From assembly GCA_017483465.1 (NCBI GenBank), contig JAFUWN010000062.1:10085-74084 (forward strand): 64,000 nt of DNA, given 5' to 3'. This DNA is from Oscillospiraceae bacterium (lineage in GTDB: Bacteria; Bacillota; Clostridia; Oscillospirales; Ruminococcaceae). The position numbers and the translations under genes were made by a program. This document shows, in pieces, positions 1 to 64,000 of this stretch (position 1 is the stretch's first letter; every line of letters begins with the position of its first letter). The notes beneath the pieces are model-generated. The model worked only from the letters and a program-made list of their open reading frames with translations. It was not told where the DNA came from and did not search any database.

Positions 1-1
1 G

Positions 2-35
2 GAGAGAGGCAGGGCTTCTCTCTGCTTTTTATTTT
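2..35 (+). terminator. Rho-independent terminator of a gene ending upstream of the window
   Basis: Hairpin GAGAGAGGC-agg-GCTTCTCTC (9 bp including one G-U pair) followed by TGCTTTTTATTTT. Confidence 0.6.
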
Positions 36-135
36 CGCACGAAAGGAGGCGGCCGCTCTGGTTGAAATTACTGGTGTCATCACAGGCTCTCCGGCTGATC
101 GGGCAGGAATCAGAACAGGAGAATTCCTGATTTCT

Positions 136-1359
136 ATGAATCAGCATAACATCCGTGATGTGCTGGATTATATGTATTATGCCGCTGAAACAAAAGTTCA
201 GCTGATCATCCGGAATCCGGACGGAGACCGGGAAATTAAAATCCGGAAAGATGAATATGATGATCTTGGGCTGGAGTTCGCAAGCTTCCTCATGGATCAG
301 AAACAAAGCTGTCAGAATAAATGCGTGTTCTGCTTTATTGATCAAATGCCTCCCGGAATGCGGGAAACGCTCTATTTTAAAGACGATGATGCAAGACTTT
401 CGTTTTTACAGGGAAATTATGTCACACTTACCAATATGACACAGGAGGATGTTGACAGAATCATCCAGATGAAATTGAATATCAATGTTTCTGTACATAC
501 GACCAATCCGGAACTCCGGTGTAAAATGATGCATAACCGCTTTGCCGGTCAGAAGCTTGACTTCTTATGGCAGATGGCAAAAGCCGGTATTCAGCTCAAT
601 TGTCAGATTGTGTTATGTCCCGGACTCAATGACGGGGCAGAACTTGAACGTACTCTTCAGGATTTGGGAAAAATGCTCCCGAATCTGACCAGTGTCGCTG
701 TCGTTCCGGTCGGATTGTCCAAATATCGGAAAAATCTCTATCCGCTCACGGGCTTCACCAAACAGACCGCAGGCGAGGCAATTGATTTAATCCAGAGCTA
801 TCAGGAGAAATTTTTAGAACAATTCGGCACAAGAGCTGTTTTCCCCTCGGATGAATTTTTCCTGATCGCTGAACGGGAGATTCCCGATGCGGAGTATTAT
901 GAAGAATATCCGCAGTATGAAAACGGTGTCGGAATGCTCCGTTCTCTTGCGGATGAATTCCATCAGGCTATGGAAATCGCTGATTGTGACAATCTGCCCC
1001 GAACCGTTTCCATCGCTACCGGAAGAAGCCCTTATGAATTTATCTGTCAGCTCGCCAGAGAAGCAGAAGAAAAATTTCTCGGTCTGACTTGTCATGTATA
1101 TTGTATCAGAAATGACTTTTTCGGTGAAACTATTACTGTTACGGGTCTGATTACCGCTCAGGATTTAATTGCTCAGCTCAAAGATCAGCCCTTAGGCGAT
1201 AAATTATTATTATCCAGCAGTATGATTCGACGGAATGATGATGTATTCCTGGATGATCTGCATATCTCTGATGTCGAAAATGCCCTGAATATTGAAATTC
1301 AGATTACCAACAGCGACGGTTTTGAGCTTCTGGATGCCATGCTCGGCAATGCATACTAA
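136..1359 (+). CDS. Radical SAM / DUF512-family protein with N-terminal PDZ-like region
   Basis: 407-aa ORF with a CX3CX2C motif (SCQNKCVFC). It sits directly upstream of der, as DUF512 genes do in Clostridia. In-frame PDZ-like residues (VEITGVITGSPADRAGIRTGEFLIS) continue upstream of ATG136 to a CTG at 58 behind AGGAGG (44-49), so the true start is probably earlier. Confidence 0.85.
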   Translation: MNQHNIRDVLDYMYYAAETKVQLIIRNPDGDREIKIRKDEYDDLGLEFASFLMDQKQSCQNKCVFCFIDQMPPGMRETLYFKDDDARLSFLQGNYVTLTNMTQEDVDRIIQMKLNINVSVHTTNPELRCKMMHNRFAGQKLDFLWQMAKAGIQLNCQIVLCPGLNDGAELERTLQDLGKMLPNLTSVAVVPVGLSKYRKNLYPLTGFTKQTAGEAIDLIQSYQEKFLEQFGTRAVFPSDEFFLIAEREIPDAEYYEEYPQYENGVGMLRSLADEFHQAMEIADCDNLPRTVSIATGRSPYEFICQLAREAEEKFLGLTCHVYCIRNDFFGETITVTGLITAQDLIAQLKDQPLGDKLLLSSSMIRRNDDVFLDDLHISDVENALNIEIQITNSDGFELLDAMLGNAY

Positions 1360-1377
1360 TCAGAAAGAAGGCTTTCT

Positions 1378-1725
1378 ATGTGGGGAATCTGCTTTTACAG
1401 CAAAGTCATCCGTGAAAATAAATTATGCGGTAAAGTAGTCGCATTCGATCTGGATGCAGATAAAAAAACAGCAATTCTTTCTCAGCCGGAAGATGTCAGA
1501 AATTTGAAAATTCCCGTCATGGAATTAAAAATATTATCCGAACCGCCGGAATTTATTTACAGTGAACAAGTCCGGATTCTCCGTCATCCGGAGCATGTCG
1601 GAAAAATTACGGATATTTTCTGGCATTTTAAATATCACTGCTGTTATTACTATATTTCAGTGGACGGAATACAGTATCATACAAGATTTTTTGCAAAAGA
1701 ACTAACGAAATTAAGGAGGAGATAA
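1378..1725 (+). CDS. Hypothetical protein (115 aa), no recognisable family
   Basis: ORF with GAAAGAAGG 6 nt upstream of the ATG. Its stop lies 1 nt before the der ATG, and the der RBS AAGGAGGAG lies in its 3' end. Cys/Tyr/His-rich C-terminal half. Confidence 0.4.
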   Translation: MWGICFYSKVIRENKLCGKVVAFDLDADKKTAILSQPEDVRNLKIPVMELKILSEPPEFIYSEQVRILRHPEHVGKITDIFWHFKYHCCYYYISVDGIQYHTRFFAKELTKLRRR

Positions 1726-1726
1726 C

Positions 1727-3055
1727 ATGCCATTACCAGTTGTTGCCGTTGTCGGCAGACCTAATGTCGGAAAATCAACGCTATTTAATAAATTAATCGG
1801 TCAGAGATTATCTATCGTGGAAGATACCCCCGGTGTCACCCGTGACAGAATCTATTCCAAATGCGAATGGAGAGACAAAAAATTCATGGTCGTTGATACC
1901 GGCGGTATCGAACCCAAAGAAGATGATAAAATGCTCACCCTCATGAGACAGCAGGCCGAACTTGCGATCTCTCATGCGGATGTCATTGTATTCGTCACAG
2001 ATGTCAGAAGCGGTGTCACTGCCAATGACTACGCTGTTGCGGATATGCTCCAGAAATCCGGCAAGCCTGTCGTCTTAGCTGTCAATAAATGCGATACTCT
2101 CGGAGAAATTCCCATGGATGTCTATGAATTCTATAATCTGGGTATCGGTGAACCGTTCCCGATTTCGTCCGTTCATGGTCACGGAACAGGCGATATGCTG
2201 GATGAGATCATCAGCTATTTTCCGGATTCTGATACGGATGACTATGAAGAATCTGATATCCGTGTCGCCGTCATCGGCAAGCCGAATGCAGGCAAATCCT
2301 CTCTGATTAACAGAATCGCCGGTGAAGAGCGTGTCATCGTTTCTGACATCGCCGGAACAACCCGTGATGCAACTGATACCATCATCGAACGGGGAGAAGA
2401 CCGCTATATCTTTATTGATACTGCCGGAATCCGGAGAAAATCTAAAATCACCGAAAAAATTGAACATTTCAGCGTTCTGAGAGCGTACATGGCTGTTGAC
2501 CGTGCAGATGTCTGTGTGATTATGATCGATGCCACTGCCGGTTTCACCGAACAGGATTCCAAAGTTGCCGGATACGCTCACGAACAGGGCAAAGCCTGCA
2601 TTGTTGCCGTCAATAAATGGGATGCCGTCGAGAAAACTGACAAGACTATGAACGAATTCAGAACAAAACTTGAAAATGATTTCAGCTTTATGTCTTACGT
2701 TCCGTTTATTTTTATTTCAGCAAAAACCGGTCAGCGTGTCGAAAAATTATTTGAATTAATCAAGCATGTCTATCAGCAGAATACCATGCGAATCAGCACC
2801 GGTATGCTCAATGATGTCTTGGCTTATGCTGTCGCCAGAGTCCAGCCGCCGTCTGATAAGGGGCGGAGATTGAAAATCTACTATATGACACAGGCTTCGA
2901 CTCAGCCGCCGACTTTTGTACTTTTCGTCAACAGAGCAGATTTATTCCATTTCTCTTATCAGAGATATATTGAAAATCAGATTCGCTCTACATTCGGCAT
3001 GGAGGGCACTCCCGTCCGGATGATTGTCCGTGAACGCAACCGTAATGACGCATAA
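1727..3055 (+). CDS. der: Ribosome-associated GTPase Der (EngA)
   Basis: Two tandem GTPase domains (GRPNVGKS..DTGG..NKCD and GKPNAGKS..DTAG..NKWD) plus a KH-like C-terminus; 442 aa. Confidence 0.97.
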   Translation: MPLPVVAVVGRPNVGKSTLFNKLIGQRLSIVEDTPGVTRDRIYSKCEWRDKKFMVVDTGGIEPKEDDKMLTLMRQQAELAISHADVIVFVTDVRSGVTANDYAVADMLQKSGKPVVLAVNKCDTLGEIPMDVYEFYNLGIGEPFPISSVHGHGTGDMLDEIISYFPDSDTDDYEESDIRVAVIGKPNAGKSSLINRIAGEERVIVSDIAGTTRDATDTIIERGEDRYIFIDTAGIRRKSKITEKIEHFSVLRAYMAVDRADVCVIMIDATAGFTEQDSKVAGYAHEQGKACIVAVNKWDAVEKTDKTMNEFRTKLENDFSFMSYVPFIFISAKTGQRVEKLFELIKHVYQQNTMRISTGMLNDVLAYAVARVQPPSDKGRRLKIYYMTQASTQPPTFVLFVNRADLFHFSYQRYIENQIRSTFGMEGTPVRMIVRERNRNDA

Positions 3056-3070
3056 CTGGAGGAACATAGC

Positions 3071-3748
3071 ATGATGATTCTATCCTGTCTGATTTCGGCT
3101 TTGCTGGGCTATTTGTTCGGCAGTATCAATTCAGCAATCCTGACAGTAAAATTATTAAAGCATGAGGATATCCGCAATTTCGGCAGCGGAAATGCCGGGC
3201 TGACCAATACACTCCGCTGCTTCGGAAAAGGCTGTGCTCTGATTACCCTGATCGGCGATCTGTCAAAAGGCATGATTGCAGTATTATTAGGCCAGTATTT
3301 CGGAAAAATGCTCTCCGGAGAGAATGCAGATCTGTATCTGCTCGGATGTGTTGCCGGAATTTTTGCGATTTTAGGCCATGTATTCCCATTATACCATGGA
3401 TTCAAAGGCGGTAAGGGCGTACTGGTCGGCGTGTCGATTTTTTTAATCCTCGACTGGAGAGTATTTTTAATCTTAATCGGTATTTTTTCTCTTGTGCTGC
3501 TCTGTTCCAAATATGTCAGCTTATCGTCTATTATCGCAACAATCTGCTGTCCGTTCGTGACGTTTGCCGCACAGTATTTCTGGAATGATATTCATCATCA
3601 GGAATTTACCGTCAGTCAGATTCTTGTGCATTTCGCTCTGCTGTGCGTGATGGCTTTCATGATCGTCTATATGCACCGCTCCAATATTCAGAGACTCAGA
3701 AACGGAACAGAAAGCAAAATCGGTCAGAAAGGAAAGAAAATTCAGTAA
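3071..3748 (+). CDS. plsY: Glycerol-3-phosphate acyltransferase PlsY
   Basis: Polytopic membrane protein with GSINSA, GSGNAGLTN and HVFPLYHGFKGGKGV motifs; GGAGG RBS; conserved der-plsY-gpsA order. Confidence 0.93.
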   Translation: MMILSCLISALLGYLFGSINSAILTVKLLKHEDIRNFGSGNAGLTNTLRCFGKGCALITLIGDLSKGMIAVLLGQYFGKMLSGENADLYLLGCVAGIFAILGHVFPLYHGFKGGKGVLVGVSIFLILDWRVFLILIGIFSLVLLCSKYVSLSSIIATICCPFVTFAAQYFWNDIHHQEFTVSQILVHFALLCVMAFMIVYMHRSNIQRLRNGTESKIGQKGKKIQ

Positions 3749-3849
3749 ATGATTTTTTGTAACATTCCGGAATCATCCGGCACTAACTGATAAATCAGCA
3801 CGAAAATCAAGTTTTATAAAAATCTTATTCTCTGAAAGGAGCGTTTATT

Positions 3850-4881
3850 ATGGCAGAAATTACAGTATTAGGCTCGGGAGCATTCGGACTCGCTCTGGCC
3901 GTGATGTGCCGGAACTGCGGCCATGATGTCACAGTCTGGTCAAAATTTGAATCCGAAATTGACGAAATCAAAACGACAGGAGAACTCTCCGGAAAACTTC
4001 CCGGTGTGAAGATTCCTTCGGATATTCTGCTGACAACAGACATTTCCTGTGTGTCCGGAAAAGAAGCCGTTCTGATCGGCATTCCGACTTCGTTTTTAAG
4101 AGGCGTTGTACAGGAGGCCGCTCCGTACCTGACGGAAAATTCTGTAATCGTCAATACGTCCAAAGGCCTCGAAGCCGGAAGCTATAAACGCATGAGTCAG
4201 GTCATCCATGAAGAAGCTCCTAAAAATCCGGTTGTTGTTCTCACGGGGCCTTCTCATGCCGAAGAATTATCCAGAGGCATTCCCACTACGGTCACTGTCG
4301 CCAGCGAAGATGTCAAGTATGCAGAGTATATTCAGGATTTGTTTACCTGCGGTACACTCAGATTATATGTCAATATTGATGTCATCGGCTGTGAACTCGG
4401 CGGCTCTATGAAAAATATTATTGCCTTAGCTGCCGGTATCAGCGACGGCTTAGGGTTCGGAGATAATACCAAAGCCGCTCTCATGACAAGAGGCATTCAC
4501 GAAATTACCTGCCTGGGACTCGAATGCGGTGCGGAACTCGATACGTTCTCCGGTCTGAGCGGTCTGGGCGATCTGATCGTTACTTGTACCAGTATGCACA
4601 GCAGAAACCGCCGTGCCGGTATTCTGATCGGTCAGGGCGTTTCTCCCGAAGAAGCCGTAAAGCAGGTCGGTACGGTCGAGGGGTATTACTGCTGTGAAGC
4701 CGCTTACGGACTCGCTAAGAAATTAGGCGTTCCCATGCCTATCAATGAAGAGTTATATCATCTGTTATATGAAAACGGCGATGTCCGGGAATCTATGAAA
4801 AAACTTATGGGCAGACCGAATCGCCATGAATGCGAACATTATATGACTGCCGAACAGCTCGCCAAACTCGGACAAGTATAA
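3850..4881 (+). CDS. gpsA: NAD(P)H-dependent glycerol-3-phosphate dehydrogenase
   Basis: N-terminal Rossmann motif VLGSGAFG, plus GPSHAEE and KNIIALAAGISDG motifs; 343 aa; AAAGGAG RBS. Confidence 0.95.
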   Translation: MAEITVLGSGAFGLALAVMCRNCGHDVTVWSKFESEIDEIKTTGELSGKLPGVKIPSDILLTTDISCVSGKEAVLIGIPTSFLRGVVQEAAPYLTENSVIVNTSKGLEAGSYKRMSQVIHEEAPKNPVVVLTGPSHAEELSRGIPTTVTVASEDVKYAEYIQDLFTCGTLRLYVNIDVIGCELGGSMKNIIALAAGISDGLGFGDNTKAALMTRGIHEITCLGLECGAELDTFSGLSGLGDLIVTCTSMHSRNRRAGILIGQGVSPEEAVKQVGTVEGYYCCEAAYGLAKKLGVPMPINEELYHLLYENGDVRESMKKLMGRPNRHECEHYMTAEQLAKLGQV

Positions 4882-4892
4882 GGGGATTTGTT

Positions 4893-6491
4893 ATGAATCT
4901 ATTCTCACAGATAGAAAATTTTATTCCTGAAACCGATCAGGAAGCAGCTGCCAGACAAGAATTATTAGAATTAATTCATCAATATGATCATAAAATATTA
5001 TCAAGAGACTGCGAAGCCGGACATATTACATGTTCCGGCTTGGTGCTTTCTCCGGATCTGAAAAAAACACTGATGGCCTATCATCTGATTTATCAGTCTG
5101 TCGGATGGCTCGGCGGTCATGCCGACGGTGAAGAAGATTTATCCGCTGTCGCTTTCCGGGAAGTGCAGGAAGAAACTTCCGTATCAAAATTGTATTTCCT
5201 GACCAGAAAAATTTTATCAATTGATATTCTCCCTGTTCCGGCTCACAGTAAACACGGAAAACCTGTTCCGGAACATCTGCATTATAATATCACATATGGG
5301 CTGATTGCTCCTGAAACTCAGGAAATCGCTGATAAACCCGATGAAAATAAAAATGTCCGCTGGATTACACTTGCCGAAATTCCGGAACTCTGCACAGAAC
5401 CGCATATGATTCCTGTCTATCAGAAAATTATTGCAAGAATGCAGAATATCGCCCGGCAGAAAAAATTGATTCCCGGACTCATCAAACAGCCGATTCTGGA
5501 CTGGTATCCGGAACATCACAGAGATCTGCCATGGAGAAAAGATCAGAATCCCTATCATGTATGGGTATCGGAAATCATGCTCCAGCAGACCCGTGTTGAA
5601 GCCGTTAAAAATTATTATCAGCGATTTCTGAAAGCTTTGCCGGATATCAAAGCCCTTGCAGACTGTCCGGAAGAGAAATTATTAAAACTCTGGGAAGGAC
5701 TGGGATATTATAACCGTGTCCGCAATATGCAGAAAGCCGCTCGGACCATCATGCAGGACTGTCAGGGGATTTTTCCGAAAACTTATGACGAAATCCGGAA
5801 CCTCTCCGGAATCGGTGATTATACCGCCGGAGCTGTCAGCTCAATCTGTTTTAATCTGCCCGTGCCTGCCGTGGATGGCAATGTTCTCAGAGTTTTCGCA
5901 CGGCTCGAAGAGGATTCCCGGAATATTTTAGATCAGCATGTCAAGCAGGATTTTACAGATCAGCTGGCAGAAATTTATGATTATGCCAATGCCGGAATGC
6001 TGACACAAGCATTTATGGAACTCGGTGCGACAGTCTGTATTCCTAACGGAATGCCGAAATGTGAAATCTGTCCGTTACAGAAATTCTGTATGGCATATCA
6101 GAACCAAAGTCAGAATCTGCTTCCGGTCAGAGAGAAAAAACAAAAACGCAGAACGGAATATAAAACTATATTCGTTCTGCAATATGAAAATAAAATTGCT
6201 GTCCGGAAACGGCCTCCGGAGGGTCTGCTTGCCGGTCTGTGGGAACTGCCGAATACGGAAACTTTCCTTTCTCCGGAAGAAGCTGTTCAGCAGGCACAGG
6301 ACTGGAATACCCATCCGCAGGAATTAATTAAAATTATTAATAAAAAACATATCTTTACGCATATCACATGGGAAATGCAGGGAATCTTCCTGAAATGCAG
6401 AACACAAAGCCCTGCTTTCGTCTGGGCAGATTCCAAAGAACTGGAAACGCTCTACTCTCTGCCGACTGCTTTCAGGTGTCTGCTGAATTAG
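4893..6491 (+). CDS. mutY: Fusion protein: N-terminal Nudix hydrolase domain + adenine DNA glycosylase MutY
   Basis: Start taken at ATG 4893 (AAGGGG RBS); the track ORF from 4830 overlaps gpsA. Nudix box: GHADGEEDLSAVAFREVQEETSV. MutY HhH-GPD region: WVSEIMLQQTRVEAV, LGYYNRVRN. 4Fe-4S loop: CIPNGMPKCEICPLQKFC. C-terminal MutT-like domain: GLLAGLWELP..HIFTHITW. Confidence 0.9.
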   Translation: MNLFSQIENFIPETDQEAAARQELLELIHQYDHKILSRDCEAGHITCSGLVLSPDLKKTLMAYHLIYQSVGWLGGHADGEEDLSAVAFREVQEETSVSKLYFLTRKILSIDILPVPAHSKHGKPVPEHLHYNITYGLIAPETQEIADKPDENKNVRWITLAEIPELCTEPHMIPVYQKIIARMQNIARQKKLIPGLIKQPILDWYPEHHRDLPWRKDQNPYHVWVSEIMLQQTRVEAVKNYYQRFLKALPDIKALADCPEEKLLKLWEGLGYYNRVRNMQKAARTIMQDCQGIFPKTYDEIRNLSGIGDYTAGAVSSICFNLPVPAVDGNVLRVFARLEEDSRNILDQHVKQDFTDQLAEIYDYANAGMLTQAFMELGATVCIPNGMPKCEICPLQKFCMAYQNQSQNLLPVREKKQKRRTEYKTIFVLQYENKIAVRKRPPEGLLAGLWELPNTETFLSPEEAVQQAQDWNTHPQELIKIINKKHIFTHITWEMQGIFLKCRTQSPAFVWADSKELETLYSLPTAFRCLLN

Positions 6492-7154
6492 CTATTTTAA
6501 TAATTCCTGTCTCAGAAATAATAATAATTTCTTTTCTCTGCGTGATACCTGCACTTGTGTCATACCAAGCTTTTCAGCTGTTTTCACCTGTGTCAGATTT
6601 TTATAATATCTTAATTCCAGTAATAATCTGTCTTTCGGTTCCAGCAGAGCCATCACCTGACGAAGTGCAATTCTGTCGCTGATCTGTTCGTCAGGCGATT
6701 CGACTGCAATATTTGTCTGTCCTTCGTCATCATCCGGAGCGGTCAGCGAGATTGTCGGACTGACCGCACATAATGCCATGGAAACTTCTTCGGGTGTGGA
6801 ATCCGTTTTCTGAGCCAGTACACTTAGAGGCGGTTCACAGCCGGTTTCTTTCAGAGCTTCTTCACGGATTTTCTGAATCTTCATTGCCAGTTCCCGCAGA
6901 CCTCTGGAAACATGCACCGTTCCGGATTCCCGGAACACTCTCTTGATTTCGCCTAAAATCACCGGTACTGCATAAGTCGAGAACTGTACGCCTCTTTCTG
7001 TATCAAATGCATTTGCTGCCTTGACAAGCCCTTCACAGCCGGCAGAGTATAACTCTTCATAAGCAATGCCACGATTCCGGAAACGGTTTGCACATAAATG
7101 CACCAGTCCGAGATGTTCTTCCGGACGGGGGCGGTCAGCTTTCCTGTTCTTCAT
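6492..7154 (-). CDS. sigF: Sporulation sigma factor SigF
   Basis: Third gene of the spoIIAA-spoIIAB-sigF arrangement. Sigma-70 regions 2-4 present (GLVKAANAFD, FSTYAVPVILGEIKR, TQVKTAEKLGMTQVQVSRREKK). Start chosen at the ATG overlapping the spoIIAB end; the track ORF extends to 7256. Confidence 0.9.
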   Translation of the reverse strand: MKNRKADRPRPEEHLGLVHLCANRFRNRGIAYEELYSAGCEGLVKAANAFDTERGVQFSTYAVPVILGEIKRVFRESGTVHVSRGLRELAMKIQKIREEALKETGCEPPLSVLAQKTDSTPEEVSMALCAVSPTISLTAPDDDEGQTNIAVESPDEQISDRIALRQVMALLEPKDRLLLELRYYKNLTQVKTAEKLGMTQVQVSRREKKLLLFLRQELLK

Positions 7155-7584
7155 GAATCTGTCCGAGCTTTCGCCGCATAGTAAGAACCGTTCCGTTTCC
7201 GGCAGAGCTTCTGACTGCAAGAGAATCTGTAAACTCCTGCATGATTGCAAAGCCAAGTCCGGCCCGTTCTTCTTCCGGGGCAGTCGTATACAGAGGGGTC
7301 ATGGCCTGCTCTACATCCGGAATGCCGCAGCCCTTGTCGCTTACCCGTATGTAGAGCACTCTGTCAGGAAGCATTCGCAGGCAGACGGCAACATCTCCGG
7401 AACTGTTCCGGTAACCGTGTACAATCGCATTGGTGACGGCTTCTGAAATTACGGTTCTTAAATCAGCAAGTTCCTGTGCTGTGGGGTCGGCCGGAATCAG
7501 AAACGCCGACAAAGCGGCTCTGGCAAGACTTTCGTTTGTGGATACTGCCGGAAACACACAGCGGAATTCATTCAGCATTTTCAT
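7135..7584 (-). CDS. spoIIAB: Anti-sigma F factor SpoIIAB (serine protein kinase)
   Basis: 149 aa with the HATPase_c-type N box EAVTNAIVHGY and G boxes DKGCGI and GLGFAIM; 4-nt overlap with spoIIAA. Confidence 0.93.
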   Translation of the reverse strand: MKMLNEFRCVFPAVSTNESLARAALSAFLIPADPTAQELADLRTVISEAVTNAIVHGYRNSSGDVAVCLRMLPDRVLYIRVSDKGCGIPDVEQAMTPLYTTAPEEERAGLGFAIMQEFTDSLAVRSSAGNGTVLTMRRKLGQIHEEQES

Positions 7585-7901
7585 GCACTCACCCCCTCGG
7601 AAATTTTAGCAAGGCGTTCCATGCCTGCCAGACGAAGCACACGGCCGATATAGGCAGAGGGATTCTGAATCTGAATTTCTCCGCCCATTGGCTGGATAAT
7701 TTTATATCTGCCCATAATCAGACCAATACCGGAACTGTCCATAAATGTGACATCCCGGAAGTCCAGAATCAGGACGGACGGCATATGAGCATAAAGAGCC
7801 GTATCAATTTCATTCCGGAGCAGGGCACTCCTGTGATGATCAATTTCCCCGTCAAGCAGAATCAGCAATTCACGCTTGCTGGTATCATAATGCATTTTCA
7901 T
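7581..7901 (-). CDS. spoIIAA: Anti-sigma F factor antagonist SpoIIAA (STAS domain)
   Basis: STAS protein with the phosphorylatable-Ser motif FMDSSGIGLI. Start at ATG 7901 behind GAAAGGA; the track start at 7967 adds 22 implausible residues. Confidence 0.9.
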   Translation of the reverse strand: MKMHYDTSKRELLILLDGEIDHHRSALLRNEIDTALYAHMPSVLILDFRDVTFMDSSGIGLIMGRYKIIQPMGGEIQIQNPSAYIGRVLRLAGMERLAKISEGVSA

Positions 7902-8019
7902 TGTAACACAATCCTTTCTTGTTCTGTATATGTTTACAGATTGATTATAACATATTTCTGCTGTCACATTTTGTCAGAAACAGGAAAGAATTTCCAAAAT
8001 ACTGATTTTATTTCCGAAG

Positions 8020-8055
8020 AAAAAATAAAAAAATTCCGGTATTTTCATACCGGAA
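8020..8055 (-). terminator. Terminator downstream of tRNA-Thr
   Basis: On the minus strand, hairpin TTCCGGTA-tgaaaa-TACCGGAA followed by TTTTTTTATTTTTT. Confidence 0.7.
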
Positions 8056-8059
8056 CTGT

Positions 8060-8135
8060 TGGAGCTGATGACCGGATTTGAACCGGTGACCTACGCCTTA
8101 CCAAGGCGTTGCGCTACCACCTGTGCCACATCAGC
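8060..8135 (-). tRNA. tRNA-Thr (anticodon GGT), CCA encoded
   Basis: Reverse complement GCTGATGTGGCACAGGTGGTAGCGCAACGCCTTGGTAAGGCGTAGGTCACCGGTTCAAATCCGGTCATCAGCTCCA folds as a cloverleaf: 7-bp acceptor stem, anticodon stem ACGCC/GGCGT with loop TTGGTAA, T-loop GGTTCAAATCC. Confidence 0.93.
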
Positions 8136-8150
8136 CTCACAACAATAATT

Positions 8151-8179
8151 ATTATAGCATATTTCAAAGCGTTTGTCAA
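8151..8179 (-). promoter_or_regulatory. Sigma-A promoter of tRNA-Thr
   Basis: Minus strand TTGACA-17 nt-TATAAT (12/12 consensus, TGC extension), about 15 nt upstream of the tRNA 5' end. Confidence 0.7.
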
Positions 8180-8189
8180 TAGTTTTTTC

Positions 8190-8236
8190 AAAAAAAAATT
8201 AAAAATTTCCGGACAGAAATTTATGTTCTGTCCGGA
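8190..8236 (-). terminator. Terminator of the 74-aa gene
   Basis: Hairpin TCCGGACAGAA/TTCTGTCCGGA (11 bp), followed on the minus strand by a T-rich run. Confidence 0.7.
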
Positions 8237-8241
8237 GCTTT

Positions 8242-8466
8242 TTATTTCATCAGTTCTTTTAATTTATCCATCAGTTCCAGATCTTCCGGAGCAATCCGGA
8301 TATTGGTCACGGCTTTCCGGCCGTCAGCAGAAGTAACGCTGATTTCGAGCAGACTGCCTTCATCAAGATTCTGTCCGGCATAGCCGAAAAACTGAATAAA
8401 TTTCGGATGACGTTCCTGAAAGCCTTCCAGTAAAGGCTTGATATGCATTAAAGCAAGCGGATTCAT
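8242..8466 (-). CDS. Small hypothetical protein (74 aa)
   Basis: ORF with its own promoter, an RBS (GAGG) and a terminator; no family recognised. Confidence 0.6.
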   Translation of the reverse strand: MNPLALMHIKPLLEGFQERHPKFIQFFGYAGQNLDEGSLLEISVTSADGRKAVTNIRIAPEDLELMDKLKELMK

Positions 8467-8505
8467 AAAAATAATACCTCATTTCTGATTTTTTGTACTG
8501 CATTT

Positions 8506-8534
8506 ATTATAGCATAGTTTTCTGAAAAAAGCAA
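8506..8534 (-). promoter_or_regulatory. Sigma-A promoter of the 74-aa gene
   Basis: Minus strand TTGCTT-17-TATAAT with TGC extension. Confidence 0.55.
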
Positions 8535-8634
8535 GAGAATTCGTGCAAAATATTGTTATTTTTTTGTCAATCAGAAAATAATTTGCATAAAGTGCTGAAT
8601 TTCATAAATTTTACAGAAATTTCTTAAAAATAAC

Positions 8635-8663
8635 TTGCATCTGTCACATGTCTGTGATAAAAT
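8635..8663 (+). promoter_or_regulatory. Candidate sigma-A promoter of pyk
   Basis: TTGCAT-17-TAAAAT with a TGA extension. Alternative -10 boxes exist at 8664-8669 and 8705-8710, so the assignment is uncertain. Confidence 0.4.
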
Positions 8664-8713
8664 TATAATGGCATAAAATTTTGAAACTGCCAGAAACGGA
8701 GCTGTATAATATT

Positions 8714-10144
8714 ATGAGTATGAGTAAAAGAAAAACAAAGATCGTCTGCACTATAGGGCCTGCGACTGATAAAGACGGGGTTCTCCGGGAAATGATGCTT
8801 GCCGGCATGAATGTCGCAAGATTCAATTTCTCTCACGGAGATTATGCAACACATAAGCAGAGATTCGAGCAGATTATTAAACTTCGTGAAGAACTCGGCC
8901 TGCCAATCGCTACCATGCTGGATACCAAAGGGCCGGAAGTCCGCCTCAGAAAATTTGTGGATAATAAGCCTGTCGAAATCCATGACGGCGATCTGTATAC
9001 ACTGACTACCAATGATGTGCCGTGTACTGCCGAAACCGGAAGCGTGACGTTTAAAAATCTGCCGCAGGATGTCAGTGTCGGAACAAGAATTCTGATCAAT
9101 GACGGTGTGATTGAACTCGTTGCTGAAAAAATTACCAGAACAGATGTAATCTGCCGTGTGATTCATGGGGGAGTGCTCTCCAATAACAAGGGCATTAACG
9201 TACCCGGTGTCCGGCTTTCTATGCCGTATCTGAGCGATGCGGATATGAATGATCTCGAATTCGGTGCAAAAATGGGCTATGATTTTATTGCAGCAAGCTT
9301 TGTGCGTTCGGCAGCAGATATTAATTATCTGAGAAGATTCACAGAAAGTCTGGGCTGGTTCAATGTCCGGATTATTGCCAAAATTGAAAATCTTGACGGT
9401 GTGCATAATATTGACGAGATTCTAGAAGCCGCTGACGGTATCATGGTCGCAAGAGGCGATATGGGCGTAGAAATCCCGTTTGAGCAGATTCCCGCTATTC
9501 AGAAACAGCTGATTCAGAAAGGCTATAATGCCGGCAAACAGGTCATTACTGCCACACAGATGCTCGAATCAATGATTAATAATCCCCGGCCGACCCGTGC
9601 CGAAATTACTGACGTTGCCAATGCCATCTATGACGGTACAAGTGCAATCATGCTCTCCGGTGAGACCGCTGCCGGTCAGTTCCCTGTAGATGTTGTCCGC
9701 ACAATGGATTTGATCGCCTCTACTACAGAGGGGAATATTGATTATAAACATGAATTTGCCGCCCGGAAAGAAAATGACAATGTTTCGATTGATGAGGGTA
9801 TCGCTCATGCGGCTGTGACAACGGCTCATGATCTGAATGCCAAGGCTATTATCGCCGTTACCAAGCGAGGCAAGACAGCAAGATTAATCTCGAAATTCCG
9901 GCCGTCTGTGCCGATTCTCGGCTGTACGACAGATGAGGACAATCAGCGTAAAATGAATATGAGCTGGGGTGTGACACCGTTTGTGATTGATGAAGAAGAC
10001 AATACAGACACACTGTTTGCAAAAGCTGTTGCTGCTGCCAAGGCTCACGGCTATGTACAGGAAGGCGATCTGGTTGTTATTACCGCAGGTGTACCGCTCG
10101 GTATTTCCGGCATGACCAATCTGATGAAAGTAGAAAAAATTTAA
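8714..10144 (+). CDS. pyk: Pyruvate kinase
   Basis: KTKIVCTIGPAT, MNVARFNFSHG, IIAKIEN, MVARGDMGVEIP and TQMLESM motifs. Start at ATG 8714; the track start at 8681 is a TTG with no RBS. Confidence 0.95.
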   Translation: MSMSKRKTKIVCTIGPATDKDGVLREMMLAGMNVARFNFSHGDYATHKQRFEQIIKLREELGLPIATMLDTKGPEVRLRKFVDNKPVEIHDGDLYTLTTNDVPCTAETGSVTFKNLPQDVSVGTRILINDGVIELVAEKITRTDVICRVIHGGVLSNNKGINVPGVRLSMPYLSDADMNDLEFGAKMGYDFIAASFVRSAADINYLRRFTESLGWFNVRIIAKIENLDGVHNIDEILEAADGIMVARGDMGVEIPFEQIPAIQKQLIQKGYNAGKQVITATQMLESMINNPRPTRAEITDVANAIYDGTSAIMLSGETAAGQFPVDVVRTMDLIASTTEGNIDYKHEFAARKENDNVSIDEGIAHAAVTTAHDLNAKAIIAVTKRGKTARLISKFRPSVPILGCTTDEDNQRKMNMSWGVTPFVIDEEDNTDTLFAKAVAAAKAHGYVQEGDLVVITAGVPLGISGMTNLMKVEKI

Positions 10145-10155
10145 TCCATACCAAC

Positions 10156-10193
10156 AAAAAGCCCTGACAGAAACCTGTCAGGGCTTTGCATTT
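10156..10193. terminator. Bidirectional terminator between convergent pyk and ispH-S1
   Basis: Hairpin AGCCCTGACAG-aaac-CTGTCAGGGCT flanked by an A-run upstream and T-rich sequence downstream. Confidence 0.7.
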
Positions 10194-10207
10194 ATACTGA
10201 TAAATTC

Positions 10208-12172
10208 TCAGTCTTCATCATCATATTCAGCATCATCATCTGCAGCGTCAAGCAGTTCTCTCATGGAAATAGAGATTCTCTTGTTATCCAGATCAATGCC
10301 GATGATCTTTACCTGTACTTCGTCACCGACAGAAACAACATCCTTGACGTTTTCTACACGGCGGTCAGCCAGCTGGGAAATATGAATCAGGCCGTCAACA
10401 CCCTCGATGATCTGTGCAAATGCACCGAAAGAGGTGATAGATACGATCTTGGCAGTAACCACATCGCCGATCTCGTAATTTGCCTTGAACTGTTCCCACG
10501 GGTTGTCCTCAGCTTTCTTGTAGCCCAGAGAAATTCTCTGCTTGTCAGGATCCAGATCTTTGATGTAAACTTTCAGTACATCACCGACAGAAACCACCTG
10601 GCTCGGGTGCTTGATTCTGTTCCAGGACAGTTCAGAAATATGCACCATACCGTCAATGCCGCCGAGGTCTACAAATGCACCGTAGCTTGTCAGAGACTTT
10701 ACTTCGCCTTCGTATTCCTTGCCGATTTCGGCATTCTTCCAGAATTCAGCCTTAGCAGCTTCTTTTTCCTGACGGGATACAAATCTGATAGAGCCGACAG
10801 CACTCTTCTTGCGTTCCGGAGCTTCCAGAATCACAAATTTTACAGTCTGGCCTTTCAGTTCGTCCAGAGAAGCTTCACGGGGCAGACCGGTCTGAGAAGC
10901 CGGAATGAAAATGCGTACACCTTCGTAATATACGTTTACGCCGCCCTTGACTACATTGGTCACAACAGCTTCCAGAATTGTGCCTTCTTCTTTTGCCTTG
11001 ATGACTTTATCGACACCGGCCTGTTCGTCAACTCTCTTTTTGGAAAGTGTGACAATACCGTCCTGGTCGCTGACTTTGATCACAATCAGGTCAATTTCGT
11101 CGCCGACTTTTACAATATCTTCTGCTTTTTTTGTCGGGTCGCTGGAGAGTTCACCAGAGGGAACAGTACCGGTCTGCTTTACGCCGACATCAACGATCAC
11201 TTCGCCATTGCTTGCAATAGACATGACAGTGCCCTTTACTCTGTCTCCGTTCTTTAATTTTTTGAAAGTTTCATCGATAGCCTGAGCAAAATCGATGTCT
11301 TCCTCCGTTTCCGGAACTTTGTTCAGATTTTCTTCCATGGTAAAAATTACCTCCTTAATAATATGTGCCGGTGTGGAAGCTCCGGCAGTAATGCCGATCT
11401 TATCGGCATCAGACAGGTCTAAAGTGTCAAGCTCGTCCGCATTCTCAATATGATAGCTTTTACAGTGCCGTCTGCTGATGTCATAGAGTTTCACAGTATT
11501 GGAGCTGTGTTTTCCGCCGATGACAATCATGCAGTCCGATTCCGCAGCGAGGGCAGCTGCATCTGACTGTCTTTGTGCGGTTGCACTGCAAATAGTGTCG
11601 TAAACAACGATATTAAAATCTTTTTCAGGAAGGACTTTCAAACACTCTCCCCATATTATATTATTATACGTTGTTTGTGCAACAATTGCAAGCTTTTTTG
11701 AAAAATTTTTTTCCAGATTCTGAAAAAAGTCTTTCAGCACAGTTTCATCCCTGAAAACAAAATAATTTTGTTGACAATGACCAATAATGCCCTGTACTTC
11801 GGGATGTGTTTCATCACCTGCAATCAGGATAAAACTTCCGGCTGAGGTTTCATCCGCAACAATTTTATGAATACGCCGTACAAAAGGACAAGTGGCATCA
11901 ATGACAGGATTTCCCAGTGCAGCGATTTTGTCATAGACGGCTTTTTCGACACCATGCGACCGGATGGCAACAGATTCGCCGGGGTGCAGTTCGGAAACAT
12001 CCTGAATAATTCTTGCACCTTTACGCTGCATATCATTCACGACATCCTGATTATGAATAATAGGACCCAGTGTAGCGACGGGCTTATGCTGTTCCAGAGC
12101 TTTGTACACCATGTTGACGGCACGGTTGACCCCGAAACAGAATCCGGCGGATTCGGCAACCTTGATTTTTAT
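10208..12172 (-). CDS. ispH: Bifunctional 4-hydroxy-3-methylbut-2-enyl diphosphate reductase (IspH) / ribosomal protein S1-domain protein
   Basis: N-terminal IspH (KVAESAGFCFGVNRAV, TLGPIIHN, CPFV, ATAQRQ) is followed by four S1 OB-fold repeats (GxVxxxxxxGxxVDxG..G.VH.SE). The track start at 12250 is the -35 hexamer of the promoter. The alignment-consistent start is ATA at 12172, 8 nt after GAAGGCGG (see finding). Confidence 0.9.
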   Translation of the reverse strand: MKIKVAESAGFCFGVNRAVNMVYKALEQHKPVATLGPIIHNQDVVNDMQRKGARIIQDVSELHPGESVAIRSHGVEKAVYDKIAALGNPVIDATCPFVRRIHKIVADETSAGSFILIAGDETHPEVQGIIGHCQQNYFVFRDETVLKDFFQNLEKNFSKKLAIVAQTTYNNIIWGECLKVLPEKDFNIVVYDTICSATAQRQSDAAALAAESDCMIVIGGKHSSNTVKLYDISRRHCKSYHIENADELDTLDLSDADKIGITAGASTPAHIIKEVIFTMEENLNKVPETEEDIDFAQAIDETFKKLKNGDRVKGTVMSIASNGEVIVDVGVKQTGTVPSGELSSDPTKKAEDIVKVGDEIDLIVIKVSDQDGIVTLSKKRVDEQAGVDKVIKAKEEGTILEAVVTNVVKGGVNVYYEGVRIFIPASQTGLPREASLDELKGQTVKFVILEAPERKKSAVGSIRFVSRQEKEAAKAEFWKNAEIGKEYEGEVKSLTSYGAFVDLGGIDGMVHISELSWNRIKHPSQVVSVGDVLKVYIKDLDPDKQRISLGYKKAEDNPWEQFKANYEIGDVVTAKIVSITSFGAFAQIIEGVDGLIHISQLADRRVENVKDVVSVGDEVQVKIIGIDLDNKRISISMRELLDAADDDAEYDDED

Positions 12173-12221
12173 GAAAACCGCCTTCTTTCTTTGAAAATCA
12201 AAAAAAATTAAAATATAATAT

Positions 12222-12250
12222 ATTATACCATATTTTTTACGGTTTGTCAA
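12222..12250 (-). promoter_or_regulatory. Sigma-A promoter of ispH-S1
   Basis: Minus strand TTGACA-17-TATAAT (12/12 consensus, TGG extension). Confidence 0.7.
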
Positions 12251-12297
12251 GCCTGAATAGAAATTAAAATTTTTTCCTGAAAAATTTCAGAATCTTC

Positions 12298-12326
12298 TTG
12301 TATTTCTGACGGAAATATGCTATAAT
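12298..12326 (+). promoter_or_regulatory. Sigma-A promoter of the small lipoprotein gene
   Basis: TTGTAT-17-TATAAT with TGC extension, divergent from the ispH promoter. Confidence 0.5.
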
Positions 12327-12367
12327 AAACAGGAAATGAAAAATATCGACAGAGAGGATTCTTGTTT

Positions 12368-12640
12368 ATGAAAGCAAAATTATTACTGCTGGTTTCTGTT
12401 CTGGTGCTGGGAATGGCATTGACTGCCTGCGGAGACGGTCAGGAAACACAGGCCGCTGTACAGGCCGGTGTCAATGCAGAGACTCCGGAAGCCGAGACGA
12501 TTCCGATTCCTGAAGATGCAGAATTCTGGGATGCTCCTGAAACTGCTCCCATCGACATTGACCCTGATCCTGTGCCGGAAGAACCTGTGCAGGAAACAGC
12601 CGCCTATACTCCTGAAACGGCTCCGCCTGTCAATCCGTAA
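12368..12640 (+). CDS. Small secreted lipoprotein, Pro/Glu-rich (90 aa)
   Basis: Signal peptide with lipobox (LGMALTAC|GDG). The mature part is acidic, proline-rich and low-complexity. GAGAGGA RBS, with a terminator directly downstream. Confidence 0.7.
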   Translation: MKAKLLLLVSVLVLGMALTACGDGQETQAAVQAGVNAETPEAETIPIPEDAEFWDAPETAPIDIDPDPVPEEPVQETAAYTPETAPPVNP

Positions 12641-12648
12641 GACACAGA

Positions 12649-12686
12649 CTGCTGTATCAGTTTTTTCTGATACAGCAGTTTTTTAT
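12649..12686. terminator. Bidirectional terminator (lipoprotein gene / plsC)
   Basis: Perfect 12-bp hairpin CTGCTGTATCAG-tttttt-CTGATACAGCAG followed by TTTTTT; it overlaps the plsC stop codon. Confidence 0.8.
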
Positions 12687-13321
12687 TTCTCTGTTTTGGC
12701 CGGGAGTTCCGGTTCGTCTACCAGTGCTTTGATACCGTTCATAATCGGCGGCATGATTTCATTTTTCAAAGTCTTTAACAGCTCCCTGTCAGAAAGATTT
12801 TCTGTCGGAGGAAACGAATCGGCCGGAATCGGTTCACCGATTTTCACAATAATCTTACTGCGGAAATGCAGTTTTTCTCCCTCGAAATTAATACCGATCG
12901 GTACAATATCGGCATGAACTTTCGAGGCAACCAGGGCTACACCGGATTTTCCTTTTCCGACACGGCCGTCTTTGCTTCTTGTGCCTTCCGGGAAGATCAG
13001 TAAATTTTTTCCGTTCCGGATGTAATCAGCAGAAGTTTCAATCACTGACATATCTCCCGAACCTCTCTCGACCGGAAATGCACCCAGCCAGCGAATCAGA
13101 GCTGCAAAGGCCTTATTCCCCTCGAACAGTTCTTTTTTCGCCATGAAGCCAAATCTTCCATAGCCGGATAGTGCAACCAGCACCGGGTCAAGATATGTTC
13201 TGTGATTCGATACAAAAATATAGGGCTTGCCTTTCTGAATATTCTTCCGGTTCTCAAATTTCAGATTATACCAGATATGCAGGGCAATCCGCACCAGGAG
13301 CATGACAAATTTATATAACAT
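12683..13321 (-). CDS. plsC: 1-acyl-sn-glycerol-3-phosphate acyltransferase
   Basis: Acyltransferase motifs NHRTYLDP and FPEGTRS; 212 aa; downstream of cmk. Confidence 0.9.
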   Translation of the reverse strand: MLYKFVMLLVRIALHIWYNLKFENRKNIQKGKPYIFVSNHRTYLDPVLVALSGYGRFGFMAKKELFEGNKAFAALIRWLGAFPVERGSGDMSVIETSADYIRNGKNLLIFPEGTRSKDGRVGKGKSGVALVASKVHADIVPIGINFEGEKLHFRSKIIVKIGEPIPADSFPPTENLSDRELLKTLKNEIMPPIMNGIKALVDEPELPAKTEK

Positions 13322-13334
13322 GATATAACAGTCC

Positions 13335-14000
13335 TCAGTTCAGTTTTTCTCTGATCAGAGCCACAATATGTTCTTCCACTTCATGAAAGCCCATATCCGA
13401 AGAATCGACCAGAACCGCATCTTCTGCCTGACACAGGGGAGCGATCTCCCTGTGCATATCCTGATAATCACGCTGTTTCATATCTGCAAGAATTTCTTCA
13501 TAGCTTGGACAGTCCGGTTTTTCACGAAGTTCCAGATAGCGGCGGCTTGCACGTTCTTCGGCAGAAGCAGTCAGGAAAATTTTTAAATCCGCATGAGGCA
13601 GAACAACCGTTCCGATATCTCTGCCGTCCATGATAATATTATTTTCCGAAGCAATTTTTTTCTGCAAATCCAGCAGATGTTTCCGGACTGCCGGAACAGC
13701 AGATACTTTTGAAGCTGTCATAGAAACTTCCGGACTGCGGAGTGAATCTGTTACGTCCTCACCGCACAGCAGAACTCTTTGTACACCGCCGATAAATTTT
13801 AATTCGATATTAATTTTTTCAATCTGTTCTGTCAGCTGTTCCGGTTCGGTACACTGATTCCGGATTGCATACAGGGCAATGGCTCTGTATATCGCTCCGG
13901 TATCGACATGAATAAAGCCGAGTTCTTTGGCAACTGCTTTTGAAATACTGCTTTTGCCTGCTCCGCCGGGGCCGTCTATGGCAATATTGATCGTTTTCAT
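13335..14000 (-). CDS. cmk: Cytidylate kinase
   Basis: IAIDGPGGAGKSS P-loop, plus DTGAIYR and GRDIGTVV motifs. The start is ATG 14000 or 14012, and RBS spacing is not ideal for either. Confidence 0.93.
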   Translation of the reverse strand: MKTINIAIDGPGGAGKSSISKAVAKELGFIHVDTGAIYRAIALYAIRNQCTEPEQLTEQIEKINIELKFIGGVQRVLLCGEDVTDSLRSPEVSMTASKVSAVPAVRKHLLDLQKKIASENNIIMDGRDIGTVVLPHADLKIFLTASAEERASRRYLELREKPDCPSYEEILADMKQRDYQDMHREIAPLCQAEDAVLVDSSDMGFHEVEEHIVALIREKLN

Positions 14001-14043
14001 AATAAAAATCATACTCCTTTATCTAATAATCAAATACTGTTTT

Positions 14044-15252
14044 TTAAAAATGCATTGCTGCAAGATATGCTGTTGCAAATGCAATCTGCAAATTAAATCC
14101 GCCTGTATAGCCGTCGGCATCCAGAATCTCACCGGCAAAAAATAAATTCTGAATCAATTTCGATTCCATTGTTTTCGGGTTGACTTCTTTACAAGAAATC
14201 CCGCCTCTGGTAATAATGCCTTCTGCCATCGGCCGGGTGCCTCTGATTGTGAATTTGAAATTCTTGAGTTCTTCACAAATCCGCATTCTCTGCGGTTTTG
14301 TCAGACTGTGATTTTTCAGGTACGGCGATAAGCCGCATCTGCCAAGCAGGGGAGAAACCATATTCGCCGGAACTAATTTCCGGCACAGACTGACAATCTG
14401 CTGATTCGGAATTTCTGCAATTTCACGCTGGATTCTCTTGTCAAGCTGTTCCGGAGTCAGAGCCGGTTTCAGATCAATATGCACTGTATAACCGGAATCT
14501 TCCTGCATATGTGCCGAAGCCGTCAAAACTAAAGGCCCTGAAATTCCGAAATGCGTGAACAGCATTTCTCCCTGTTCTTCACAGATCATCTTATTTTTAT
14601 ATTTCAGGCTTAATTTGACATTTCTGAGAGAAATGCCCATCATTTCGGCACAGTCTCTTTCCAGTGTTTCCAGAGGCACCAGAGACGGCCGTAATTCTGT
14701 AATCGTATGTCCGGCTTGTTCTGCGATCGCATAACCGTCACCCTCCGAGCCTGTTACCGGATAGGTCGCTCCTCCGACTGCCAATACAATCTTATCTGCA
14801 TAATAGCTATCTTTTCCGCAGATCACACCTTTGCAGACCTGATTTTCTATGATCAGAGATTCTGCTCTGCCGTGAATCAGTTTTACATGCAGACGATTCA
14901 TTTCTGTATGCAGAGCTTCGACAATTTCAGCGGCCTGATCGCTTACCGGAAATACTCTGTTTCCCCGTTCGGTTTTCAGAGAGACTCCCAGATTTTCAAA
15001 ATACTGCATGACATCCTGCGGATTGCAGGCCGCAAAAGCACTGTACAGAAATCTTGCATTTCTTGGGATATTCCTGATCAGCGTTTCCGTATCACAGTTA
15101 TTTGTCAGATTACAGCGGCCTTTCCCTGTAATTCTGAGCTTTTTTCCGATCTGCTGATTTTTTTCAATTACTGTCACTTCATGTCCCAGAGCGGCGGCCT
15201 GTACGGAACAGAAACAGCCTGCTGCTCCGCCGCCGATGATGAGTATTTTCAT
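14044..15252 (-). CDS. NAD(P)/FAD-dependent oxidoreductase, HI0933/BaiN family
   Basis: MKILIIGGGAAG dinucleotide-binding N-terminus; C-terminal FFAGEILDADGYTGGFNLQ, typical of this flavoprotein family. Confidence 0.85.
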   Translation of the reverse strand: MKILIIGGGAAGCFCSVQAAALGHEVTVIEKNQQIGKKLRITGKGRCNLTNNCDTETLIRNIPRNARFLYSAFAACNPQDVMQYFENLGVSLKTERGNRVFPVSDQAAEIVEALHTEMNRLHVKLIHGRAESLIIENQVCKGVICGKDSYYADKIVLAVGGATYPVTGSEGDGYAIAEQAGHTITELRPSLVPLETLERDCAEMMGISLRNVKLSLKYKNKMICEEQGEMLFTHFGISGPLVLTASAHMQEDSGYTVHIDLKPALTPEQLDKRIQREIAEIPNQQIVSLCRKLVPANMVSPLLGRCGLSPYLKNHSLTKPQRMRICEELKNFKFTIRGTRPMAEGIITRGGISCKEVNPKTMESKLIQNLFFAGEILDADGYTGGFNLQIAFATAYLAAMHF

Positions 15253-15467
15253 GCGTTCCCCTCCAGCATTCTGCGGCGGCGTTCAGCTAAGGCCTGCCGT
15301 TTTTGTTCGGTTTCGTCATGCAGAATATGCCATGCCTCGTCTGACCATTCGAGCAGATCACCTTCCTTGAGTTCTGCGGGCAGTCTGCTTTTGTGAAAAT
15401 CAGAAAAATTTCCGTCGTGCTCTAACACGGCATATTCGCCCTCGAAACGGTCAACACTGTAAATCAT
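15249..15467 (-). CDS. DUF3006-family small protein
   Basis: 72 aa with VDRFEGEYAVLE..GDLL, typical of DUF3006. 4-nt overlap with the downstream gene, and adjacent to an MBL-fold gene as is usual. Confidence 0.7.
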   Translation of the reverse strand: MIYSVDRFEGEYAVLEHDGNFSDFHKSRLPAELKEGDLLEWSDEAWHILHDETEQKRQALAERRRRMLEGNA

Positions 15468-15470
15468 AAA

Positions 15471-16454
15471 TTATTCTAACTCCTTACCGCTTGTTACGAC
15501 ATTGCATTGCTTCGTATCTTTATCATATAAAAATACAATATCACCCTGCTGTGCTGTAATATAAATCTGATCTGTATAAGCTCCCAGATGTTCGAGCGTA
15601 CTTTCTGCCGGATGACCGTATTTATTATCCACTCCGCAGGAAATGCCCACATATTCCGGGCGTACCTGTTCTAAAAATGCCTCGCCGGAAGAAGTATCAC
15701 TTCCGTGATGACCGGCTTTCAGGAATGTCGCTTTCAGAAGCGAGTTATCCACGGTTGAGAGTATTGTTTTTTCCTCCGGTGTTTCCATATCTCCGGTGAA
15801 CAGGCATACAATATCTTCATACTGGACTCTCAATACCAGAGAAGTATTATTCAGCGTGGAAGCATGTTCCGAAACCGGAGCTAAAACTGTGACCTGTGCA
15901 TTTCCGAGCGTGAATGCCTCTCCGGTTTTGAGTGCCTTGTATTCTGCTCCTGCAGCTTCGACAGCATTAAGATAATTCTCATAAGTCTTTGTCGTGGGTA
16001 TCAGAGAATCCTGAAAAACAGGTTCCAGCATGACTTTCGGCCTGACGGCAGCAAATACTTTCGGGAATCCGCCGATATGATCAGCATGCATATGTGTGGC
16101 AACAGCATAATCAAGCGATGTAATTTCCTGAGCATTCAGATAGCCGATGATTTTATTACCTGCACTGGATTCTGCTGCATCGATCAGCATGGTATGTCCG
16201 TCTGCGGAAACCAGAATGCTGTCACCCTGTCCGACATCCATCACATGCACTTGAAATTCGGCATCCGAAACGGTAATATTCTGATTCTGGAATACTTGCA
16301 GATTCGATTCTTCCGGCTGATGTTCCGTGCTGTATTTTCCGCTGATGAGTGCGATCAGTGTCAGAATTGTAACCAGTATCGTATAAATCAGCTTATTTTT
16401 TGTATTATCCTGAGAATCTTCAGGAATATTTTTTTGATTTTTCTTTCCGGCCAT
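15471..16454 (-). CDS. Membrane-anchored MBL-fold metallo-hydrolase (ComEC C-terminal-domain-like)
   Basis: N-terminal TM helix, then HVMDVGQGDS, HMHADHIGG and GHHGS motifs. Start at ATG 16454 behind GGAGGA; the track start at 16493 lies inside ftsK. Confidence 0.85.
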   Translation of the reverse strand: MAGKKNQKNIPEDSQDNTKNKLIYTILVTILTLIALISGKYSTEHQPEESNLQVFQNQNITVSDAEFQVHVMDVGQGDSILVSADGHTMLIDAAESSAGNKIIGYLNAQEITSLDYAVATHMHADHIGGFPKVFAAVRPKVMLEPVFQDSLIPTTKTYENYLNAVEAAGAEYKALKTGEAFTLGNAQVTVLAPVSEHASTLNNTSLVLRVQYEDIVCLFTGDMETPEEKTILSTVDNSLLKATFLKAGHHGSDTSSGEAFLEQVRPEYVGISCGVDNKYGHPAESTLEHLGAYTDQIYITAQQGDIVFLYDKDTKQCNVVTSGKELE

Positions 16455-16458
16455 GCTG

Positions 16459-19074
16459 TTATCCTCCTTTCTGACGCATTCTTCTCTGTTCAAGTTCCAG
16501 TTTGGACATCAGAACTTTCCGGGGCTTGGCTCCCTCATAGGGGCCGATAATGCCTTTTTCTTCGAGTTCGTCCATAATTCTGGCGGCTCTGGCATAGCCT
16601 AGGCGTAATCTTCTCTGGAGATTGCTTGTAGAAGCCTGACCAGCGGCAACAACTACTTCAATAGCCTGTTCGATCAGATCGGCATCTCCGGAAAGTGCAA
16701 TTTCTTCAGAGCTGCTGCTTTTTTTCTTATCTCCGGAAGCGGCCATCTGATCAACAGCTTTTTCAATTGCTGCATCATAGATCACTTCTTCGGACTGATT
16801 CTTGATGAATTCCACAACTTTTTCAATTTCTTCTGTCGAGACATAACAGCCCTGCACTCTGACGGGCTTCGGCTGACCGCTCGGAAGATAGAGCATATCG
16901 CCGTGACCTAAGAGCTTTTCTGCTCCGCCGGTATCGAGAATAATTCTGGAATCAATCTGCGACATGACAGAAAGTGCGATTCTGCTCGGAATATTGGCTT
17001 TGATCAGACCGGTGATAATATCCGTTGTCGGTCTCTGTGTTGCGATAATCAGATGCATTCCGGCGGCTCTTGCGAGCTGTGCCAGACGGCAGATGGCTTC
17101 TTCCACTTCTTTGGAAGCTGTCATCATCAGATCGGCAAGCTCATCAATACAGATGACAATCTGCGGCATTTTGTCAAGCTCCAGTTCCGGCTTGTCACGG
17201 CAGATTCTGTTATAGTCCTCAAGATTTCTGACAGAGTTCTTGGCAAAAATATCATAACGCCGGAGCATTTCCTGTACTGCCCAGTTGAGAGCACCGGCCG
17301 CTTTTTTAGGATCTGTTACCACCGGAATCAATAAATGCGGAATGCCGTCATAAACACGGAATTCTACAATTTTAGGGTCAATCAGAATCAGCTTTACTTC
17401 ATCCGGAGCGGCATGATATAAAATGCTCATGATAATCGAATTTGTGCAGACGGATTTACCGGAACCCGTTGCACCGGCTATGATCATATGCGGCATTTTG
17501 GCAATATCTCCGACAATGACATTACCTGCAATATCTTTTCCGACACCGAAAGTTAATTTACTCTTAGCATTTTTAAATTCCGGCGATTCCAGCAGTTCTC
17601 TGAGGGATACCGTATCTTTCTGTGAGTTCGGCACTTCAATGCCGACTGCCGGCTTTCCGGGAATCGGAGCTTCGATTCGGACTCCCTCAGCGGCCAGGTT
17701 CAGAGCAATATCATCAGAAAGATTCGTGATTTTGGAAACTTTTACACCAGGTGCAGGCTGTACTTCATATCTTGTAACAGAAGGCCCTCTTGCAATATCC
17801 GTGATATTTACTTCTACATTGAAACTTTTCAGGACATCACATAACTGATTGGCATGATTCCGAAGCTCCTGTTTCAGATTCGGGTCATCAGAATGGGAAT
17901 TGCCCTGTTTTAAAAATTCCATCTTAGGCATTTGATAATTGGCAGTATCATGCTTTGCGGACTGCTGGGCAGCTTCGTCAGCAATTTCCAGAATGGAGTC
18001 CAGTTTTTCTTCTTCTGCGTTTTTCTTTTTCTTAGGCACTTCTGCCGCATGATTGATCAGCTCTTCGAGAGAAGGCACAAGTTCCAGCTGCTGCTCTTCG
18101 TCAGAGTCAGAAATAATTTCAGATTCGGTTTTGGATTTTGCTTTTTTTCTGACTTTGATCTTGCTTTCTTTGGGCATGTCGAAAAATTCACTCATGCCTT
18201 TCTTATCAATTCTGACCGGAGTATCACTGACAGGAATATCCATCAGAAAAGCAGAATCTGCCTGATTCGGCTTGCTCTGCCGGGCAATAGCAAGGGCTTC
18301 CTGTTCGTTTTGTTCGTCATTTTTACGCTGTTCTTCTTCATAGCCGGAGAGCAGAAAACTGTCTTTTCTGTCTTCCCGGATAAAATCGGCAAAATCATGA
18401 AAAGGCTTGTGCAGAAGCTGAAATAATTCAGAAAGCGTTTTTTTACTCATCAGCATTATGCAGACGAATAATAATAAAATCATCATGATTTTGGCACCGA
18501 TCTCGCCGAACAGTGCCTGCATCGGGTAGGCCAGCAGACTTACCATGCCGCCCCCGTGCCATGCAATTCCTTCTTCACGAAGCATACTCAGGCAGCCGAA
18601 CGGTTCATAATTCAAGATTCTGCCGCCGAAAAACATGATTTCTATAAAAGTACTCAGGAATATGATGATAAATGCAAGCAGTCTCATCTGTTTCCCGAGT
18701 TTGTCCTTGTCTTTTTTCTTATCAATCCAGAATGCCGTCCAGAACATGCCTGCCGGTATTAACAGCGAGGGAATACCGAACAGGCCTTTGATCAGTTCAT
18801 GCATGATTTTCCATAAGGCACTGCCCTGAATCAGGATCAGCATTGTTATAAAAAGTCCGAGTGCAAACAGACAGACAGAATAAATCCGAGCCGGAACTTC
18901 CTTTTTTTCCTTTTCCTCCTGTTCTTCTTTTGACAGAGGAATCTCCGGAACTTCTTCCAGAGCAGGCATTGCAGGCTGTTTCGGTCTGGATTTTTTTGCC
19001 GGTTCTTTTTTACCGGATTTTTCGGATTTTTTCTCCGGTTTTTTCGCACCGGATTTTTTTTTCGTATCTGCCAC
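16459..19074 (-). CDS. ftsK: DNA translocase FtsK/SpoIIIE
   Basis: Lys/Glu-rich N-terminus, 4-5 TM helices, a linker, a motor domain (GATGSGKS Walker A, ICIDELADLM Walker B) and a gamma winged-helix (STSNLQRRLRLGYARAARIMDELE). GTG start. Confidence 0.95.
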   Translation of the reverse strand: MADTKKKSGAKKPEKKSEKSGKKEPAKKSRPKQPAMPALEEVPEIPLSKEEQEEKEKKEVPARIYSVCLFALGLFITMLILIQGSALWKIMHELIKGLFGIPSLLIPAGMFWTAFWIDKKKDKDKLGKQMRLLAFIIIFLSTFIEIMFFGGRILNYEPFGCLSMLREEGIAWHGGGMVSLLAYPMQALFGEIGAKIMMILLLFVCIMLMSKKTLSELFQLLHKPFHDFADFIREDRKDSFLLSGYEEEQRKNDEQNEQEALAIARQSKPNQADSAFLMDIPVSDTPVRIDKKGMSEFFDMPKESKIKVRKKAKSKTESEIISDSDEEQQLELVPSLEELINHAAEVPKKKKNAEEEKLDSILEIADEAAQQSAKHDTANYQMPKMEFLKQGNSHSDDPNLKQELRNHANQLCDVLKSFNVEVNITDIARGPSVTRYEVQPAPGVKVSKITNLSDDIALNLAAEGVRIEAPIPGKPAVGIEVPNSQKDTVSLRELLESPEFKNAKSKLTFGVGKDIAGNVIVGDIAKMPHMIIAGATGSGKSVCTNSIIMSILYHAAPDEVKLILIDPKIVEFRVYDGIPHLLIPVVTDPKKAAGALNWAVQEMLRRYDIFAKNSVRNLEDYNRICRDKPELELDKMPQIVICIDELADLMMTASKEVEEAICRLAQLARAAGMHLIIATQRPTTDIITGLIKANIPSRIALSVMSQIDSRIILDTGGAEKLLGHGDMLYLPSGQPKPVRVQGCYVSTEEIEKVVEFIKNQSEEVIYDAAIEKAVDQMAASGDKKKSSSSEEIALSGDADLIEQAIEVVVAAGQASTSNLQRRLRLGYARAARIMDELEEKGIIGPYEGAKPRKVLMSKLELEQRRMRQKGG

Positions 19075-19093
19075 GTATGTTCCTTTCTGAAAA

Positions 19094-19939
19094 TTATCTT
19101 CCGAATACGCCGAAGCCGATCACAACCAAGCCGAGTATCAGCGTATAAACAGCAAAATATTTGAATTTATTATTCTTGACAAGCAGATCAACCAGTTTGA
19201 TCGCTGCAATGCCGACAACTGCCGCTACAACAAAGCCAAGCAGATACATCGGAATTTCGTTCATCGGGAGTGCATTGGCATCTACAGCATCTTTGATTGA
19301 TACCAGACAACCGGCTAAAATCGTGGGAATGCCGAGCATGAAAGAGTATTTTACGGCGGTATCTCTGTCCGTACCTACAAACAATGCACCGCAGATGGTG
19401 GAGCCGCTTCTTGATACACCCGGCAGAAGGGCAACAGCCTGAAACAAGCCGATAATCAAAGCTTCTTTCCATGTCATAGTGGCCGGAGTCTTCCTGCCGT
19501 CCTTGCATTTGTCTGACATGAATAAGATAAAACTGGTATACAAAAAGAAACAGCCGAGTGCAATCAGATATTTTGCAGCGACTCCTTCAATAAAATCACG
19601 GATAAAATAAAACGGAACCAATACTGCAAGAGAAATGATCAGCATATAGATCATTCTTCTCTCCGGACTGCCGAGTCCGGCTTTGATCAGTTTGCCTGTG
19701 AACAGGTCTTTCAGCATGGCGATGCATTCTTTGAATAATGCTGCTACGGTATCTTTAAAAGCAATGCAAGTTGCCAGCAGTGTGCCTAAATGCAGAAATG
19801 CCGAGAACAGAAAATTATTCTCACTGTCGGCATTTCCTGTAATATGTGCATAGAGCATCAGATGTCCTGAACTCGATACCGGAAGAAATTCCGTCAGACC
19901 CTGAATAATTCCCTGTAAAATAGCGTCCAATACTGTCAT
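19094..19939 (-). CDS. uppP: Undecaprenyl-diphosphate phosphatase
   Basis: LTEFLPVSSSGHL and PGVSRSGSTI motifs; polytopic membrane protein. Start at ATG 19939 behind AAAGGAG; the track start is at 19990. Confidence 0.93.
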   Translation of the reverse strand: MTVLDAILQGIIQGLTEFLPVSSSGHLMLYAHITGNADSENNFLFSAFLHLGTLLATCIAFKDTVAALFKECIAMLKDLFTGKLIKAGLGSPERRMIYMLIISLAVLVPFYFIRDFIEGVAAKYLIALGCFFLYTSFILFMSDKCKDGRKTPATMTWKEALIIGLFQAVALLPGVSRSGSTICGALFVGTDRDTAVKYSFMLGIPTILAGCLVSIKDAVDANALPMNEIPMYLLGFVVAAVVGIAAIKLVDLLVKNNKFKYFAVYTLILGLVVIGFGVFGR

Positions 19940-20045
19940 GATATGTAGTCTCCTTTTCATCCTTATTATAATATTATATATATCTATCAAATATTAAATA
20001 ATTATATATAAATATGTATAGGCACTCTGATGTGCCTTTCTCTGT

Positions 20046-20789
20046 TCAGTCCGGATACCGGACAGGAGTATTTTCGATCAGATCATATAAAGCCGAAATT
20101 GCATCACTCAGGCTTCCGGTGCTGTCGATCAGACCAAGCTCTACAGCTTGTTCCCCCGATATGACTGACCCTACATCTGTCGCTAATTCTTTTGTATTTG
20201 TCATCAGTTCACGGAATTTTTCTTCCGGAATCCGGCTGTTTCTCGTCACAAAACTGATGATTCTGTCCTGAATTTTAGAAATATAATCAAAACTCTGGGG
20301 AACGCCTAACATCATGCCGTTCATCCGGACGGGATGAATCGTCATCGAGGCAGACGGAACAATATAGGATTTCTTCGCACTGACTGACAAGGGCACACCG
20401 ATGGAATGCCCTCCGCCTACTACAAGTGATACGGTCGGAGTCTGCATTCCGGCAATCAGCTCTGCAATTGCAAGTCCGGCTTCGACATCTCCGCCGACAG
20501 TGTTCAGTAAAATCAATAAGCCTTCTATGCTTCTGTCCTGCTCGACGGCGACTAATGCCGGGATGATATGCTCGTATTTTGTGGTCTTGTTCTGTGAAGA
20601 TAATTCATAATGACCTTCTACCTGTCCGATTACTGTCAGACAGTGAATCAAATGCTTGGCATTGGACGGCTGAACACTTCCTGTTGTTTCGATTATTTCA
20701 GCTTGATTGATCTGTTTTTCTTCTTCGGATTTTTCTTCCGGAGCTTCTTCCTCTGGCGGGTGATATTCTCCTAACTGATTCTGAAACAT
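20046..20789 (-). CDS. ClpP-fold serine protease-like protein, TepA family
   Basis: IHCLTVIGQVEGH and LNTVGGDVEAGLAIAE motifs preceded by an acidic N-terminal tail. Start at ATG 20789 behind AGGAAAGGAAG; the track start at 20870 lies in the promoter. Confidence 0.8.
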   Translation of the reverse strand: MFQNQLGEYHPPEEEAPEEKSEEEKQINQAEIIETTGSVQPSNAKHLIHCLTVIGQVEGHYELSSQNKTTKYEHIIPALVAVEQDRSIEGLLILLNTVGGDVEAGLAIAELIAGMQTPTVSLVVGGGHSIGVPLSVSAKKSYIVPSASMTIHPVRMNGMMLGVPQSFDYISKIQDRIISFVTRNSRIPEEKFRELMTNTKELATDVGSVISGEQAVELGLIDSTGSLSDAISALYDLIENTPVRYPD

Positions 20790-20858
20790 GCACACACTTC
20801 CTTTCCTGAAAAGTATGCCCTCAGATATGAAAAATATACCATATTGCCGGATATGCTT

Positions 20859-20887
20859 AGTATAGCACAATTCAGAGCATTTGTCAA
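20859..20887 (-). promoter_or_regulatory. Sigma-A promoter of the TepA-like gene
   Basis: Minus strand TTGACA-17-TATACT with TGC extension. Confidence 0.6.
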
Positions 20888-20896
20888 GCAGAATTC

Positions 20897-20938
20897 AGCA
20901 AATAAATCCTCTGCCGGATTTCAGTTCCGACAGAGGAT
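20897..20938 (-). terminator. Terminator of the LRR-GH9 gene
   Basis: 13-bp hairpin (ATCCTCTGTCGGA/TCCGGCAGAGGAT, one mismatch) followed by TTATTTGC on the minus strand. Confidence 0.6.
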
Positions 20939-20955
20939 TCAGATTTTAATTTTTA

Positions 20956-23900
20956 TCAGAAAGAACTTACCAGTCCGACGATATATTTCAGAATCGTGAG
21001 CGAATCAGAAGAATCCGGTGTTCCGTTTCTGTCCACATCGGCATATTTCTGCTGTGCCGGTGTGAGTGTTTCTTTTCCAAGAATATTCTTGTTCAGAGCA
21101 ATGACATCCAGAATATTGATCTTGTCATCTGCTGTCACATCCCCGAAATAGCCTGACTGTAAGCCGGTAGTTTCTGCATATTCCGAAGCAGTCGAATTCA
21201 GATTGCATGTGAGAACAAAATCTTTTATAATACTGTGTACGAAAATATAAGAATACTGTCCGGTAGCCATAAAATCAGAATTGCAGCCGAAAGCCTCTGT
21301 GCCGATTACCGCATCTGTACTGCATACAGAAGCTTCCAGAAGCGATTTGCAGTTGATAAAAGCTTCTGCTCCGATTTCTCTGACATTCGCCGGAACAGTC
21401 AGTTCTGTCAGACCTGTAGCAGAAAAGGCTTTCTGCTGAATCGTTTCCAGACTCTCCGGAAGTGTGACAGATGTCAGATTTGCACAGCCATCAAAAGCAC
21501 TTGCTCCGATAGTTTTTACACCCTCCGGAATCGTTACAGCTGTCAGATCTGTATTCATATAAAAAGCATTGCCAAGAATCGAAACCACATCATCCGGAAT
21601 GCTGATTTCTCCTTTTACAGCTGTTCCGTCAATCAATAAGCCGTTAATAATCAGCAGGGGAGAATCACTCTGCATTGCTTTCAGCCATGGTGTATTGGCA
21701 AAGGCCTTTTCTCCGACAACTTCCAGACTTTTCGGAAGTGTCAGTTCTGTCAGATGACTGCAATTGGAAAATGCCTGCTTTCCGATAGAAATCACAGAAT
21801 CCGGGAGAATCACTTCTGTTACACGAGTATTATATTTTCCGAAAATCTGTTCACCGATACCGGTTACCCCCTCCGGAACGGTAATGCTGATTACTTCCGG
21901 TGTCGTATCTTCTGCCGGATCGGGAATTTCAGGAATCTGCGTTCCGCAGGAAGTCTGTCCGGCGATGATACCGCCGTTCTGTTCACACAGATAAGAAACA
22001 ATCCATGCAAGAGAACTGTTCCAGTTGACTGCACATTCATTCACAGAATAGGCTTCTATATCGTCAATATAGCATTTCTGCGGCGAGGGCATTTCTTCTT
22101 TCCATGCTCCTTTGACAACGGTGTCTTCCATACCTGTATTTGCTCCGCCGACCAGCACGCCGCAGGGAGCTTTCGGCATAGCAGATTTCAGAGCTTTCGC
22201 CCAGTAACGATGATGCGGATACTGTGAACTGTGTACCCCATATCCTGTAACATAAGAATAATCCAGAGCATTCCGGCCAAGCAGATAGTCCATAGCACTC
22301 ACAGCACCGTTCAGATAAGAAATATCCTGATTCAGATCATACGCATAGGCTAAAATAATTGCATTATCTGATACAAACGAATTCGATGCCCAGACATAAT
22401 TGCCATCCTGTGCCTGATAGGGCAGACCGTAACCCTGTTTATTTTCAAGGTTCAGATAAAAATCAGCTGTTTCTGTCAGATTGGTATGCAGATTCTGCTG
22501 CTCCTGATCAGTAAGTGTATTTTCATGCAGCAGAAGTGACATAGAACCTAAAGCCGCTGTATGTCCCCAGTCGAAACTTCCGGTCAGTCCGGAGGCTTCA
22601 CCGCCGTTCAGATCATACGGCACCGCAAAGGCAAATTCTGAATTCTGTAAATCAGAATAATAATTCTTCTCTCCGGTAGAAAGATATAATTCACAGGCTG
22701 CCCAGTAAAATTCATCTGTTACCACATCATCACTATAGGCACCGCCGCCGCCGTATTCTGTATTCGGAGCATACATATCCGGATGAGCTTTCGCCGCTTC
22801 ATAGGCATTTTTTGCCGCCGTCAGACAGGCCTCTGCAAAATCAGAATCCAGATCTTTCCAGAGACGATAGGCCTGTGCTCCGCAGGCAGCCAGATTCAGA
22901 GTCGCCGCAGTCGAGGGCGGCAATAACCATCTTTCCTGTTTATCGTTCGCCGGAGATGTTCCCAGAGCTGTCCATTTGGCATCATGTACTTTATGATATG
23001 CCATATCTTTACAGTCGCCGTCCCGGACAATCATTTTCAGCATCCATTCCATTTCATAACGGGCTTCATCCAGCAAATCCGGCAGAGCATTTGCATTTTC
23101 CGGAAGTTTCATAACTCCGTCCTGATAAGCTTCTGCTGTATTTTTCAGAACAGAACGTTCATATTCATTCTGCATCAGCCACAGTGAGATTCCGCCGTTG
23201 ACGACATATTTTCCATGATCTCCGGCATCATACCAGCCGCCTGTGACATCCTGCGTTCCGGAAGAAGCCGTATAATCCCAGATATTCTGAATTTTTGCAA
23301 TATCAGAGACATGTCCGGCTGCTCGGGCGAGTTCGGCAGTATCTCCGGAAGTGATATATTGTTCTTCGATTTCGATTCCGGAACGGTTCTGATAAAAATA
23401 ATTCAAAGCATCATACAGCAGACCGGAATAGTCATCCAGAATGCCGATCTGAAATGCTTTCGATTCTGCACCGTTTTCACTCCGGAGTGTATAAATGCCT
23501 TCGGATGTGAAATCAGAAAAATCCAGAATATGCACAGAATCACCGGATTCAGAATCCAGACCCATCGGCTGGGAAATTCCCGTATAGACGATATTTCCGG
23601 CTTCATCCAGCAGATGAAATTCTATGCCTGCGGTTTCATCAGAAAGCAGAGTTGCTTTCTTAGCAAGATCAGGAAAATAGCCGATCTGATTTGTTAAAAT
23701 TCCGGCTCGGTTCCAGAGTTTCGATTCAGCATATTCCTGTATTTTCCTGTCTTTTTCGGCCTGAATCTCTGCAAGCTGACGGCTGACTTCTTCGGAAGCA
23801 TCGATCAGAATATGATTTACTGTTACAAAAGGCGAAATTTCTTTCTGTGCAGCAAGCCACGGTGTATCGCCGAACGCACTGTTCCCGATTGCTGTCAGAC

Positions 23901-24312
23901 TTTCCGGGATTTCGATTTTCGTTAAAGCCGGACATTCATTGAATGCATAGCTTTCGATTGTCGTCAGGGTAGAAGGCAGTGTAACTTCTGTCAGATTCTT
24001 ACTGCTCCAGAATGCTCCGGAAGCAATTTCTGTTACCCCCTCCGGTATCACGACAGATGTCAGTGAACAGCCGTAGAAAGAAGTTGCACCGATTTTTGTA
24101 ACCGGCATTCCGTCAATTTCTGACGGAATTTCTACTGTTCCGGCTTTGGTATCATATCCGGTGATCGTAACGGCTCCGTTTTCGATCGTATAAGTCAGCG
24201 AGCCAAATGTCAGATCGGATGAGGCCGCCGCTGAGAGTATTTCCGCTGACGGAGTTCCTGTGTTCAGCAGACACAGTGCAAGTGTCAGGGCTGAGATAGC
24301 ATTTTTTTTCAT
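20956..24312 (-). CDS. Cellulosomal endoglucanase: signal peptide - LRR - Ig-like - GH9 - LRR - dockerin (1118 aa)
   Basis: GH9 motifs: DVTGGWYDAGDHGKYVVNGG, YPHHRYW, VGGANTG, AYSVNECAVNWNSSLAW. BspA-type LRR modules at aa ~33-175 (nt 23788-24216) and ~807-1045 (nt 21178-21894). Dockerin GDVTADDKINILDVIALNK..DVDRNGTPDSSDSLTILKYIVG (nt 20959-21144). Confidence 0.93.
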   Translation of the reverse strand: MKKNAISALTLALCLLNTGTPSAEILSAAASSDLTFGSLTYTIENGAVTITGYDTKAGTVEIPSEIDGMPVTKIGATSFYGCSLTSVVIPEGVTEIASGAFWSSKNLTEVTLPSTLTTIESYAFNECPALTKIEIPESLTAIGNSAFGDTPWLAAQKEISPFVTVNHILIDASEEVSRQLAEIQAEKDRKIQEYAESKLWNRAGILTNQIGYFPDLAKKATLLSDETAGIEFHLLDEAGNIVYTGISQPMGLDSESGDSVHILDFSDFTSEGIYTLRSENGAESKAFQIGILDDYSGLLYDALNYFYQNRSGIEIEEQYITSGDTAELARAAGHVSDIAKIQNIWDYTASSGTQDVTGGWYDAGDHGKYVVNGGISLWLMQNEYERSVLKNTAEAYQDGVMKLPENANALPDLLDEARYEMEWMLKMIVRDGDCKDMAYHKVHDAKWTALGTSPANDKQERWLLPPSTAATLNLAACGAQAYRLWKDLDSDFAEACLTAAKNAYEAAKAHPDMYAPNTEYGGGGAYSDDVVTDEFYWAACELYLSTGEKNYYSDLQNSEFAFAVPYDLNGGEASGLTGSFDWGHTAALGSMSLLLHENTLTDQEQQNLHTNLTETADFYLNLENKQGYGLPYQAQDGNYVWASNSFVSDNAIILAYAYDLNQDISYLNGAVSAMDYLLGRNALDYSYVTGYGVHSSQYPHHRYWAKALKSAMPKAPCGVLVGGANTGMEDTVVKGAWKEEMPSPQKCYIDDIEAYSVNECAVNWNSSLAWIVSYLCEQNGGIIAGQTSCGTQIPEIPDPAEDTTPEVISITVPEGVTGIGEQIFGKYNTRVTEVILPDSVISIGKQAFSNCSHLTELTLPKSLEVVGEKAFANTPWLKAMQSDSPLLIINGLLIDGTAVKGEISIPDDVVSILGNAFYMNTDLTAVTIPEGVKTIGASAFDGCANLTSVTLPESLETIQQKAFSATGLTELTVPANVREIGAEAFINCKSLLEASVCSTDAVIGTEAFGCNSDFMATGQYSYIFVHSIIKDFVLTCNLNSTASEYAETTGLQSGYFGDVTADDKINILDVIALNKNILGKETLTPAQQKYADVDRNGTPDSSDSLTILKYIVGLVSSF

Positions 24313-24357
24313 GAAATTAGTTCCCCTCTCTCTGCATAATGCAGAATAATTTATCTA

Positions 24358-24386
24358 AGTATATCAAAAATAAGTCACAAAGTCAA
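24358..24386 (-). promoter_or_regulatory. Sigma-A promoter of the LRR-GH9 gene
   Basis: Minus strand TTGACT-17-TATACT, preceded by a very AT-rich UP-like region. Confidence 0.55.
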
Positions 24387-24471
24387 TGTTTTTATATCAA
24401 AAAATAACTTTTTCTATTGAAAAAATATTAATAATTTTTTAAAAAATAAAATCAATTCATAGTTTGGACTT

Positions 24472-24508
24472 TATTATAAAACAATATCGCCCGGAATTTC
24501 CGGACGAT
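24472..24508 (-). terminator. Terminator of the GH44 gene
   Basis: 10-bp hairpin ATCGTCCGGA-aat-TCCGGGCGAT (one mismatch) followed by ATTGTTTTATAA on the minus strand. Confidence 0.5.
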
Positions 24509-24539
24509 ACTGTTAAAGAGTGAGGAATTTTTTTTAATA

Positions 24540-26870
24540 TCAGAAATTTGCCAGATCTTCTTTTGTCAGCAGACCGACAATGAATTTCAGAATTGCCAGA
24601 GATTCGTCAGAATCCGGCTTCTGGTTCTTGTTCAGATCAGAATTTGTCAGACCATCCGGAGTTAATGTCTCTTTTCCGAGCAGTGCTTTGTTGATCGTGA
24701 TAACATCCAGAATATCTACCTTGCCGTCAGTATTGGCATCACCGAGCAGAACAGAAGTTTCTGTGCCGGATTCCGTTTCGGATTCCGTTTCTGTTTCGGA
24801 AGGCTGTTCATTGTTGTCATATTCATATACAAGTTTAATTGTATTATAAGTTACTTCTGCACCTTCGGGATATGTCCACCAGTTAGGCTGAATTTCTGCA
24901 TAATCATCCAGAGTTGTGCCACTCACTTCAACGCCCTTTTCATCCACAACGATCGTAAATTTATCGTTGAATTTTACGATATTATCGTTAGTGCCGGCAT
25001 CAAAAGAGATTGCTTTGCTGCCCCATACGGCTGCGGTTTCACCCTCCGGAACAACCTGATTGAAGCAGAGTCCGCCGCCGCCTAATGCTCCGGCAGTAAC
25101 ATTGAACACAATTTCTTTCAGATGTTCTTTATCGCCAAGCGGAAGAATCGGATAATTATTTTCAGAAAGCTCTAGATCTGCATAGTTATAAACAGTTTCT
25201 TTGATTGTGACATCAGGTTCTTCTGTGATTTCTGCATCGGATTTCTGATCGCTGATGACAATCTGTGCAACGGACAGTGCCGGAAGTGTGACGGTCAGAG
25301 TATTTCCGGAAAGATCGTTCTGAACATCAATGACTTTGATTTCACTGGAATCCTGTGTGATCGCATAAACAACAGCACTCTGATAATTCTTGTCAGAACC
25401 GGTGAGGCTGATCACAGCAGTTTCATCAGAATTGGCATCTTTATTTGAGAGTGTCATCGTTACAACAGAATCATCCTCGCCGTTGATGGCTGCAAATGCT
25501 GCGGCTTTGGATAAATCTTCTGTTTCGGCAGATACCAGTGTATCACCAAAAGAACCGCCCTTGCCGTCATAGTTGGTATACAGATTGATTGCGGATTCTA
25601 CATACGGGCATTCCGGCAGAGTTCCCCAGTAAGTTGCAAAATAAACTTCATTCAGAGCGAATGCACCCAGAGCTTCGGCTTCTGCAATTGCAGTAATAAC
25701 AGATTTTCCGGTTGTTTTTTCGCTGGCGATGTTGCCCAGATTATATTCAGAGACTGCAAGTTTTGTTCCCGGATAATATTTATCAATTGATTCCTGCATT
25801 CTGGTCAGGAACGGGAAATAGCTTCCGGCCCAGGGCTGTAACCAGCTGTTTTCCTGATATTCCGGATCATAAAGGCTTCTTGCGGCCTGTAAAATGCCTT
25901 CATCTGTAGAAACATCCTGAGCATAATAATGTACATCGAATACATCAATCAGACGTTTGCCGTAATCTGCTTCGGCCTGCTTCATCTGGTCAAGATAGTA
26001 ATCCATATACCAGCTGTAGTTGTTCTTGACTGCCTGCCACTGAGGGTCAGTAAAGCCGTTTCCGGTTTCACCGATCTGCATACAAGGCAGCATTCCCCAG
26101 AATGCAGGGCCGTAAACTTCGGCTTTCGGGTCGATTTCCTTGACTACTTTTGCAAGTTCGATAGACTTGGAGACAAGTTCTTCGTTTGTTACTTCTTCAG
26201 GATGCATCCGGAAATGTGTATCATTCCAGAGTACCGGTTCGTTATCAAGGCTGTATGCCTGAATGCCTTCTGCTGTGGAAGCATCACCCAGTGTATTGAC
26301 GATATAATTTACATACTCGTCCATATAGACAACATTATCTGTTGTATCGGGTTCGAGAGAAAGTTCGCCGTCTTTTCTGAATTTGACTTCGTTCCATCTT
26401 GCGGAGGGAGCAGCTTCGGCTTCGGAAACTTCACCGTTCTTATCAGCAGATACATAACCGGCCATCTGGAGGGTTGTCATTTTATAGGGAATGCCGTATT
26501 TATTCACATTCTTGGAAAGATTTCTTGCGGCATAGCCTGCACCATCAGAAATATCACCGATATTGGTATCGGAACTGTGTTTCCAGTCATTTCCGGCATT
26601 GGACCAGTTTGTTTCCCAGTTATAACCAGTATAACGATTGCCGCCCTGACGGACTGCATTGACTTTCACATTTTCCAGATTCGCACCGTTGCCGTATTCG
26701 TTTACACCGTAGATATACGGGCTGATTGCTTTTCTGTTCTTGGATGTGTCTACTGTGACAGTCATCTGATAGGCATCAGCAGCATTCACTGCTGTTCCGA
26801 GAGAAGCTGCCGGAACAGTCAGCAAAAATCCGGCTAAAGCGGCTGCCAGTACACGATTTGATTTTTTCAT
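24540..26870 (-). CDS. Cellulosomal GH44 endoglucanase/xyloglucanase with extra beta-rich module and dockerin (776 aa)
   Basis: Signal peptide. GH44 motifs: RQGGNRYTGYNWETNWSNAGNDW, SLDNEPVLWNDTH, VSEYN. Additional ~130-aa module (nt 24816-25214), an ETETESETESGTE linker and the dockerin GDANTDGKVDILDVITINK..PDSDESLAILKFIVG (nt 24543-24743). Confidence 0.9.
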   Translation of the reverse strand: MKKSNRVLAAALAGFLLTVPAASLGTAVNAADAYQMTVTVDTSKNRKAISPYIYGVNEYGNGANLENVKVNAVRQGGNRYTGYNWETNWSNAGNDWKHSSDTNIGDISDGAGYAARNLSKNVNKYGIPYKMTTLQMAGYVSADKNGEVSEAEAAPSARWNEVKFRKDGELSLEPDTTDNVVYMDEYVNYIVNTLGDASTAEGIQAYSLDNEPVLWNDTHFRMHPEEVTNEELVSKSIELAKVVKEIDPKAEVYGPAFWGMLPCMQIGETGNGFTDPQWQAVKNNYSWYMDYYLDQMKQAEADYGKRLIDVFDVHYYAQDVSTDEGILQAARSLYDPEYQENSWLQPWAGSYFPFLTRMQESIDKYYPGTKLAVSEYNLGNIASEKTTGKSVITAIAEAEALGAFALNEVYFATYWGTLPECPYVESAINLYTNYDGKGGSFGDTLVSAETEDLSKAAAFAAINGEDDSVVTMTLSNKDANSDETAVISLTGSDKNYQSAVVYAITQDSSEIKVIDVQNDLSGNTLTVTLPALSVAQIVISDQKSDAEITEEPDVTIKETVYNYADLELSENNYPILPLGDKEHLKEIVFNVTAGALGGGGLCFNQVVPEGETAAVWGSKAISFDAGTNDNIVKFNDKFTIVVDEKGVEVSGTTLDDYAEIQPNWWTYPEGAEVTYNTIKLVYEYDNNEQPSETETESETESGTETSVLLGDANTDGKVDILDVITINKALLGKETLTPDGLTNSDLNKNQKPDSDESLAILKFIVGLLTKEDLANF

Positions 26871-26898
26871 GATAGAAATTCCTCCTAAAAATATTTAT

Positions 26899-27747
26899 TT
26901 ATTTATCTGTTTCAGAGCGGAATGCTCCTTTTTTCCATATATCAACATCGGGTTCGCAGTTGGCAATAAAGTTAATCAAGGCTTCTGCCAGAACCAGAAT
27001 TGTTGTCAAAGGGACAGAATGAACATAGCCGTAAGTATTCATAATTTTTCCGCCGACATCGGCTTTCAGTTCCCAGATGATTCCCAGATGGATACAGTCT
27101 GTGACAATCGGCTTGATTTTTTGTTTCGGAATCTGCAAATGCTCGGAAAAGCTTTCCATTGTCAGAATATAATCACGGGGCAGACTCTCTGCAAATGTGA
27201 TTAATTTCAGAGCATCTTCATCAGATAATAATTTAAACAATGCAAGCATTCTGTCTGAAATTTTTGCATAGCTTCCGACACCGTCTTCCGGAATCTTCAC
27301 AAATGTGAAAAACTGCATATCTGGATTCAACCGCATCAGACCAAGAGCGGAATCGGCTCTTAAATGAGCATAGATCACTCTCGGCGGATTTTCCGGAAAC
27401 TGTACCTGACTCGGCTGGATATTCTTGTCATAGGCACACAGAAATCTGTAGAATAATTCAACTGCCTGTTCCGTGCGTTCTTTTTCTTCAAGTACGCTTA
27501 GTTTTTTAATATATTCCTGCAAATAATCCGATTCGGGTTCTTCATCTTTCAGGCCAAAGAGAATATCCAGAGAAATATTCAGAATTTCAGCGATTTTCGG
27601 AAGCAGTGTCCCGTCAGGAAATGAGCCGTTCTCCCATTTGGAAACCGCCTGCGGAGTGACATTCAACTGCACGGCGAGTTCTTCTTGTTTGAATCCGGCA
27701 CGTTTGCGATAATAAGCGAGTCGGGAAGAAAATACCGTTTGTTTCAT
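26899..27747 (-). CDS. XRE-family HTH transcriptional regulator with ~210-aa C-terminal domain of unknown function
   Basis: N-terminal HTH (LAYYRKRAGFKQEELAVQLNVTPQAVSKWENG); AGGAGG RBS. Its stop lies 28 nt upstream of the GH44 start, with no terminator between them. Confidence 0.88.
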   Translation of the reverse strand: MKQTVFSSRLAYYRKRAGFKQEELAVQLNVTPQAVSKWENGSFPDGTLLPKIAEILNISLDILFGLKDEEPESDYLQEYIKKLSVLEEKERTEQAVELFYRFLCAYDKNIQPSQVQFPENPPRVIYAHLRADSALGLMRLNPDMQFFTFVKIPEDGVGSYAKISDRMLALFKLLSDEDALKLITFAESLPRDYILTMESFSEHLQIPKQKIKPIVTDCIHLGIIWELKADVGGKIMNTYGYVHSVPLTTILVLAEALINFIANCEPDVDIWKKGAFRSETDK

Positions 27748-27791
27748 GCTGACCTCCTGTGTGATTTTTCTTTCTTTGCTTGTCTGAGTTT

Positions 27792-27820
27792 ATTATAGCA
27801 CATTCTGAGTTGAATTTCAA
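27792..27820 (-). promoter_or_regulatory. Sigma-A promoter of the XRE gene (and probably GH44)
   Basis: Minus strand TTGAAA-17-TATAAT with TGC extension. Confidence 0.6.
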
Positions 27821-27875
27821 GCGAATCAAAGTATAATAAATCAACTGCAAGTTGTGTAATCGTTTAAAATCAACC

Positions 27876-27903
27876 GGAAAAATAAAAGACCGCCGGAGCG
27901 GTC
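27876..27903 (-). terminator. Terminator of the 138-aa gene
   Basis: Hairpin GACCGC-tccg-GCGGTC followed by TTTTATTTTTCC on the minus strand. Confidence 0.6.
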
Positions 27904-27935
27904 ATGTCGTGATATTAAATGATATTCATGAAAAT

Positions 27936-28352
27936 TTACTTTCCGAGAGAGAATCTGCCGTCAGCAATCATACATGCAATTTGATAGAAAGATTTCACAC
28001 TGTCTTCCATACCATTCAGAATGCGTTTTTGTACTTTCGTGATGGGAGACATTTTATTTTCACCATCTTTTACCAGAAGCGGAAAGCCGTCTTCCATCTT
28101 CCAGCAATAGCCATATGCACCGATATGTTTTTCAATCAGAACTTGTCCTAAGTAAATGCCCCATATTACAGATACATTCCAGACTTCATGTTCTGTACAG
28201 ACATGATTTGAATAATCCTGATGATAGGTTTCCAGAATTTCTTCGAGTTCGTCAATATCCTGTTCTGCAAAAGAAAAATGCTTTCCGAAATTTTCAGCAA
28301 GTTTCAAAGCAGTTTCGCATACTTCCTGATAATTCAGATCAGATTCAGCCAT
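27936..28352 (-). CDS. Hypothetical cytoplasmic protein (138 aa)
   Basis: ORF with a strong AAGGAGG RBS and its own promoter and terminator; acidic N-terminal helical region; no family securely recognised. Confidence 0.65.
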   Translation of the reverse strand: MAESDLNYQEVCETALKLAENFGKHFSFAEQDIDELEEILETYHQDYSNHVCTEHEVWNVSVIWGIYLGQVLIEKHIGAYGYCWKMEDGFPLLVKDGENKMSPITKVQKRILNGMEDSVKSFYQIACMIADGRFSLGK

Positions 28353-28389
28353 GATAATTCCTCCTTGTCAGCTTGTCTTACTGAATTTT

Positions 28390-28418
28390 AGTATAACATA
28401 AAAAATAAAACCTGTCAA
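28390..28418 (-). promoter_or_regulatory. Sigma-A promoter of the 138-aa gene
   Basis: Minus strand TTGACA-17-TATACT with TGT extension. Confidence 0.6.
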
Positions 28419-28527
28419 GATACCTGAATAATCAGACAATCTGCATAAAAAATCAAGCCTGTTTTCGTGCAGACTTAACAAAATAAAGATTTTTCCGGAA
28501 TTTATCAGAAAAAATTTGAAAAAACAC

Positions 28528-28556
28528 TTGCATTTTTTAAAAAAGCATGGTATAAT
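28528..28556 (+). promoter_or_regulatory. Sigma-A promoter of gdhA
   Basis: TTGCAT-17-TATAAT with TGG extension, followed by a ~65-nt leader. Confidence 0.65.
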
Positions 28557-28626
28557 AACAATACCGTCTGTAAAAGACAACTGTCTTTCAGAGACGGAAT
28601 ATTTTCAAAACAGGAGGTTCTTAACA

Positions 28627-29985
28627 ATGGCGTTAAAGAATCAGTACTTAGTAGATTTACTGGAAAGAGTAAAAGCAAGAAATCAGGGCGAACCTGAATT
28701 CATTCAGACCGTGACAGAAGTTCTCGAATCCGTAGAACCTGTCGTTGATGCAAGACCTGATCTCGTAGAAGCAGGCGTGCTCGAAAGAATCGTAGAGCCT
28801 GAACGTCAGATCATCTTCCGTGTACCGTGGGTAGACGATAACGGTAAAGTACAGGTAAACCGTGGTTTCCGTGTACAGTTCAATTCTGCAATTGGTCCGT
28901 ACAAGGGCGGTCTGAGATTTGCTCCCAATGTATATATCGGCATTATCAAGTTCTTAGGCTTTGAACAGATCTTCAAGAACTCCCTGACATCCCTGCCTAT
29001 GGGCGGCGGCAAGGGCGGTTCTGACTTCGACCCGCAGGGCAAGTCTGATGCGGAAGTTATGCGTTTCTGCCAGAGCTTTATGACAGAACTCTGCAAGCAT
29101 ATCGGCCCGAATACTGATGTTCCGGCTGGTGATATTGGTGTCGGCGGCCGTGAAATCGGCTATCTGTTCGGCCAGTACAAGAGAATCAGAAATGAATTCT
29201 CCGGCGTTCTGACCGGTAAGGGTCTGGAATACGGCGGTTCTCTGATTCGTCCGGAAGCTACCGGTTATGGTGCAGTTTATTATACAGTAAATATGCTCGA
29301 ACACTTCAAAGATTCCATCAAGGGCAAGACGGTTGCAGTATCCGGCTTTGGTAACGTAGCTTGGGGTACTATCAAGAAAGTGAACGAACTCGGCGGTAAA
29401 GTCGTAACAATTTCCGGTCCTGACGGTTATGTTTATGATCCCGACGGCATCAGCACAGATGAAAAAGTAGAATATCTGCTTGAAATGAGAGCTTCCTGCC
29501 GCAACCGTGTTCAGGATTATGCTGACAAGTTCGGCGGTAATGTTGAATTCCATGCTGGCGAAAAGCCGTGGGGCGTTAAGGCTGATATTATCATGCCTTG
29601 TGCTACTCAGAACGAAGTTGGCATGAAAGAAGCTGAACAGATCGTTGCCAACGGCGTGAAGTACTATGTAGAAGTTTCCAATATGCCGACTTCCAACGAA
29701 GCTATTGCATTCCTGAAATCCAAGAATGTAATCGTTGCTCCGTCCAAGGCTGTCAATGCCGGCGGTGTTGCTGTATCCGGTCTGGAAATGTCCCAGAACA
29801 GCGAACGCCTCAGCTGGACTGCTGAAGAAGTAGACGAAAAACTCAAGAAGATTATGGCTAACATCTTCAAGGCTTCTGTAGAAGCTGCCAATAAGTACGG
29901 CCTCGGTGATGACCTCGTAGCAGGTGCTAACATTGCTGGCTTTATCAAGGTTGCTGAAGCTATGAAGGCTCAGGGCGTTGTTTGA
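28627..29985 (+). CDS. gdhA: NADP-specific glutamate dehydrogenase
   Basis: GPYKGGLRF, LPMGGGKGGSDFDP and GFGNVAWG motifs. Start at ATG 28627 behind CAGGAGG; the track TTG at 28516 lies upstream of the promoter. Strongly biased codon usage. Confidence 0.96.
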   Translation: MALKNQYLVDLLERVKARNQGEPEFIQTVTEVLESVEPVVDARPDLVEAGVLERIVEPERQIIFRVPWVDDNGKVQVNRGFRVQFNSAIGPYKGGLRFAPNVYIGIIKFLGFEQIFKNSLTSLPMGGGKGGSDFDPQGKSDAEVMRFCQSFMTELCKHIGPNTDVPAGDIGVGGREIGYLFGQYKRIRNEFSGVLTGKGLEYGGSLIRPEATGYGAVYYTVNMLEHFKDSIKGKTVAVSGFGNVAWGTIKKVNELGGKVVTISGPDGYVYDPDGISTDEKVEYLLEMRASCRNRVQDYADKFGGNVEFHAGEKPWGVKADIIMPCATQNEVGMKEAEQIVANGVKYYVEVSNMPTSNEAIAFLKSKNVIVAPSKAVNAGGVAVSGLEMSQNSERLSWTAEEVDEKLKKIMANIFKASVEAANKYGLGDDLVAGANIAGFIKVAEAMKAQGVV

Positions 29986-30026
29986 TTTAGTTAAGATTAA
30001 ATATTATATTAATAACTGAATTTTAA

Positions 30027-30056
30027 GAGGACTGGTGTAAATCAGTCCTCTTTTTT
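30027..30056 (+). terminator. gdhA terminator
   Basis: Hairpin GAGGACTG-gtgtaaat-CAGTCCTC followed by TTTTTT. Confidence 0.8.
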
Positions 30057-30057
30057 A

Positions 30058-30086
30058 TTGACAGATGGTATAGGGCATGTTATAAT
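30058..30086 (+). promoter_or_regulatory. Sigma-A promoter of the 290-aa secreted protein gene
   Basis: TTGACA-17-TATAAT (12/12 consensus, TGT extension). Confidence 0.7.
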
Positions 30087-30121
30087 AAAAATACAAAATA
30101 TTTTACAGAGGAGGAATTTCT

Positions 30122-30994
30122 ATGAAACTCACCAGAAAACTGACAGCAGGTTTTTCTGCTCTTGCAATTGGCAGCAGCTTTGCGGCTGTTCCGGCAGCGG
30201 CGGCGGAATCTTATGAAGATGTACTGAATTCGATTCTGAATACACAGAAATACGGCGATATTGTCTTTGAAACTATGGATGGCTTCGATACTGACGGAAA
30301 TCAGTTCGCTGTCTGCGATGTGGACGGTGACGGCCAGAAAGAATTATTGGTCAAATGGTCAAATACATTCGTAGCAGGTCAGCAGGAAGTTATTTTCTCA
30401 AAAGATGCTTCCGGAAATATCGTTCATAAAGGAACAGCCAGTATTTCTATAGAATATTATGATAACGGTGTATTTATTTCTCAGTGGTCACATAATCAGA
30501 CACTTTCTGATTTTTATCCGTATACACTCGAAAAATATAATTCTGATACCGGAAAATATGAAATCATCGGGAGTGTTGTCGCCTGGGATAAAGAAATTGC
30601 TTCTGTCAATGAAGACGGCAAGGCCTTTCCGGATTCTGCTGATACCAGCGGAACAGGAAGAGTGTATTATATTCTTACTCCGGATAACTGGGATTTGTAT
30701 GCCGGAACCCCTCTGGATGTGACTGAGTATGAAGCATGGCTGCAACAGTATACAGGCAGTGCTTCGGCAGTCATCCGGCCGCAGTACTGGACTATGACTG
30801 CAAATTATATTTCTCCTGTCTGCAAATTACAGGAAACAACAGGTTCTGTACAGAGTCAGGCACTCGGAGATCATAATCATGACGGCTCGACAGATGCCGC
30901 CGATGCGGCTTGTATTTTACAGTATGCCGCTGAAGTCGGTGCCGGAAATTTCTTCGGTACGCTTCCGGAATTTATACAGTCAAGCAAGGGATGA
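30122..30994 (+). CDS. Secreted protein of unknown function with a C-terminal single dockerin-like repeat
   Basis: Signal peptide (AVPAAAAES). ~215-aa domain of unknown function containing an FG-GAP/VCBS-like DVDGDGQKELLV motif. C-terminal GDHNHDGSTDAADAACILQYAAEVGAGNFFGTLPEF (nt 30863-30991). GAGGAGG RBS. Confidence 0.8.
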   Translation: MKLTRKLTAGFSALAIGSSFAAVPAAAAESYEDVLNSILNTQKYGDIVFETMDGFDTDGNQFAVCDVDGDGQKELLVKWSNTFVAGQQEVIFSKDASGNIVHKGTASISIEYYDNGVFISQWSHNQTLSDFYPYTLEKYNSDTGKYEIIGSVVAWDKEIASVNEDGKAFPDSADTSGTGRVYYILTPDNWDLYAGTPLDVTEYEAWLQQYTGSASAVIRPQYWTMTANYISPVCKLQETTGSVQSQALGDHNHDGSTDAADAACILQYAAEVGAGNFFGTLPEFIQSSKG

Positions 30995-31001
30995 ATCATC
31001 A

Positions 31002-31034
31002 GGGAACTGCCTCAAAAGGCAGTTCCTTTTATTT
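31002..31034 (+). terminator. Terminator of the 290-aa gene
   Basis: Hairpin GGGAACTGCC-tcaaaa-GGCAGTTCC followed by TTTTATTT; it abuts the next promoter. Confidence 0.8.
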
Positions 31035-31061
31035 GACAGACTGCGGATATTCTGCTATAAT
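31033..31061 (+). promoter_or_regulatory. Sigma-A promoter of the LRR/FMN-binding protein gene
   Basis: TTGACA-17-TATAAT (12/12 consensus, TGC extension). Confidence 0.7.
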
Positions 31062-31095
31062 AATATTATTATCATCCTGAAAGGAGTATTTCATC

Positions 31096-32502
31096 ATGGA
31101 TAAAAAAAGAATTTTGGGAGTAGTAAGTGCCGGTTTACTGTTAGCAGAAAGTCTTTCTCCGTCCGGTATCTCCCTGACAGCAAACGCAGAATCAGAAGTG
31201 ACTGACGGAGATCTGACTTATATGATCTATGATACCCATGCCACTGTACGGCAATGTGATACAGCTGCGACAGAAGTTACTGTTCTTTCTGAAATTGACG
31301 GCTATCCTGTGACTGTAATTGAAAATAATGCTTTTGAAGAATGTACTTCATTGATTTCTGTGACCATTCCGGAGGGAGTTACAACAATTGGGGCAGGGGC
31401 TTTTTATTCCTGTACTTCTTTGCAGGAAGTGAATCTTCCGGATAGTATTACCGCAATGGGAATCGTCTACAATGATGAAGAAGCAACACAATCACAGCTT
31501 GTCAAGGCCAGAACAGGTATATTCTATAACTGCAAATCGCTGAAAACAATTACACTCCCGAAAAATCTGGAGAGTATTAAGGCAAGTGCCTTTTATGGCT
31601 GCAGTGCTCTGGAATCTGTCAGAATTTCAGAAAGTGTAAAGGCAATCGGAAATACAACAGTCTCCGGAATAGAAAAAACAGTACCGGCTCTGGCATTTTC
31701 CGGCTGTGTCAGACTGAATCAGATCGAAGCAGATGAAAATAATCAATATTATACAACTGCTGATAATATATTATATAATAAAGATAAATCAGAATTATGT
31801 CTGCTTCCGAAAGATAAAGAAAGCTATACATTCCCTGAAACTGTGACTTCTGTTTCTGAACAGGCTGCTTCCGGCTGTAATAAATTAAAAAGCATTGCCA
31901 TTCCGGAGCGTGTCACGCAGATCGGTGAAAAGGCGTTCGGCTATTCTTCTTCCGGAAATCCGATTGCAGAATTTACTGTCTATGGTGTTTCCGGTTCGGC
32001 CGCTGAAACTTATGCACTGGAAAACGGCTTTATTTTTGCAGAACTCGGTTCTGTTCCGGCTGCAGACCCCCAAGAAACAGAATTTCCTGTCGGTGATCAT
32101 AACCAGGACGGACGAGTAGATGCTTCTGATGCTGCTTGTATTCTCATGTATGCCGCCGAAGTCGGAGCAGGAAATTTCTCCGGTACGCTTCCGGAATTCA
32201 TGGAAAATTTAACATCAGCAAGTTCTGGTAAAATTTATAATGACGGAATTTATACAGTAACAAAATTCGGTTATGATAGTGATGTGACTATAGTAGTTAC
32301 TATAAAAAATGATGTAATTACAGATATAACAGCTTCCTGTAATGAAAGTGATATGTATTATTTTGATACTGCTTATCCGATTCTGAAAAATTCAATTCTT
32401 GTTGCACAGAGTCCGGATGTAGATGCGGTTTCAGGTGCAACATTTTCTTCTGATGCGATCAGAGATGGTGTGCGAGAGGCTTTGAATCAGGCAAAAAAAT
32501 AA
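31096..32502 (+). CDS. Secreted BspA-type LRR protein with a single dockerin-like repeat and a C-terminal FMN-binding domain
   Basis: Signal peptide (LTANA|ESE). LRR units of the type IPEGVTTIGAGAFYSCTSL. Dockerin-like repeat GDHNQDGRVDASDAACILMYAAEVG (nt 32089-32202). FMN_bind-like module (nt ~32227-32493) with flavinylation-type motif DAVSGATFSS. Confidence 0.85.
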   Translation: MDKKRILGVVSAGLLLAESLSPSGISLTANAESEVTDGDLTYMIYDTHATVRQCDTAATEVTVLSEIDGYPVTVIENNAFEECTSLISVTIPEGVTTIGAGAFYSCTSLQEVNLPDSITAMGIVYNDEEATQSQLVKARTGIFYNCKSLKTITLPKNLESIKASAFYGCSALESVRISESVKAIGNTTVSGIEKTVPALAFSGCVRLNQIEADENNQYYTTADNILYNKDKSELCLLPKDKESYTFPETVTSVSEQAASGCNKLKSIAIPERVTQIGEKAFGYSSSGNPIAEFTVYGVSGSAAETYALENGFIFAELGSVPAADPQETEFPVGDHNQDGRVDASDAACILMYAAEVGAGNFSGTLPEFMENLTSASSGKIYNDGIYTVTKFGYDSDVTIVVTIKNDVITDITASCNESDMYYFDTAYPILKNSILVAQSPDVDAVSGATFSSDAIRDGVREALNQAKK

Positions 32503-32523
32503 TCGAAATGTTTTGAAAACTTC

Positions 32524-32552
32524 TTGACAAATTTGTAAAATTACTGTAAAAT
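32524..32552 (+). promoter_or_regulatory. Sigma-A promoter of the GH9-CBM3 gene
   Basis: TTGACA-17-TAAAAT. Confidence 0.6.
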
Positions 32553-32590
32553 AAAATTATCAAATCTATTTCGAGAGGGGAAATTTTTTT

Positions 32591-34894
32591 ATGAAGAAGT
32601 TACTCGCAGGCATCTCCAGTCTGGTGATGTGTGCCACTGCTCTGACCGCTCCTGTGCAGAGTGCCGTCACAAGCCTCTCTGCCAATGCTGCTGATGTCAA
32701 TTATGCCGAAGCTCTTCAGAAATCTATGTTTTTCTATGAAGTTCAGCAGGCCGGTGAACTGCCTGACTGGAATATGGTTTCCTGGCGTGATGACTCCATG
32801 CTGACAGATGAAGTGCCCGGCGGCTGGTTCGATGCCGGAGATCATTTCAAATTCGCTCTGACAAATGCCTATACTGCTGCTATTATGGCCTGGGGTGTGA
32901 TCGAATATAAAGATGCACTCAAAAAAGCCGGACTCTATGAGACTTATATGAATAATCTCCAGTGGGGTCTTGACTATGTGGCAGGCTGTGACAGAGGGGA
33001 TGCCGTTGTCGGTACCATCGGTGACGGCTTCGACCATCAGTGTTGGGGCAGTGCAGAAGTTTATATGAGAAAATATAAACTTACAAGCGGTGATGATACC
33101 CGTCCTTTTGATTTAATTACCTGTACTTCTACCACTTCTCAGATGGCTGCTGCTATGGCTGCCGGATATATCGCTTTTAAAGACGAAAATCCGACTCTTG
33201 CCGCAAGCTATCTCGAACATGCAGAAAGTTTATTTGCACTCTCTGATGCAACCAGAAGCAATGAAGATCAGGGCGTTCAGAAATCTTATTATCCGGCTTC
33301 GGATTTCTATGATGATCTGTTCTATGCCGCTAACTGGCTCTACCGTGCTACCGGTGAACAGAAATATCTTGACAAGTGTGATGAATATATCCCGAACTTA
33401 GCAACAGAATCTCAGTCTACAGAAAGAAAGTATACATGGGGCTACTGCTGGGATGATGCGTTACAGGGTGCCGCTCTGCTCTATTATGAGAATACCGGCA
33501 AGGAAGAGTGGAAAACACAGATGGAACATCATCTTGATTACTGGATTGACGGCTACGGCGGAAAACAGGTTGCCTATACACCTGACGGCCTTGCATGGCT
33601 CATGGAATGGGGTGCTCTCCGTCATGTGACTACAACTGCCTGGCTCGCTAAACTCGCAAGCGATGTCGCTTTCAAGGATGATACTGCTAAGGCTGAAAAA
33701 TATAATAACTGGGCAAAGAAACAGCTGGATTACTGCTTTGGTGATAATGATCTGAACCTCTGCTATGTTCAGGGCATGGGCGAGAATAATCCGAAAACGT
33801 TCCATCACAGAACCGCTTCCGGTATTCATGACGATCATTGGCAGAGCCTCGGCCTTGATGAAGCCGATGCAGAAGGCTGGCAGACTGAATATGCTCATAC
33901 TCTGTATGGTGCGTTAGAAGGCGGCCCCTCTAAAGACGGTACTTTCACGGATGAAGTCGGTCAGTATCAGTATACCGAAGTTGCAATTGACTATAATGCC
34001 GGTTATACGGCTCTGCTCTGTGCTATGATTGATGATTACGGCGGAGAACCGCTTGCGGATTTCCCTGAAAAAGAATCTCCCAAGTGGAACGAATTTGAAG
34101 TCGCCGCCGTCATCCAGCAGAATCAGGCAAGCTATACACAGCTCCAGATCTGGGCTATGAACCATTCTGCATGGCCGGCAAGAGTTGTCGAAAATCTGTC
34201 TTATAATTATTATTTCGATGTTTCCGAAGTTCTGGATGCAGGTCTGTCTGTCGATGATATTCAGGTTTCTATCGGCTATGATCAGCATGCAGGCGATGAA
34301 GGTGCTCTGAGTGTCTCCAAGCCGATTCAGTATAAAGATAATATCTATTATATCAAGCTGACTTTCAATGACGGCTCTGTTGTTATGCCGACCGGTCAGT
34401 CTGAACATCGTTCCGAAGCTCAGGTCAGAATTGCTGTTGCTGATACTGCTCCGGCCGGTGCATGGGATCCGACCAATGACCCGTCTTTCAAGGGCTTGCA
34501 GGAAGGCGGTCAGGATTTACTCAAATCTCCGGAAGCTATTACGCCTTATATTACCATGTATGACGGTGATACACTCATCTACGGTGAAGAACCTGACGGC
34601 ACAAAGCCTTCTGAAGAACCTGTCGTTTCTCCGACTGAAAAAGAATCTGAATCGGAAACAACACCCTCTGAATCTTCTTCTGATGATCTGCTCTACGGCG
34701 ATGTCGATATGAACGGTACTGTCAATATTCTTGATGTCATCACACTGAATAAAAATCTGCTCGGAAAAGAAATTATCAATGATGATCAGAAAAAGCGTGC
34801 TGATGTCGTTCTTGATGATACAATTGATTCTGTGGATTCCCTGACAATTCTGAAATATATTGTCGGCATGGCTGCTCTGCCTGTAAAATCCTGA
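32591..34894 (+). CDS. Cellulosomal GH9 endoglucanase with fused CBM3c-like module and dockerin (767 aa)
   Basis: Signal peptide. GH9 without Ig domain (NYAEALQKSMFFYEVQQAG, GGWFDAGDHFKF, HHRTASG, GALEGGPS, YTEVAIDYNAG). CBM3c-like module (EFEVAAVIQQNQASYTQLQIWAMNHSAWPAR). ESESETT linker and dockerin GDVDMNGTVNILDVITLNK..SVDSLTILKYIVG (nt 34697-34891). Confidence 0.92.
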   Translation: MKKLLAGISSLVMCATALTAPVQSAVTSLSANAADVNYAEALQKSMFFYEVQQAGELPDWNMVSWRDDSMLTDEVPGGWFDAGDHFKFALTNAYTAAIMAWGVIEYKDALKKAGLYETYMNNLQWGLDYVAGCDRGDAVVGTIGDGFDHQCWGSAEVYMRKYKLTSGDDTRPFDLITCTSTTSQMAAAMAAGYIAFKDENPTLAASYLEHAESLFALSDATRSNEDQGVQKSYYPASDFYDDLFYAANWLYRATGEQKYLDKCDEYIPNLATESQSTERKYTWGYCWDDALQGAALLYYENTGKEEWKTQMEHHLDYWIDGYGGKQVAYTPDGLAWLMEWGALRHVTTTAWLAKLASDVAFKDDTAKAEKYNNWAKKQLDYCFGDNDLNLCYVQGMGENNPKTFHHRTASGIHDDHWQSLGLDEADAEGWQTEYAHTLYGALEGGPSKDGTFTDEVGQYQYTEVAIDYNAGYTALLCAMIDDYGGEPLADFPEKESPKWNEFEVAAVIQQNQASYTQLQIWAMNHSAWPARVVENLSYNYYFDVSEVLDAGLSVDDIQVSIGYDQHAGDEGALSVSKPIQYKDNIYYIKLTFNDGSVVMPTGQSEHRSEAQVRIAVADTAPAGAWDPTNDPSFKGLQEGGQDLLKSPEAITPYITMYDGDTLIYGEEPDGTKPSEEPVVSPTEKESESETTPSESSSDDLLYGDVDMNGTVNILDVITLNKNLLGKEIINDDQKKRADVVLDDTIDSVDSLTILKYIVGMAALPVKS

Positions 34895-34967
34895 GACTAA
34901 TATTTGTAAATAATATACAAAAAAAGTGTACACAGTTTAGATAAACTGCCGAAATTGAAAAAAACTC

Positions 34968-34996
34968 TTTACTTTTCCGGACAAATATACTATAAT
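34968..34996 (+). promoter_or_regulatory. Candidate sigma-A promoter of the CBM4-GH9 gene
   Basis: TTTACT-17-TATAAT; it would give a ~130-nt 5' UTR containing the hairpin TACCCG-N10-CGGGTA (35064-35085). Confidence 0.4.
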
Positions 34997-35133
34997 AAAT
35001 TTGATAGGATTTTTACAGAACTGTGTGTATTTTGTGAAATCGTTATCGTCTTCATGATTATTGTACCCGCTTGCACTGACGGGTATGATATAAATTCCAA
35101 ATTTTACTAATTATTAATGGGAGGGTAATACCA

Positions 35134-38100
35134 ATGCGCAAATTTAATTTTGGTAAGAAGTTCGCTGCTGGTGCTGCTGCACTCGCTATGGTAGCAACTT
35201 CTTCTGCAGCTTCTGTTGCAAGCATGACTGCTTTTGCAGGCAATCTGCTCGGTCAGGGTACATTCCAAGAGGGTGCCGGTCTGCCGTGGCATATCTGTGA
35301 AAACGGTTCTGCATCTATGGCTTTTGAAATCAACAACGGCGTTTACGCTATCGAAATCATCAACACCGGTGGTGCTTCCGAAGGCGGCGAAGACAGATGG
35401 GACTGCCAGTTCCGTCACAGACAGCTTTCCATTACTTATGGTCATAAGTATCGTCTGACTTATTCTGTTTATGCTACCAATTCCGGTCATATGTATGCAA
35501 AACTCGGTGACGTTACTAACGATGACTGCGAATACTGGCATAACTGCGGTAATAAAGTAGATATGGGCGAATATGATCCGAGCCTCGGTCAGGATGATCT
35601 CGTTTCAAAACTGACAAGTGCTTCTGTCAGCAAGGAAACTGATAAGAGCAATCAGAGCCAGTGGGATGTTCCTTATTATCAGGGCTGGAATTCCTGGAAA
35701 GAAGATACAATTCCTGCTAAAACATGGAAGACATATGCTTGGGAATTCTACATTGATAAGTCCTATATGGAAAATCTGAACGGTAACGTTCCGGAAGGCA
35801 AGAAGACTGTTGAATGGACATTCCATTTCGGCGGCGATGGTCAGTATACTCCTGAAAAGTGCTTCCCGGCTGGTACTGTTATCAAGTTCGATAACCTCGC
35901 TCTGATTGATATGGACGGCTCTGACACTGACTGGGAAGAACCTCCTGTAAAAGAACAGCGTGATATTGTTCTGAACCAGGTTGGTTTCTATCCGAACCTC
36001 CAGAAACAGGCTACTGTGGAAGGCGGCAGCGGCAGTTCCTTTGAAGTAAAGGATTCTTCCGGCAAGACTGTTTATACCGGCACACTCGGCTCTGCTATCA
36101 CTGATGATACTGCTGGTGAAACTGTTCAGATCGCTGATTTCTCTGACTTCACAACTCCTGGTACAGGTTACTATATCGAAGCTAACGGCAAGAAGTCTCT
36201 GCCTTTCGATATCGGCAATGACATCTATGACGGTCTGGTTACAGATGCTATGAACTATTATTATCTGAACCGTTCCGGTATCGACCTGAGCGATCAGTAT
36301 GTTTCTGACTCCAAGGGTCATTATTCCAATAATCCGCATGACAGTGACAGAACTCTCGGCCGTAAGGCTGGTCACAAGCCGGATACTGCTTACATCTCTG
36401 ATGAATGGGTATATATCTACACTTCTGAACCGACATATTCTCAGTCCATCGATGTAACAGGCGGCTGGTACGATGCCGGTGACTATGGTAAATACGTTGT
36501 AAACGGCGGCGTTTCCATGTGGACTCTTGGTAATACTTACGAACGTGCTCTCTATGCTGGCAAGGCTGACAAGTGGGCTGACGGCTCCGGCACTGTCAAG
36601 ATTCCTGAAACCGGCAACGGCATTCCGGATATCCTTGACGAAATGATGTGGGAAGCTGACTTCTTCGAGACCATGCAGCGTGCTGACGGTATGGTTTACC
36701 ACAAGATTCATGACTACAAGTGGACAGGCCTCGGCGTTATGCCTTACTATGAAGAAGGCACTAAGGAAGAAACTACCAATCCGAAGCGTATCGTAAAGCC
36801 TGCTACTTATGCTGCTACTCTGAATGCTGCTGCATCATGGGCACAGCTGGCTCGTCTGCTCAAGCCCTATAATGAAGCTAAGGCAAATGAATATATTGCA
36901 GCTGCTGAAAAGGCTTACAAGGCTGCCAAGACTGCTTTCGTTGGCAATTATAAAGATATCTATGCTAAGGTTGACGGCGACTACACCAAGGACGATATGT
37001 TCGCACCTCTGGAACAGAACAAGGGCGGCGGACCTTACGGTGATACTCAGGTTTCCGACGAATTCTACTGGGCTTCTACAGAACTGTTCCTGACAACAGG
37101 CGGTGCTGAATACGGCACAGATATGAGAGCTTATGCTGATGCTTTCACTGTTCCGACTCACGTATTCGGCGGTGAAAACAAGGGCGACCCGACTGCCTTC
37201 ACATGGGGCACTCTGGAAGCACTCGGCACAATGTCCTATGCTGTTCAGAAAGACAATGCAAATGCTGATGCTGCTGAAATCAAGAAGTCTTCCGAAGCTG
37301 TTCAGGCTGCTGCTGACTACTATCTCGGCGTTGAAAGCAAGTCCGGTTATGGTACTAACTACGAAGGTCAGGATATGTCCGCAACAATCACTGTATTCGA
37401 CGGCGATACTCCTACAGAAAAGACCATCGATATGAAGGGTGCTTACGGCTGGGGTTCCAACTCCATGGTAGCTAACAATGCTATCGTTCTGGGTATTGCT
37501 TATGACCTCACTGATGAAGTGAAGTACCTGAACGGTGTATCTTCTTCCTTCGACTATATCCTCGGCAGAAACGCTATGGAAAATTCCTATGTAACCGGCT
37601 GGGGTACTGAAACAACCAACTATCCGCATCACAGATACTGGTGCCCGCAGATGAAGGCCGGCTGGCCGTATGCTCCATCCGGATGCCTGTCTGGCGGCCC
37701 GAACTCCAACATGAACGACCCGATGATCCAGGGTGCTGGTTATAAGATCGGCGAACTCGCTCCGCAGAAGTGCTACTATGACCAGAACGATGCTTGGTCT
37801 GTAAACGAAATCACCATCAACTGGAATGCTCCGCTCGTATGGGTATCTTCCTTCATGGAAGACGAAGGCCCGAATGCCGGCGAACAGCAGGAAACAAAGC
37901 CGACTGAATCTCAGACTGGCGATATCCTCTGGGGTGATGCTGACTGCAACGGCGTTGTAAATATTCTGGACGTTATCACTCTGAACAAGAGCGTTATGGG
38001 TAAAGAATCTCTGACCGATCAGGGCAAGATCAACGCTGACGTTGACCAGAGCGGTACACCGGATTCTACTGACTCCCTGAATATTCTGAAGCTGATCGTT

Positions 38101-38136
38101 GGTCTGTATACACAGGCTAACTTCCCGATCAAGTAA
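35134..38136 (+). CDS. Cellulosomal endoglucanase: CBM4_9-like - Ig-like - GH9 - dockerin (1000 aa)
   Basis: Signal peptide. N-terminal CBM4_9-like beta-sandwich (GNLLGQGTFQEG..WDCQFRH). GH9 motifs DVTGGWYDAGDYGKYVVNGG, YPHHRYW, LSGGPNS, AWSVNEITINWNAPLVW. Dockerin GDADCNGVVNILDVITLNK..DQSGTPDSTDSLNILKLIVG (nt 37933-38133). GGGAGG RBS and strongly biased codon usage. Confidence 0.94.
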   Translation: MRKFNFGKKFAAGAAALAMVATSSAASVASMTAFAGNLLGQGTFQEGAGLPWHICENGSASMAFEINNGVYAIEIINTGGASEGGEDRWDCQFRHRQLSITYGHKYRLTYSVYATNSGHMYAKLGDVTNDDCEYWHNCGNKVDMGEYDPSLGQDDLVSKLTSASVSKETDKSNQSQWDVPYYQGWNSWKEDTIPAKTWKTYAWEFYIDKSYMENLNGNVPEGKKTVEWTFHFGGDGQYTPEKCFPAGTVIKFDNLALIDMDGSDTDWEEPPVKEQRDIVLNQVGFYPNLQKQATVEGGSGSSFEVKDSSGKTVYTGTLGSAITDDTAGETVQIADFSDFTTPGTGYYIEANGKKSLPFDIGNDIYDGLVTDAMNYYYLNRSGIDLSDQYVSDSKGHYSNNPHDSDRTLGRKAGHKPDTAYISDEWVYIYTSEPTYSQSIDVTGGWYDAGDYGKYVVNGGVSMWTLGNTYERALYAGKADKWADGSGTVKIPETGNGIPDILDEMMWEADFFETMQRADGMVYHKIHDYKWTGLGVMPYYEEGTKEETTNPKRIVKPATYAATLNAAASWAQLARLLKPYNEAKANEYIAAAEKAYKAAKTAFVGNYKDIYAKVDGDYTKDDMFAPLEQNKGGGPYGDTQVSDEFYWASTELFLTTGGAEYGTDMRAYADAFTVPTHVFGGENKGDPTAFTWGTLEALGTMSYAVQKDNANADAAEIKKSSEAVQAAADYYLGVESKSGYGTNYEGQDMSATITVFDGDTPTEKTIDMKGAYGWGSNSMVANNAIVLGIAYDLTDEVKYLNGVSSSFDYILGRNAMENSYVTGWGTETTNYPHHRYWCPQMKAGWPYAPSGCLSGGPNSNMNDPMIQGAGYKIGELAPQKCYYDQNDAWSVNEITINWNAPLVWVSSFMEDEGPNAGEQQETKPTESQTGDILWGDADCNGVVNILDVITLNKSVMGKESLTDQGKINADVDQSGTPDSTDSLNILKLIVGLYTQANFPIK

Positions 38137-38160
38137 TTCAGGATTAAAAAGCAATTTCAA

Positions 38161-38190
38161 ACAGGACAGCTTCGGCTGTCCTGTTTTTTA
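38161..38190. terminator. Bidirectional terminator (CBM4-GH9 / yqfD)
   Basis: Hairpin ACAGGACAGC-ttcg-GCTGTCCTGT followed by TTTTTT; it overlaps the yqfD stop codon. Confidence 0.8.
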
Positions 38191-39378
38191 TTCTGATTCT
38201 GTTTCCGGCTGTGTTTCGGTTTTGGAAACAAAAAAATCCGATGTCATGCCGATTTCACCTTTCAGAGTATAGGTCAGCAGACAGGTGATTCCGGTTTCAG
38301 TTTTGTGATATTCTTTCTGACAGTCAAGAATTTCCGTATTCAGAAAATTTTTTTCATACCGGACAATCGCAGAATTTAAAGCCAGGAGTGTTTCTTCTTC
38401 TGAACGCTCTGTAACAGATGTCCGCTTTTCCGAAGTGACTCTCCGGATGATTCCGGCCGGAAGCCGATGTTCTAAAAAACTGAACGGCATGTCATATTCT
38501 TTGCAAGAAAATTCCTGAAAATCCGGCTTTCTGAGATCAAGAGGAATTCTGAGATTGAATAATCTGAACCATTTCTGTGTGACTTGTCTGCCGGTCGGAA
38601 CTGTCTGTGTTTCGGAAAAATATTCTGTCAGTTCTGTCTGCTGTGTGTAAATACCTGTCACACTTCCGAGAGCATGGCAATAATGCAAAATTCTGCCGTC
38701 TGCATTCTGTACTGCTCCGCTGACAATCACTTCTCCGGCGGAAACACCGTCACCAATCATCCGGAGTAATTGTCCGTTATAAATGCGGACATCTGTGATC
38801 TGTGCGTTATATCTTGAAATAATATGACAGGGAGTCCGTTCATGTGTCATAGAGGGCTGTTTTTTTTCTTCTGTGATCTGAACAATCAGCCGGTTCCCGG
38901 TGCTTCGCATACCTGCCCAGGCGATTTCCGGAATTTTTGTCCGGAGTGTAATTTCACAGTGACTGATGTCAATATCAGTCATCCAGGTGCCCTGTTTTAC
39001 GCCCTCCTGTTCGAGAAGCGACAGAATCAAAGCAGTTTCGGTCTGTTCTGCACCCTGAATCTCAATCACGGAGACTGTGTTGGAATAATAAAAAATCAGA
39101 GCCGCTCCGGCCAGAAGTCCCAGCGGAATCCCGAAACGAAATCTGTATTTTTTCAGCATTCCCAGAAATGACGGGATTTCCTGTATGGTTAATGTGACAT
39201 GATGCAGTTCTGCAAGCCGTTCCAGCTCCGGCAGATCTTTTTTCGCAATCCGGCAGAAAAAGATATTTTTTTTACAATACTGATTTCCGCATGAAACAGT
39301 ACTGTTCCGGATGGCATTGATAAACGGATACGGATTCCGGCTTTCTGCCTGAATATCGCAGTATTCACGGATTTTCAT
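38188..39378 (-). CDS. yqfD: Sporulation protein YqfD
   Basis: 396 aa. The N-terminal region reads NPYPFINAIRNSTVSC....FFCRIAKKDLPELERLA, followed by a single TM after ~aa 85 (KKYRFRFGIPLGLLAGAALIFYY). Immediately downstream of yqfC. Confidence 0.85.
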   Translation of the reverse strand: MKIREYCDIQAESRNPYPFINAIRNSTVSCGNQYCKKNIFFCRIAKKDLPELERLAELHHVTLTIQEIPSFLGMLKKYRFRFGIPLGLLAGAALIFYYSNTVSVIEIQGAEQTETALILSLLEQEGVKQGTWMTDIDISHCEITLRTKIPEIAWAGMRSTGNRLIVQITEEKKQPSMTHERTPCHIISRYNAQITDVRIYNGQLLRMIGDGVSAGEVIVSGAVQNADGRILHYCHALGSVTGIYTQQTELTEYFSETQTVPTGRQVTQKWFRLFNLRIPLDLRKPDFQEFSCKEYDMPFSFLEHRLPAGIIRRVTSEKRTSVTERSEEETLLALNSAIVRYEKNFLNTEILDCQKEYHKTETGITCLLTYTLKGEIGMTSDFFVSKTETQPETESE

Positions 39379-39383
39379 GAAAA

Positions 39384-39638
39384 TCAGCTCTTTTCTGTCA
39401 GATTCAGGGAGGATATTTTTCCCGTCACGGTCACACTGCTGTCGTTATAATCAAACACACGCAGACCTGTTCCCCAGATTTCTATAGTCATATCCAGTGT
39501 CTGCAATCTGACCAGAACTTCATTATATTCCAGAATTCTCCGGCAGTTTTCAATTTTCAGCTGTTCGTTTCCGTGCAGATGCAAATAAGTGTCCAGATAA
39601 ACCCACCCTGTTACAGAGGGAGAAAATTTTTTTCGCAA
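39384..39638 (-). CDS. yqfC: Sporulation protein YqfC (YabP family)
   Basis: 84 aa with a YabP-like beta-rich pattern (LHGNEQLKIENCRRILEYNEVLVRL..IWGTGLRVFDY..VTVTGKISSL). TTG start 7 nt after AGGAGTG. Confidence 0.8.
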   Translation of the reverse strand: MRKKFSPSVTGWVYLDTYLHLHGNEQLKIENCRRILEYNEVLVRLQTLDMTIEIWGTGLRVFDYNDSSVTVTGKISSLNLTEKS

Positions 39639-39671
39639 ATCTTAATCACTCCTGTTTTTCAGACTTGCTGT

Positions 39672-39700
39672 ATTCTATGAGCCGTTCCGGACAGATATGC
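39672..39700 (-). promoter_or_regulatory. Candidate sigma-E-type sporulation promoter upstream of yqfC-yqfD
   Basis: Minus strand GCATATC-14 nt-CATAGAAT resembles the Bacillus sigma-E consensus (xxATAxx-14-CATACAxT). Recalled from memory and not verified. Confidence 0.35.
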
Positions 39701-39735
39701 GAATATCCGGCAAAAATCCGGCATAGGCTGTAACG

Positions 39736-40773
39736 GTGATGTACATGCAGAACAGAGCTTTTTATTATAATTTTTTATTGATCATCAGTATTTTATTTTT
39801 CTTCTTCGGAGCTGTTTATTTTCATGAGCCAATTGCTCAGGCGGTTCTGAATGCCGGAACACGCTGTATTTTTGTGATTCTGCCGTCATTATATTTATTT
39901 TCGATCTTAGCAGCATTCTGTGTCAGATCCGGTTTTCTGGAACTGCTTGCAGAGCCGTTTCAGAAAATAATAAAGACAGATGCGGTTCTGTGGCTGGTTG
40001 TGATATTTTCGCAGATCGGCGGTTATCCCGCAGGAGCACAGCTTCTGCATAATCTATATCAGAATGGCAGAATTTCTCAGGAACAGGAAAGAAATCTGCT
40101 CTGTGCGTGTATGGGCTGCGGATTCGGTTTTTTATTTGCAACTGTCGGCGGAAATCTCCGGACAGCTCTTGCGTTATGGCTGATCATAAGCCTCCCGAAT
40201 TTTATACTTGCCGGATGTCTGATCAGAAATCATAATATCAAAAAAGCAGAATCTCCCGAAAAACTTTCTTTTTCTGTATTATTGACGGAAAGTGTTGACA
40301 GTGCTGCTTCCGCAATGCTGAAAATCTGCGGAATGATACTGGCTTTCGGTGCATTCATGGGAATTCTGTACGGAATTTTTGGAGATTTCAATCAGATTTT
40401 CGCAAGTATTCTGGAGATCAGCAATTTATCAGACTATATGAAAAATGGCGGTACGCTGCCGGTTGCCGCCGGATTATTATCCTTCGGCGGATGCTGTGTA
40501 CATTTTCAGATCGCTGCCGTTTGTGAAAATCATCTTGACTGGATGAAATTTTTAGTGTGCAGAATCCTGACTGCTGTCAGTTCCGGCTTGTTGTGCAGAA
40601 TCTGTCTGAAATTTTTCTTTCCGGAAAGCGTTCCGGCATTTTTGATCAATACTGTTACACCTGCATACAGCACACAAAATGCTGTTCCGGCCTGCTGTCT
40701 GGCGGTCATGTCTGTATTTGTCCTGAAAAAATATGATTTTTTTCATAAATCATTGACAAATTGTAAAAAATAA
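39736..40773 (+). CDS. Polytopic membrane protein, YlbJ-like (nucleoside-recognition/Gate domain; sporulation-associated)
   Basis: 345 aa with about 8-10 TM helices, divergent from yqfC-yqfD. The start is uncertain (GTG 39736, ATG 39739 or 39745; no strong RBS). Confidence 0.55.
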   Translation: MMYMQNRAFYYNFLLIISILFFFFGAVYFHEPIAQAVLNAGTRCIFVILPSLYLFSILAAFCVRSGFLELLAEPFQKIIKTDAVLWLVVIFSQIGGYPAGAQLLHNLYQNGRISQEQERNLLCACMGCGFGFLFATVGGNLRTALALWLIISLPNFILAGCLIRNHNIKKAESPEKLSFSVLLTESVDSAASAMLKICGMILAFGAFMGILYGIFGDFNQIFASILEISNLSDYMKNGGTLPVAAGLLSFGGCCVHFQIAAVCENHLDWMKFLVCRILTAVSSGLLCRICLKFFFPESVPAFLINTVTPAYSTQNAVPACCLAVMSVFVLKKYDFFHKSLTNCKK

Positions 40774-40781
40774 GTTAAAAT
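40753..40781 (+). promoter_or_regulatory. Sigma-A promoter of the GH5 gene
   Basis: TTGACA-17-TAAAAT, overlapping the end of the preceding CDS. Confidence 0.6.
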
Positions 40782-40825
40782 AAAAATAGCATTGATTGCA
40801 TGAAAATTCAGAGGAGGTAATTGCA

Positions 40826-42688
40826 ATGAAATTTTTTAAAAGACTGGCAGCCGGGGTTTCTGCACTTGCCCTGTGTGCCGGGATGACAGTTTCCGGTTTT
40901 GTTCCGGTAAATGCTGCCGATGATAACAATGATGACTGGTTACATGCTGTCGGAAGCCGTCTCTATGATAAAGACGGGAATGAAGTCTGGCTGACCGGTG
41001 CGAACTGGTTCGGTTTTAACTGTTCCGAAAACTGTGCTCATGGTATGTATGCCGCTGACTGCGATGCTTTTTTGCAGAGCGTGGCTAACCACGGAATCAA
41101 TATCATCCGTATGCCGATTTCAACAGAATTGTTATGCTCCTGGATGAACGGGGAACCTAATCCCGTGCAGAGCGTTCAGGCAAGCTATGAACCCCCTGTT
41201 GATCAGGTCGGTGAAGACGGAACAGTCACCAAAGCCGGTACTTATGGCAATATCAATAAAGATTTCGTAGAATCTGACGGCAAGACTCTCAAGAATTCTC
41301 TCGAAATTTTTGATGCCATGATGAAAAAAATGAAACAGTATGGCCTGAAAGTTCTGGTCGATGTCCATAGTCCGACTGCTCATAACTCCGGTCATAACTA
41401 TAATCTTTGGTATTATAATGCCGAATGTGAAGCCGCTGATACTATGGCTATCACAGAAGGCGGTCATGAAGTTACTTATCAGGAATGGATTGATTCTATT
41501 ACCTGGCTCGCTGAACGCTATGCTAATGATGATACCATCTTAGCATATGACCTGAAAAATGAACCTCACGGAAAAAGAGGCTATGACGGTACAACTTGTC
41601 CAAGCGGAATTGCAAGATGGGATGACTCTAAAGTTGAAAATAACTGGGCTTATGCCGCTACTGAATGCGGCAATTCGATTCTGAATGTCAATCCGAATGC
41701 TCTGATTCTGATCGAGGGCGTTGAGCAGTATCCTAAGACTGACAAGGGGGCGACTTATGATACTGCTGATATCTGGCAGGCACCTGCGGATGTTTCACCC
41801 TGGTACGGTGCATGGTGGGGCGGTAACCTCAGAGGCGTGAAAGATTATCCGATTGATTTCGGCGATGCTAAGAAAAATTCTCAGATTGTCTATTCTCCCC
41901 ATGACTACGGCCCTTCTGTTTATGAACAGACCTGGTTCAATAAAGAATTTGATACACAGTCTTTGTTAGATGATTACTGGTATGATACCTGGGCTTATAT
42001 CAATGACAAAGATATTGCCCCTCTGCTGATCGGTGAATGGGGCGGCCATATGGACGGCGGTAAAAATGAAAAATGGATGACTCTGCTCCGTGATTATATG
42101 ATTGACAATCATATTAATCATACATTCTGGTGTCTGAATCCGAACTCCGGTGATACCGGCGGTCTGCTCGGCTATGACTTCACGACATGGGATGAAGAAA
42201 AATACGGTCTGTTTGAACCCTCTCTGTGGCAGACAACTGACGGGACATATATCGGTCTTGATCATGCACATAAACTCGGTGATTCCGGTCTGACCGTAGC
42301 AGAATTCTACGCTTCCGGTGCTTCCAGCAATCTCGATGCAGGCGGAAAATCTGATCCGGTCGAGATCGAAACCAAACCCGCAGAAGAAACTTCTGAAACC
42401 GAAACCGTGAAAGAAACAGAATCTGAACCTCCGGCCAGTTCCGAAACCGAATCTGAAACTGCTGATACTTCCGCTTCTGATACTATGCTCGGTGATGTGG
42501 ATGAAAATAAAGCGATAAATATCCTGGATGTTATCGCTCTGAACAGAAATCTGCTCGGTAAGGATGTACTTACAGAATCTCAGAAAAAAGCAGCTGATGT
42601 CAATAACAGCGGTACACCGGATTCCGGTGACTCCCTGGCGATTCTGAAATATATTGTCGGAATTATCAAAGATTTCAGCGAAGCTTAA
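40826..42688 (+). CDS. Cellulosomal GH5 endoglucanase with dockerin
   Basis: Start at ATG 40826 behind GAGGAGG. Signal peptide. GH5 motifs: LTGANWFGFN, DLKNEPHG (acid/base), LIGEWGG (nucleophile), HTFWCLNPNSGDTGG. ETSETETVKETESE linker and dockerin GDVDENKAINILDVIALNR..NNSGTPDSGDSLAILKYIVG (nt 42491-42685). Confidence 0.93.
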   Translation: MKFFKRLAAGVSALALCAGMTVSGFVPVNAADDNNDDWLHAVGSRLYDKDGNEVWLTGANWFGFNCSENCAHGMYAADCDAFLQSVANHGINIIRMPISTELLCSWMNGEPNPVQSVQASYEPPVDQVGEDGTVTKAGTYGNINKDFVESDGKTLKNSLEIFDAMMKKMKQYGLKVLVDVHSPTAHNSGHNYNLWYYNAECEAADTMAITEGGHEVTYQEWIDSITWLAERYANDDTILAYDLKNEPHGKRGYDGTTCPSGIARWDDSKVENNWAYAATECGNSILNVNPNALILIEGVEQYPKTDKGATYDTADIWQAPADVSPWYGAWWGGNLRGVKDYPIDFGDAKKNSQIVYSPHDYGPSVYEQTWFNKEFDTQSLLDDYWYDTWAYINDKDIAPLLIGEWGGHMDGGKNEKWMTLLRDYMIDNHINHTFWCLNPNSGDTGGLLGYDFTTWDEEKYGLFEPSLWQTTDGTYIGLDHAHKLGDSGLTVAEFYASGASSNLDAGGKSDPVEIETKPAEETSETETVKETESEPPASSETESETADTSASDTMLGDVDENKAINILDVIALNRNLLGKDVLTESQKKAADVNNSGTPDSGDSLAILKYIVGIIKDFSEA

Positions 42689-42693
42689 AAAGC

Positions 42694-42727
42694 AATCCGC
42701 AGTGTGGAAACATGCTGCGGATTTTTT
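42694..42727 (+). terminator. GH5 gene terminator
   Basis: Hairpin AATCCGCAG-N12-CTGCGGATT followed by TTTT. Confidence 0.75.
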
Positions 42728-42764
42728 ATGTCTGTATAAAAATAAAATGGGAATGAATTTGGCC

Positions 42765-42792
42765 TTGACATCGGCTTTTTTTGTGATATAAT
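42765..42792 (+). promoter_or_regulatory. Sigma-A promoter of the LRR-dockerin gene
   Basis: TTGACA-16-TATAAT. Confidence 0.6.
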
Positions 42793-42828
42793 AAAATTAA
42801 TCAGAGTAATTAAAAAGGGGGATTTTTT

Positions 42829-44067
42829 ATGAAATTCAAAATTTTATCTGCACTGCTGAGTCTTGGCTTGTTATGCTCTATGCCGGTTCATGCCGCTGAT
42901 GAGGAAATCAAAACGGATATTATGAGCGGTCTGCGTTACAGCATTCAGGAAGATCATATTGTCATCCGGGGAATGGATAACAGATATTTTCAGTCAGAAA
43001 TTGTCATTCCCGAACAGATTGAAAATCTGCCCGTGACGGAAATCAATAAAAATGCATTTTCTTATCGTTCTGCTGATCTGACTGCTGTCACATTTCCTGA
43101 TACACTCGAAACCATCGGAGAAAATGCCTTTTATTACTCCGGTCTGAAACATATCGAAATTCCGGAGCATGTGACTTCTATCGGCAAAGGTGCCTTTATG
43201 GGTGTGGATACTGTCACGGTCGATGAAAATAATCCGGCCTTTACTGTTGAAAATAATATCTTATATAATAAAGATCTGACTGAATTTGTTCTGATTCCGT
43301 ATTCTGTTACAGAAGTCAATATTCCTGATACGATTACAGAAATCCCTGACAGAACTTTCGATTGTCATAAAGAACTGACTTCTGTCACACTCCCCGAAGG
43401 TCTGATTTCTATCGGACACAGGGCATTCAGTCAGACCGGTATTTCTGAAATCACGATTCCCTCGACTGTGACTGAAATCGGCAATCAGGCTTTTGAATTC
43501 TGTCCGAATCTGACGAGTATCACATTTGCTGAGGGCATGAAAACAATCCCCTCGAATCTGACGAAAATTGAAACGATCTACTGCGGTGTGGATGAAAATG
43601 GTAATCCTGACGGCTGGTCAGAATTTTCTTATGAATATTACGGCGGATTCATGCGTTCTTATGCTCTCCGGAAAATCTATCTTCCCAGTACACTCGAAAC
43701 CGTTCAGGAAAGCGTGTTCGGCTGTAATGAGTATTATTATCATCAGTTCGATGTTTTCTATCACGGCACAAGAGAGGACTGGCAGAATGTCATGATCAAT
43801 TCCGGAACTTCTGCCACGCTCGAAGAGGGCGGGAATCAGGCTCTTCTGACTGCAAATATGCATTTTCTGCCGTCTTCTGATGCTGTCATTGACGGGGATG
43901 TCACTCTTGATGATACTGTTACAGTAGCCGATCTGGTTCTTCTTAAAAAATATTTGTTAAATCAGAATGCATTATCAGAATACGAAGCAATCCGGGCTGA
44001 TTATAATCATGATAATGTGATTAATATTTTTGACTGGATTCTTCTGAAAAAGAACTTGATTTCCTGA
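42829..44067 (+). CDS. Secreted BspA-type LRR protein with C-terminal dockerin (412 aa)
   Basis: Signal peptide (PVHA|ADE). LRR_5-type units (IPEHVTSIGKGAF, LPEGLISIGHRAF, IPSTVTEIGNQAFEFCPNLTSI). Divergent dockerin DGDVTLDDTVTVADLVLLKKYLL..ADYNHDNVINIFDWILLKKNLI (nt 43891-44064). Confidence 0.88.
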   Translation: MKFKILSALLSLGLLCSMPVHAADEEIKTDIMSGLRYSIQEDHIVIRGMDNRYFQSEIVIPEQIENLPVTEINKNAFSYRSADLTAVTFPDTLETIGENAFYYSGLKHIEIPEHVTSIGKGAFMGVDTVTVDENNPAFTVENNILYNKDLTEFVLIPYSVTEVNIPDTITEIPDRTFDCHKELTSVTLPEGLISIGHRAFSQTGISEITIPSTVTEIGNQAFEFCPNLTSITFAEGMKTIPSNLTKIETIYCGVDENGNPDGWSEFSYEYYGGFMRSYALRKIYLPSTLETVQESVFGCNEYYYHQFDVFYHGTREDWQNVMINSGTSATLEEGGNQALLTANMHFLPSSDAVIDGDVTLDDTVTVADLVLLKKYLLNQNALSEYEAIRADYNHDNVINIFDWILLKKNLIS

Positions 44068-44078
44068 TTGCAATATTT

Positions 44079-44114
44079 AACCCCGAAGCACTTGAAAAAA
44101 TGCTTCGGGGTTTG
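44079..44114. terminator. Bidirectional terminator (LRR-dockerin gene / peptidase gene)
   Basis: Hairpin CCCCGAAGCA-N10-TGCTTCGGGG followed by TTTG. Confidence 0.65.
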
Positions 44115-44132
44115 TGATATTTTAGAAAATAA

Positions 44133-46331
44133 TTATCCGGCATCCTGATTCAGATATTCTTCCAGTGAACCGCTGAATGTTCCGGAACCCGTTGCAGAGG
44201 CATAAATCAGAATAATAGAGGCATCGGAGGCATCCAGTTCCTGATCTTTGTTGACATTTCCGGCGGCCTGCTGTTCTGCGTTCAGAGAGCATTCCGCACC
44301 GACACCGAGTTCCGCCGCTGCGGTCAGAATCCGTGCGGCATCTGTGGCATCAACCGTGCCGTTGCCGTCTGTATCGCCAAGCGTATAGACAATTTCACTG
44401 CTGCTGCCGTTTCCGATCTTCTGGGCTGTAATTGTAAAATCAGCCGTCAGTCTGTTTCCGCAGTCATAGGTATATTGAATCGTTGTATCTGTCGGAATAA
44501 TCTGACTGCCTGAAATTTCTGCTCCGGAGATAGAAAGAATTTTGGAAGTATCAATATTCAGAGAGGACAGATATTCTGTGCTGACGGTCTCCAGAGTCAG
44601 GCCGCATCCTGTACAGCTGAATGTATTGGACATCAGCAGGGGATTACTGTTCAGATCCAGTGCCACAACAGAACAATCCGTGATTGTCAGCCGTTCCAGA
44701 CTGGTCAGATGTTCGATACCCTTGAGAGAGGTGGGAGTATTAGTTGTCTTGCCGGTGACGGTAATGCCTGTAATATTGTCAATTTCAGAAGTGGAAAGAA
44801 TCTTGTTTCCGTCTGTATCATGATCGGCATTGCCGACAAAGTTTCTCAGAGGTGCATAGGGGAAATTGGATTCATTAATAATAATTCCGTCTTTGGCAAA
44901 GGCCTTGATACAAAGATTGGCTGTTGCATTGGTCGTGTAATCGTCATAATATTCTTTCCAGTTCGTGTAAGTATCTGTATCAGGGTCATAAGAAGCAAGA
45001 TACGATACACCGGAGCGGTTTGACGGCATATCATACGGAATACTGCCGATATTTTTTCCGGTTTTGTGATAGGCAATCACAACAGAGAATTTTTTCCCTT
45101 TTTCTGCGAATACGGGCGTTTCCAGCTGAATGGTGTGATAACCTTCATAAGGAATATTTCCGGACTGCCTGGAAGCCAGTTTGCCGTTCATAGGGTTTGC
45201 ATCGGAAGTATCAACATCTGTATAGACAGAAATGGTATAATCTGTATCGGGATAGCTCGTCCGTATGGAAACAGCTGTGATATTTTCGTTTTTCTCCGGA
45301 GTAAAGATATTAGCTCCGGCTGTTCCGGGGGAATTGTTGCGGTAGACGGAATTCGCCAGACCGTTGTCATACTGATAGATTGCATCATAATTGCTGACGG
45401 ATTCCATCTGAAAAGAAGTGAAATTATTAATTGAAGTATCAAAATAAGAAATATAGAAAAAGCCGTTATTGCCCCACTCTGTACCCCAGCTGTTTTTACA
45501 GAGCCATGCTCCGTCCTCCGGCGGAGTAATATCAAAATTTGATTTTGAAAAATGATCATCCCAGCCGATTACTGTTACTGCATGGCCGTGATCCATGTAA
45601 TTTTCATTCGAGGGATCAATATTATAATAATATGCATAATTGGATTCAGAATAATAAGCACTGTCGTCATAGTAAGAGACAGATAAGGCACCGTGCTCCA
45701 TCAGACAAAGCTTGATTCCGTAAATATCATCTGACTGAAGAACATCCGTGTTCTGAAGATGTGCAGAAGCAGTATAGCGTTCTGATTCTGAAATACCTCT
45801 TGTATCAGTAATCGGGGGAGCATTCGCCTCCAGTTGTGCTCCGACCCAGCTTCCCAGAACACTCGTTGCTTTGGAAGCATTCGAGCCGTCATTCAGATAG
45901 CCGTCAAGCCCTTTGTTATTGCCTTTCTGATATAACGGATCAGAAGCAATGGTACTGTAGCGGCAGTTCCCGAACCAGACAAGATGGGTTTCAGATAAAT
46001 CTATTTCACCGGTTATATGATTGGCATTCAGAACTGTATCAGCAAGTCCGGTTTTTATCATATTGGATTCCGCCGAGGCAAGTGCAGCATGTGCCCAGCA
46101 TGTGCCGGTAGTATCCTGATCTTTGACAGATGTCACCATGCCATAGTCACGCAGATCATAAGTTTCAGGCAGAGAAGCATCCAGGGCTTTGGAATAGCTG
46201 CCTGTCAGATGATGCAGAGCCGGTCTGTCAATGCCGTTTTCTACAGCGGAAGCCGGAAGCGGACAGCTTGCCGCATAAATCAGAAGTGCTGAGAAAATAA
46301 CAGCTGTTTGTAGTGTAAAGCGGGATTTCAT
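44133..46331 (-). CDS. Secreted papain-family (C1) cysteine peptidase with LRR region and dockerin
   Basis: Start at ATG 46331 behind AAGAAAGGG; the track TTG at 46397 is the -35 hexamer. Signal peptide. C1 motifs: DQDTTGTCWAHAALAS (Cys), HGHAVTVIGWDD (His), NSWGTEWGNNGFFYISY (Asn/Trp). Internalin-like LRR: LKGIEHLTSLERLTITDC. Two-repeat dockerin GDTDGNGTVDATDAARIL..NKDQELDASDASIILIYASATG (nt 44136-44378). Confidence 0.9.
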   Translation of the reverse strand: MKSRFTLQTAVIFSALLIYAASCPLPASAVENGIDRPALHHLTGSYSKALDASLPETYDLRDYGMVTSVKDQDTTGTCWAHAALASAESNMIKTGLADTVLNANHITGEIDLSETHLVWFGNCRYSTIASDPLYQKGNNKGLDGYLNDGSNASKATSVLGSWVGAQLEANAPPITDTRGISESERYTASAHLQNTDVLQSDDIYGIKLCLMEHGALSVSYYDDSAYYSESNYAYYYNIDPSNENYMDHGHAVTVIGWDDHFSKSNFDITPPEDGAWLCKNSWGTEWGNNGFFYISYFDTSINNFTSFQMESVSNYDAIYQYDNGLANSVYRNNSPGTAGANIFTPEKNENITAVSIRTSYPDTDYTISVYTDVDTSDANPMNGKLASRQSGNIPYEGYHTIQLETPVFAEKGKKFSVVIAYHKTGKNIGSIPYDMPSNRSGVSYLASYDPDTDTYTNWKEYYDDYTTNATANLCIKAFAKDGIIINESNFPYAPLRNFVGNADHDTDGNKILSTSEIDNITGITVTGKTTNTPTSLKGIEHLTSLERLTITDCSVVALDLNSNPLLMSNTFSCTGCGLTLETVSTEYLSSLNIDTSKILSISGAEISGSQIIPTDTTIQYTYDCGNRLTADFTITAQKIGNGSSSEIVYTLGDTDGNGTVDATDAARILTAAAELGVGAECSLNAEQQAAGNVNKDQELDASDASIILIYASATGSGTFSGSLEEYLNQDAG

Positions 46332-46368
46332 AGTGAATTCACCCTTTCTTTTGTGTTGTGTTAATTCT

Positions 46369-46397
46369 ATTTTATCATATCTGAAATCGAATGTCAA
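46369..46397 (-). promoter_or_regulatory. Sigma-A promoter of the peptidase gene
   Basis: Minus strand TTGACA-17-TAAAAT with TGA extension. Confidence 0.6.
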
Positions 46398-46514
46398 TTA
46401 CTAAGCATAAAATAATCCGTTTCCGGAATCAGCTTTGTTTTTTTCAGCATTTTTTTAATTTTTTTAAGTTCTTTGTGTTGAAACTTAATTTTATAAATTG
46501 TTTTCTCTTTTTTA

Positions 46515-46543
46515 TTGACAAGTTTCCGAATCTGATGTAAAAT
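46515..46543 (+). promoter_or_regulatory. Sigma-A promoter of gltBD
   Basis: TTGACA-17-TAAAAT with TGA/TG extension, followed by a ~115-nt leader. Confidence 0.6.
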
Positions 46544-46661
46544 AAACGCATAGATAAATACAAGAAAGCAACGACGCTTGAAACAGCTCATGATAAATGG
46601 GCTTGTCTCGGTGTCGTTTTTTGTTTTGATTCTGAATCTATAGCAGGAGAGTGGAAATATT

Positions 46662-49600
46662 ATGATGAATCATTTCAGAAATCAGGAACCCTATCCGGAA
46701 CAGGGGCTGTATTCCCCAAGATTTGAACACGATGCCTGCGGCATCGGTGCAGTCGTGAATATCAAGGGTGTTCCGTCAAGACGTGTCGTGGAAGATGCTC
46801 TGAATATTGTCGAACATCTCGAACATCGTGCCGGAAAAGATGCCGAGGGCAAAACCGGTGACGGTGTCGGAATTCTATTGCAGATTTCTCATGCCTTTTT
46901 TTCGCAGGAAGCTGAAAAATTACATATTCAGCTCGGAGAAGCAAGAGATTATGGCATCGGCATGTTCTTTTTTCCGCAGGATGAACTGAAACGCCGGCAG
47001 GCTAAAAAATTATTCGAGATCATCACCGAAAAAGAAGGCATGGAAGTCCTCGGCTGGCGTGAAGTGCCCACTGTTCCCGAAATCCTCGGAGAAATGGCTT
47101 TTGAGAGTATGCCCTCTGTATGGCAGGCTTTCGTAAAACGTCCCGATGCCTGTCCAAAGGGTCTTGCTTTTGACAGAATGCTGTATATCGCAAGACGTGT
47201 GTTTGAACAGAGTAATGAAAATACGTATGTCGTTTCGCTTTCCAGCCGGACGATTGTCTATAAAGGCATGTTCTTAGTTACGGAATTAAGAAGATTTTTC
47301 CCTGATCTGCAAAATGATCTGTATGAATCTGCAATTGCTACCGTACATTCCCGGTTCAGTACGAATACAACTCCCAGCTGGCAGAAAGCCCATCCGAACA
47401 GATTGATTGTCCATAACGGCGAGATCAACACAATCACAGCAAATGCTGATAAAATGCTTGCCCGTGAAGAATCTATTGACTGTGCGGTTCTGAAAGAAAA
47501 TATGCATAAACTGCTCCCGATTATTGATGTCAATGGTTCGGACTCCGCACGGCTTGATAATACGCTTGAATTCTTAGTTATGGCCGGTATTCCGCTGCCG
47601 AAAGCTGTCATGCTCCTGATTCCTGAACCGTGGAAGCATAACAGAGCTATGAACAGAGATAAAAAAGATTTTTATCAGTATTATGCTACCATGATGGAAC
47701 CCTGGGACGGCCCTGCTTCGATCCTGTTCTCAGACGGCGACCTGATGGGAGCAGTCCTTGACAGAAACGGCCTCAGACCTTCCAGATATTATATCACGGA
47801 TGACGGCTTTTTAATTCTCTCTTCCGAAGTCGGAACGCTCGATCTTCCGGCAGAACATATTCTGCATAAGGACAGACTGAAACCCGGAAAAATGCTTCTC
47901 GTCGATACCGTACAGGGCAGAGTCATTGATGATGATGAAATCAAGAATTTCTATGCCTGTCAGCAGCCCTACGGTGAATGGCTCGATACGAATCTTGTCA
48001 AGCTCCGTCAACTGCATATCCCGAATCATCATATTGATTATTATGATCATGAGAAACTCTGCCAGATGCAGAAAGCTTTCGGCTATACTTACGAAGAAAT
48101 CAGAAATTCCATCCTGCCGATGGCAGAAAACGGCTCTGAACCGATTGCTTCTATGGGTGCGGATAACCCTCTGCCGTCACTGTCCGGACAGAATCCGCCT
48201 TTGTTTGATTATTTCCGTCAGCTGTTCGCTCAGGTGACGAATCCGCCGTTTGATGCCATTCGTGAAGAAATCGTTACAGATACCAGTATGTATATCGGTT
48301 CTGACGGTAATCTGCTCGAAGAAAAAGCCTCGAACTGTCATGTGCTCCGTGTGGATAATCCGATTCTGACAGATACGGATATGCTCAAAATCAAATACAT
48401 GCAGGTCGAAGGCATGAAAGTCGAAATTATCCCGATCACATATTATAAAAATACTTCTCTGAAAAATGCAATCCGTCATTTATTCATCCGTGCCGATAAA
48501 GCCTACAGAGACGGTGCGAATTTCCTGATTCTCTCCGATCGTGATGTTGATGAATATCATGTTGCCATGCCCTCGCTCTTAGCCGTTGCCGCACTCCAGC
48601 AGCATCTTGTAACTACCAGAAAAAGAACAGCAATGGCCTTGATTCTCGAAACTGCTGAACCCCGTGAAGTACATCATTTTGCGACTCTGCTCGGATACGG
48701 TGCAAGTGCAATTAATCCGTATCTGGCTCATGAAACGATCAGAGAACTCACAGAATCCGGTGCTCTCGATAAAGATTACTATGCCGCCGAAGCGGATTAT
48801 GATTCCTGTATTCTGCATGGTATTGTCAAGATCGCTTCTAAGATGGGTATTTCTACGATTCAGTCCTATCAGGGTTCTAAATTATTTGAAGCTGTCGGTG
48901 TCAGTCAGGAAGTTATTGACGAATATTTCACAGGCACTGTCAGCCGGGTCGGCGGTATCACACTCAAAGAAATTGAAAAGCGTGTGGATGATCTGCATTC
49001 TTCGGCATTCGATCCGCTCGAACTTGGTACCGAAACAGAAGTCTCCAGTATCGGAACGCATAAAATGAGAAATCCGCATGAAGAACATCTCTATCGTCCG
49101 GAAACAATCCATCTGCTTCAGAAAGCCAGCAGAACCGGAGATTATGAAGTCTATAAACAATATGCCGAATCTGTTCATCAGGAAGGCAGAAATATGCAGC
49201 TCCGTGATATGCTGGATTTCGTCTATCCCGAAAACGGCGGTATTTCTCTGGATGAAGTCGAGCCTGTGGAAAGCATTCTGAAACGTTTCAAGACAGGGGC
49301 TATGTCTTACGGTTCGATTTCTCAGGAAGCTCATGAAACACTCGCTGTTGCTATGAATCGAATCGGAGGAAAATCCAACAGCGGTGAGGGCGGTGAAAGT
49401 CCGGAGAGAATCGCAACTGCCGGAACAGATCATGATTGCAGCTCGGCAATAAAACAAGTCGCTTCGGGAAGATTCGGCGTAACTTCGGAATATCTTGTCA
49501 GTGCAAAGGAATTGCAGATCAAATGTGCTCAGGGTGCAAAACCCGGTGAGGGCGGACATCTTCCGGCTGGAAAAGTTTATCCGTGGATTGCCAAAACAAG

Positions 49601-51197
49601 ACATTCTACCCCCGGAGTCGGCCTGATTTCTCCGCCGCCGCATCATGATATTTATTCTATCGAAGATTTGGCACAGTTAATCTATGATCTGAAAATGTCG
49701 AATATTCATGCAAGAATTTCCGTCAAGCTGGTATCAGAAGCCGGTGTCGGTACGGTTGCGGCAGGTGTCGCAAAAGCCGGAGCCGGAGTTGTTCTGATTT
49801 CCGGTTATGACGGCGGTACGGGTGCGGCTCCGGCCACTTCGATTCATCATGCCGGACTCCCGTGGGAACTCGGTGTTGCGGAAACACATCAGACGTTATT
49901 ATTAAATCATCTGCGTTCCAGAGTCGTAATTGAAACAGACGGTAAACTAATGTCCGGCCGTGATGTATTAGTTGCTGCTCTGCTCGGTGCGGAGGAATAT
50001 GGCTTTGCAACGGCTCCGCTGGTTACTATGGGTTGTATGATGATGAGAGTCTGCAATCTTGATACCTGTCCTGTCGGTATTGCGACTCAGAACCCGGAAC
50101 TCAGAAAACGCTTCACAGGCAAGCCGGAATATGTCATCAATTTCCTGACATTCGTCGCTCAGGAACTGCGGGAATATATGGCAAAATTAGGAATCCGGAC
50201 AGTGGATGAGTTAATCGGCAGAACCGATCTGTTATGTATCAAAGATCAGCCTGAACACAGCCGAGCACATCTGATGGATTTGACTGCTCTCATGCATAAA
50301 AAAGAAAATTCGCATTTCAAACCCGAAGATGCTTATGATTTCCATCTTGAAAATACACTCGATGAAAAAGTACTTCTCAAGAAAATGCCGCTGAACGGCC
50401 ATAAAAAACAGATTACTGTCCATGTTACAAATACAGACAGAACATTCGGAACTATGTTCGGTTCAGCGATTACCAGAAAATTCGGAACTTCTCTCGAAGA
50501 AGATACTTACAGAATCAAATGCATCGGCAGCGGCGGACAGAGTTTCGGTGCATTTATCCCGAAAGGCCTGACTCTTGAACTCTGCGGCGACAGTAACGAC
50601 TATTTCGGAAAAGGTCTTTCCGGCGGTCAGCTGATTGTCTATCCGCCTGAAAATGCCGCATTCAAAGCCGAAGAAAATATTATCATCGGCAATGTCGCTC
50701 TGTACGGTGCGACAAGCGGTAAAGTATTTATCAACGGCATCGCAGGCGAACGCTTCGCTGTCCGGAATTCCGGAGCATTCGCAGTCGTCGAGGGTGTCGG
50801 TGATCATGGATGTGAGTATATGACAGGCGGCCGTGTTGTTGTCCTCGGCAGAACCGGTAAAAACTTCGCCGCAGGTATGAGCGGCGGTATCGCTTATGTA
50901 CTCGATGAAGACAGAGATTTGTATTTAAGATTAAATAAAGAACTTGTTTCACTCGAAGAAGTTACGGAAAAATATGATGTTCTGGAACTAAAAACGCTGA
51001 TCGAAGAACATGCTCAGGCTACCGGCTCGGAAAAAGCTAAGAGAATTTTAGAAAATTTCGCTGAGTATCTGCCGAAGTTCAAGAGAATCATGCCCCATGA
51101 TTATGCAAGAATGCGTCAGGCAATTCTTAAAATGGAAGAAAAAGGCATGAAAACCGAAGAGGCCGAAATCGAAGCGTTCTATCTGACAGTCAGATAA
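46662..51197 (+). CDS. gltB: Glutamate synthase large subunit
   Basis: 1511 aa. N-terminal Ntn amidotransferase with the catalytic Cys (HDACGIG), central and FMN-binding domains (GAMSYGSIS, GEGGE), and a C-terminal GXGXG domain. Confidence 0.97.
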   Translation: MMNHFRNQEPYPEQGLYSPRFEHDACGIGAVVNIKGVPSRRVVEDALNIVEHLEHRAGKDAEGKTGDGVGILLQISHAFFSQEAEKLHIQLGEARDYGIGMFFFPQDELKRRQAKKLFEIITEKEGMEVLGWREVPTVPEILGEMAFESMPSVWQAFVKRPDACPKGLAFDRMLYIARRVFEQSNENTYVVSLSSRTIVYKGMFLVTELRRFFPDLQNDLYESAIATVHSRFSTNTTPSWQKAHPNRLIVHNGEINTITANADKMLAREESIDCAVLKENMHKLLPIIDVNGSDSARLDNTLEFLVMAGIPLPKAVMLLIPEPWKHNRAMNRDKKDFYQYYATMMEPWDGPASILFSDGDLMGAVLDRNGLRPSRYYITDDGFLILSSEVGTLDLPAEHILHKDRLKPGKMLLVDTVQGRVIDDDEIKNFYACQQPYGEWLDTNLVKLRQLHIPNHHIDYYDHEKLCQMQKAFGYTYEEIRNSILPMAENGSEPIASMGADNPLPSLSGQNPPLFDYFRQLFAQVTNPPFDAIREEIVTDTSMYIGSDGNLLEEKASNCHVLRVDNPILTDTDMLKIKYMQVEGMKVEIIPITYYKNTSLKNAIRHLFIRADKAYRDGANFLILSDRDVDEYHVAMPSLLAVAALQQHLVTTRKRTAMALILETAEPREVHHFATLLGYGASAINPYLAHETIRELTESGALDKDYYAAEADYDSCILHGIVKIASKMGISTIQSYQGSKLFEAVGVSQEVIDEYFTGTVSRVGGITLKEIEKRVDDLHSSAFDPLELGTETEVSSIGTHKMRNPHEEHLYRPETIHLLQKASRTGDYEVYKQYAESVHQEGRNMQLRDMLDFVYPENGGISLDEVEPVESILKRFKTGAMSYGSISQEAHETLAVAMNRIGGKSNSGEGGESPERIATAGTDHDCSSAIKQVASGRFGVTSEYLVSAKELQIKCAQGAKPGEGGHLPAGKVYPWIAKTRHSTPGVGLISPPPHHDIYSIEDLAQLIYDLKMSNIHARISVKLVSEAGVGTVAAGVAKAGAGVVLISGYDGGTGAAPATSIHHAGLPWELGVAETHQTLLLNHLRSRVVIETDGKLMSGRDVLVAALLGAEEYGFATAPLVTMGCMMMRVCNLDTCPVGIATQNPELRKRFTGKPEYVINFLTFVAQELREYMAKLGIRTVDELIGRTDLLCIKDQPEHSRAHLMDLTALMHKKENSHFKPEDAYDFHLENTLDEKVLLKKMPLNGHKKQITVHVTNTDRTFGTMFGSAITRKFGTSLEEDTYRIKCIGSGGQSFGAFIPKGLTLELCGDSNDYFGKGLSGGQLIVYPPENAAFKAEENIIIGNVALYGATSGKVFINGIAGERFAVRNSGAFAVVEGVGDHGCEYMTGGRVVVLGRTGKNFAAGMSGGIAYVLDEDRDLYLRLNKELVSLEEVTEKYDVLELKTLIEEHAQATGSEKAKRILENFAEYLPKFKRIMPHDYARMRQAILKMEEKGMKTEEAEIEAFYLTVR

Positions 51198-51229
51198 AAA
51201 TCAGAACAGAGAAGGAGAGTGTTTCAGTT

Positions 51230-52690
51230 ATGGGTAAACCTACTGGATTTTTAGAATATACACGCTGTCAGAATACAGATGTGCCTGTTTCGGACAGAAT
51301 CAAGAATTATGAAGAACTGCATACCCCTCTGCCGGATGATATCCGGCAGGAGCAGGCCGCAAGATGTATGGACTGCGGTGTGCCGTTCTGTCAGTCAGAT
51401 TACGGATGTCCGCTGCATAATCTGATTCCGGAATGGAATGATTTATTATATCACGGCGAATTTCATACAGCTGTCAGAAGATTGTTAATGACTAATAATT
51501 TTCCGGAATTTACTTCCAGAGTATGTCCCGCTCTGTGTGAATCGGCTTGTATCTGCAATCTGCATGATACGCCTGTCACAAACCGGGATAATGAAAATTT
51601 CCTGATTGAACATGCCTATGCTTCCGGCTTGATGCAGGCAAATCCTCCGGCTGTCCGGAGTGGAAAGAAAGTTGCTGTAATCGGCTCAGGTCCTGCCGGA
51701 CTTGCGGCTGCTGATCAGCTGAATAAAAGAGGGCATTCAGTGACAGTTTTTGAACGTTCGGACAGAATCGGCGGTCTGCTGATGTACGGCATTCCCAATA
51801 TGAAACTGGATAAATCCGTAATTGACAGAAGAGTCAAGCTCATGCAGGAAGAGGGCGTTGTTTTTCAGACCGGTGTCAATATCGGAAAAGAGAAACAGGC
51901 AGAAGAAATTCTGAATCAGTTCGATGCCGTTGTCTTAGCCTGCGGAGCTTCTCAGCCCAGAGATCTCAAACTTCCCGGCCGGGAGGCCAAAGGCATTTAT
52001 TTTGCTGTGGAATACCTCACAGCCACAACAAAAACGCTGTTAAATCATCAGAATCCGGAAGAATCACCAATTTCAGCAAAAAATAAGAGAGTAATCATCG
52101 TAGGCGGCGGCGATACAGGAAACGACTGTGTTGCAACAGCCATCCGTCAAGGTGCGGTTTCGGTAACTCAGCTCGAAATGATGCCGAAACTTCCCGATTC
52201 CCGTGCTGATTCCAATCCATGGCCGGAATATCCCCGTATCTGTAAAACCGATTACGGTCAGCAGGAGGCAATTGCGGTATTCGGTCATGACCCCAGAATC
52301 TACGAGACGACTATCAAGAGCTTTCAGGCAGATGAAAATCAGAATCTGAAATCTGTGGAATTAGTCAAAGTCAGATTTGAAAGTAATCCTGAAACCGGAA
52401 AACGGGAACTTCATGAAGGTGAAATTTCTGTCATGGATGCAGATTTAGTCCTGATTGCCGCCGGATTCTTAGGATCTGAAAATTATATTGCCGATGCTTT
52501 CGGTATCAGCCTGAATGCCAGAAATCAGACCGAAACACTCCTGAATTCTCATCAGACTGCCGTGCCTAAAATTTTTACTGCCGGAGATATGCACAAAGGA
52601 CAGTCTCTGGTTGTCCGTGCCATTGCTGACGGCAGGGCGGCCGCCAAAGATGTCGATCTCTATCTTATGGGCTATACCAATCTGCCTTGA
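51230..52690 (+). CDS. gltD: Glutamate synthase small subunit (NADPH)
   Basis: N-terminal Fe-S Cys clusters (CMDCGVPFC, CPALCESAC) and dinucleotide-binding motifs (VAVIGSGPAGLAAA, VIIVGGGDTGNDC); 486 aa. Confidence 0.96.
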   Translation: MGKPTGFLEYTRCQNTDVPVSDRIKNYEELHTPLPDDIRQEQAARCMDCGVPFCQSDYGCPLHNLIPEWNDLLYHGEFHTAVRRLLMTNNFPEFTSRVCPALCESACICNLHDTPVTNRDNENFLIEHAYASGLMQANPPAVRSGKKVAVIGSGPAGLAAADQLNKRGHSVTVFERSDRIGGLLMYGIPNMKLDKSVIDRRVKLMQEEGVVFQTGVNIGKEKQAEEILNQFDAVVLACGASQPRDLKLPGREAKGIYFAVEYLTATTKTLLNHQNPEESPISAKNKRVIIVGGGDTGNDCVATAIRQGAVSVTQLEMMPKLPDSRADSNPWPEYPRICKTDYGQQEAIAVFGHDPRIYETTIKSFQADENQNLKSVELVKVRFESNPETGKRELHEGEISVMDADLVLIAAGFLGSENYIADAFGISLNARNQTETLLNSHQTAVPKIFTAGDMHKGQSLVVRAIADGRAAAKDVDLYLMGYTNLP

Positions 52691-52698
52691 ATAAAACA

Positions 52699-52736
52699 AA
52701 AATCTGTCTGTAGTGCGATACAGACAGATTTTTTTA
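52699..52736 (+). terminator. gltBD terminator
   Basis: Hairpin AATCTGTCTGTA-gtgcga-TACAGACAGATT followed by TTTTT. Confidence 0.8.
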
Positions 52737-52832
52737 AAAAAATTATGCAAAATGTCTAAACAGGCATTGACTTTTCTTTCAAAATATGCTATACTATATA
52801 AAGACGGCTTCCGTCTTCGGAAACCGTCTCAG

Positions 52833-52906
52833 CGTTCCCGAGGTGATTCGAACACCCGACCTGCCGCTTAGGAGGCGGCCGCTCTATCCAGCTGAGCTAC
52901 AGGAAC
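52833..52906 (-). tRNA. tRNA-Arg (anticodon CCT), CCA not encoded
   Basis: Reverse complement GTTCCTGTAGCTCAGCTGGATAGAGCGGCCGCCTCCTAAGCGGCAGGTCGGGTGTTCGAATCACCTCGGGAACG folds as a cloverleaf: acceptor GTTCCTG/CGGGAAC, anticodon stem GCCGC/GCGGC with loop CTCCTAA, T-loop TTCGAAT. Confidence 0.9.
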
Positions 52907-52929
52907 AATTTTTTTATGCTGTATTTTTT

Positions 52930-52958
52930 ATTATAGCATATCTTTCCGAAAAAAGCAA
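52930..52958 (-). promoter_or_regulatory. Sigma-A promoter of tRNA-Arg
   Basis: Minus strand TTGCTT-17-TATAAT with TGC extension, about 23 nt upstream of the tRNA 5' end. Confidence 0.6.
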
Positions 52959-53190
52959 GGCTAAAATCCGGCTTGTGTCAAAATTTGTGCAATATGCCGG
53001 AAATGCATACAGGATTACGCCGTTTCAGCAGAGAAATATTCTTATTTTCTGTGCACTTTGTCTGAAAATCAGAAAGTTACCGTTTTGTAACAAAATGAAA
53101 AATCAGACATTTTTACTGTCGTTATGCACAAAAAATGAATGTTGAATTTGTGCAGACTATTCAAGAAAAGTGAAAGAATGGTTTTTTGTA

Positions 53191-53219
53191 TTGACATTCT
53201 GCTGTATTTGGTGTATATT
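53191..53219 (+). promoter_or_regulatory. Sigma-A promoter of the LacI-family regulator gene
   Basis: TTGACA-17-TATATT with TG extension. Confidence 0.55.
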
Positions 53220-53263
53220 TATGTTAGTGAAGCAATTACGTGAGATTAAATGAGGGTGTAACA

Positions 53264-54277
53264 GTGGTTTCAATTAAAGATATTGCTGAAGCCTGCGGTG
53301 TTTCTACTGCAACTGTCAGCAAAGCTCTGAACGACCGTGATGATGTGAATCCGGCTACAAAAGAACGTGTGCAGGAAACTGCCAAACTGTTAGGATATCT
53401 GCCCAATGCAATGGCCAGGGCTTTGAAAACAAAAAAATCCTACAACATCGGCGTTCTGATGGTCGATAAAGCACAAAGCGGACTGAAACATCATTATTTT
53501 TCCTCAATTCTGGACAGCTTCAAAGTTGTCATGGAACGGAACGGATATGATCTGACATTTATCAGCAGTCAGATCGGCAGTCAGACATGTTCGTATTATG
53601 AACATTGTCAGTATCGGAATGTAGACGGTGTTCTTGCCGCCTGTGTGGATTTCCGCACTCCGGAAGTACAGACACTTCTGCAAAGCGATCTGCCTGTCGT
53701 ATCGATTGACTATATTTCGGAAAACGGCTGTGCCGTTGTTTCGGACAATGCCAGTGGAATCCGCAGTGCCGTGGAATATGCACTTCTGAGAGGCCATAAG
53801 GAAATTGCTTATATTTATGGTGATGATTCACAAGTAACCGAGATTCGCTGCGAAGCGTTCCGGAATACACTGTGGGAGCATCATTGTGAAGTCAGAAATC
53901 AGTTCATCCGTCAGGGAAAATATCTGGCTCCTGAGATTTCTTACCGATTGACACAGGAACTCCTGACAGACGGCGAACACAAACCAAGCTGTATTGTATA
54001 TCCGGATGATATTTGTGCAGTCGCTGGCATCGCAGCGATTTCGGACAGTCATCTGCAAGCCGGACAAGATGTTTCGGTAATCGGCTATGACGGCAATCCT
54101 ACTTTGAGACTGCTCCGGCCGAACCTGACCACAGTCCAGCAGGATACCGATACAATGGGTGTGAAAGCAGCAGAACTGATGCTGAAACTGCTCCGGAAAG
54201 AGCAAATTGTTCCTTCTGAAAAAGTGCTTTACTGCAAAGGACAGTTTCTGGAGGGCGAAACAGTCGCACAGCTTTAA
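53264..54277 (+). CDS. LacI-family transcriptional regulator
   Basis: GTG start 7 nt after GAGGG. HTH: VSIKDIAEACGVSTATVSKALN..VNPATKERV. Periplasmic-binding-protein-like sugar-sensor domain. Confidence 0.9.
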   Translation: MVSIKDIAEACGVSTATVSKALNDRDDVNPATKERVQETAKLLGYLPNAMARALKTKKSYNIGVLMVDKAQSGLKHHYFSSILDSFKVVMERNGYDLTFISSQIGSQTCSYYEHCQYRNVDGVLAACVDFRTPEVQTLLQSDLPVVSIDYISENGCAVVSDNASGIRSAVEYALLRGHKEIAYIYGDDSQVTEIRCEAFRNTLWEHHCEVRNQFIRQGKYLAPEISYRLTQELLTDGEHKPSCIVYPDDICAVAGIAAISDSHLQAGQDVSVIGYDGNPTLRLLRPNLTTVQQDTDTMGVKAAELMLKLLRKEQIVPSEKVLYCKGQFLEGETVAQL

Positions 54278-54354
54278 TGCTGTAAAAAATCATCTCGCTA
54301 TATTATATTTCAAAAGGGAAATATAATAGATATATCTTAAGGAGGAAAATACCA

Positions 54355-55821
54355 ATGAGCAAATTAACAAGAACACTGGCTCTGCTTGCTTCTATCGCAG
54401 TTGTATCTTCTGCATTCGTAGCTTGCGGCGGTGGAAACGAAACAACATCCAGCAGTGCAGCACCCGCTGCAGAAAACAGCAGCTCTGCAGCTCCGGCTGA
54501 AGAAGGCGGCGACAGCTCCGCAGCTCCGGCTGAAGAAGGCGGCGACAGCTCTGCAGCTGAAGAAGGCGGCAACGAAGAAGGCGGTGCAGAAGCCGGCGGC
54601 GAACTCGAAGCAGGTGCCGTAAATCTTCCTGACACAGACGATACTCTGACAATCGTTTGCTGGACAGATGCTGACCTTGCTAACATGTTTGATGTTTATG
54701 CAAATCATTCCGATGCAAATGTTGTATATCAGAACTGCGGCGATAACGGTGCCGATGCAGCTGTTAAATATGCTACTTATCTGAACAGCGGCGATGACGT
54801 TGACCTGTTCGTTGCAGAAGCAGGCTGGATTCTGAACTACATCAATGACAACAGCATGTCTGCTCCTCTGTCTGATCTGGGTATCACAACTGCTGATTAT
54901 GCAGATGCTTATCAGTACACTGTTGAAATCGGTACAGACAATGACGGCGTTCTGAAGGCTGCTTCCTGGCAGGCTGCTGCCGGCGGTTATGCTTACAACA
55001 CCGCACTCGCTGAAGAATATCTGGGCGTAACATCTGCTGAAGATATGCAGGCTAAGATTTCTGACTGGGCTGGTTTTGAAGCTACTGCTGCTGAACTGAA
55101 AGAAAAGTCTGAAGGCAAGGTTACAATGGCTGCTACCATCGGCGGTCTGTGGCAGGCTTTCTCCACAGCTAAGAATGCTGCTTGGGTTGACGGTACTGCT
55201 ATCCAGACAGACGTTGCCAAGGAATTCACTGACATGGTTAAGGGTTATGTAGACAACGGCTATGTAAATCCGAAGGTTGAACAGTGGACAACTGACTGGA
55301 CAAACGTTGGTCTCCAGGGCGAAACACTCGGCTACTTCTATTCCACATGGTGCCTCGGTGAAGGTGCTCAGCTGGAACAGCACGGCGGTACAGACGGCAA
55401 CTGGAACATCGTTGTTGGTCCGCAGGAATTCTTCTGGGGCGGTTCCTGGCTGTGCGTATCCCCGAACTGCAACACAGCTTCTGAAGCTTCCAAGTTTGTA
55501 AAGGCATTCACAACAGACGCTTCCATCATGGAAGAATATGCTCTGTACTCCGGCGACTTCACAAATAACAAAGTTGCTATGGACAAGATCGTTGCAGACG
55601 GTTCCAACTCCAACCCGCTGCTCGGTGGTCAGGACCAGTTCGCAGTTCTCTCTGACGTTGCTGCCGGCATCAAGATGAGTGACTCCATCACAAAGTATGA
55701 CCAGAACCTGAAGGATACCTTCCTTGATGTTCTGAAGAAGAACATCGATTCCAGCACAGATGACATCATCTCTGCATTCACAACACAGGCTCTGGCTGAT
55801 AACCCTGACCTGACTGCATAA
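54355..55821 (+). CDS. Carbohydrate ABC transporter substrate-binding lipoprotein
   Basis: Lipobox SSAFVAC|GGG, a low-complexity SSAAPAEEGGD repeat tether, then a ~400-aa family-1 solute-binding domain. AAGGAGG RBS and biased codon usage. Confidence 0.9.
   Translation: MSKLTRTLALLASIAVVSSAFVACGGGNETTSSSAAPAAENSSSAAPAEEGGDSSAAPAEEGGDSSAAEEGGNEEGGAEAGGELEAGAVNLPDTDDTLTIVCWTDADLANMFDVYANHSDANVVYQNCGDNGADAAVKYATYLNSGDDVDLFVAEAGWILNYINDNSMSAPLSDLGITTADYADAYQYTVEIGTDNDGVLKAASWQAAAGGYAYNTALAEEYLGVTSAEDMQAKISDWAGFEATAAELKEKSEGKVTMAATIGGLWQAFSTAKNAAWVDGTAIQTDVAKEFTDMVKGYVDNGYVNPKVEQWTTDWTNVGLQGETLGYFYSTWCLGEGAQLEQHGGTDGNWNIVVGPQEFFWGGSWLCVSPNCNTASEASKFVKAFTTDASIMEEYALYSGDFTNNKVAMDKIVADGSNSNPLLGGQDQFAVLSDVAAGIKMSDSITKYDQNLKDTFLDVLKKNIDSSTDDIISAFTTQALADNPDLTA
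54481..54573 (+). repeat. In-frame 33-nt tandem repeat (2 full copies + 1 shortened) encoding the SSAAPAEEGGD tether
   Basis: AGCTC(T/C)GCAGCTCCGGCTGAAGAAGGCGGCGAC occurs at 54481-54513 and 54514-54546; a third copy lacking 6 nt lies at 54547-54573. Confidence 0.9.
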
Positions 55822-55944
55822 TTCAGATTACTGAAAAAGATTTAAAAAAAAATATACAGCCTGTGGGGGCAGAGTCTGCCCTCATAGGCAGTATGTCGTA
55901 TCTAACAAGAAATTACTAATTACTATTTGAGAGGGTGAAAAGTA

Positions 55945-56973
55945 ATGGCGTCTGCAGCTCAAAGCCGCATTAAATCCATTAGTTATGCCAAATACGGATA
56001 TATGTTCATAGCACCTTTCTTCCTTGTGTATTGCTTTTTCCAGATTTGGCCGTTGATTTACACGTTTATTTTATCATTCAAGGGCAACCAGGCAAATAAT
56101 GCTCAGTTTGTCGGCCTGGACAACTATTCTCAGATCCTGTTTGGTACAGGTTCTTCTGAGGGTGCTTCTGCCGTACATGAAGAGTTTGCCCGTGCACTTG
56201 GCAATACGTTCGTTCTTTGGTTCGGTAACTTTATTCCGCAGATTCTTCTTTCTCTTCTGCTGGCAGTATGGTTTACGGATGCCAAAGTAAAACTCCCCGG
56301 CAAGGGCTTTTTCAAGATTGTTATGTACATGCCGAATATCATCACAGCTGCTTCCGTAGCCGCTCTGTATGTAAACCTGTTCGGTGACTCCAAGTATTAT
56401 TTCGTCAATGCAACGCTTATGAAACTGGGTATGATTACCGATCCTGTGGAATTCGTTGCAGGGCCGACTGCTTCCAAGGTCATGGTAATGTTCATTCAGA
56501 CATGGCTGTGGTTCGGTAACACGATGATCATGCTGATGTCCGGTATTATGGGTATCAGTCCGTCTCTGTTTGAAGCTGCTGATATTGATGGTGCCAACTC
56601 CACACAGCAGTTCTTCAACATCACACTGCCGCTGCTCCAGCCTATCATGGTTTACACACTGGTAACTTCCATGATCGGTGGTCTTCAGATGTTCGACCTG
56701 CCGTATCTGTATCACAACGGTGCAAACTTCTCCAAGCAGCTCGAAACGGTTGCAGTTTATATTTACTATAACTTCAACAAGGGTACTGTCGACCAGGCGA
56801 ACTATGGTTATGCCGGTGCGGCCTCTATTGTCATATTCGCAATTACGGCGATCTTAGGTTCTATCACGTTCTATATGAACCGTGACAAGGATGCAATCGC
56901 CAAGAAGAAACAGCGTAAAAAGGCTGAAAAACAGATGAAAGCGAAAATGAAGCAAGGAGGTCTGTCCATATGA
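55945..56973 (+). CDS. Carbohydrate ABC transporter permease (MalF-like)
   Basis: 6 TM helices; EAA loop FEAADIDGANSTQQFFNITLPLLQP; basic C-terminal tail. Confidence 0.9.
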   Translation: MASAAQSRIKSISYAKYGYMFIAPFFLVYCFFQIWPLIYTFILSFKGNQANNAQFVGLDNYSQILFGTGSSEGASAVHEEFARALGNTFVLWFGNFIPQILLSLLLAVWFTDAKVKLPGKGFFKIVMYMPNIITAASVAALYVNLFGDSKYYFVNATLMKLGMITDPVEFVAGPTASKVMVMFIQTWLWFGNTMIMLMSGIMGISPSLFEAADIDGANSTQQFFNITLPLLQPIMVYTLVTSMIGGLQMFDLPYLYHNGANFSKQLETVAVYIYYNFNKGTVDQANYGYAGAASIVIFAITAILGSITFYMNRDKDAIAKKKQRKKAEKQMKAKMKQGGLSI

Positions 56974-57899
56974 GCACAAAAAGTCAGTACGGCGAAGCAA
57001 AAGATAATTACCATCAGAAATTAATGGCGAAATCAATCGCCATCCTGGTAGTATGCATTCTTCTGACGTTGATCTGCTTAGTTCCGATTTATATCCTGAT
57101 CGTTAACTCGACACATTCCAGTAACGACCTTGCACAGAATCCTTCCCGTTTCTTCTTTGGTCCGCATCTGGGTGACAACTTCAAGACTCTGATGAATAAT
57201 CTGCCTGCCGATGCCGGAAAAGCTGCCAAGCGTGTTGCTGCACAGTATTCTTCCGCATTCAATTTGGGCAAAGGTTATCTGAACAGCTTGATTATCGCAG
57301 GTTTTTCCACACTGCTGACAGTATTTTTCTCTGCCATGACTGCTTACGGTCTGACTGTTTATGAATTCAAGCTCAACAGTGCCGCTTATACGTTCATTAT
57401 CGGCGTTATGATGATTCCGGTACAGGTATCTTCCGCAGGTTTCGTAAGATTCATGTACTCTCTGAACTTAATCAACAGCTTCATTCCGCTGATCATTCCG
57501 GCAATTGCCGCACCTGCCGTTATTTTCTTCATGGTTTCCTATATGAAATCGAGCTTCCCGCTTGAAATCGTAGAAGCTGCCAGAATCGACGGCTGTACCG
57601 AACTGCGTACATTTGTAACCATTGCAATTCCGATGATGAAGCCGGCGATTGCAGTACAGGCTATCTTTGCATTCGTTGCAAACTGGAACAACTACTATAC
57701 ACAGAACATGATCCTGAAAAATGCGGATTATGCAACTGTGCCGATCATGGTTTCCAAAGTACTCGCATTCGACAAGAACGTAGATAACGGTGTAAACTAT
57801 CTGTGTATTACACTGTCCATCCTGCCGATCGTTGTAGTATATTTCATTCTGTCCAAGTTCATCATTGCCGGTGTAGCTCTGGGTGGTGTCAAGGAATAA
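56970..57899 (+). CDS. Carbohydrate ABC transporter permease (MalG-like)
   Basis: 4-nt overlap with the upstream permease; EAA loop VEAARIDGCTELRTFVTIAIPMMKP; 6 TM helices. Confidence 0.9.
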   Translation: MSTKSQYGEAKDNYHQKLMAKSIAILVVCILLTLICLVPIYILIVNSTHSSNDLAQNPSRFFFGPHLGDNFKTLMNNLPADAGKAAKRVAAQYSSAFNLGKGYLNSLIIAGFSTLLTVFFSAMTAYGLTVYEFKLNSAAYTFIIGVMMIPVQVSSAGFVRFMYSLNLINSFIPLIIPAIAAPAVIFFMVSYMKSSFPLEIVEAARIDGCTELRTFVTIAIPMMKPAIAVQAIFAFVANWNNYYTQNMILKNADYATVPIMVSKVLAFDKNVDNGVNYLCITLSILPIVVVYFILSKFIIAGVALGGVKE

Positions 57900-57948
57900 T
57901 TTTCCTGTTCGGGAATTATTTCCGGAAACTGCAAATATCCGAAAAATT

Positions 57949-57978
57949 ACCGCCTGTCGTATGACAGGCGGTTTTTTT
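57949..57978. terminator. Bidirectional terminator (ABC operon / parC-like gene)
   Basis: Hairpin ACCGCCTGTC-gtat-GACAGGCGGT followed by TTTTTTT, with an A-rich run upstream serving the other strand. Confidence 0.8.
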
Positions 57979-57980
57979 GA

Positions 57981-60218
57981 TCAGATTAAAGACATCTGAT
58001 TGGCATCTTCCAGATTTTTTCCGGCTTTTCCGATGGCAGGAATATTCTGCACACGGTATTTTTCAAGCTGAGGCAGACGTTCGGAGGAGGGAATTTCTGC
58101 GGAGGTTAGCTGCTGTCTGGCTTTGATTGTCATGACCTGGATTCCCTGTGAACTCCGGGTGGATTTTTCAGTAATCAGCTCTGTATGAATCAGAACCGCT
58201 TTATTGGTATTGGAACGCAGTAAAATATCAGTATCTTCCTGTAGATAGAGCATGGTCAGAATCGGTGATTTGTCTGAGAATGCCGCTGTGAGTTTTTTCC
58301 GGTTGGTCTTGGTCATGTAGGCAGAAAGCGGAATTTTTGAAATTTTACCGTTCTCGAAAATAAATAATAATTTTCCGGAATAATCAGTTGTCGCAGTCAG
58401 GCCGATAATTTTTTCATCTTCTTCAAAGCCGAGCTTGACAGGGATATAATCGCCGAGCAGACTGGCTTTGCCGTCCTCGAAAGCACTCGCACGGATTTTG
58501 TAGACCTGAGCTTTATTGGTAAAAAACAGTAATTCTGTTTTATTCGATGCTTCGATCTGCCGGATGATACAGTCACCTTCTTTGATTTTCTGTTCACCGC
58601 CCATGCGGAGCGATAAAGGCGTGATCTTTTTGAAATAGCCTTCTTTGGTAAGAAACAGATTAACAGGATAATCCGGTGTATCATCTTCGGCCGGGGCTTC
58701 ATCCGCTTCGGTAGCATAATAGAACATCGTTTTCCGGGGCTGGCCGTATTTTTTGGCCGTATCTCTGAGTTCTTTGATAATGATTTTTTTGATTCTGTCC
58801 GGATTGGCGATAATATCTTCCATATCGGCAATTTCATTTTTAAGCTGATCGACATCAGAAATTTTATTTAAAATATATTCTCTGTTCAGATGGCGGAGCT
58901 TGATTTCAGCGACATATTCTGCCTGAATTTCATCCAGAGAAAAGCCTTTCATCAGATTTTCGATAACCTGTGATTCTTTGGGAGTCTCTCTGATAATCGC
59001 AATCGCTTTGTCTAAATCAAGCAGAATTTCTTTCAGTCCGAGCAGAAGATGCAGTTTTTCTTTTTTCTTGTTCAGATCAAAAGATACCCGGCGTTTTACG
59101 CACGCATGGCGGAAAGCTGTCCATTCTTCGAGAATTTCCCGGATTCCCATGACTTTCGGTGTATTGCCGATTAAAATATTGAAATTACAGCCGAAGCTGT
59201 CCTGAAGCGGTGTCATCCGGAATAATTTCTGCATCAGCTTTTCCGGATCTGTATTACGTTTGACATCAATTGCCAGCCGGAAACCGTTGACATCAATTTC
59301 ATCACGGGCATAGGTCACTTCACGGAGTTTTCCGGCCTTGCTGAGTTCGGTGATTTTATCTTTAATTGCTTCCAGAGTAGTAGTATAGGGGATTTCTGTC
59401 ACTTCGATACAGCCGGCAGATTTGTCATAATTCCATTTGGAGCGAAGTTTCAGACTGCCTCTGCCGGTTTCATAGACTTTCCGGAGTTCGGCTTCATCAT
59501 AGAGCAGAAAGCCGCCGCTCGGAAAGTCAGGGCCTTTCAGAGTCGAGAGAATATCATGCTCCGGATTTTTGATTAATTCGATACAGGTTTCACAAAGCTC
59601 TGCCAGATTAAACGGACAGATATTGCTTGCCATAGAAACGGCAATACCCATATTCGCATTGACTAAGATAGAGGGGAACGTTGCCGGAAGCAGAGACGGT
59701 TCCATCATGGTATTATCATAATTCGGAATAAAATCGACAGTTTCTTTATCAATCTCATTAAACAGAGCCTCACAGATCGGAGCAAGGCGGACTTCTGTGT
59801 ATCGTGAGGCGGCAAAGGCCATATCACGGGAATAATGTTTGCCGAAATTGCCCTTGGAATCGACATACGGATGCAAAAGACACTCATTTGCACGGGTCAG
59901 ACGAACCATAGTTTCATAAATTGCCTGATCGCCGTGAGGATTCAGACGCATGGTCTGGCCGACTACGTTTGCAGATTTGGTTCTGTTACCGTTCAGGAGT
60001 CCCATTTTATACATCGTATATAATAATTTTCTGTGCGAGGGCTTGAAGCCGTCAATTTCCGGCAAAGCTCTGGAAATGATGACACTCATTGCATAAGGCA
60101 GATAATTTTTCTCAAGTGTATCAGTAATTTCTTCTTCCTGGGTAATGCCGGCATTTTCAAACCACGCATCAAGCATGGGTTTGGGTCTTGCGGACGGAAT
60201 GGATTTTTTTCTTGCCAT
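57981..60218 (-). CDS. parC: Type IIA DNA topoisomerase subunit A (ParC/GyrA-like)
   Basis: YAMSVIISRALPEIDGFKPSHRKLLY, NPHGDQAIYETMVRL, active-site AASRYTEVRL and a beta-pinwheel C-terminal domain. Start at ATG 60218 behind AAAGGGA. No subunit B gene is adjacent. Confidence 0.85.
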   Translation of the reverse strand: MARKKSIPSARPKPMLDAWFENAGITQEEEITDTLEKNYLPYAMSVIISRALPEIDGFKPSHRKLLYTMYKMGLLNGNRTKSANVVGQTMRLNPHGDQAIYETMVRLTRANECLLHPYVDSKGNFGKHYSRDMAFAASRYTEVRLAPICEALFNEIDKETVDFIPNYDNTMMEPSLLPATFPSILVNANMGIAVSMASNICPFNLAELCETCIELIKNPEHDILSTLKGPDFPSGGFLLYDEAELRKVYETGRGSLKLRSKWNYDKSAGCIEVTEIPYTTTLEAIKDKITELSKAGKLREVTYARDEIDVNGFRLAIDVKRNTDPEKLMQKLFRMTPLQDSFGCNFNILIGNTPKVMGIREILEEWTAFRHACVKRRVSFDLNKKKEKLHLLLGLKEILLDLDKAIAIIRETPKESQVIENLMKGFSLDEIQAEYVAEIKLRHLNREYILNKISDVDQLKNEIADMEDIIANPDRIKKIIIKELRDTAKKYGQPRKTMFYYATEADEAPAEDDTPDYPVNLFLTKEGYFKKITPLSLRMGGEQKIKEGDCIIRQIEASNKTELLFFTNKAQVYKIRASAFEDGKASLLGDYIPVKLGFEEDEKIIGLTATTDYSGKLLFIFENGKISKIPLSAYMTKTNRKKLTAAFSDKSPILTMLYLQEDTDILLRSNTNKAVLIHTELITEKSTRSSQGIQVMTIKARQQLTSAEIPSSERLPQLEKYRVQNIPAIGKAGKNLEDANQMSLI

Positions 60219-60260
60219 TGGATAATCCCTTTCTTTCATCATAAATTTTTAGACTTTATT

Positions 60261-60289
60261 ATTTTAGCACATTGATTTCAATTTGTCAA
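60261..60289 (-). promoter_or_regulatory. Sigma-A promoter of the parC-like gene
   Basis: Minus strand TTGACA-17-TAAAAT with TGC extension. Confidence 0.6.
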
Positions 60290-60310
60290 GGGTTATCTTA
60301 ATTATAAAAA

Positions 60311-61438
60311 TTATCCATAGATATAATAATATAATACAAGAGCTGTCAGGCCGTGATAGCTTGCCGAACCTTCGGAAATACCATTGACTTTCAGATTGGC
60401 ATCCATGACATTTTCAGCAACATCAGAAACAATGGCTGTCGGAATCACTTCTTCATGCCGATGGGTCTGATAATAATTTTCCGGAACATAACTGTGAATA
60501 TCTGTGACGACTTCCGGAGCAAGAGCGGCTGTGATTTCTGCATAGCGTTCCCAGGCGGCTTCGTCATCACCGAAATCCAGATCAAGCCAGCTCAGTACAC
60601 TGATATAGCCGCTGTAGAGAAAATCGGGATTTTCACTTGTCAGACAGGCACGGAATGCGAAATACCCTGCTTCATCCTCAAAGATATTGCCTTTCAGGTG
60701 TGTATATTCATGACAGATTGTCACAGGCAGATGGACTTCATAGACAACGGGATTATAATTGGCTTCCATAGAGAACGGAAAATAAATACCGAGCAAGTTT
60801 TGCTGTGTAAAGAAATAGGCATGTGAAATAGGCTTCGCATCAGGATAAACGCCTTTATACTGTGGAAATTCTTCCGAGAGTGATTTCATGCAGCTTTTAG
60901 CTTCTGTCATGAGATCCGTATTTTCAGACAGGATGAAATGTCCGGTATCATCCCGGCTGACCTGTCCGGCGAGCGTATTGGCTTCTTCGGCAAGCAGTTC
61001 ATAAATATCCAGAACTTCGGTATTTTTAAAATTAATAGTTTCTAAATTTTCGCTCATCTGTGAGCCTTGATATAAAATAAAAAATCGGAACGTCAGAATA
61101 AAGAAAAGCCATGTCAGAATCCAGCCATAGAATCTGCCGTAAAATTTTGCAACCGCTTTCCGGTGACGCTTGGCAAAGATCATCAGCAGAATAAAGCTCA
61201 GAATGCCGATGATCACCAAAGCAATTCCCAGAACAATCATAGATTCTCCGACAGAGAACGAAAACAGGCCGGAAATACTGCACCAGAAATCTGATATGAC
61301 AGGAAAAATCCATCTGATATAGAAATCCACAGGGGCAGTAAAAAATCTGGAAAGCAGATTGATGATAATTAAAATTCCCCAAAGCAGGAACAGGATTTTA
61401 TCAGAAATTCTCAGATCAAGTTTTTTATGCATTTTCAT
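60311..61438 (-). CDS. DUF3810-family membrane protein (putative zinc metallopeptidase)
   Basis: N-terminal TM helices and an HExxH motif in CHEYTHLKG. Start at ATG 61438, overlapping the end of the GH25 gene by 14 nt. Confidence 0.8.
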   Translation of the reverse strand: MKMHKKLDLRISDKILFLLWGILIIINLLSRFFTAPVDFYIRWIFPVISDFWCSISGLFSFSVGESMIVLGIALVIIGILSFILLMIFAKRHRKAVAKFYGRFYGWILTWLFFILTFRFFILYQGSQMSENLETINFKNTEVLDIYELLAEEANTLAGQVSRDDTGHFILSENTDLMTEAKSCMKSLSEEFPQYKGVYPDAKPISHAYFFTQQNLLGIYFPFSMEANYNPVVYEVHLPVTICHEYTHLKGNIFEDEAGYFAFRACLTSENPDFLYSGYISVLSWLDLDFGDDEAAWERYAEITAALAPEVVTDIHSYVPENYYQTHRHEEVIPTAIVSDVAENVMDANLKVNGISEGSASYHGLTALVLYYYIYG

Positions 61439-62396
61439 CACTTTCTTCCGCTTCGTAATTTTTATAATCTTTAAAGCAGATATTGACATCAACATCGCCG
61501 TTCACACCGGGGACTCTGCCGTCAGAGGCATACTGCCACATCTGATAGTTATAATAATAAGTCGCCTGATCGTTATACTCCGCAAGCCAGAAATCATAAT
61601 CCGTCAGTTCAGGCAGATCTAATTTCAGCAGGGAAGTACGTTTATTCTGATAAATCATAGGGATATAGCCGGCTTGTCTGATTCGCTCACAAAAGGCAAT
61701 ACTACAGTCTGTCAGCGTTTTGACCGGAACGTTATCCGTTCTTGCAATATCTGTTGTGACCAGTTCCCAGTCATAGACAATCGGATATGTAATTTTATAA
61801 TCTCCGATCACGGATAAGACCAGTTCTGCTTCTTCCACGGCTTCTTCCGGTGTGATTGCCTGTGAATAGAAATATAATCCGATGTCAATTCCGGCATCGC
61901 CTGCACCCTGCATATTTCTGTCAAAATATTCGTCAAGTACGAGTTTTCCGCCGGAATATCCACGATAGCCGACACGGATCATAGCAAAATCGACCCCGGC
62001 TTTCTTAACTGTCGGCCAGTCAATTTCCGCCTGATGACCCGAAACATCAATTCCGAACGTGGAAATAATTTTGTGATTTTCTGTATAGTAAGTCAAATTG
62101 TTTCTTGTAACATACTGATCGGCCTGATATTCACAGGCAGGCACATCTGCAAGCACCGGAATCCAGATTTCACCAAATTCTGCATCACGGAGAAAAATTT
62201 TCTGTCCTGTCGTTTCGTAGATAATATCAGATTCTATGACAGTCTGACCGGAATCAGGAACTTCAACCGAAGCCGGAACCGTTTCGGATTCTTCCTCCTG
62301 ATGTGTTTTCCGGAGCAGCAGCAGTCCGGCAATCACAAGCACCAGACCTGTGATCAGAACAGACTGTATAATCGTAACAAATTTTAATTGATTCAT
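61425..62396 (-). CDS. Membrane-anchored GH25 lysozyme (muramidase)
   Basis: N-terminal TM anchor and a GH25 domain (FGIDVSGHQAEIDWPTVKKAGVDFAMIRVGYRGY, GLYFYSQA, FWLAEY). Confidence 0.88.
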   Translation of the reverse strand: MNQLKFVTIIQSVLITGLVLVIAGLLLLRKTHQEEESETVPASVEVPDSGQTVIESDIIYETTGQKIFLRDAEFGEIWIPVLADVPACEYQADQYVTRNNLTYYTENHKIISTFGIDVSGHQAEIDWPTVKKAGVDFAMIRVGYRGYSGGKLVLDEYFDRNMQGAGDAGIDIGLYFYSQAITPEEAVEEAELVLSVIGDYKITYPIVYDWELVTTDIARTDNVPVKTLTDCSIAFCERIRQAGYIPMIYQNKRTSLLKLDLPELTDYDFWLAEYNDQATYYYNYQMWQYASDGRVPGVNGDVDVNICFKDYKNYEAEESDENA

Positions 62397-62431
62397 GAGA
62401 CATAACCTTTCAAAAAAATTTACTTATCTAC

Positions 62432-62460
62432 ATCATAACATAAAATCTGCATTCTGTAAA
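62432..62460 (-). promoter_or_regulatory. Candidate sigma-A promoter of the GH25-DUF3810 operon
   Basis: Minus strand TTTACA-17-TATGAT with TGT extension. Confidence 0.45.
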
Positions 62461-62503
62461 GCATTTTCATAAATTTTTAACATTACAAATATATGACAGT
62501 GCA

Positions 62504-62538
62504 GTAAAAAATATCCCTGTCAGATCTCTGACAGGGAT
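62504..62538 (-). terminator. Terminator of the partial membrane-protein gene
   Basis: Hairpin ATCCCTGTCAG-agat-CTGACAGGGAT followed by ATTTTTTAC on the minus strand. Confidence 0.75.
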
Positions 62539-62544
62539 AAGAAA

Positions 62545-64000
62545 CTATCTCCAGAAAGTGAATACTCTGTCTACGAGATAGGCCATTTCAGGATAATGAT
62601 AATGCGATTCCATATAAGGGAAAATGAAATCAAAAATCTGTACTCCGCTGATGATACAAGCCCATACAAACGAACCGCATAAAAACCGCCGGATATTTTT
62701 TTTCTGGGTTTCGTCTTTCAGTTTTGAAGCGATAAAGAAAATTACGGCATAAGCACCAATAATCATCTGCCATGCAAAATCGGGCATATATCTCGCTGTA
62801 TAACCGCTTTCCCATACAGAAGCAACAATGCCGGTCGGAATGATTACACAAGGAATCAGAATCAGCAGCATGGTGATCATTCTTGTTTTTTGGTCGGCAA
62901 TCTGCTTCAGAGCCTTTCCGGAAAACAGATAGGCCAGCAGCGGCGGCATCAGCCAGAAGATACCGGAGGTATTTGCTGTAGACTTGTCATGATAGAAAAA
63001 GCCGTTTACCTGCATATCCTGAAAGATTGTATCAATCTGCGGATAGGCTGACGAAAATACCGGAGCATTGAAGAAATAGTTATATACTGCAATCCATGAC
63101 AAAGCAGGATGAAATTCTGTATGCGTGAAGTCATTGATTGTCAGAGAATACTGTATACCAAACTCAAACGGCGAGCCGAATCTTGCATAGTTATACCACA
63201 TCTGCACACAGCCCAGAGAGACCATCGGCAGAAATGCACAGACCAGATAGGAGATCAGCTTTTTCTTTTCAATTTTCTTAACAGAAAATAACAGATACGC
63301 TCCGACACAGATGCAGTATAATACCAGAGTCGGTCTGCATAATACAGCAATTGCAAAAAATAGCGAGGCAAGGCAGATTCTCGGAAGTGAGAGCTTTTCT
63401 GCTTCTGATAAATTGGCTGAAAACAGGAAATAGCTTCCCCATGTCAGAAAAGCGAATCCGGAGGCAATTGCAACTTCATAGAAGTCCGGCCGGCCGATAC
63501 TGAACCAGATTCCACAGTTCAGAAACAGCATCAGCATAGTGATAAGATAACTTCCGGAAGAAATGCCTGAAAAATATTTTTTGATAAACTGCATAAAAAA
63601 GCAGGCAAGTCCGAAAAATCCAGCAATTGAGAATAACAGCACTGCAATTTCTGTCGGACAGTAACAGCCTGTCATTTTATGGAACGGCAGAAATAACAGA
63701 ATCACCGGAGCAATCCCATAATAAGAATAATATTTTCCCTGATAAAATACATGATCCCATTCGTATCTGGTTGCTTTCTGCCTTTGAAATTTATCATAAG
63801 GATTTTCGAGATCTAAAAGCTCCTGAGAGGGTTCGGCATCAAGATATACATGCCCCTGCTCGAATGCGAGTACCAGTTCTTTTGATACCTGATTGCCCTC
63901 TTCCGTCTGAATCAGTTTGCTCCATGAAACATCTTCCGGAAGTTTATAATTCATAATCCATCCGGATGTGATACAGCACACAGAGGCTGTAATCAGTGTC
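62545..64000 (-). CDS. Large polytopic membrane protein, 5' end outside the window (possibly a GT-C-type glycosyltransferase)
   Basis: The reading frame stays open to the window edge, and the residues upstream of the track GTG (TLITASV) continue a TM helix. More than 10 predicted TM helices with one large loop. The functional call is weak. Confidence 0.6.
   Translation of the reverse strand, partial: TLITASVCCITSGWIMNYKLPEDVSWSKLIQTEEGNQVSKELVLAFEQGHVYLDAEPSQELLDLENPYDKFQRQKATRYEWDHVFYQGKYYSYYGIAPVILLFLPFHKMTGCYCPTEIAVLLFSIAGFFGLACFFMQFIKKYFSGISSGSYLITMLMLFLNCGIWFSIGRPDFYEVAIASGFAFLTWGSYFLFSANLSEAEKLSLPRICLASLFFAIAVLCRPTLVLYCICVGAYLLFSVKKIEKKKLISYLVCAFLPMVSLGCVQMWYNYARFGSPFEFGIQYSLTINDFTHTEFHPALSWIAVYNYFFNAPVFSSAYPQIDTIFQDMQVNGFFYHDKSTANTSGIFWLMPPLLAYLFSGKALKQIADQKTRMITMLLILIPCVIIPTGIVASVWESGYTARYMPDFAWQMIIGAYAVIFFIASKLKDETQKKNIRRFLCGSFVWACIISGVQIFDFIFPYMESHYHYPEMAYLVDRVFTFWR

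Follow-up and report, generated by a model that had tools for sequence, protein, structure and literature searches.

A protein that carries a C-terminal FMN_bind domain behind leucine-rich repeats (LRRs) and a truncated dockerin was found to be encoded within 64 kb of DNA from an uncultured Ruminococcus species (the whole analysed stretch, hereafter the window). The 468-aa open reading frame (ORF), termed LRR-Doc2-FMN_bind, has an ATG start, spans positions 31096..32502 (stop included) of the forward strand, on which all features described below also lie, and reads SIGN–LRR_5–single-repeat dockerin–FMN_bind. Known modules are hence combined in a real, previously undescribed architecture. The literature searched held no paper in which flavinylation or FMN-binding domains are combined with dockerins, in line with an earlier statement that no characterised dockerin-borne FMN_bind protein is known. 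Taken jointly, the architecture, the identities of the modules and the history of a recent gain of the FMN_bind domain are, in our judgement, probably correct.

The gene is preceded by a sigma-70-type promoter at 31033..31061 (TTGACA-17-TATAAT, 12/12, TG-extended), and a ribosome-binding site, AAAGGAG, was read from the sequence 9 nt 5' of the ATG (31080..31086). The N-terminus consists of MDKKR, ILGVVSAGLLLA and a stretch ending in LTANA, followed by ESE, and was recognised by eye only as a canonical Sec signal peptide comprising residues 1–31 (31096..31188), with predicted cleavage between ANA and E. The lipobox cysteine is absent, as judged by inspection of the translation, and equivalent N-termini are found in the orthologue P0002 of the sister lineage and in protein P0133. 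From this N-terminus, an extracytosolic location of the protein is predicted. A preliminary description of the ORF had listed its own 12/12 consensus promoter, a Sec signal peptide, about 280 aa of BspA-type LRRs, one dockerin-like repeat and a C-terminal FMN_bind module with an intact flavinylation motif. The ORF and its promoter were found again, the signal peptide agrees with our visual inspection of the translation, and the remaining modules were recovered as detailed below, with the dockerin-like repeat refined to a known kind. The profile-HMM check placed FMN_bind and LRR_5 above their respective cut-offs and Dockerin_1 below, over half of its profile.

The BspA-type LRR region covers about residues 45–320 (31228..32055) and was matched by Pfam LRR_5 (PF13306) in three stretches, with an E-value of 8.3e-37 and 126.4 bits against a cut-off of 27.7. 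Comparison with the sister orthologue yielded dN/dS values of 0.23 for the LRR region and 0.21 for the LRR-dockerin part as a whole; the latter part is under purifying selection and is functional.

The dockerin encompasses residues 329–371 (32080..32208) and comprises a Ca loop (D333–D344), a helix, a loop (GAGNFSG) and a second helix (LPEFMENL). The linker TSASSG (residues 372–377; 32209..32226) connects it to the FMN_bind domain. Because the match to Dockerin_1 (PF00404), which scored 16.8 bits against a cut-off of 22.9, spans just profile positions 2–23 of 57, the dockerin was assigned a single repeat, and the ORF lies outside the canonical two-repeat Dockerin_1 family. A regex scan retrieved exactly one Ca loop in the ORF, of pattern DxNxDGxxDxxD, and a second repeat is absent. 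A profile built from six copies of the module matched the RfDoc2 chain 9GVB_B with 27.0 bits (i-E 2e-5), profile positions 4–45 falling on chain residues 27–67; RfDoc2 was aligned over the whole 42-residue module, and other dockerins over the loop and first helix only. The AF2 model of the dockerin (pLDDT 82) shows a loop-helix-loop-helix arrangement, with helices at 21–36 and 43–53, and Foldseek ranked 9GVB_C and 9GVB_B first and second in the PDB (TM 0.81–0.84, rmsd 0.9 Å, 41–42% identity), followed by a group-4 ScaH dockerin as the next match. Plant LRR-kinase matches to the module were dismissed, because their scores add up over weak repeats of which no single one is significant.

The same module is C-terminal in the upstream neighbour and in P0002, N-terminal in P0133 and internal in the present ORF, and is thus a mobile unit. 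The neighbour (290 aa; 30122..30994) bears a signal peptide and an unknown domain ahead of its dockerin (about 30860–30991). Two-repeat dockerins, among them the C1-peptidase dockerin of the window, resemble the module in their second repeat and tail, and a homologue search with the module profile, which returned five short proteins, likewise showed the tie to the second repeat.

In Ruminococcus flavefaciens FD-1, group-2 truncated dockerins are functional and bind CohScaE in a 2:1 arrangement; cohesin binding is proven for the truncated RfDoc2 dockerin (PDB 9GVB), and ScaE is the cell-anchoring cohesin (PMC12270676). The present module shares with RfDoc2 the single Ca-binding loop, the cohesin-binding helix, the loop and the extra C-terminal helix, and both are related to group-4-like dockerins with two repeats, namely to their C-terminal half. 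The carriers are also alike, given that those of FD-1 comprise a SIGN-LRR-Doc2 protein (PMC12270676; PMC2930009) together with proteins of unknown function, and that an LRR protein is the carrier here too. However, at positions 10/11 of the Ca loop, which serve in cohesin recognition, the group 2/4 dockerins of R. flavefaciens have Gly-Arg (PMC12270676), whereas the ORF has Ala-Ser and its paralogues have Ala-Ala or Ala-Thr; since Gly-Arg is not found here, the label "group-2-type" is used here for a dockerin outside the FD-1 specificity group. The FD-1 group-2 dockerins are, moreover, strictly C-terminal, in contrast to the internal module described here, which is followed by a further domain, and to the N-terminal one of P0133. 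Finally, the host is an uncultured Ruminococcus species rather than R. flavefaciens FD-1, and cohesin binding is predicted. By analogy, the dockerin likely targets a ScaE-type cohesin, that is, a wall anchor and not an enzyme-carrying scaffoldin. The 91-residue domain that follows after a 6-residue linker might hinder 2:1 antiparallel docking.

The FMN_bind domain comprises residues 378–468 (32227..32499). Its Pfam core, residues 392–464, was matched by PF04205 over the full profile (positions 1–77 of 77) with an E-value of 7.6e-12 and 46.2 bits against a cut-off of 22. The flavinylation motif Dxx[S/T]GA[S/T] is present as D443-A-V-S-G-A-T449, in which Thr449 (codon at 32440..32442) is predicted to carry the phosphoester-linked FMN. 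Alignment of 39 FMN_bind homologues revealed the D, V, S, G, A and T of the motif to be invariant, and the ORF retains all six invariant and all nine near-invariant columns. The AF2 model of the domain (pLDDT 84–96) was matched by Foldseek to CbFMN4-D1 (8P2B; TM 0.85–0.87, rmsd 1.7–1.8 Å) and SaFMN3-D2 (8P2A; TM 0.80), for both of which covalent flavinylation by ApbE was seen in experiments (PMC10339131). It displays a three-stranded antiparallel sheet and two helices, with the modelled acceptor at the N-terminus of the last helix (topology as in PMC10339131). The domain is, according to this model, structurally competent, and it is young. Flavinylation in vivo has, in our estimate, slightly less than an even chance, and a selected redox role of the domain is rather unlikely.

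The origin of the FMN_bind segment was traced by alignment with the sister locus, comparison of gene tails and base composition. The sister orthologue P0002 is 83% identical, occupies the same syntenic position and ends in GTLPEFMQSIRK* just after the dockerin, followed by a terminator. This tail of the sister locus (L001) matches, with 86% identity across 87 bp, that of the homologue of the 290-aa gene in an outgroup locus (L016), which has no LRR gene and which contains the terminator of the sister tail. A homologous intrinsic terminator follows the upstream gene of the window (31001..31028). Behind the LRR-Doc2-FMN_bind ORF, the terminator found after the sister-lineage LRR gene is missing, and none lies between the ORF and the promoter (32524..32552; 11/12) of the downstream GH9-CBM3-dockerin gene. 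Instead, a lineage-specific segment at approximately 32206..32510 (GC 33%, GC3 0.163) supplants the ancestral "QSIRK-stop + terminator". The GC3 of the FMN_bind part (0.163) is lower than in any of 15,527 segments, each of 98 codons, from the 39 genes of the window (minimum 0.235, mean 0.44), and the FMN_bind domain was found in none of 80 related syntenic Ruminococcus loci. These comparisons show that about 300 bp of foreign, low-GC DNA took the place of the last few codons, the stop codon and the terminator. The polarity is that of a gain, which on this sequence evidence is recent and confined to one clonal rumen Ruminococcus lineage. Loss in the sister lineage through gene conversion by the upstream paralogue was considered, as the two dockerin modules of L001 are 92% identical. 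It was rejected as the main explanation given that tail, terminator and GH9 promoter in L001 are closer to L016 than to the upstream tail of L001 itself, and that the FMN_bind segment is a compositional outlier. The region between gdhA and the GH9 gene is a hot spot, in which a dockerin-tagged gene, an LRR-dockerin gene and a foreign domain were acquired in nested steps.

Composition drops abruptly at nt 32206, as would also be expected if an assembly chimera or sequencing artefact had fused two unrelated genes, one for an LRR-dockerin protein and one for an FMN_bind protein. However, the identical 1407-nt gene was recovered, with 0 SNPs, from six contigs of six samples and three assembly sources (ENA k141 MEGAHIT-style, XIEF21 scaffolds and Logan). 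The junction is the same throughout, as are the flanks to either side of it, and synteny extends into the GH9 promoter and gene. An artefact was therefore rejected and is given next to no credence. Because the six assemblies are independent and free of SNPs, the fusion is real but young. With sequence diversity being zero among them, no selection signal was obtained on the FMN_bind part.

This youth bears on a neutral explanation, according to which the FMN_bind domain is a very young passenger of illegitimate recombination or horizontal gene transfer (HGT), apo for want of a cognate ApbE or of an electron supply, functionless and likely to be lost. We regard such accretion as a substantial possibility, although one that falls short of an even chance. 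It accords with the restriction to a single clonal lineage that shows 0 SNPs, the unameliorated GC3 of the domain, a sister lineage that lives without it, the accidental-looking loss of the gene's terminator with the insertion and the absence of companion redox genes from the window. Conversely, reading frame and domain are fully preserved, as are all conserved residues, the fusion persists in at least six samples, and a complete in-frame domain behind a proper Ser/Gly-rich linker is not the likeliest product of a random insertion.

With respect to partners, none of the ApbE, NDH-2, Rnf, EetA/B, Fer4_5 and cohesin families was found among the about 39 genes of the 64-kb window, consistent with the prior observation that it holds no apbE/fmnB-, ndh2- or eetAB-like gene. 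Apart from the window gene, 1.4 Mb of related loci from the same genomic neighbourhood contained no protein with a Dxx[ST]GA[ST] motif. The literature, including the supplements of Meheust et al., yielded nothing usable on ApbE or Rnf in Ruminococcus. An apbE gene adjoins two of the three close FMN_bind homologues examined and is not adjacent to the third; one homologue belongs to a cluster of ApbE, FMN_bind, Fer4_5 and surface Ig-FMN_bind proteins.

Comparison with known flavinylated systems reveals shared domains in different settings. CbFMN4-D1 and SaFMN3-D2 are 33–34% identical to the present domain and share the motif and an extracytosolic location, which is predicted here. However, their parent proteins carry three to four such domains in tandem, are anchored to the membrane at the N-terminus and are encoded next to apbE (PMC10339131), whereas here a single FMN_bind domain follows LRRs and a dockerin, and apbE is absent from the vicinity. 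Listeria PplA of the FLEET system is likewise a secreted FMN_bind protein with an ApbE-type motif that acts outside a Gram-positive cell, although export is predicted in our case. PplA, a lipoprotein, has two FMN_bind domains and is encoded together with fmnB (apbE), ndh2, eetA/B and dmkA/B, whereas the present protein has no lipobox and one FMN_bind domain, and the window holds none of the FLEET genes. RnfG and NqrC have the FMN_bind domain and flavinylation motif in common with the ORF, which differs in having neither an N-terminal transmembrane anchor nor an rnf or nqr operon and scored only 13–17 bits with the NCBIfam RnfG models, against cut-offs of 102–230. Closest in concept are flavinylation clusters with large proteins bearing the cell-wall-binding domains SLH, Rib, FIVAR and LysM (Meheust et al. 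2021, PMC8238504), in which flavin-based electron-transfer parts are likewise placed within or at the Gram-positive cell wall. There, the anchoring domains reside on large unannotated proteins inside multi-flavinylated gene clusters, whereas here the anchor would be a cohesin-dockerin contact on the same polypeptide as FMN_bind, encoded among cellulosomal genes rather than in a flavinylation cluster.

In the most likely mode of action, the gene would be transcribed from its own consensus promoter and the protein exported, with its signal peptide cut after Ala31. The truncated dockerin, probably as a pair, would then dock on a ScaE-like, cell-wall-anchored cohesin, which would place the LRR domain at the cell surface and not on an enzyme-integrating scaffoldin. 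Given an ApbE-type flavin transferase in the genome, Thr449 would receive phosphoester-linked FMN during or after export, and the outcome would be a surface-displayed module with one redox-active flavin.

The preliminary description had proposed such a flavoprotein on the cellulosome or cell surface. This proposal is partly supported, namely by the intact modules, the motif, the fold and the homology to a cohesin-binding dockerin, but its cellulosomal part is weakened. The claimed physical link to the fibre-degrading apparatus is too strong, because dockerins of this type would, judging from R. flavefaciens, target ScaE, a wall anchor, and the CAZymes of the window bear a different dockerin type. 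The accompanying reading in terms of extracellular electron transfer (EET) or redox-assisted polymer attack is pure inference.

That a docked covalent flavoprotein, on a cellulosome or at the surface, serves flavin-based EET, oxygen/ROS scavenging or redox attack on polymers is considered distinctly unlikely. The FMN_bind family constitutes a genuine extracytosolic electron-transfer module (PMC8238504), reduced SaFMN3 reduces O2 (PMC10339131), flavinylated proteins with cell-wall-binding domains are known (PMC8238504), and the homologue within the ApbE cluster mentioned above also speaks for such a role. Against it stand the single FMN domain, the missing membrane anchor, the absence of conduit genes from the 64-kb window, the other dockerin type of the CAZymes at the locus and a lineage-specific recency that bears no sign of an established pathway. 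In addition, the predicted dock, a scaffoldin anchored in the wall, lies tens of nanometres away from the membrane, so that a diffusible shuttle would be needed for the electrons. A non-redox use, in which free flavin or another ligand is captured at the cell surface, for instance in vitamin scavenging, draws on the general fact that this fold binds FMN. Nevertheless, the characterised members are all covalently loaded by ApbE and are not capturers of free FMN (PMC8238504; PMC10339131), and no association with a transporter gene was found in the window, so this use is very improbable.

These observations extend the single-repeat group-2 dockerins, characterised only recently, to other Ruminococcus species, to N-terminal and internal positions and to different recognition residues. 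Given a host ApbE and a membrane electron outlet, it would be the first covalent flavoprotein of a fibre-degrading anaerobe to be docked through a cohesin-dockerin contact onto the surface or cellulosome system, a prospect to which we assign a small chance. If true, the cell would have a wall-level redox relay for flavin-shuttle EET, for quenching O2/ROS at the fibre interface or for redox reactions with plant polymers, and the birth of such a redox function would have been caught in the act. Should the flavin domain be loaded and wired, electron-transfer modules would join the hydrolases, peptidases, serpins and adhesins that are recruited by cellulosome-type docking. The hitherto separate fields of cohesin-dockerin assembly and ApbE-dependent extracytosolic flavinylation would become connected, and a natural template would be at hand for the display of redox cofactors on scaffoldins. 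Even if neutral, the fusion is a clean, datable case of modular surface-protein building, in which a foreign domain has replaced a stop codon and a terminator.

The 468-residue open reading frame at 31096–32502 (+) is intact and carries its own promoter (TTGACA-17-TATAAT, 12/12, with a TG extension; 31033–31061) and an AAAGGAG ribosome-binding site. By inspection, the N-terminus of the product (MDKKR-ILGVVSAGLLLA-...LTANA|E) resembles a Sec signal peptide and has no lipobox. Pfam profiles identified LRR_5 (E 8.3e-37) and, over its full profile, FMN_bind at residues 392–464 (46.2 bits against a cut-off of 22), the latter containing the motif D-A-V-S-G-A-T449 (Thr codon 32440–32442). The NCBIfam RnfG models scored far under their cut-offs. 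The preliminary description, which had assigned leucine-rich repeats, an FMN-binding domain and an intact flavinylation motif to this frame, was right in every sequence detail when the reading frame, Pfam matches and motif were checked. The exact protein (P0001, annotated as "MAG: Oscillospiraceae bacterium") was found on six contigs, each from a different sample and together drawn from three assembly sources, with zero nucleotide differences over the 1407 nt of the gene, which rules out an assembly artefact as the origin of the fusion.

Alignment with 38 FMN_bind homologues revealed that the window protein keeps all six invariant columns (D, V, S, G, A and T of the motif) and all nine near-invariant ones, so that the threonine singled out in the preliminary description is conserved throughout. 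The best Foldseek match of the domain in the PDB was domain 1 of CbFMN4 (8P2B; TM 0.85–0.87, rmsd 1.7–1.8 Å, 33–34% identity), and domain 2 of SaFMN3 (8P2A) matched with TM 0.80; both relationships were also found by sequence search. When co-expressed with the flavin transferase ApbE, these two domains bear FMN linked as a phosphoester to the equivalent threonine, as determined by mass spectrometry and crystallography (PMC10339131). The FMN_bind domain is therefore intact and of the flavinylated kind. Its nearest sequence relatives are only 42–48% identical, and gene context was inspected for three close ones. P0160, one of the closer relatives found (48% identical), lies in a compact flavinylation cluster on a pig-gut contig (L090, 5770–11793), comprising ApbE, a 388-aa FMN_bind protein, P0160 itself (143 aa), a Fer4_5 membrane protein and a 787-aa FMN_bind + Ig_Eae surface protein. 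P0128 from Clostridium celatum overlaps a downstream apbE, and P0134 adjoins another FMN_bind gene only. These contexts indicate that the domain family is normally accompanied by a flavin transferase, whereas the window gene is not: ApbE, NDH-2, Rnf, Eet-like, Fer4_5 and cohesin families were all absent among the window genes, in agreement with the earlier statement that no apbE/fmnB-, ndh2- or eetAB-like gene is present there.

The segment previously termed dockerin-like gave only a half-match to Dockerin_1, below threshold (16.8 against 22.9 bits; profile positions 2–23 of 57). The dockerin assignment was nevertheless upheld by a profile of six copies, whose best single-domain PDB match was 9GVB_B, "Group 2 dockerin from R. 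flavefaciens FD-1", aligned from end to end, the G-x-[FY]-x-G-x-L-x-x-F-M-E tail included, whereas classical dockerins aligned only over the calcium loop and first helix. An AF2 model from a small alignment adopted a loop-helix-loop-helix fold (pLDDT 82), and its top two Foldseek matches in the PDB were the 9GVB dockerin chains (TM 0.81–0.84, rmsd 0.9 Å, 41–42% identity), followed by the group-4 ScaH dockerin. The segment is thus a truncated dockerin of group-2 type (Doc2). Further copies of the 42-residue unit (GDHNxDGxVDAxDAACILxYAAEVGAGNFSGTLPEFM) form the C-terminal end of both the product of the upstream 290-aa gene (30122–30994) and the sister-lineage orthologue P0002, and another lies right behind the signal peptide in P0133 (locus L015), positions varied enough to identify it as an autonomous module. 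Dockerins naturally truncated in this way are functional and bind, as two dockerins per cohesin, to ScaE, a scaffoldin anchored to the cell wall; their source is the C-terminal half of the group-4 dockerins (Duarte et al. 2025, PMC12270676). One of the five FD-1 group-2 dockerins resides on an LRR protein (Rincon et al. 2010, PMC2930009). Consistent with this, the module is similar to the second repeat, with its tail, of two-repeat dockerins (L047, P0326–P0328), among them that of the window's C1 peptidase. By analogy, its partner would be a surface-anchoring cohesin rather than the enzyme-integrating scaffoldin, although the module departs from FD-1 group 2 in two respects: it is internal, and it has Ala-Ser instead of Gly-Arg at recognition positions 10/11.

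The nearest relative of the window protein, P0002 (380 aa, 83% identical), is encoded in the sister lineage (L001), whose genes here follow one another as in the window (gdhA, 290-aa gene, LRR gene, GH9, GH9). It ends in "...GTLPEFMQSIRK*", behind which lie a terminator hairpin and the promoter of GH9. The window instead has about 300 bp encoding a linker and FMN_bind in the stretch from after "...GTLPEFM" to before the GH9 promoter, and the terminator that follows the sister LRR gene is lost. Over 87 bp, the sister's tail, terminator and promoter share 86% identity with the tail of the 290-aa-gene homologue in L016, an outgroup without the LRR gene; the stop and terminator are hence ancestral and the flavin domain is derived. 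Across 1.3 Mb from 80 syntenic Ruminococcus loci, no FMN_bind domain was found. The GC content of the inserted segment is 33%, in a window of 44%, and its GC3 of 0.163 is lower than in all 15,527 98-codon windows from 39 window genes (mean 0.44, sd 0.06, minimum 0.235). This composition is consistent with a clostridial donor of low GC, and the GC3 of the homologue from C. celatum is 0.09. FMN_bind is hence a recent, foreign and lineage-specific gain. Across the window–sister distance (dS about 0.35), dN/dS of the LRR-dockerin part is 0.21, a value that indicates a working gene under purifying but relaxed selection (gdhA and GH9, 0.02–0.03) and covers that part alone, the FMN_bind part having zero diversity for judging selection.

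The gap between gdhA and GH9-CBM3-dockerin, compared between the window (29986–32590) and loci L001, L011, L012, L014, L015, L016 and L034, is a gene-gain hot spot. Four close relatives have nothing in this slot. L016 has just a homologue of the 290-aa gene there, L015 a SIGN-Doc2-unknown protein, the sister lineage the 290-aa gene together with LRR-Doc2, and the window the 290-aa gene together with LRR-Doc2-FMN_bind. Filled gaps contain one, two or three nested additions, every one with the same single-repeat dockerin, and in GC3 the two accessory genes rank below all other genes of the window. The 290-aa secreted protein (+) has no Pfam family over threshold, with a weak FG-GAP-like motif only, and its gene has its own promoter (12/12; 30058–30086) and terminator and a dN/dS of 0.18 against the sister. 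Its dockerin is C-terminal, whereas in P0133 the same dockerin is N-terminal, ahead of a different unknown domain. In L001, the dockerin modules of two adjacent genes (9838–9949 and 11018–11128) are 92% identical in DNA, compared with 83–85% across lineages and genes, which suggests local gene conversion between tandem modules. A terminator-promoter cassette (GGRAACTGYCTCAAAAGGCAGTTYC, then TTGACA..17..TAWAAT; window 31001–31075 and 32503–32590, L016 2206–2300) is duplicated before the LRR and GH9 genes, and a duplication of the cassette, or recombination inside it, seems to have brought in the LRR gene.

The window belongs to an uncultured Ruminococcus of the rumen; among GTDB representatives, the closest loci are in "Ruminococcus sp." MAGs. 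The neighbours of the LRR-FMN_bind frame are housekeeping and cellulosomal genes. The latter include GH9-CBM3-Doc, CBM4-GH9-Doc, GH5-Doc and GH44-Doc enzymes, alongside LRR-GH9-LRR-Doc, LRR-Doc and C1-peptidase-lectin-Doc proteins. For the 1118-aa product of 20956–24312 (−), the annotation of the orthologue in the sister lineage (LRR_5 + CelD_N + GH9 + LRR_5 + dockerin) shows an unusual combination, a glycoside hydrolase flanked on both sides by BspA-type repeats. The dockerins of the CAZymes differ in type from the truncated module. Two dockerin types occur in the window: the glycoside hydrolases (32591–34894, 35134–38136, 40796–42688, 24540–26870 and 20956–24312) have a "NILDVI..NK ... DSL.ILKYIVG" type, and the papain-family peptidase-lectin protein (44133–46397, −) has a "DATDAARIL ... 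DASDASIILIYASATGSGTFSGSLEEYL" type, which in its second half is similar to the truncated module. The two types hint at separate cohesin targets for enzymes and surface proteins. Three sizeable frames lacked a Pfam match at E ≤ 0.001: 7476–8081 (+, 201 aa), 62545–63981 (−, 478 aa) and 54355–55821 (+, 488 aa), the last of which precedes two ABC permease genes and may encode a divergent solute-binding protein.

The SIGN-LRR-Doc2 architecture is already known, as are flavinylation gene clusters with proteins bearing cell-wall-binding domains (PMC8238504). A full-text literature search found no paper combining flavinylation or FMN-binding domains with dockerins, in line with the preliminary description, which knew of no characterised dockerin-borne FMN_bind protein, and only tangential ones on cellulosome, extracellular electron transfer (EET) and flavin together. 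The LRR-Doc2-FMN_bind combination is accordingly a novel arrangement of known parts, seen in one lineage. The protein would be exported by Sec with cleavage after Ala31, its truncated dockerin would dock, probably pairwise, onto a ScaE-like surface cohesin, and a host ApbE, if one exists, would flavinylate Thr449. A lone flavin on a wall-anchored scaffoldin would have no obvious electron source and would need diffusible shuttles, so that a selected role in EET or redox chemistry is an improbable, minority reading. A young fusion, competent though unproven and possibly neutral, is the most likely state.
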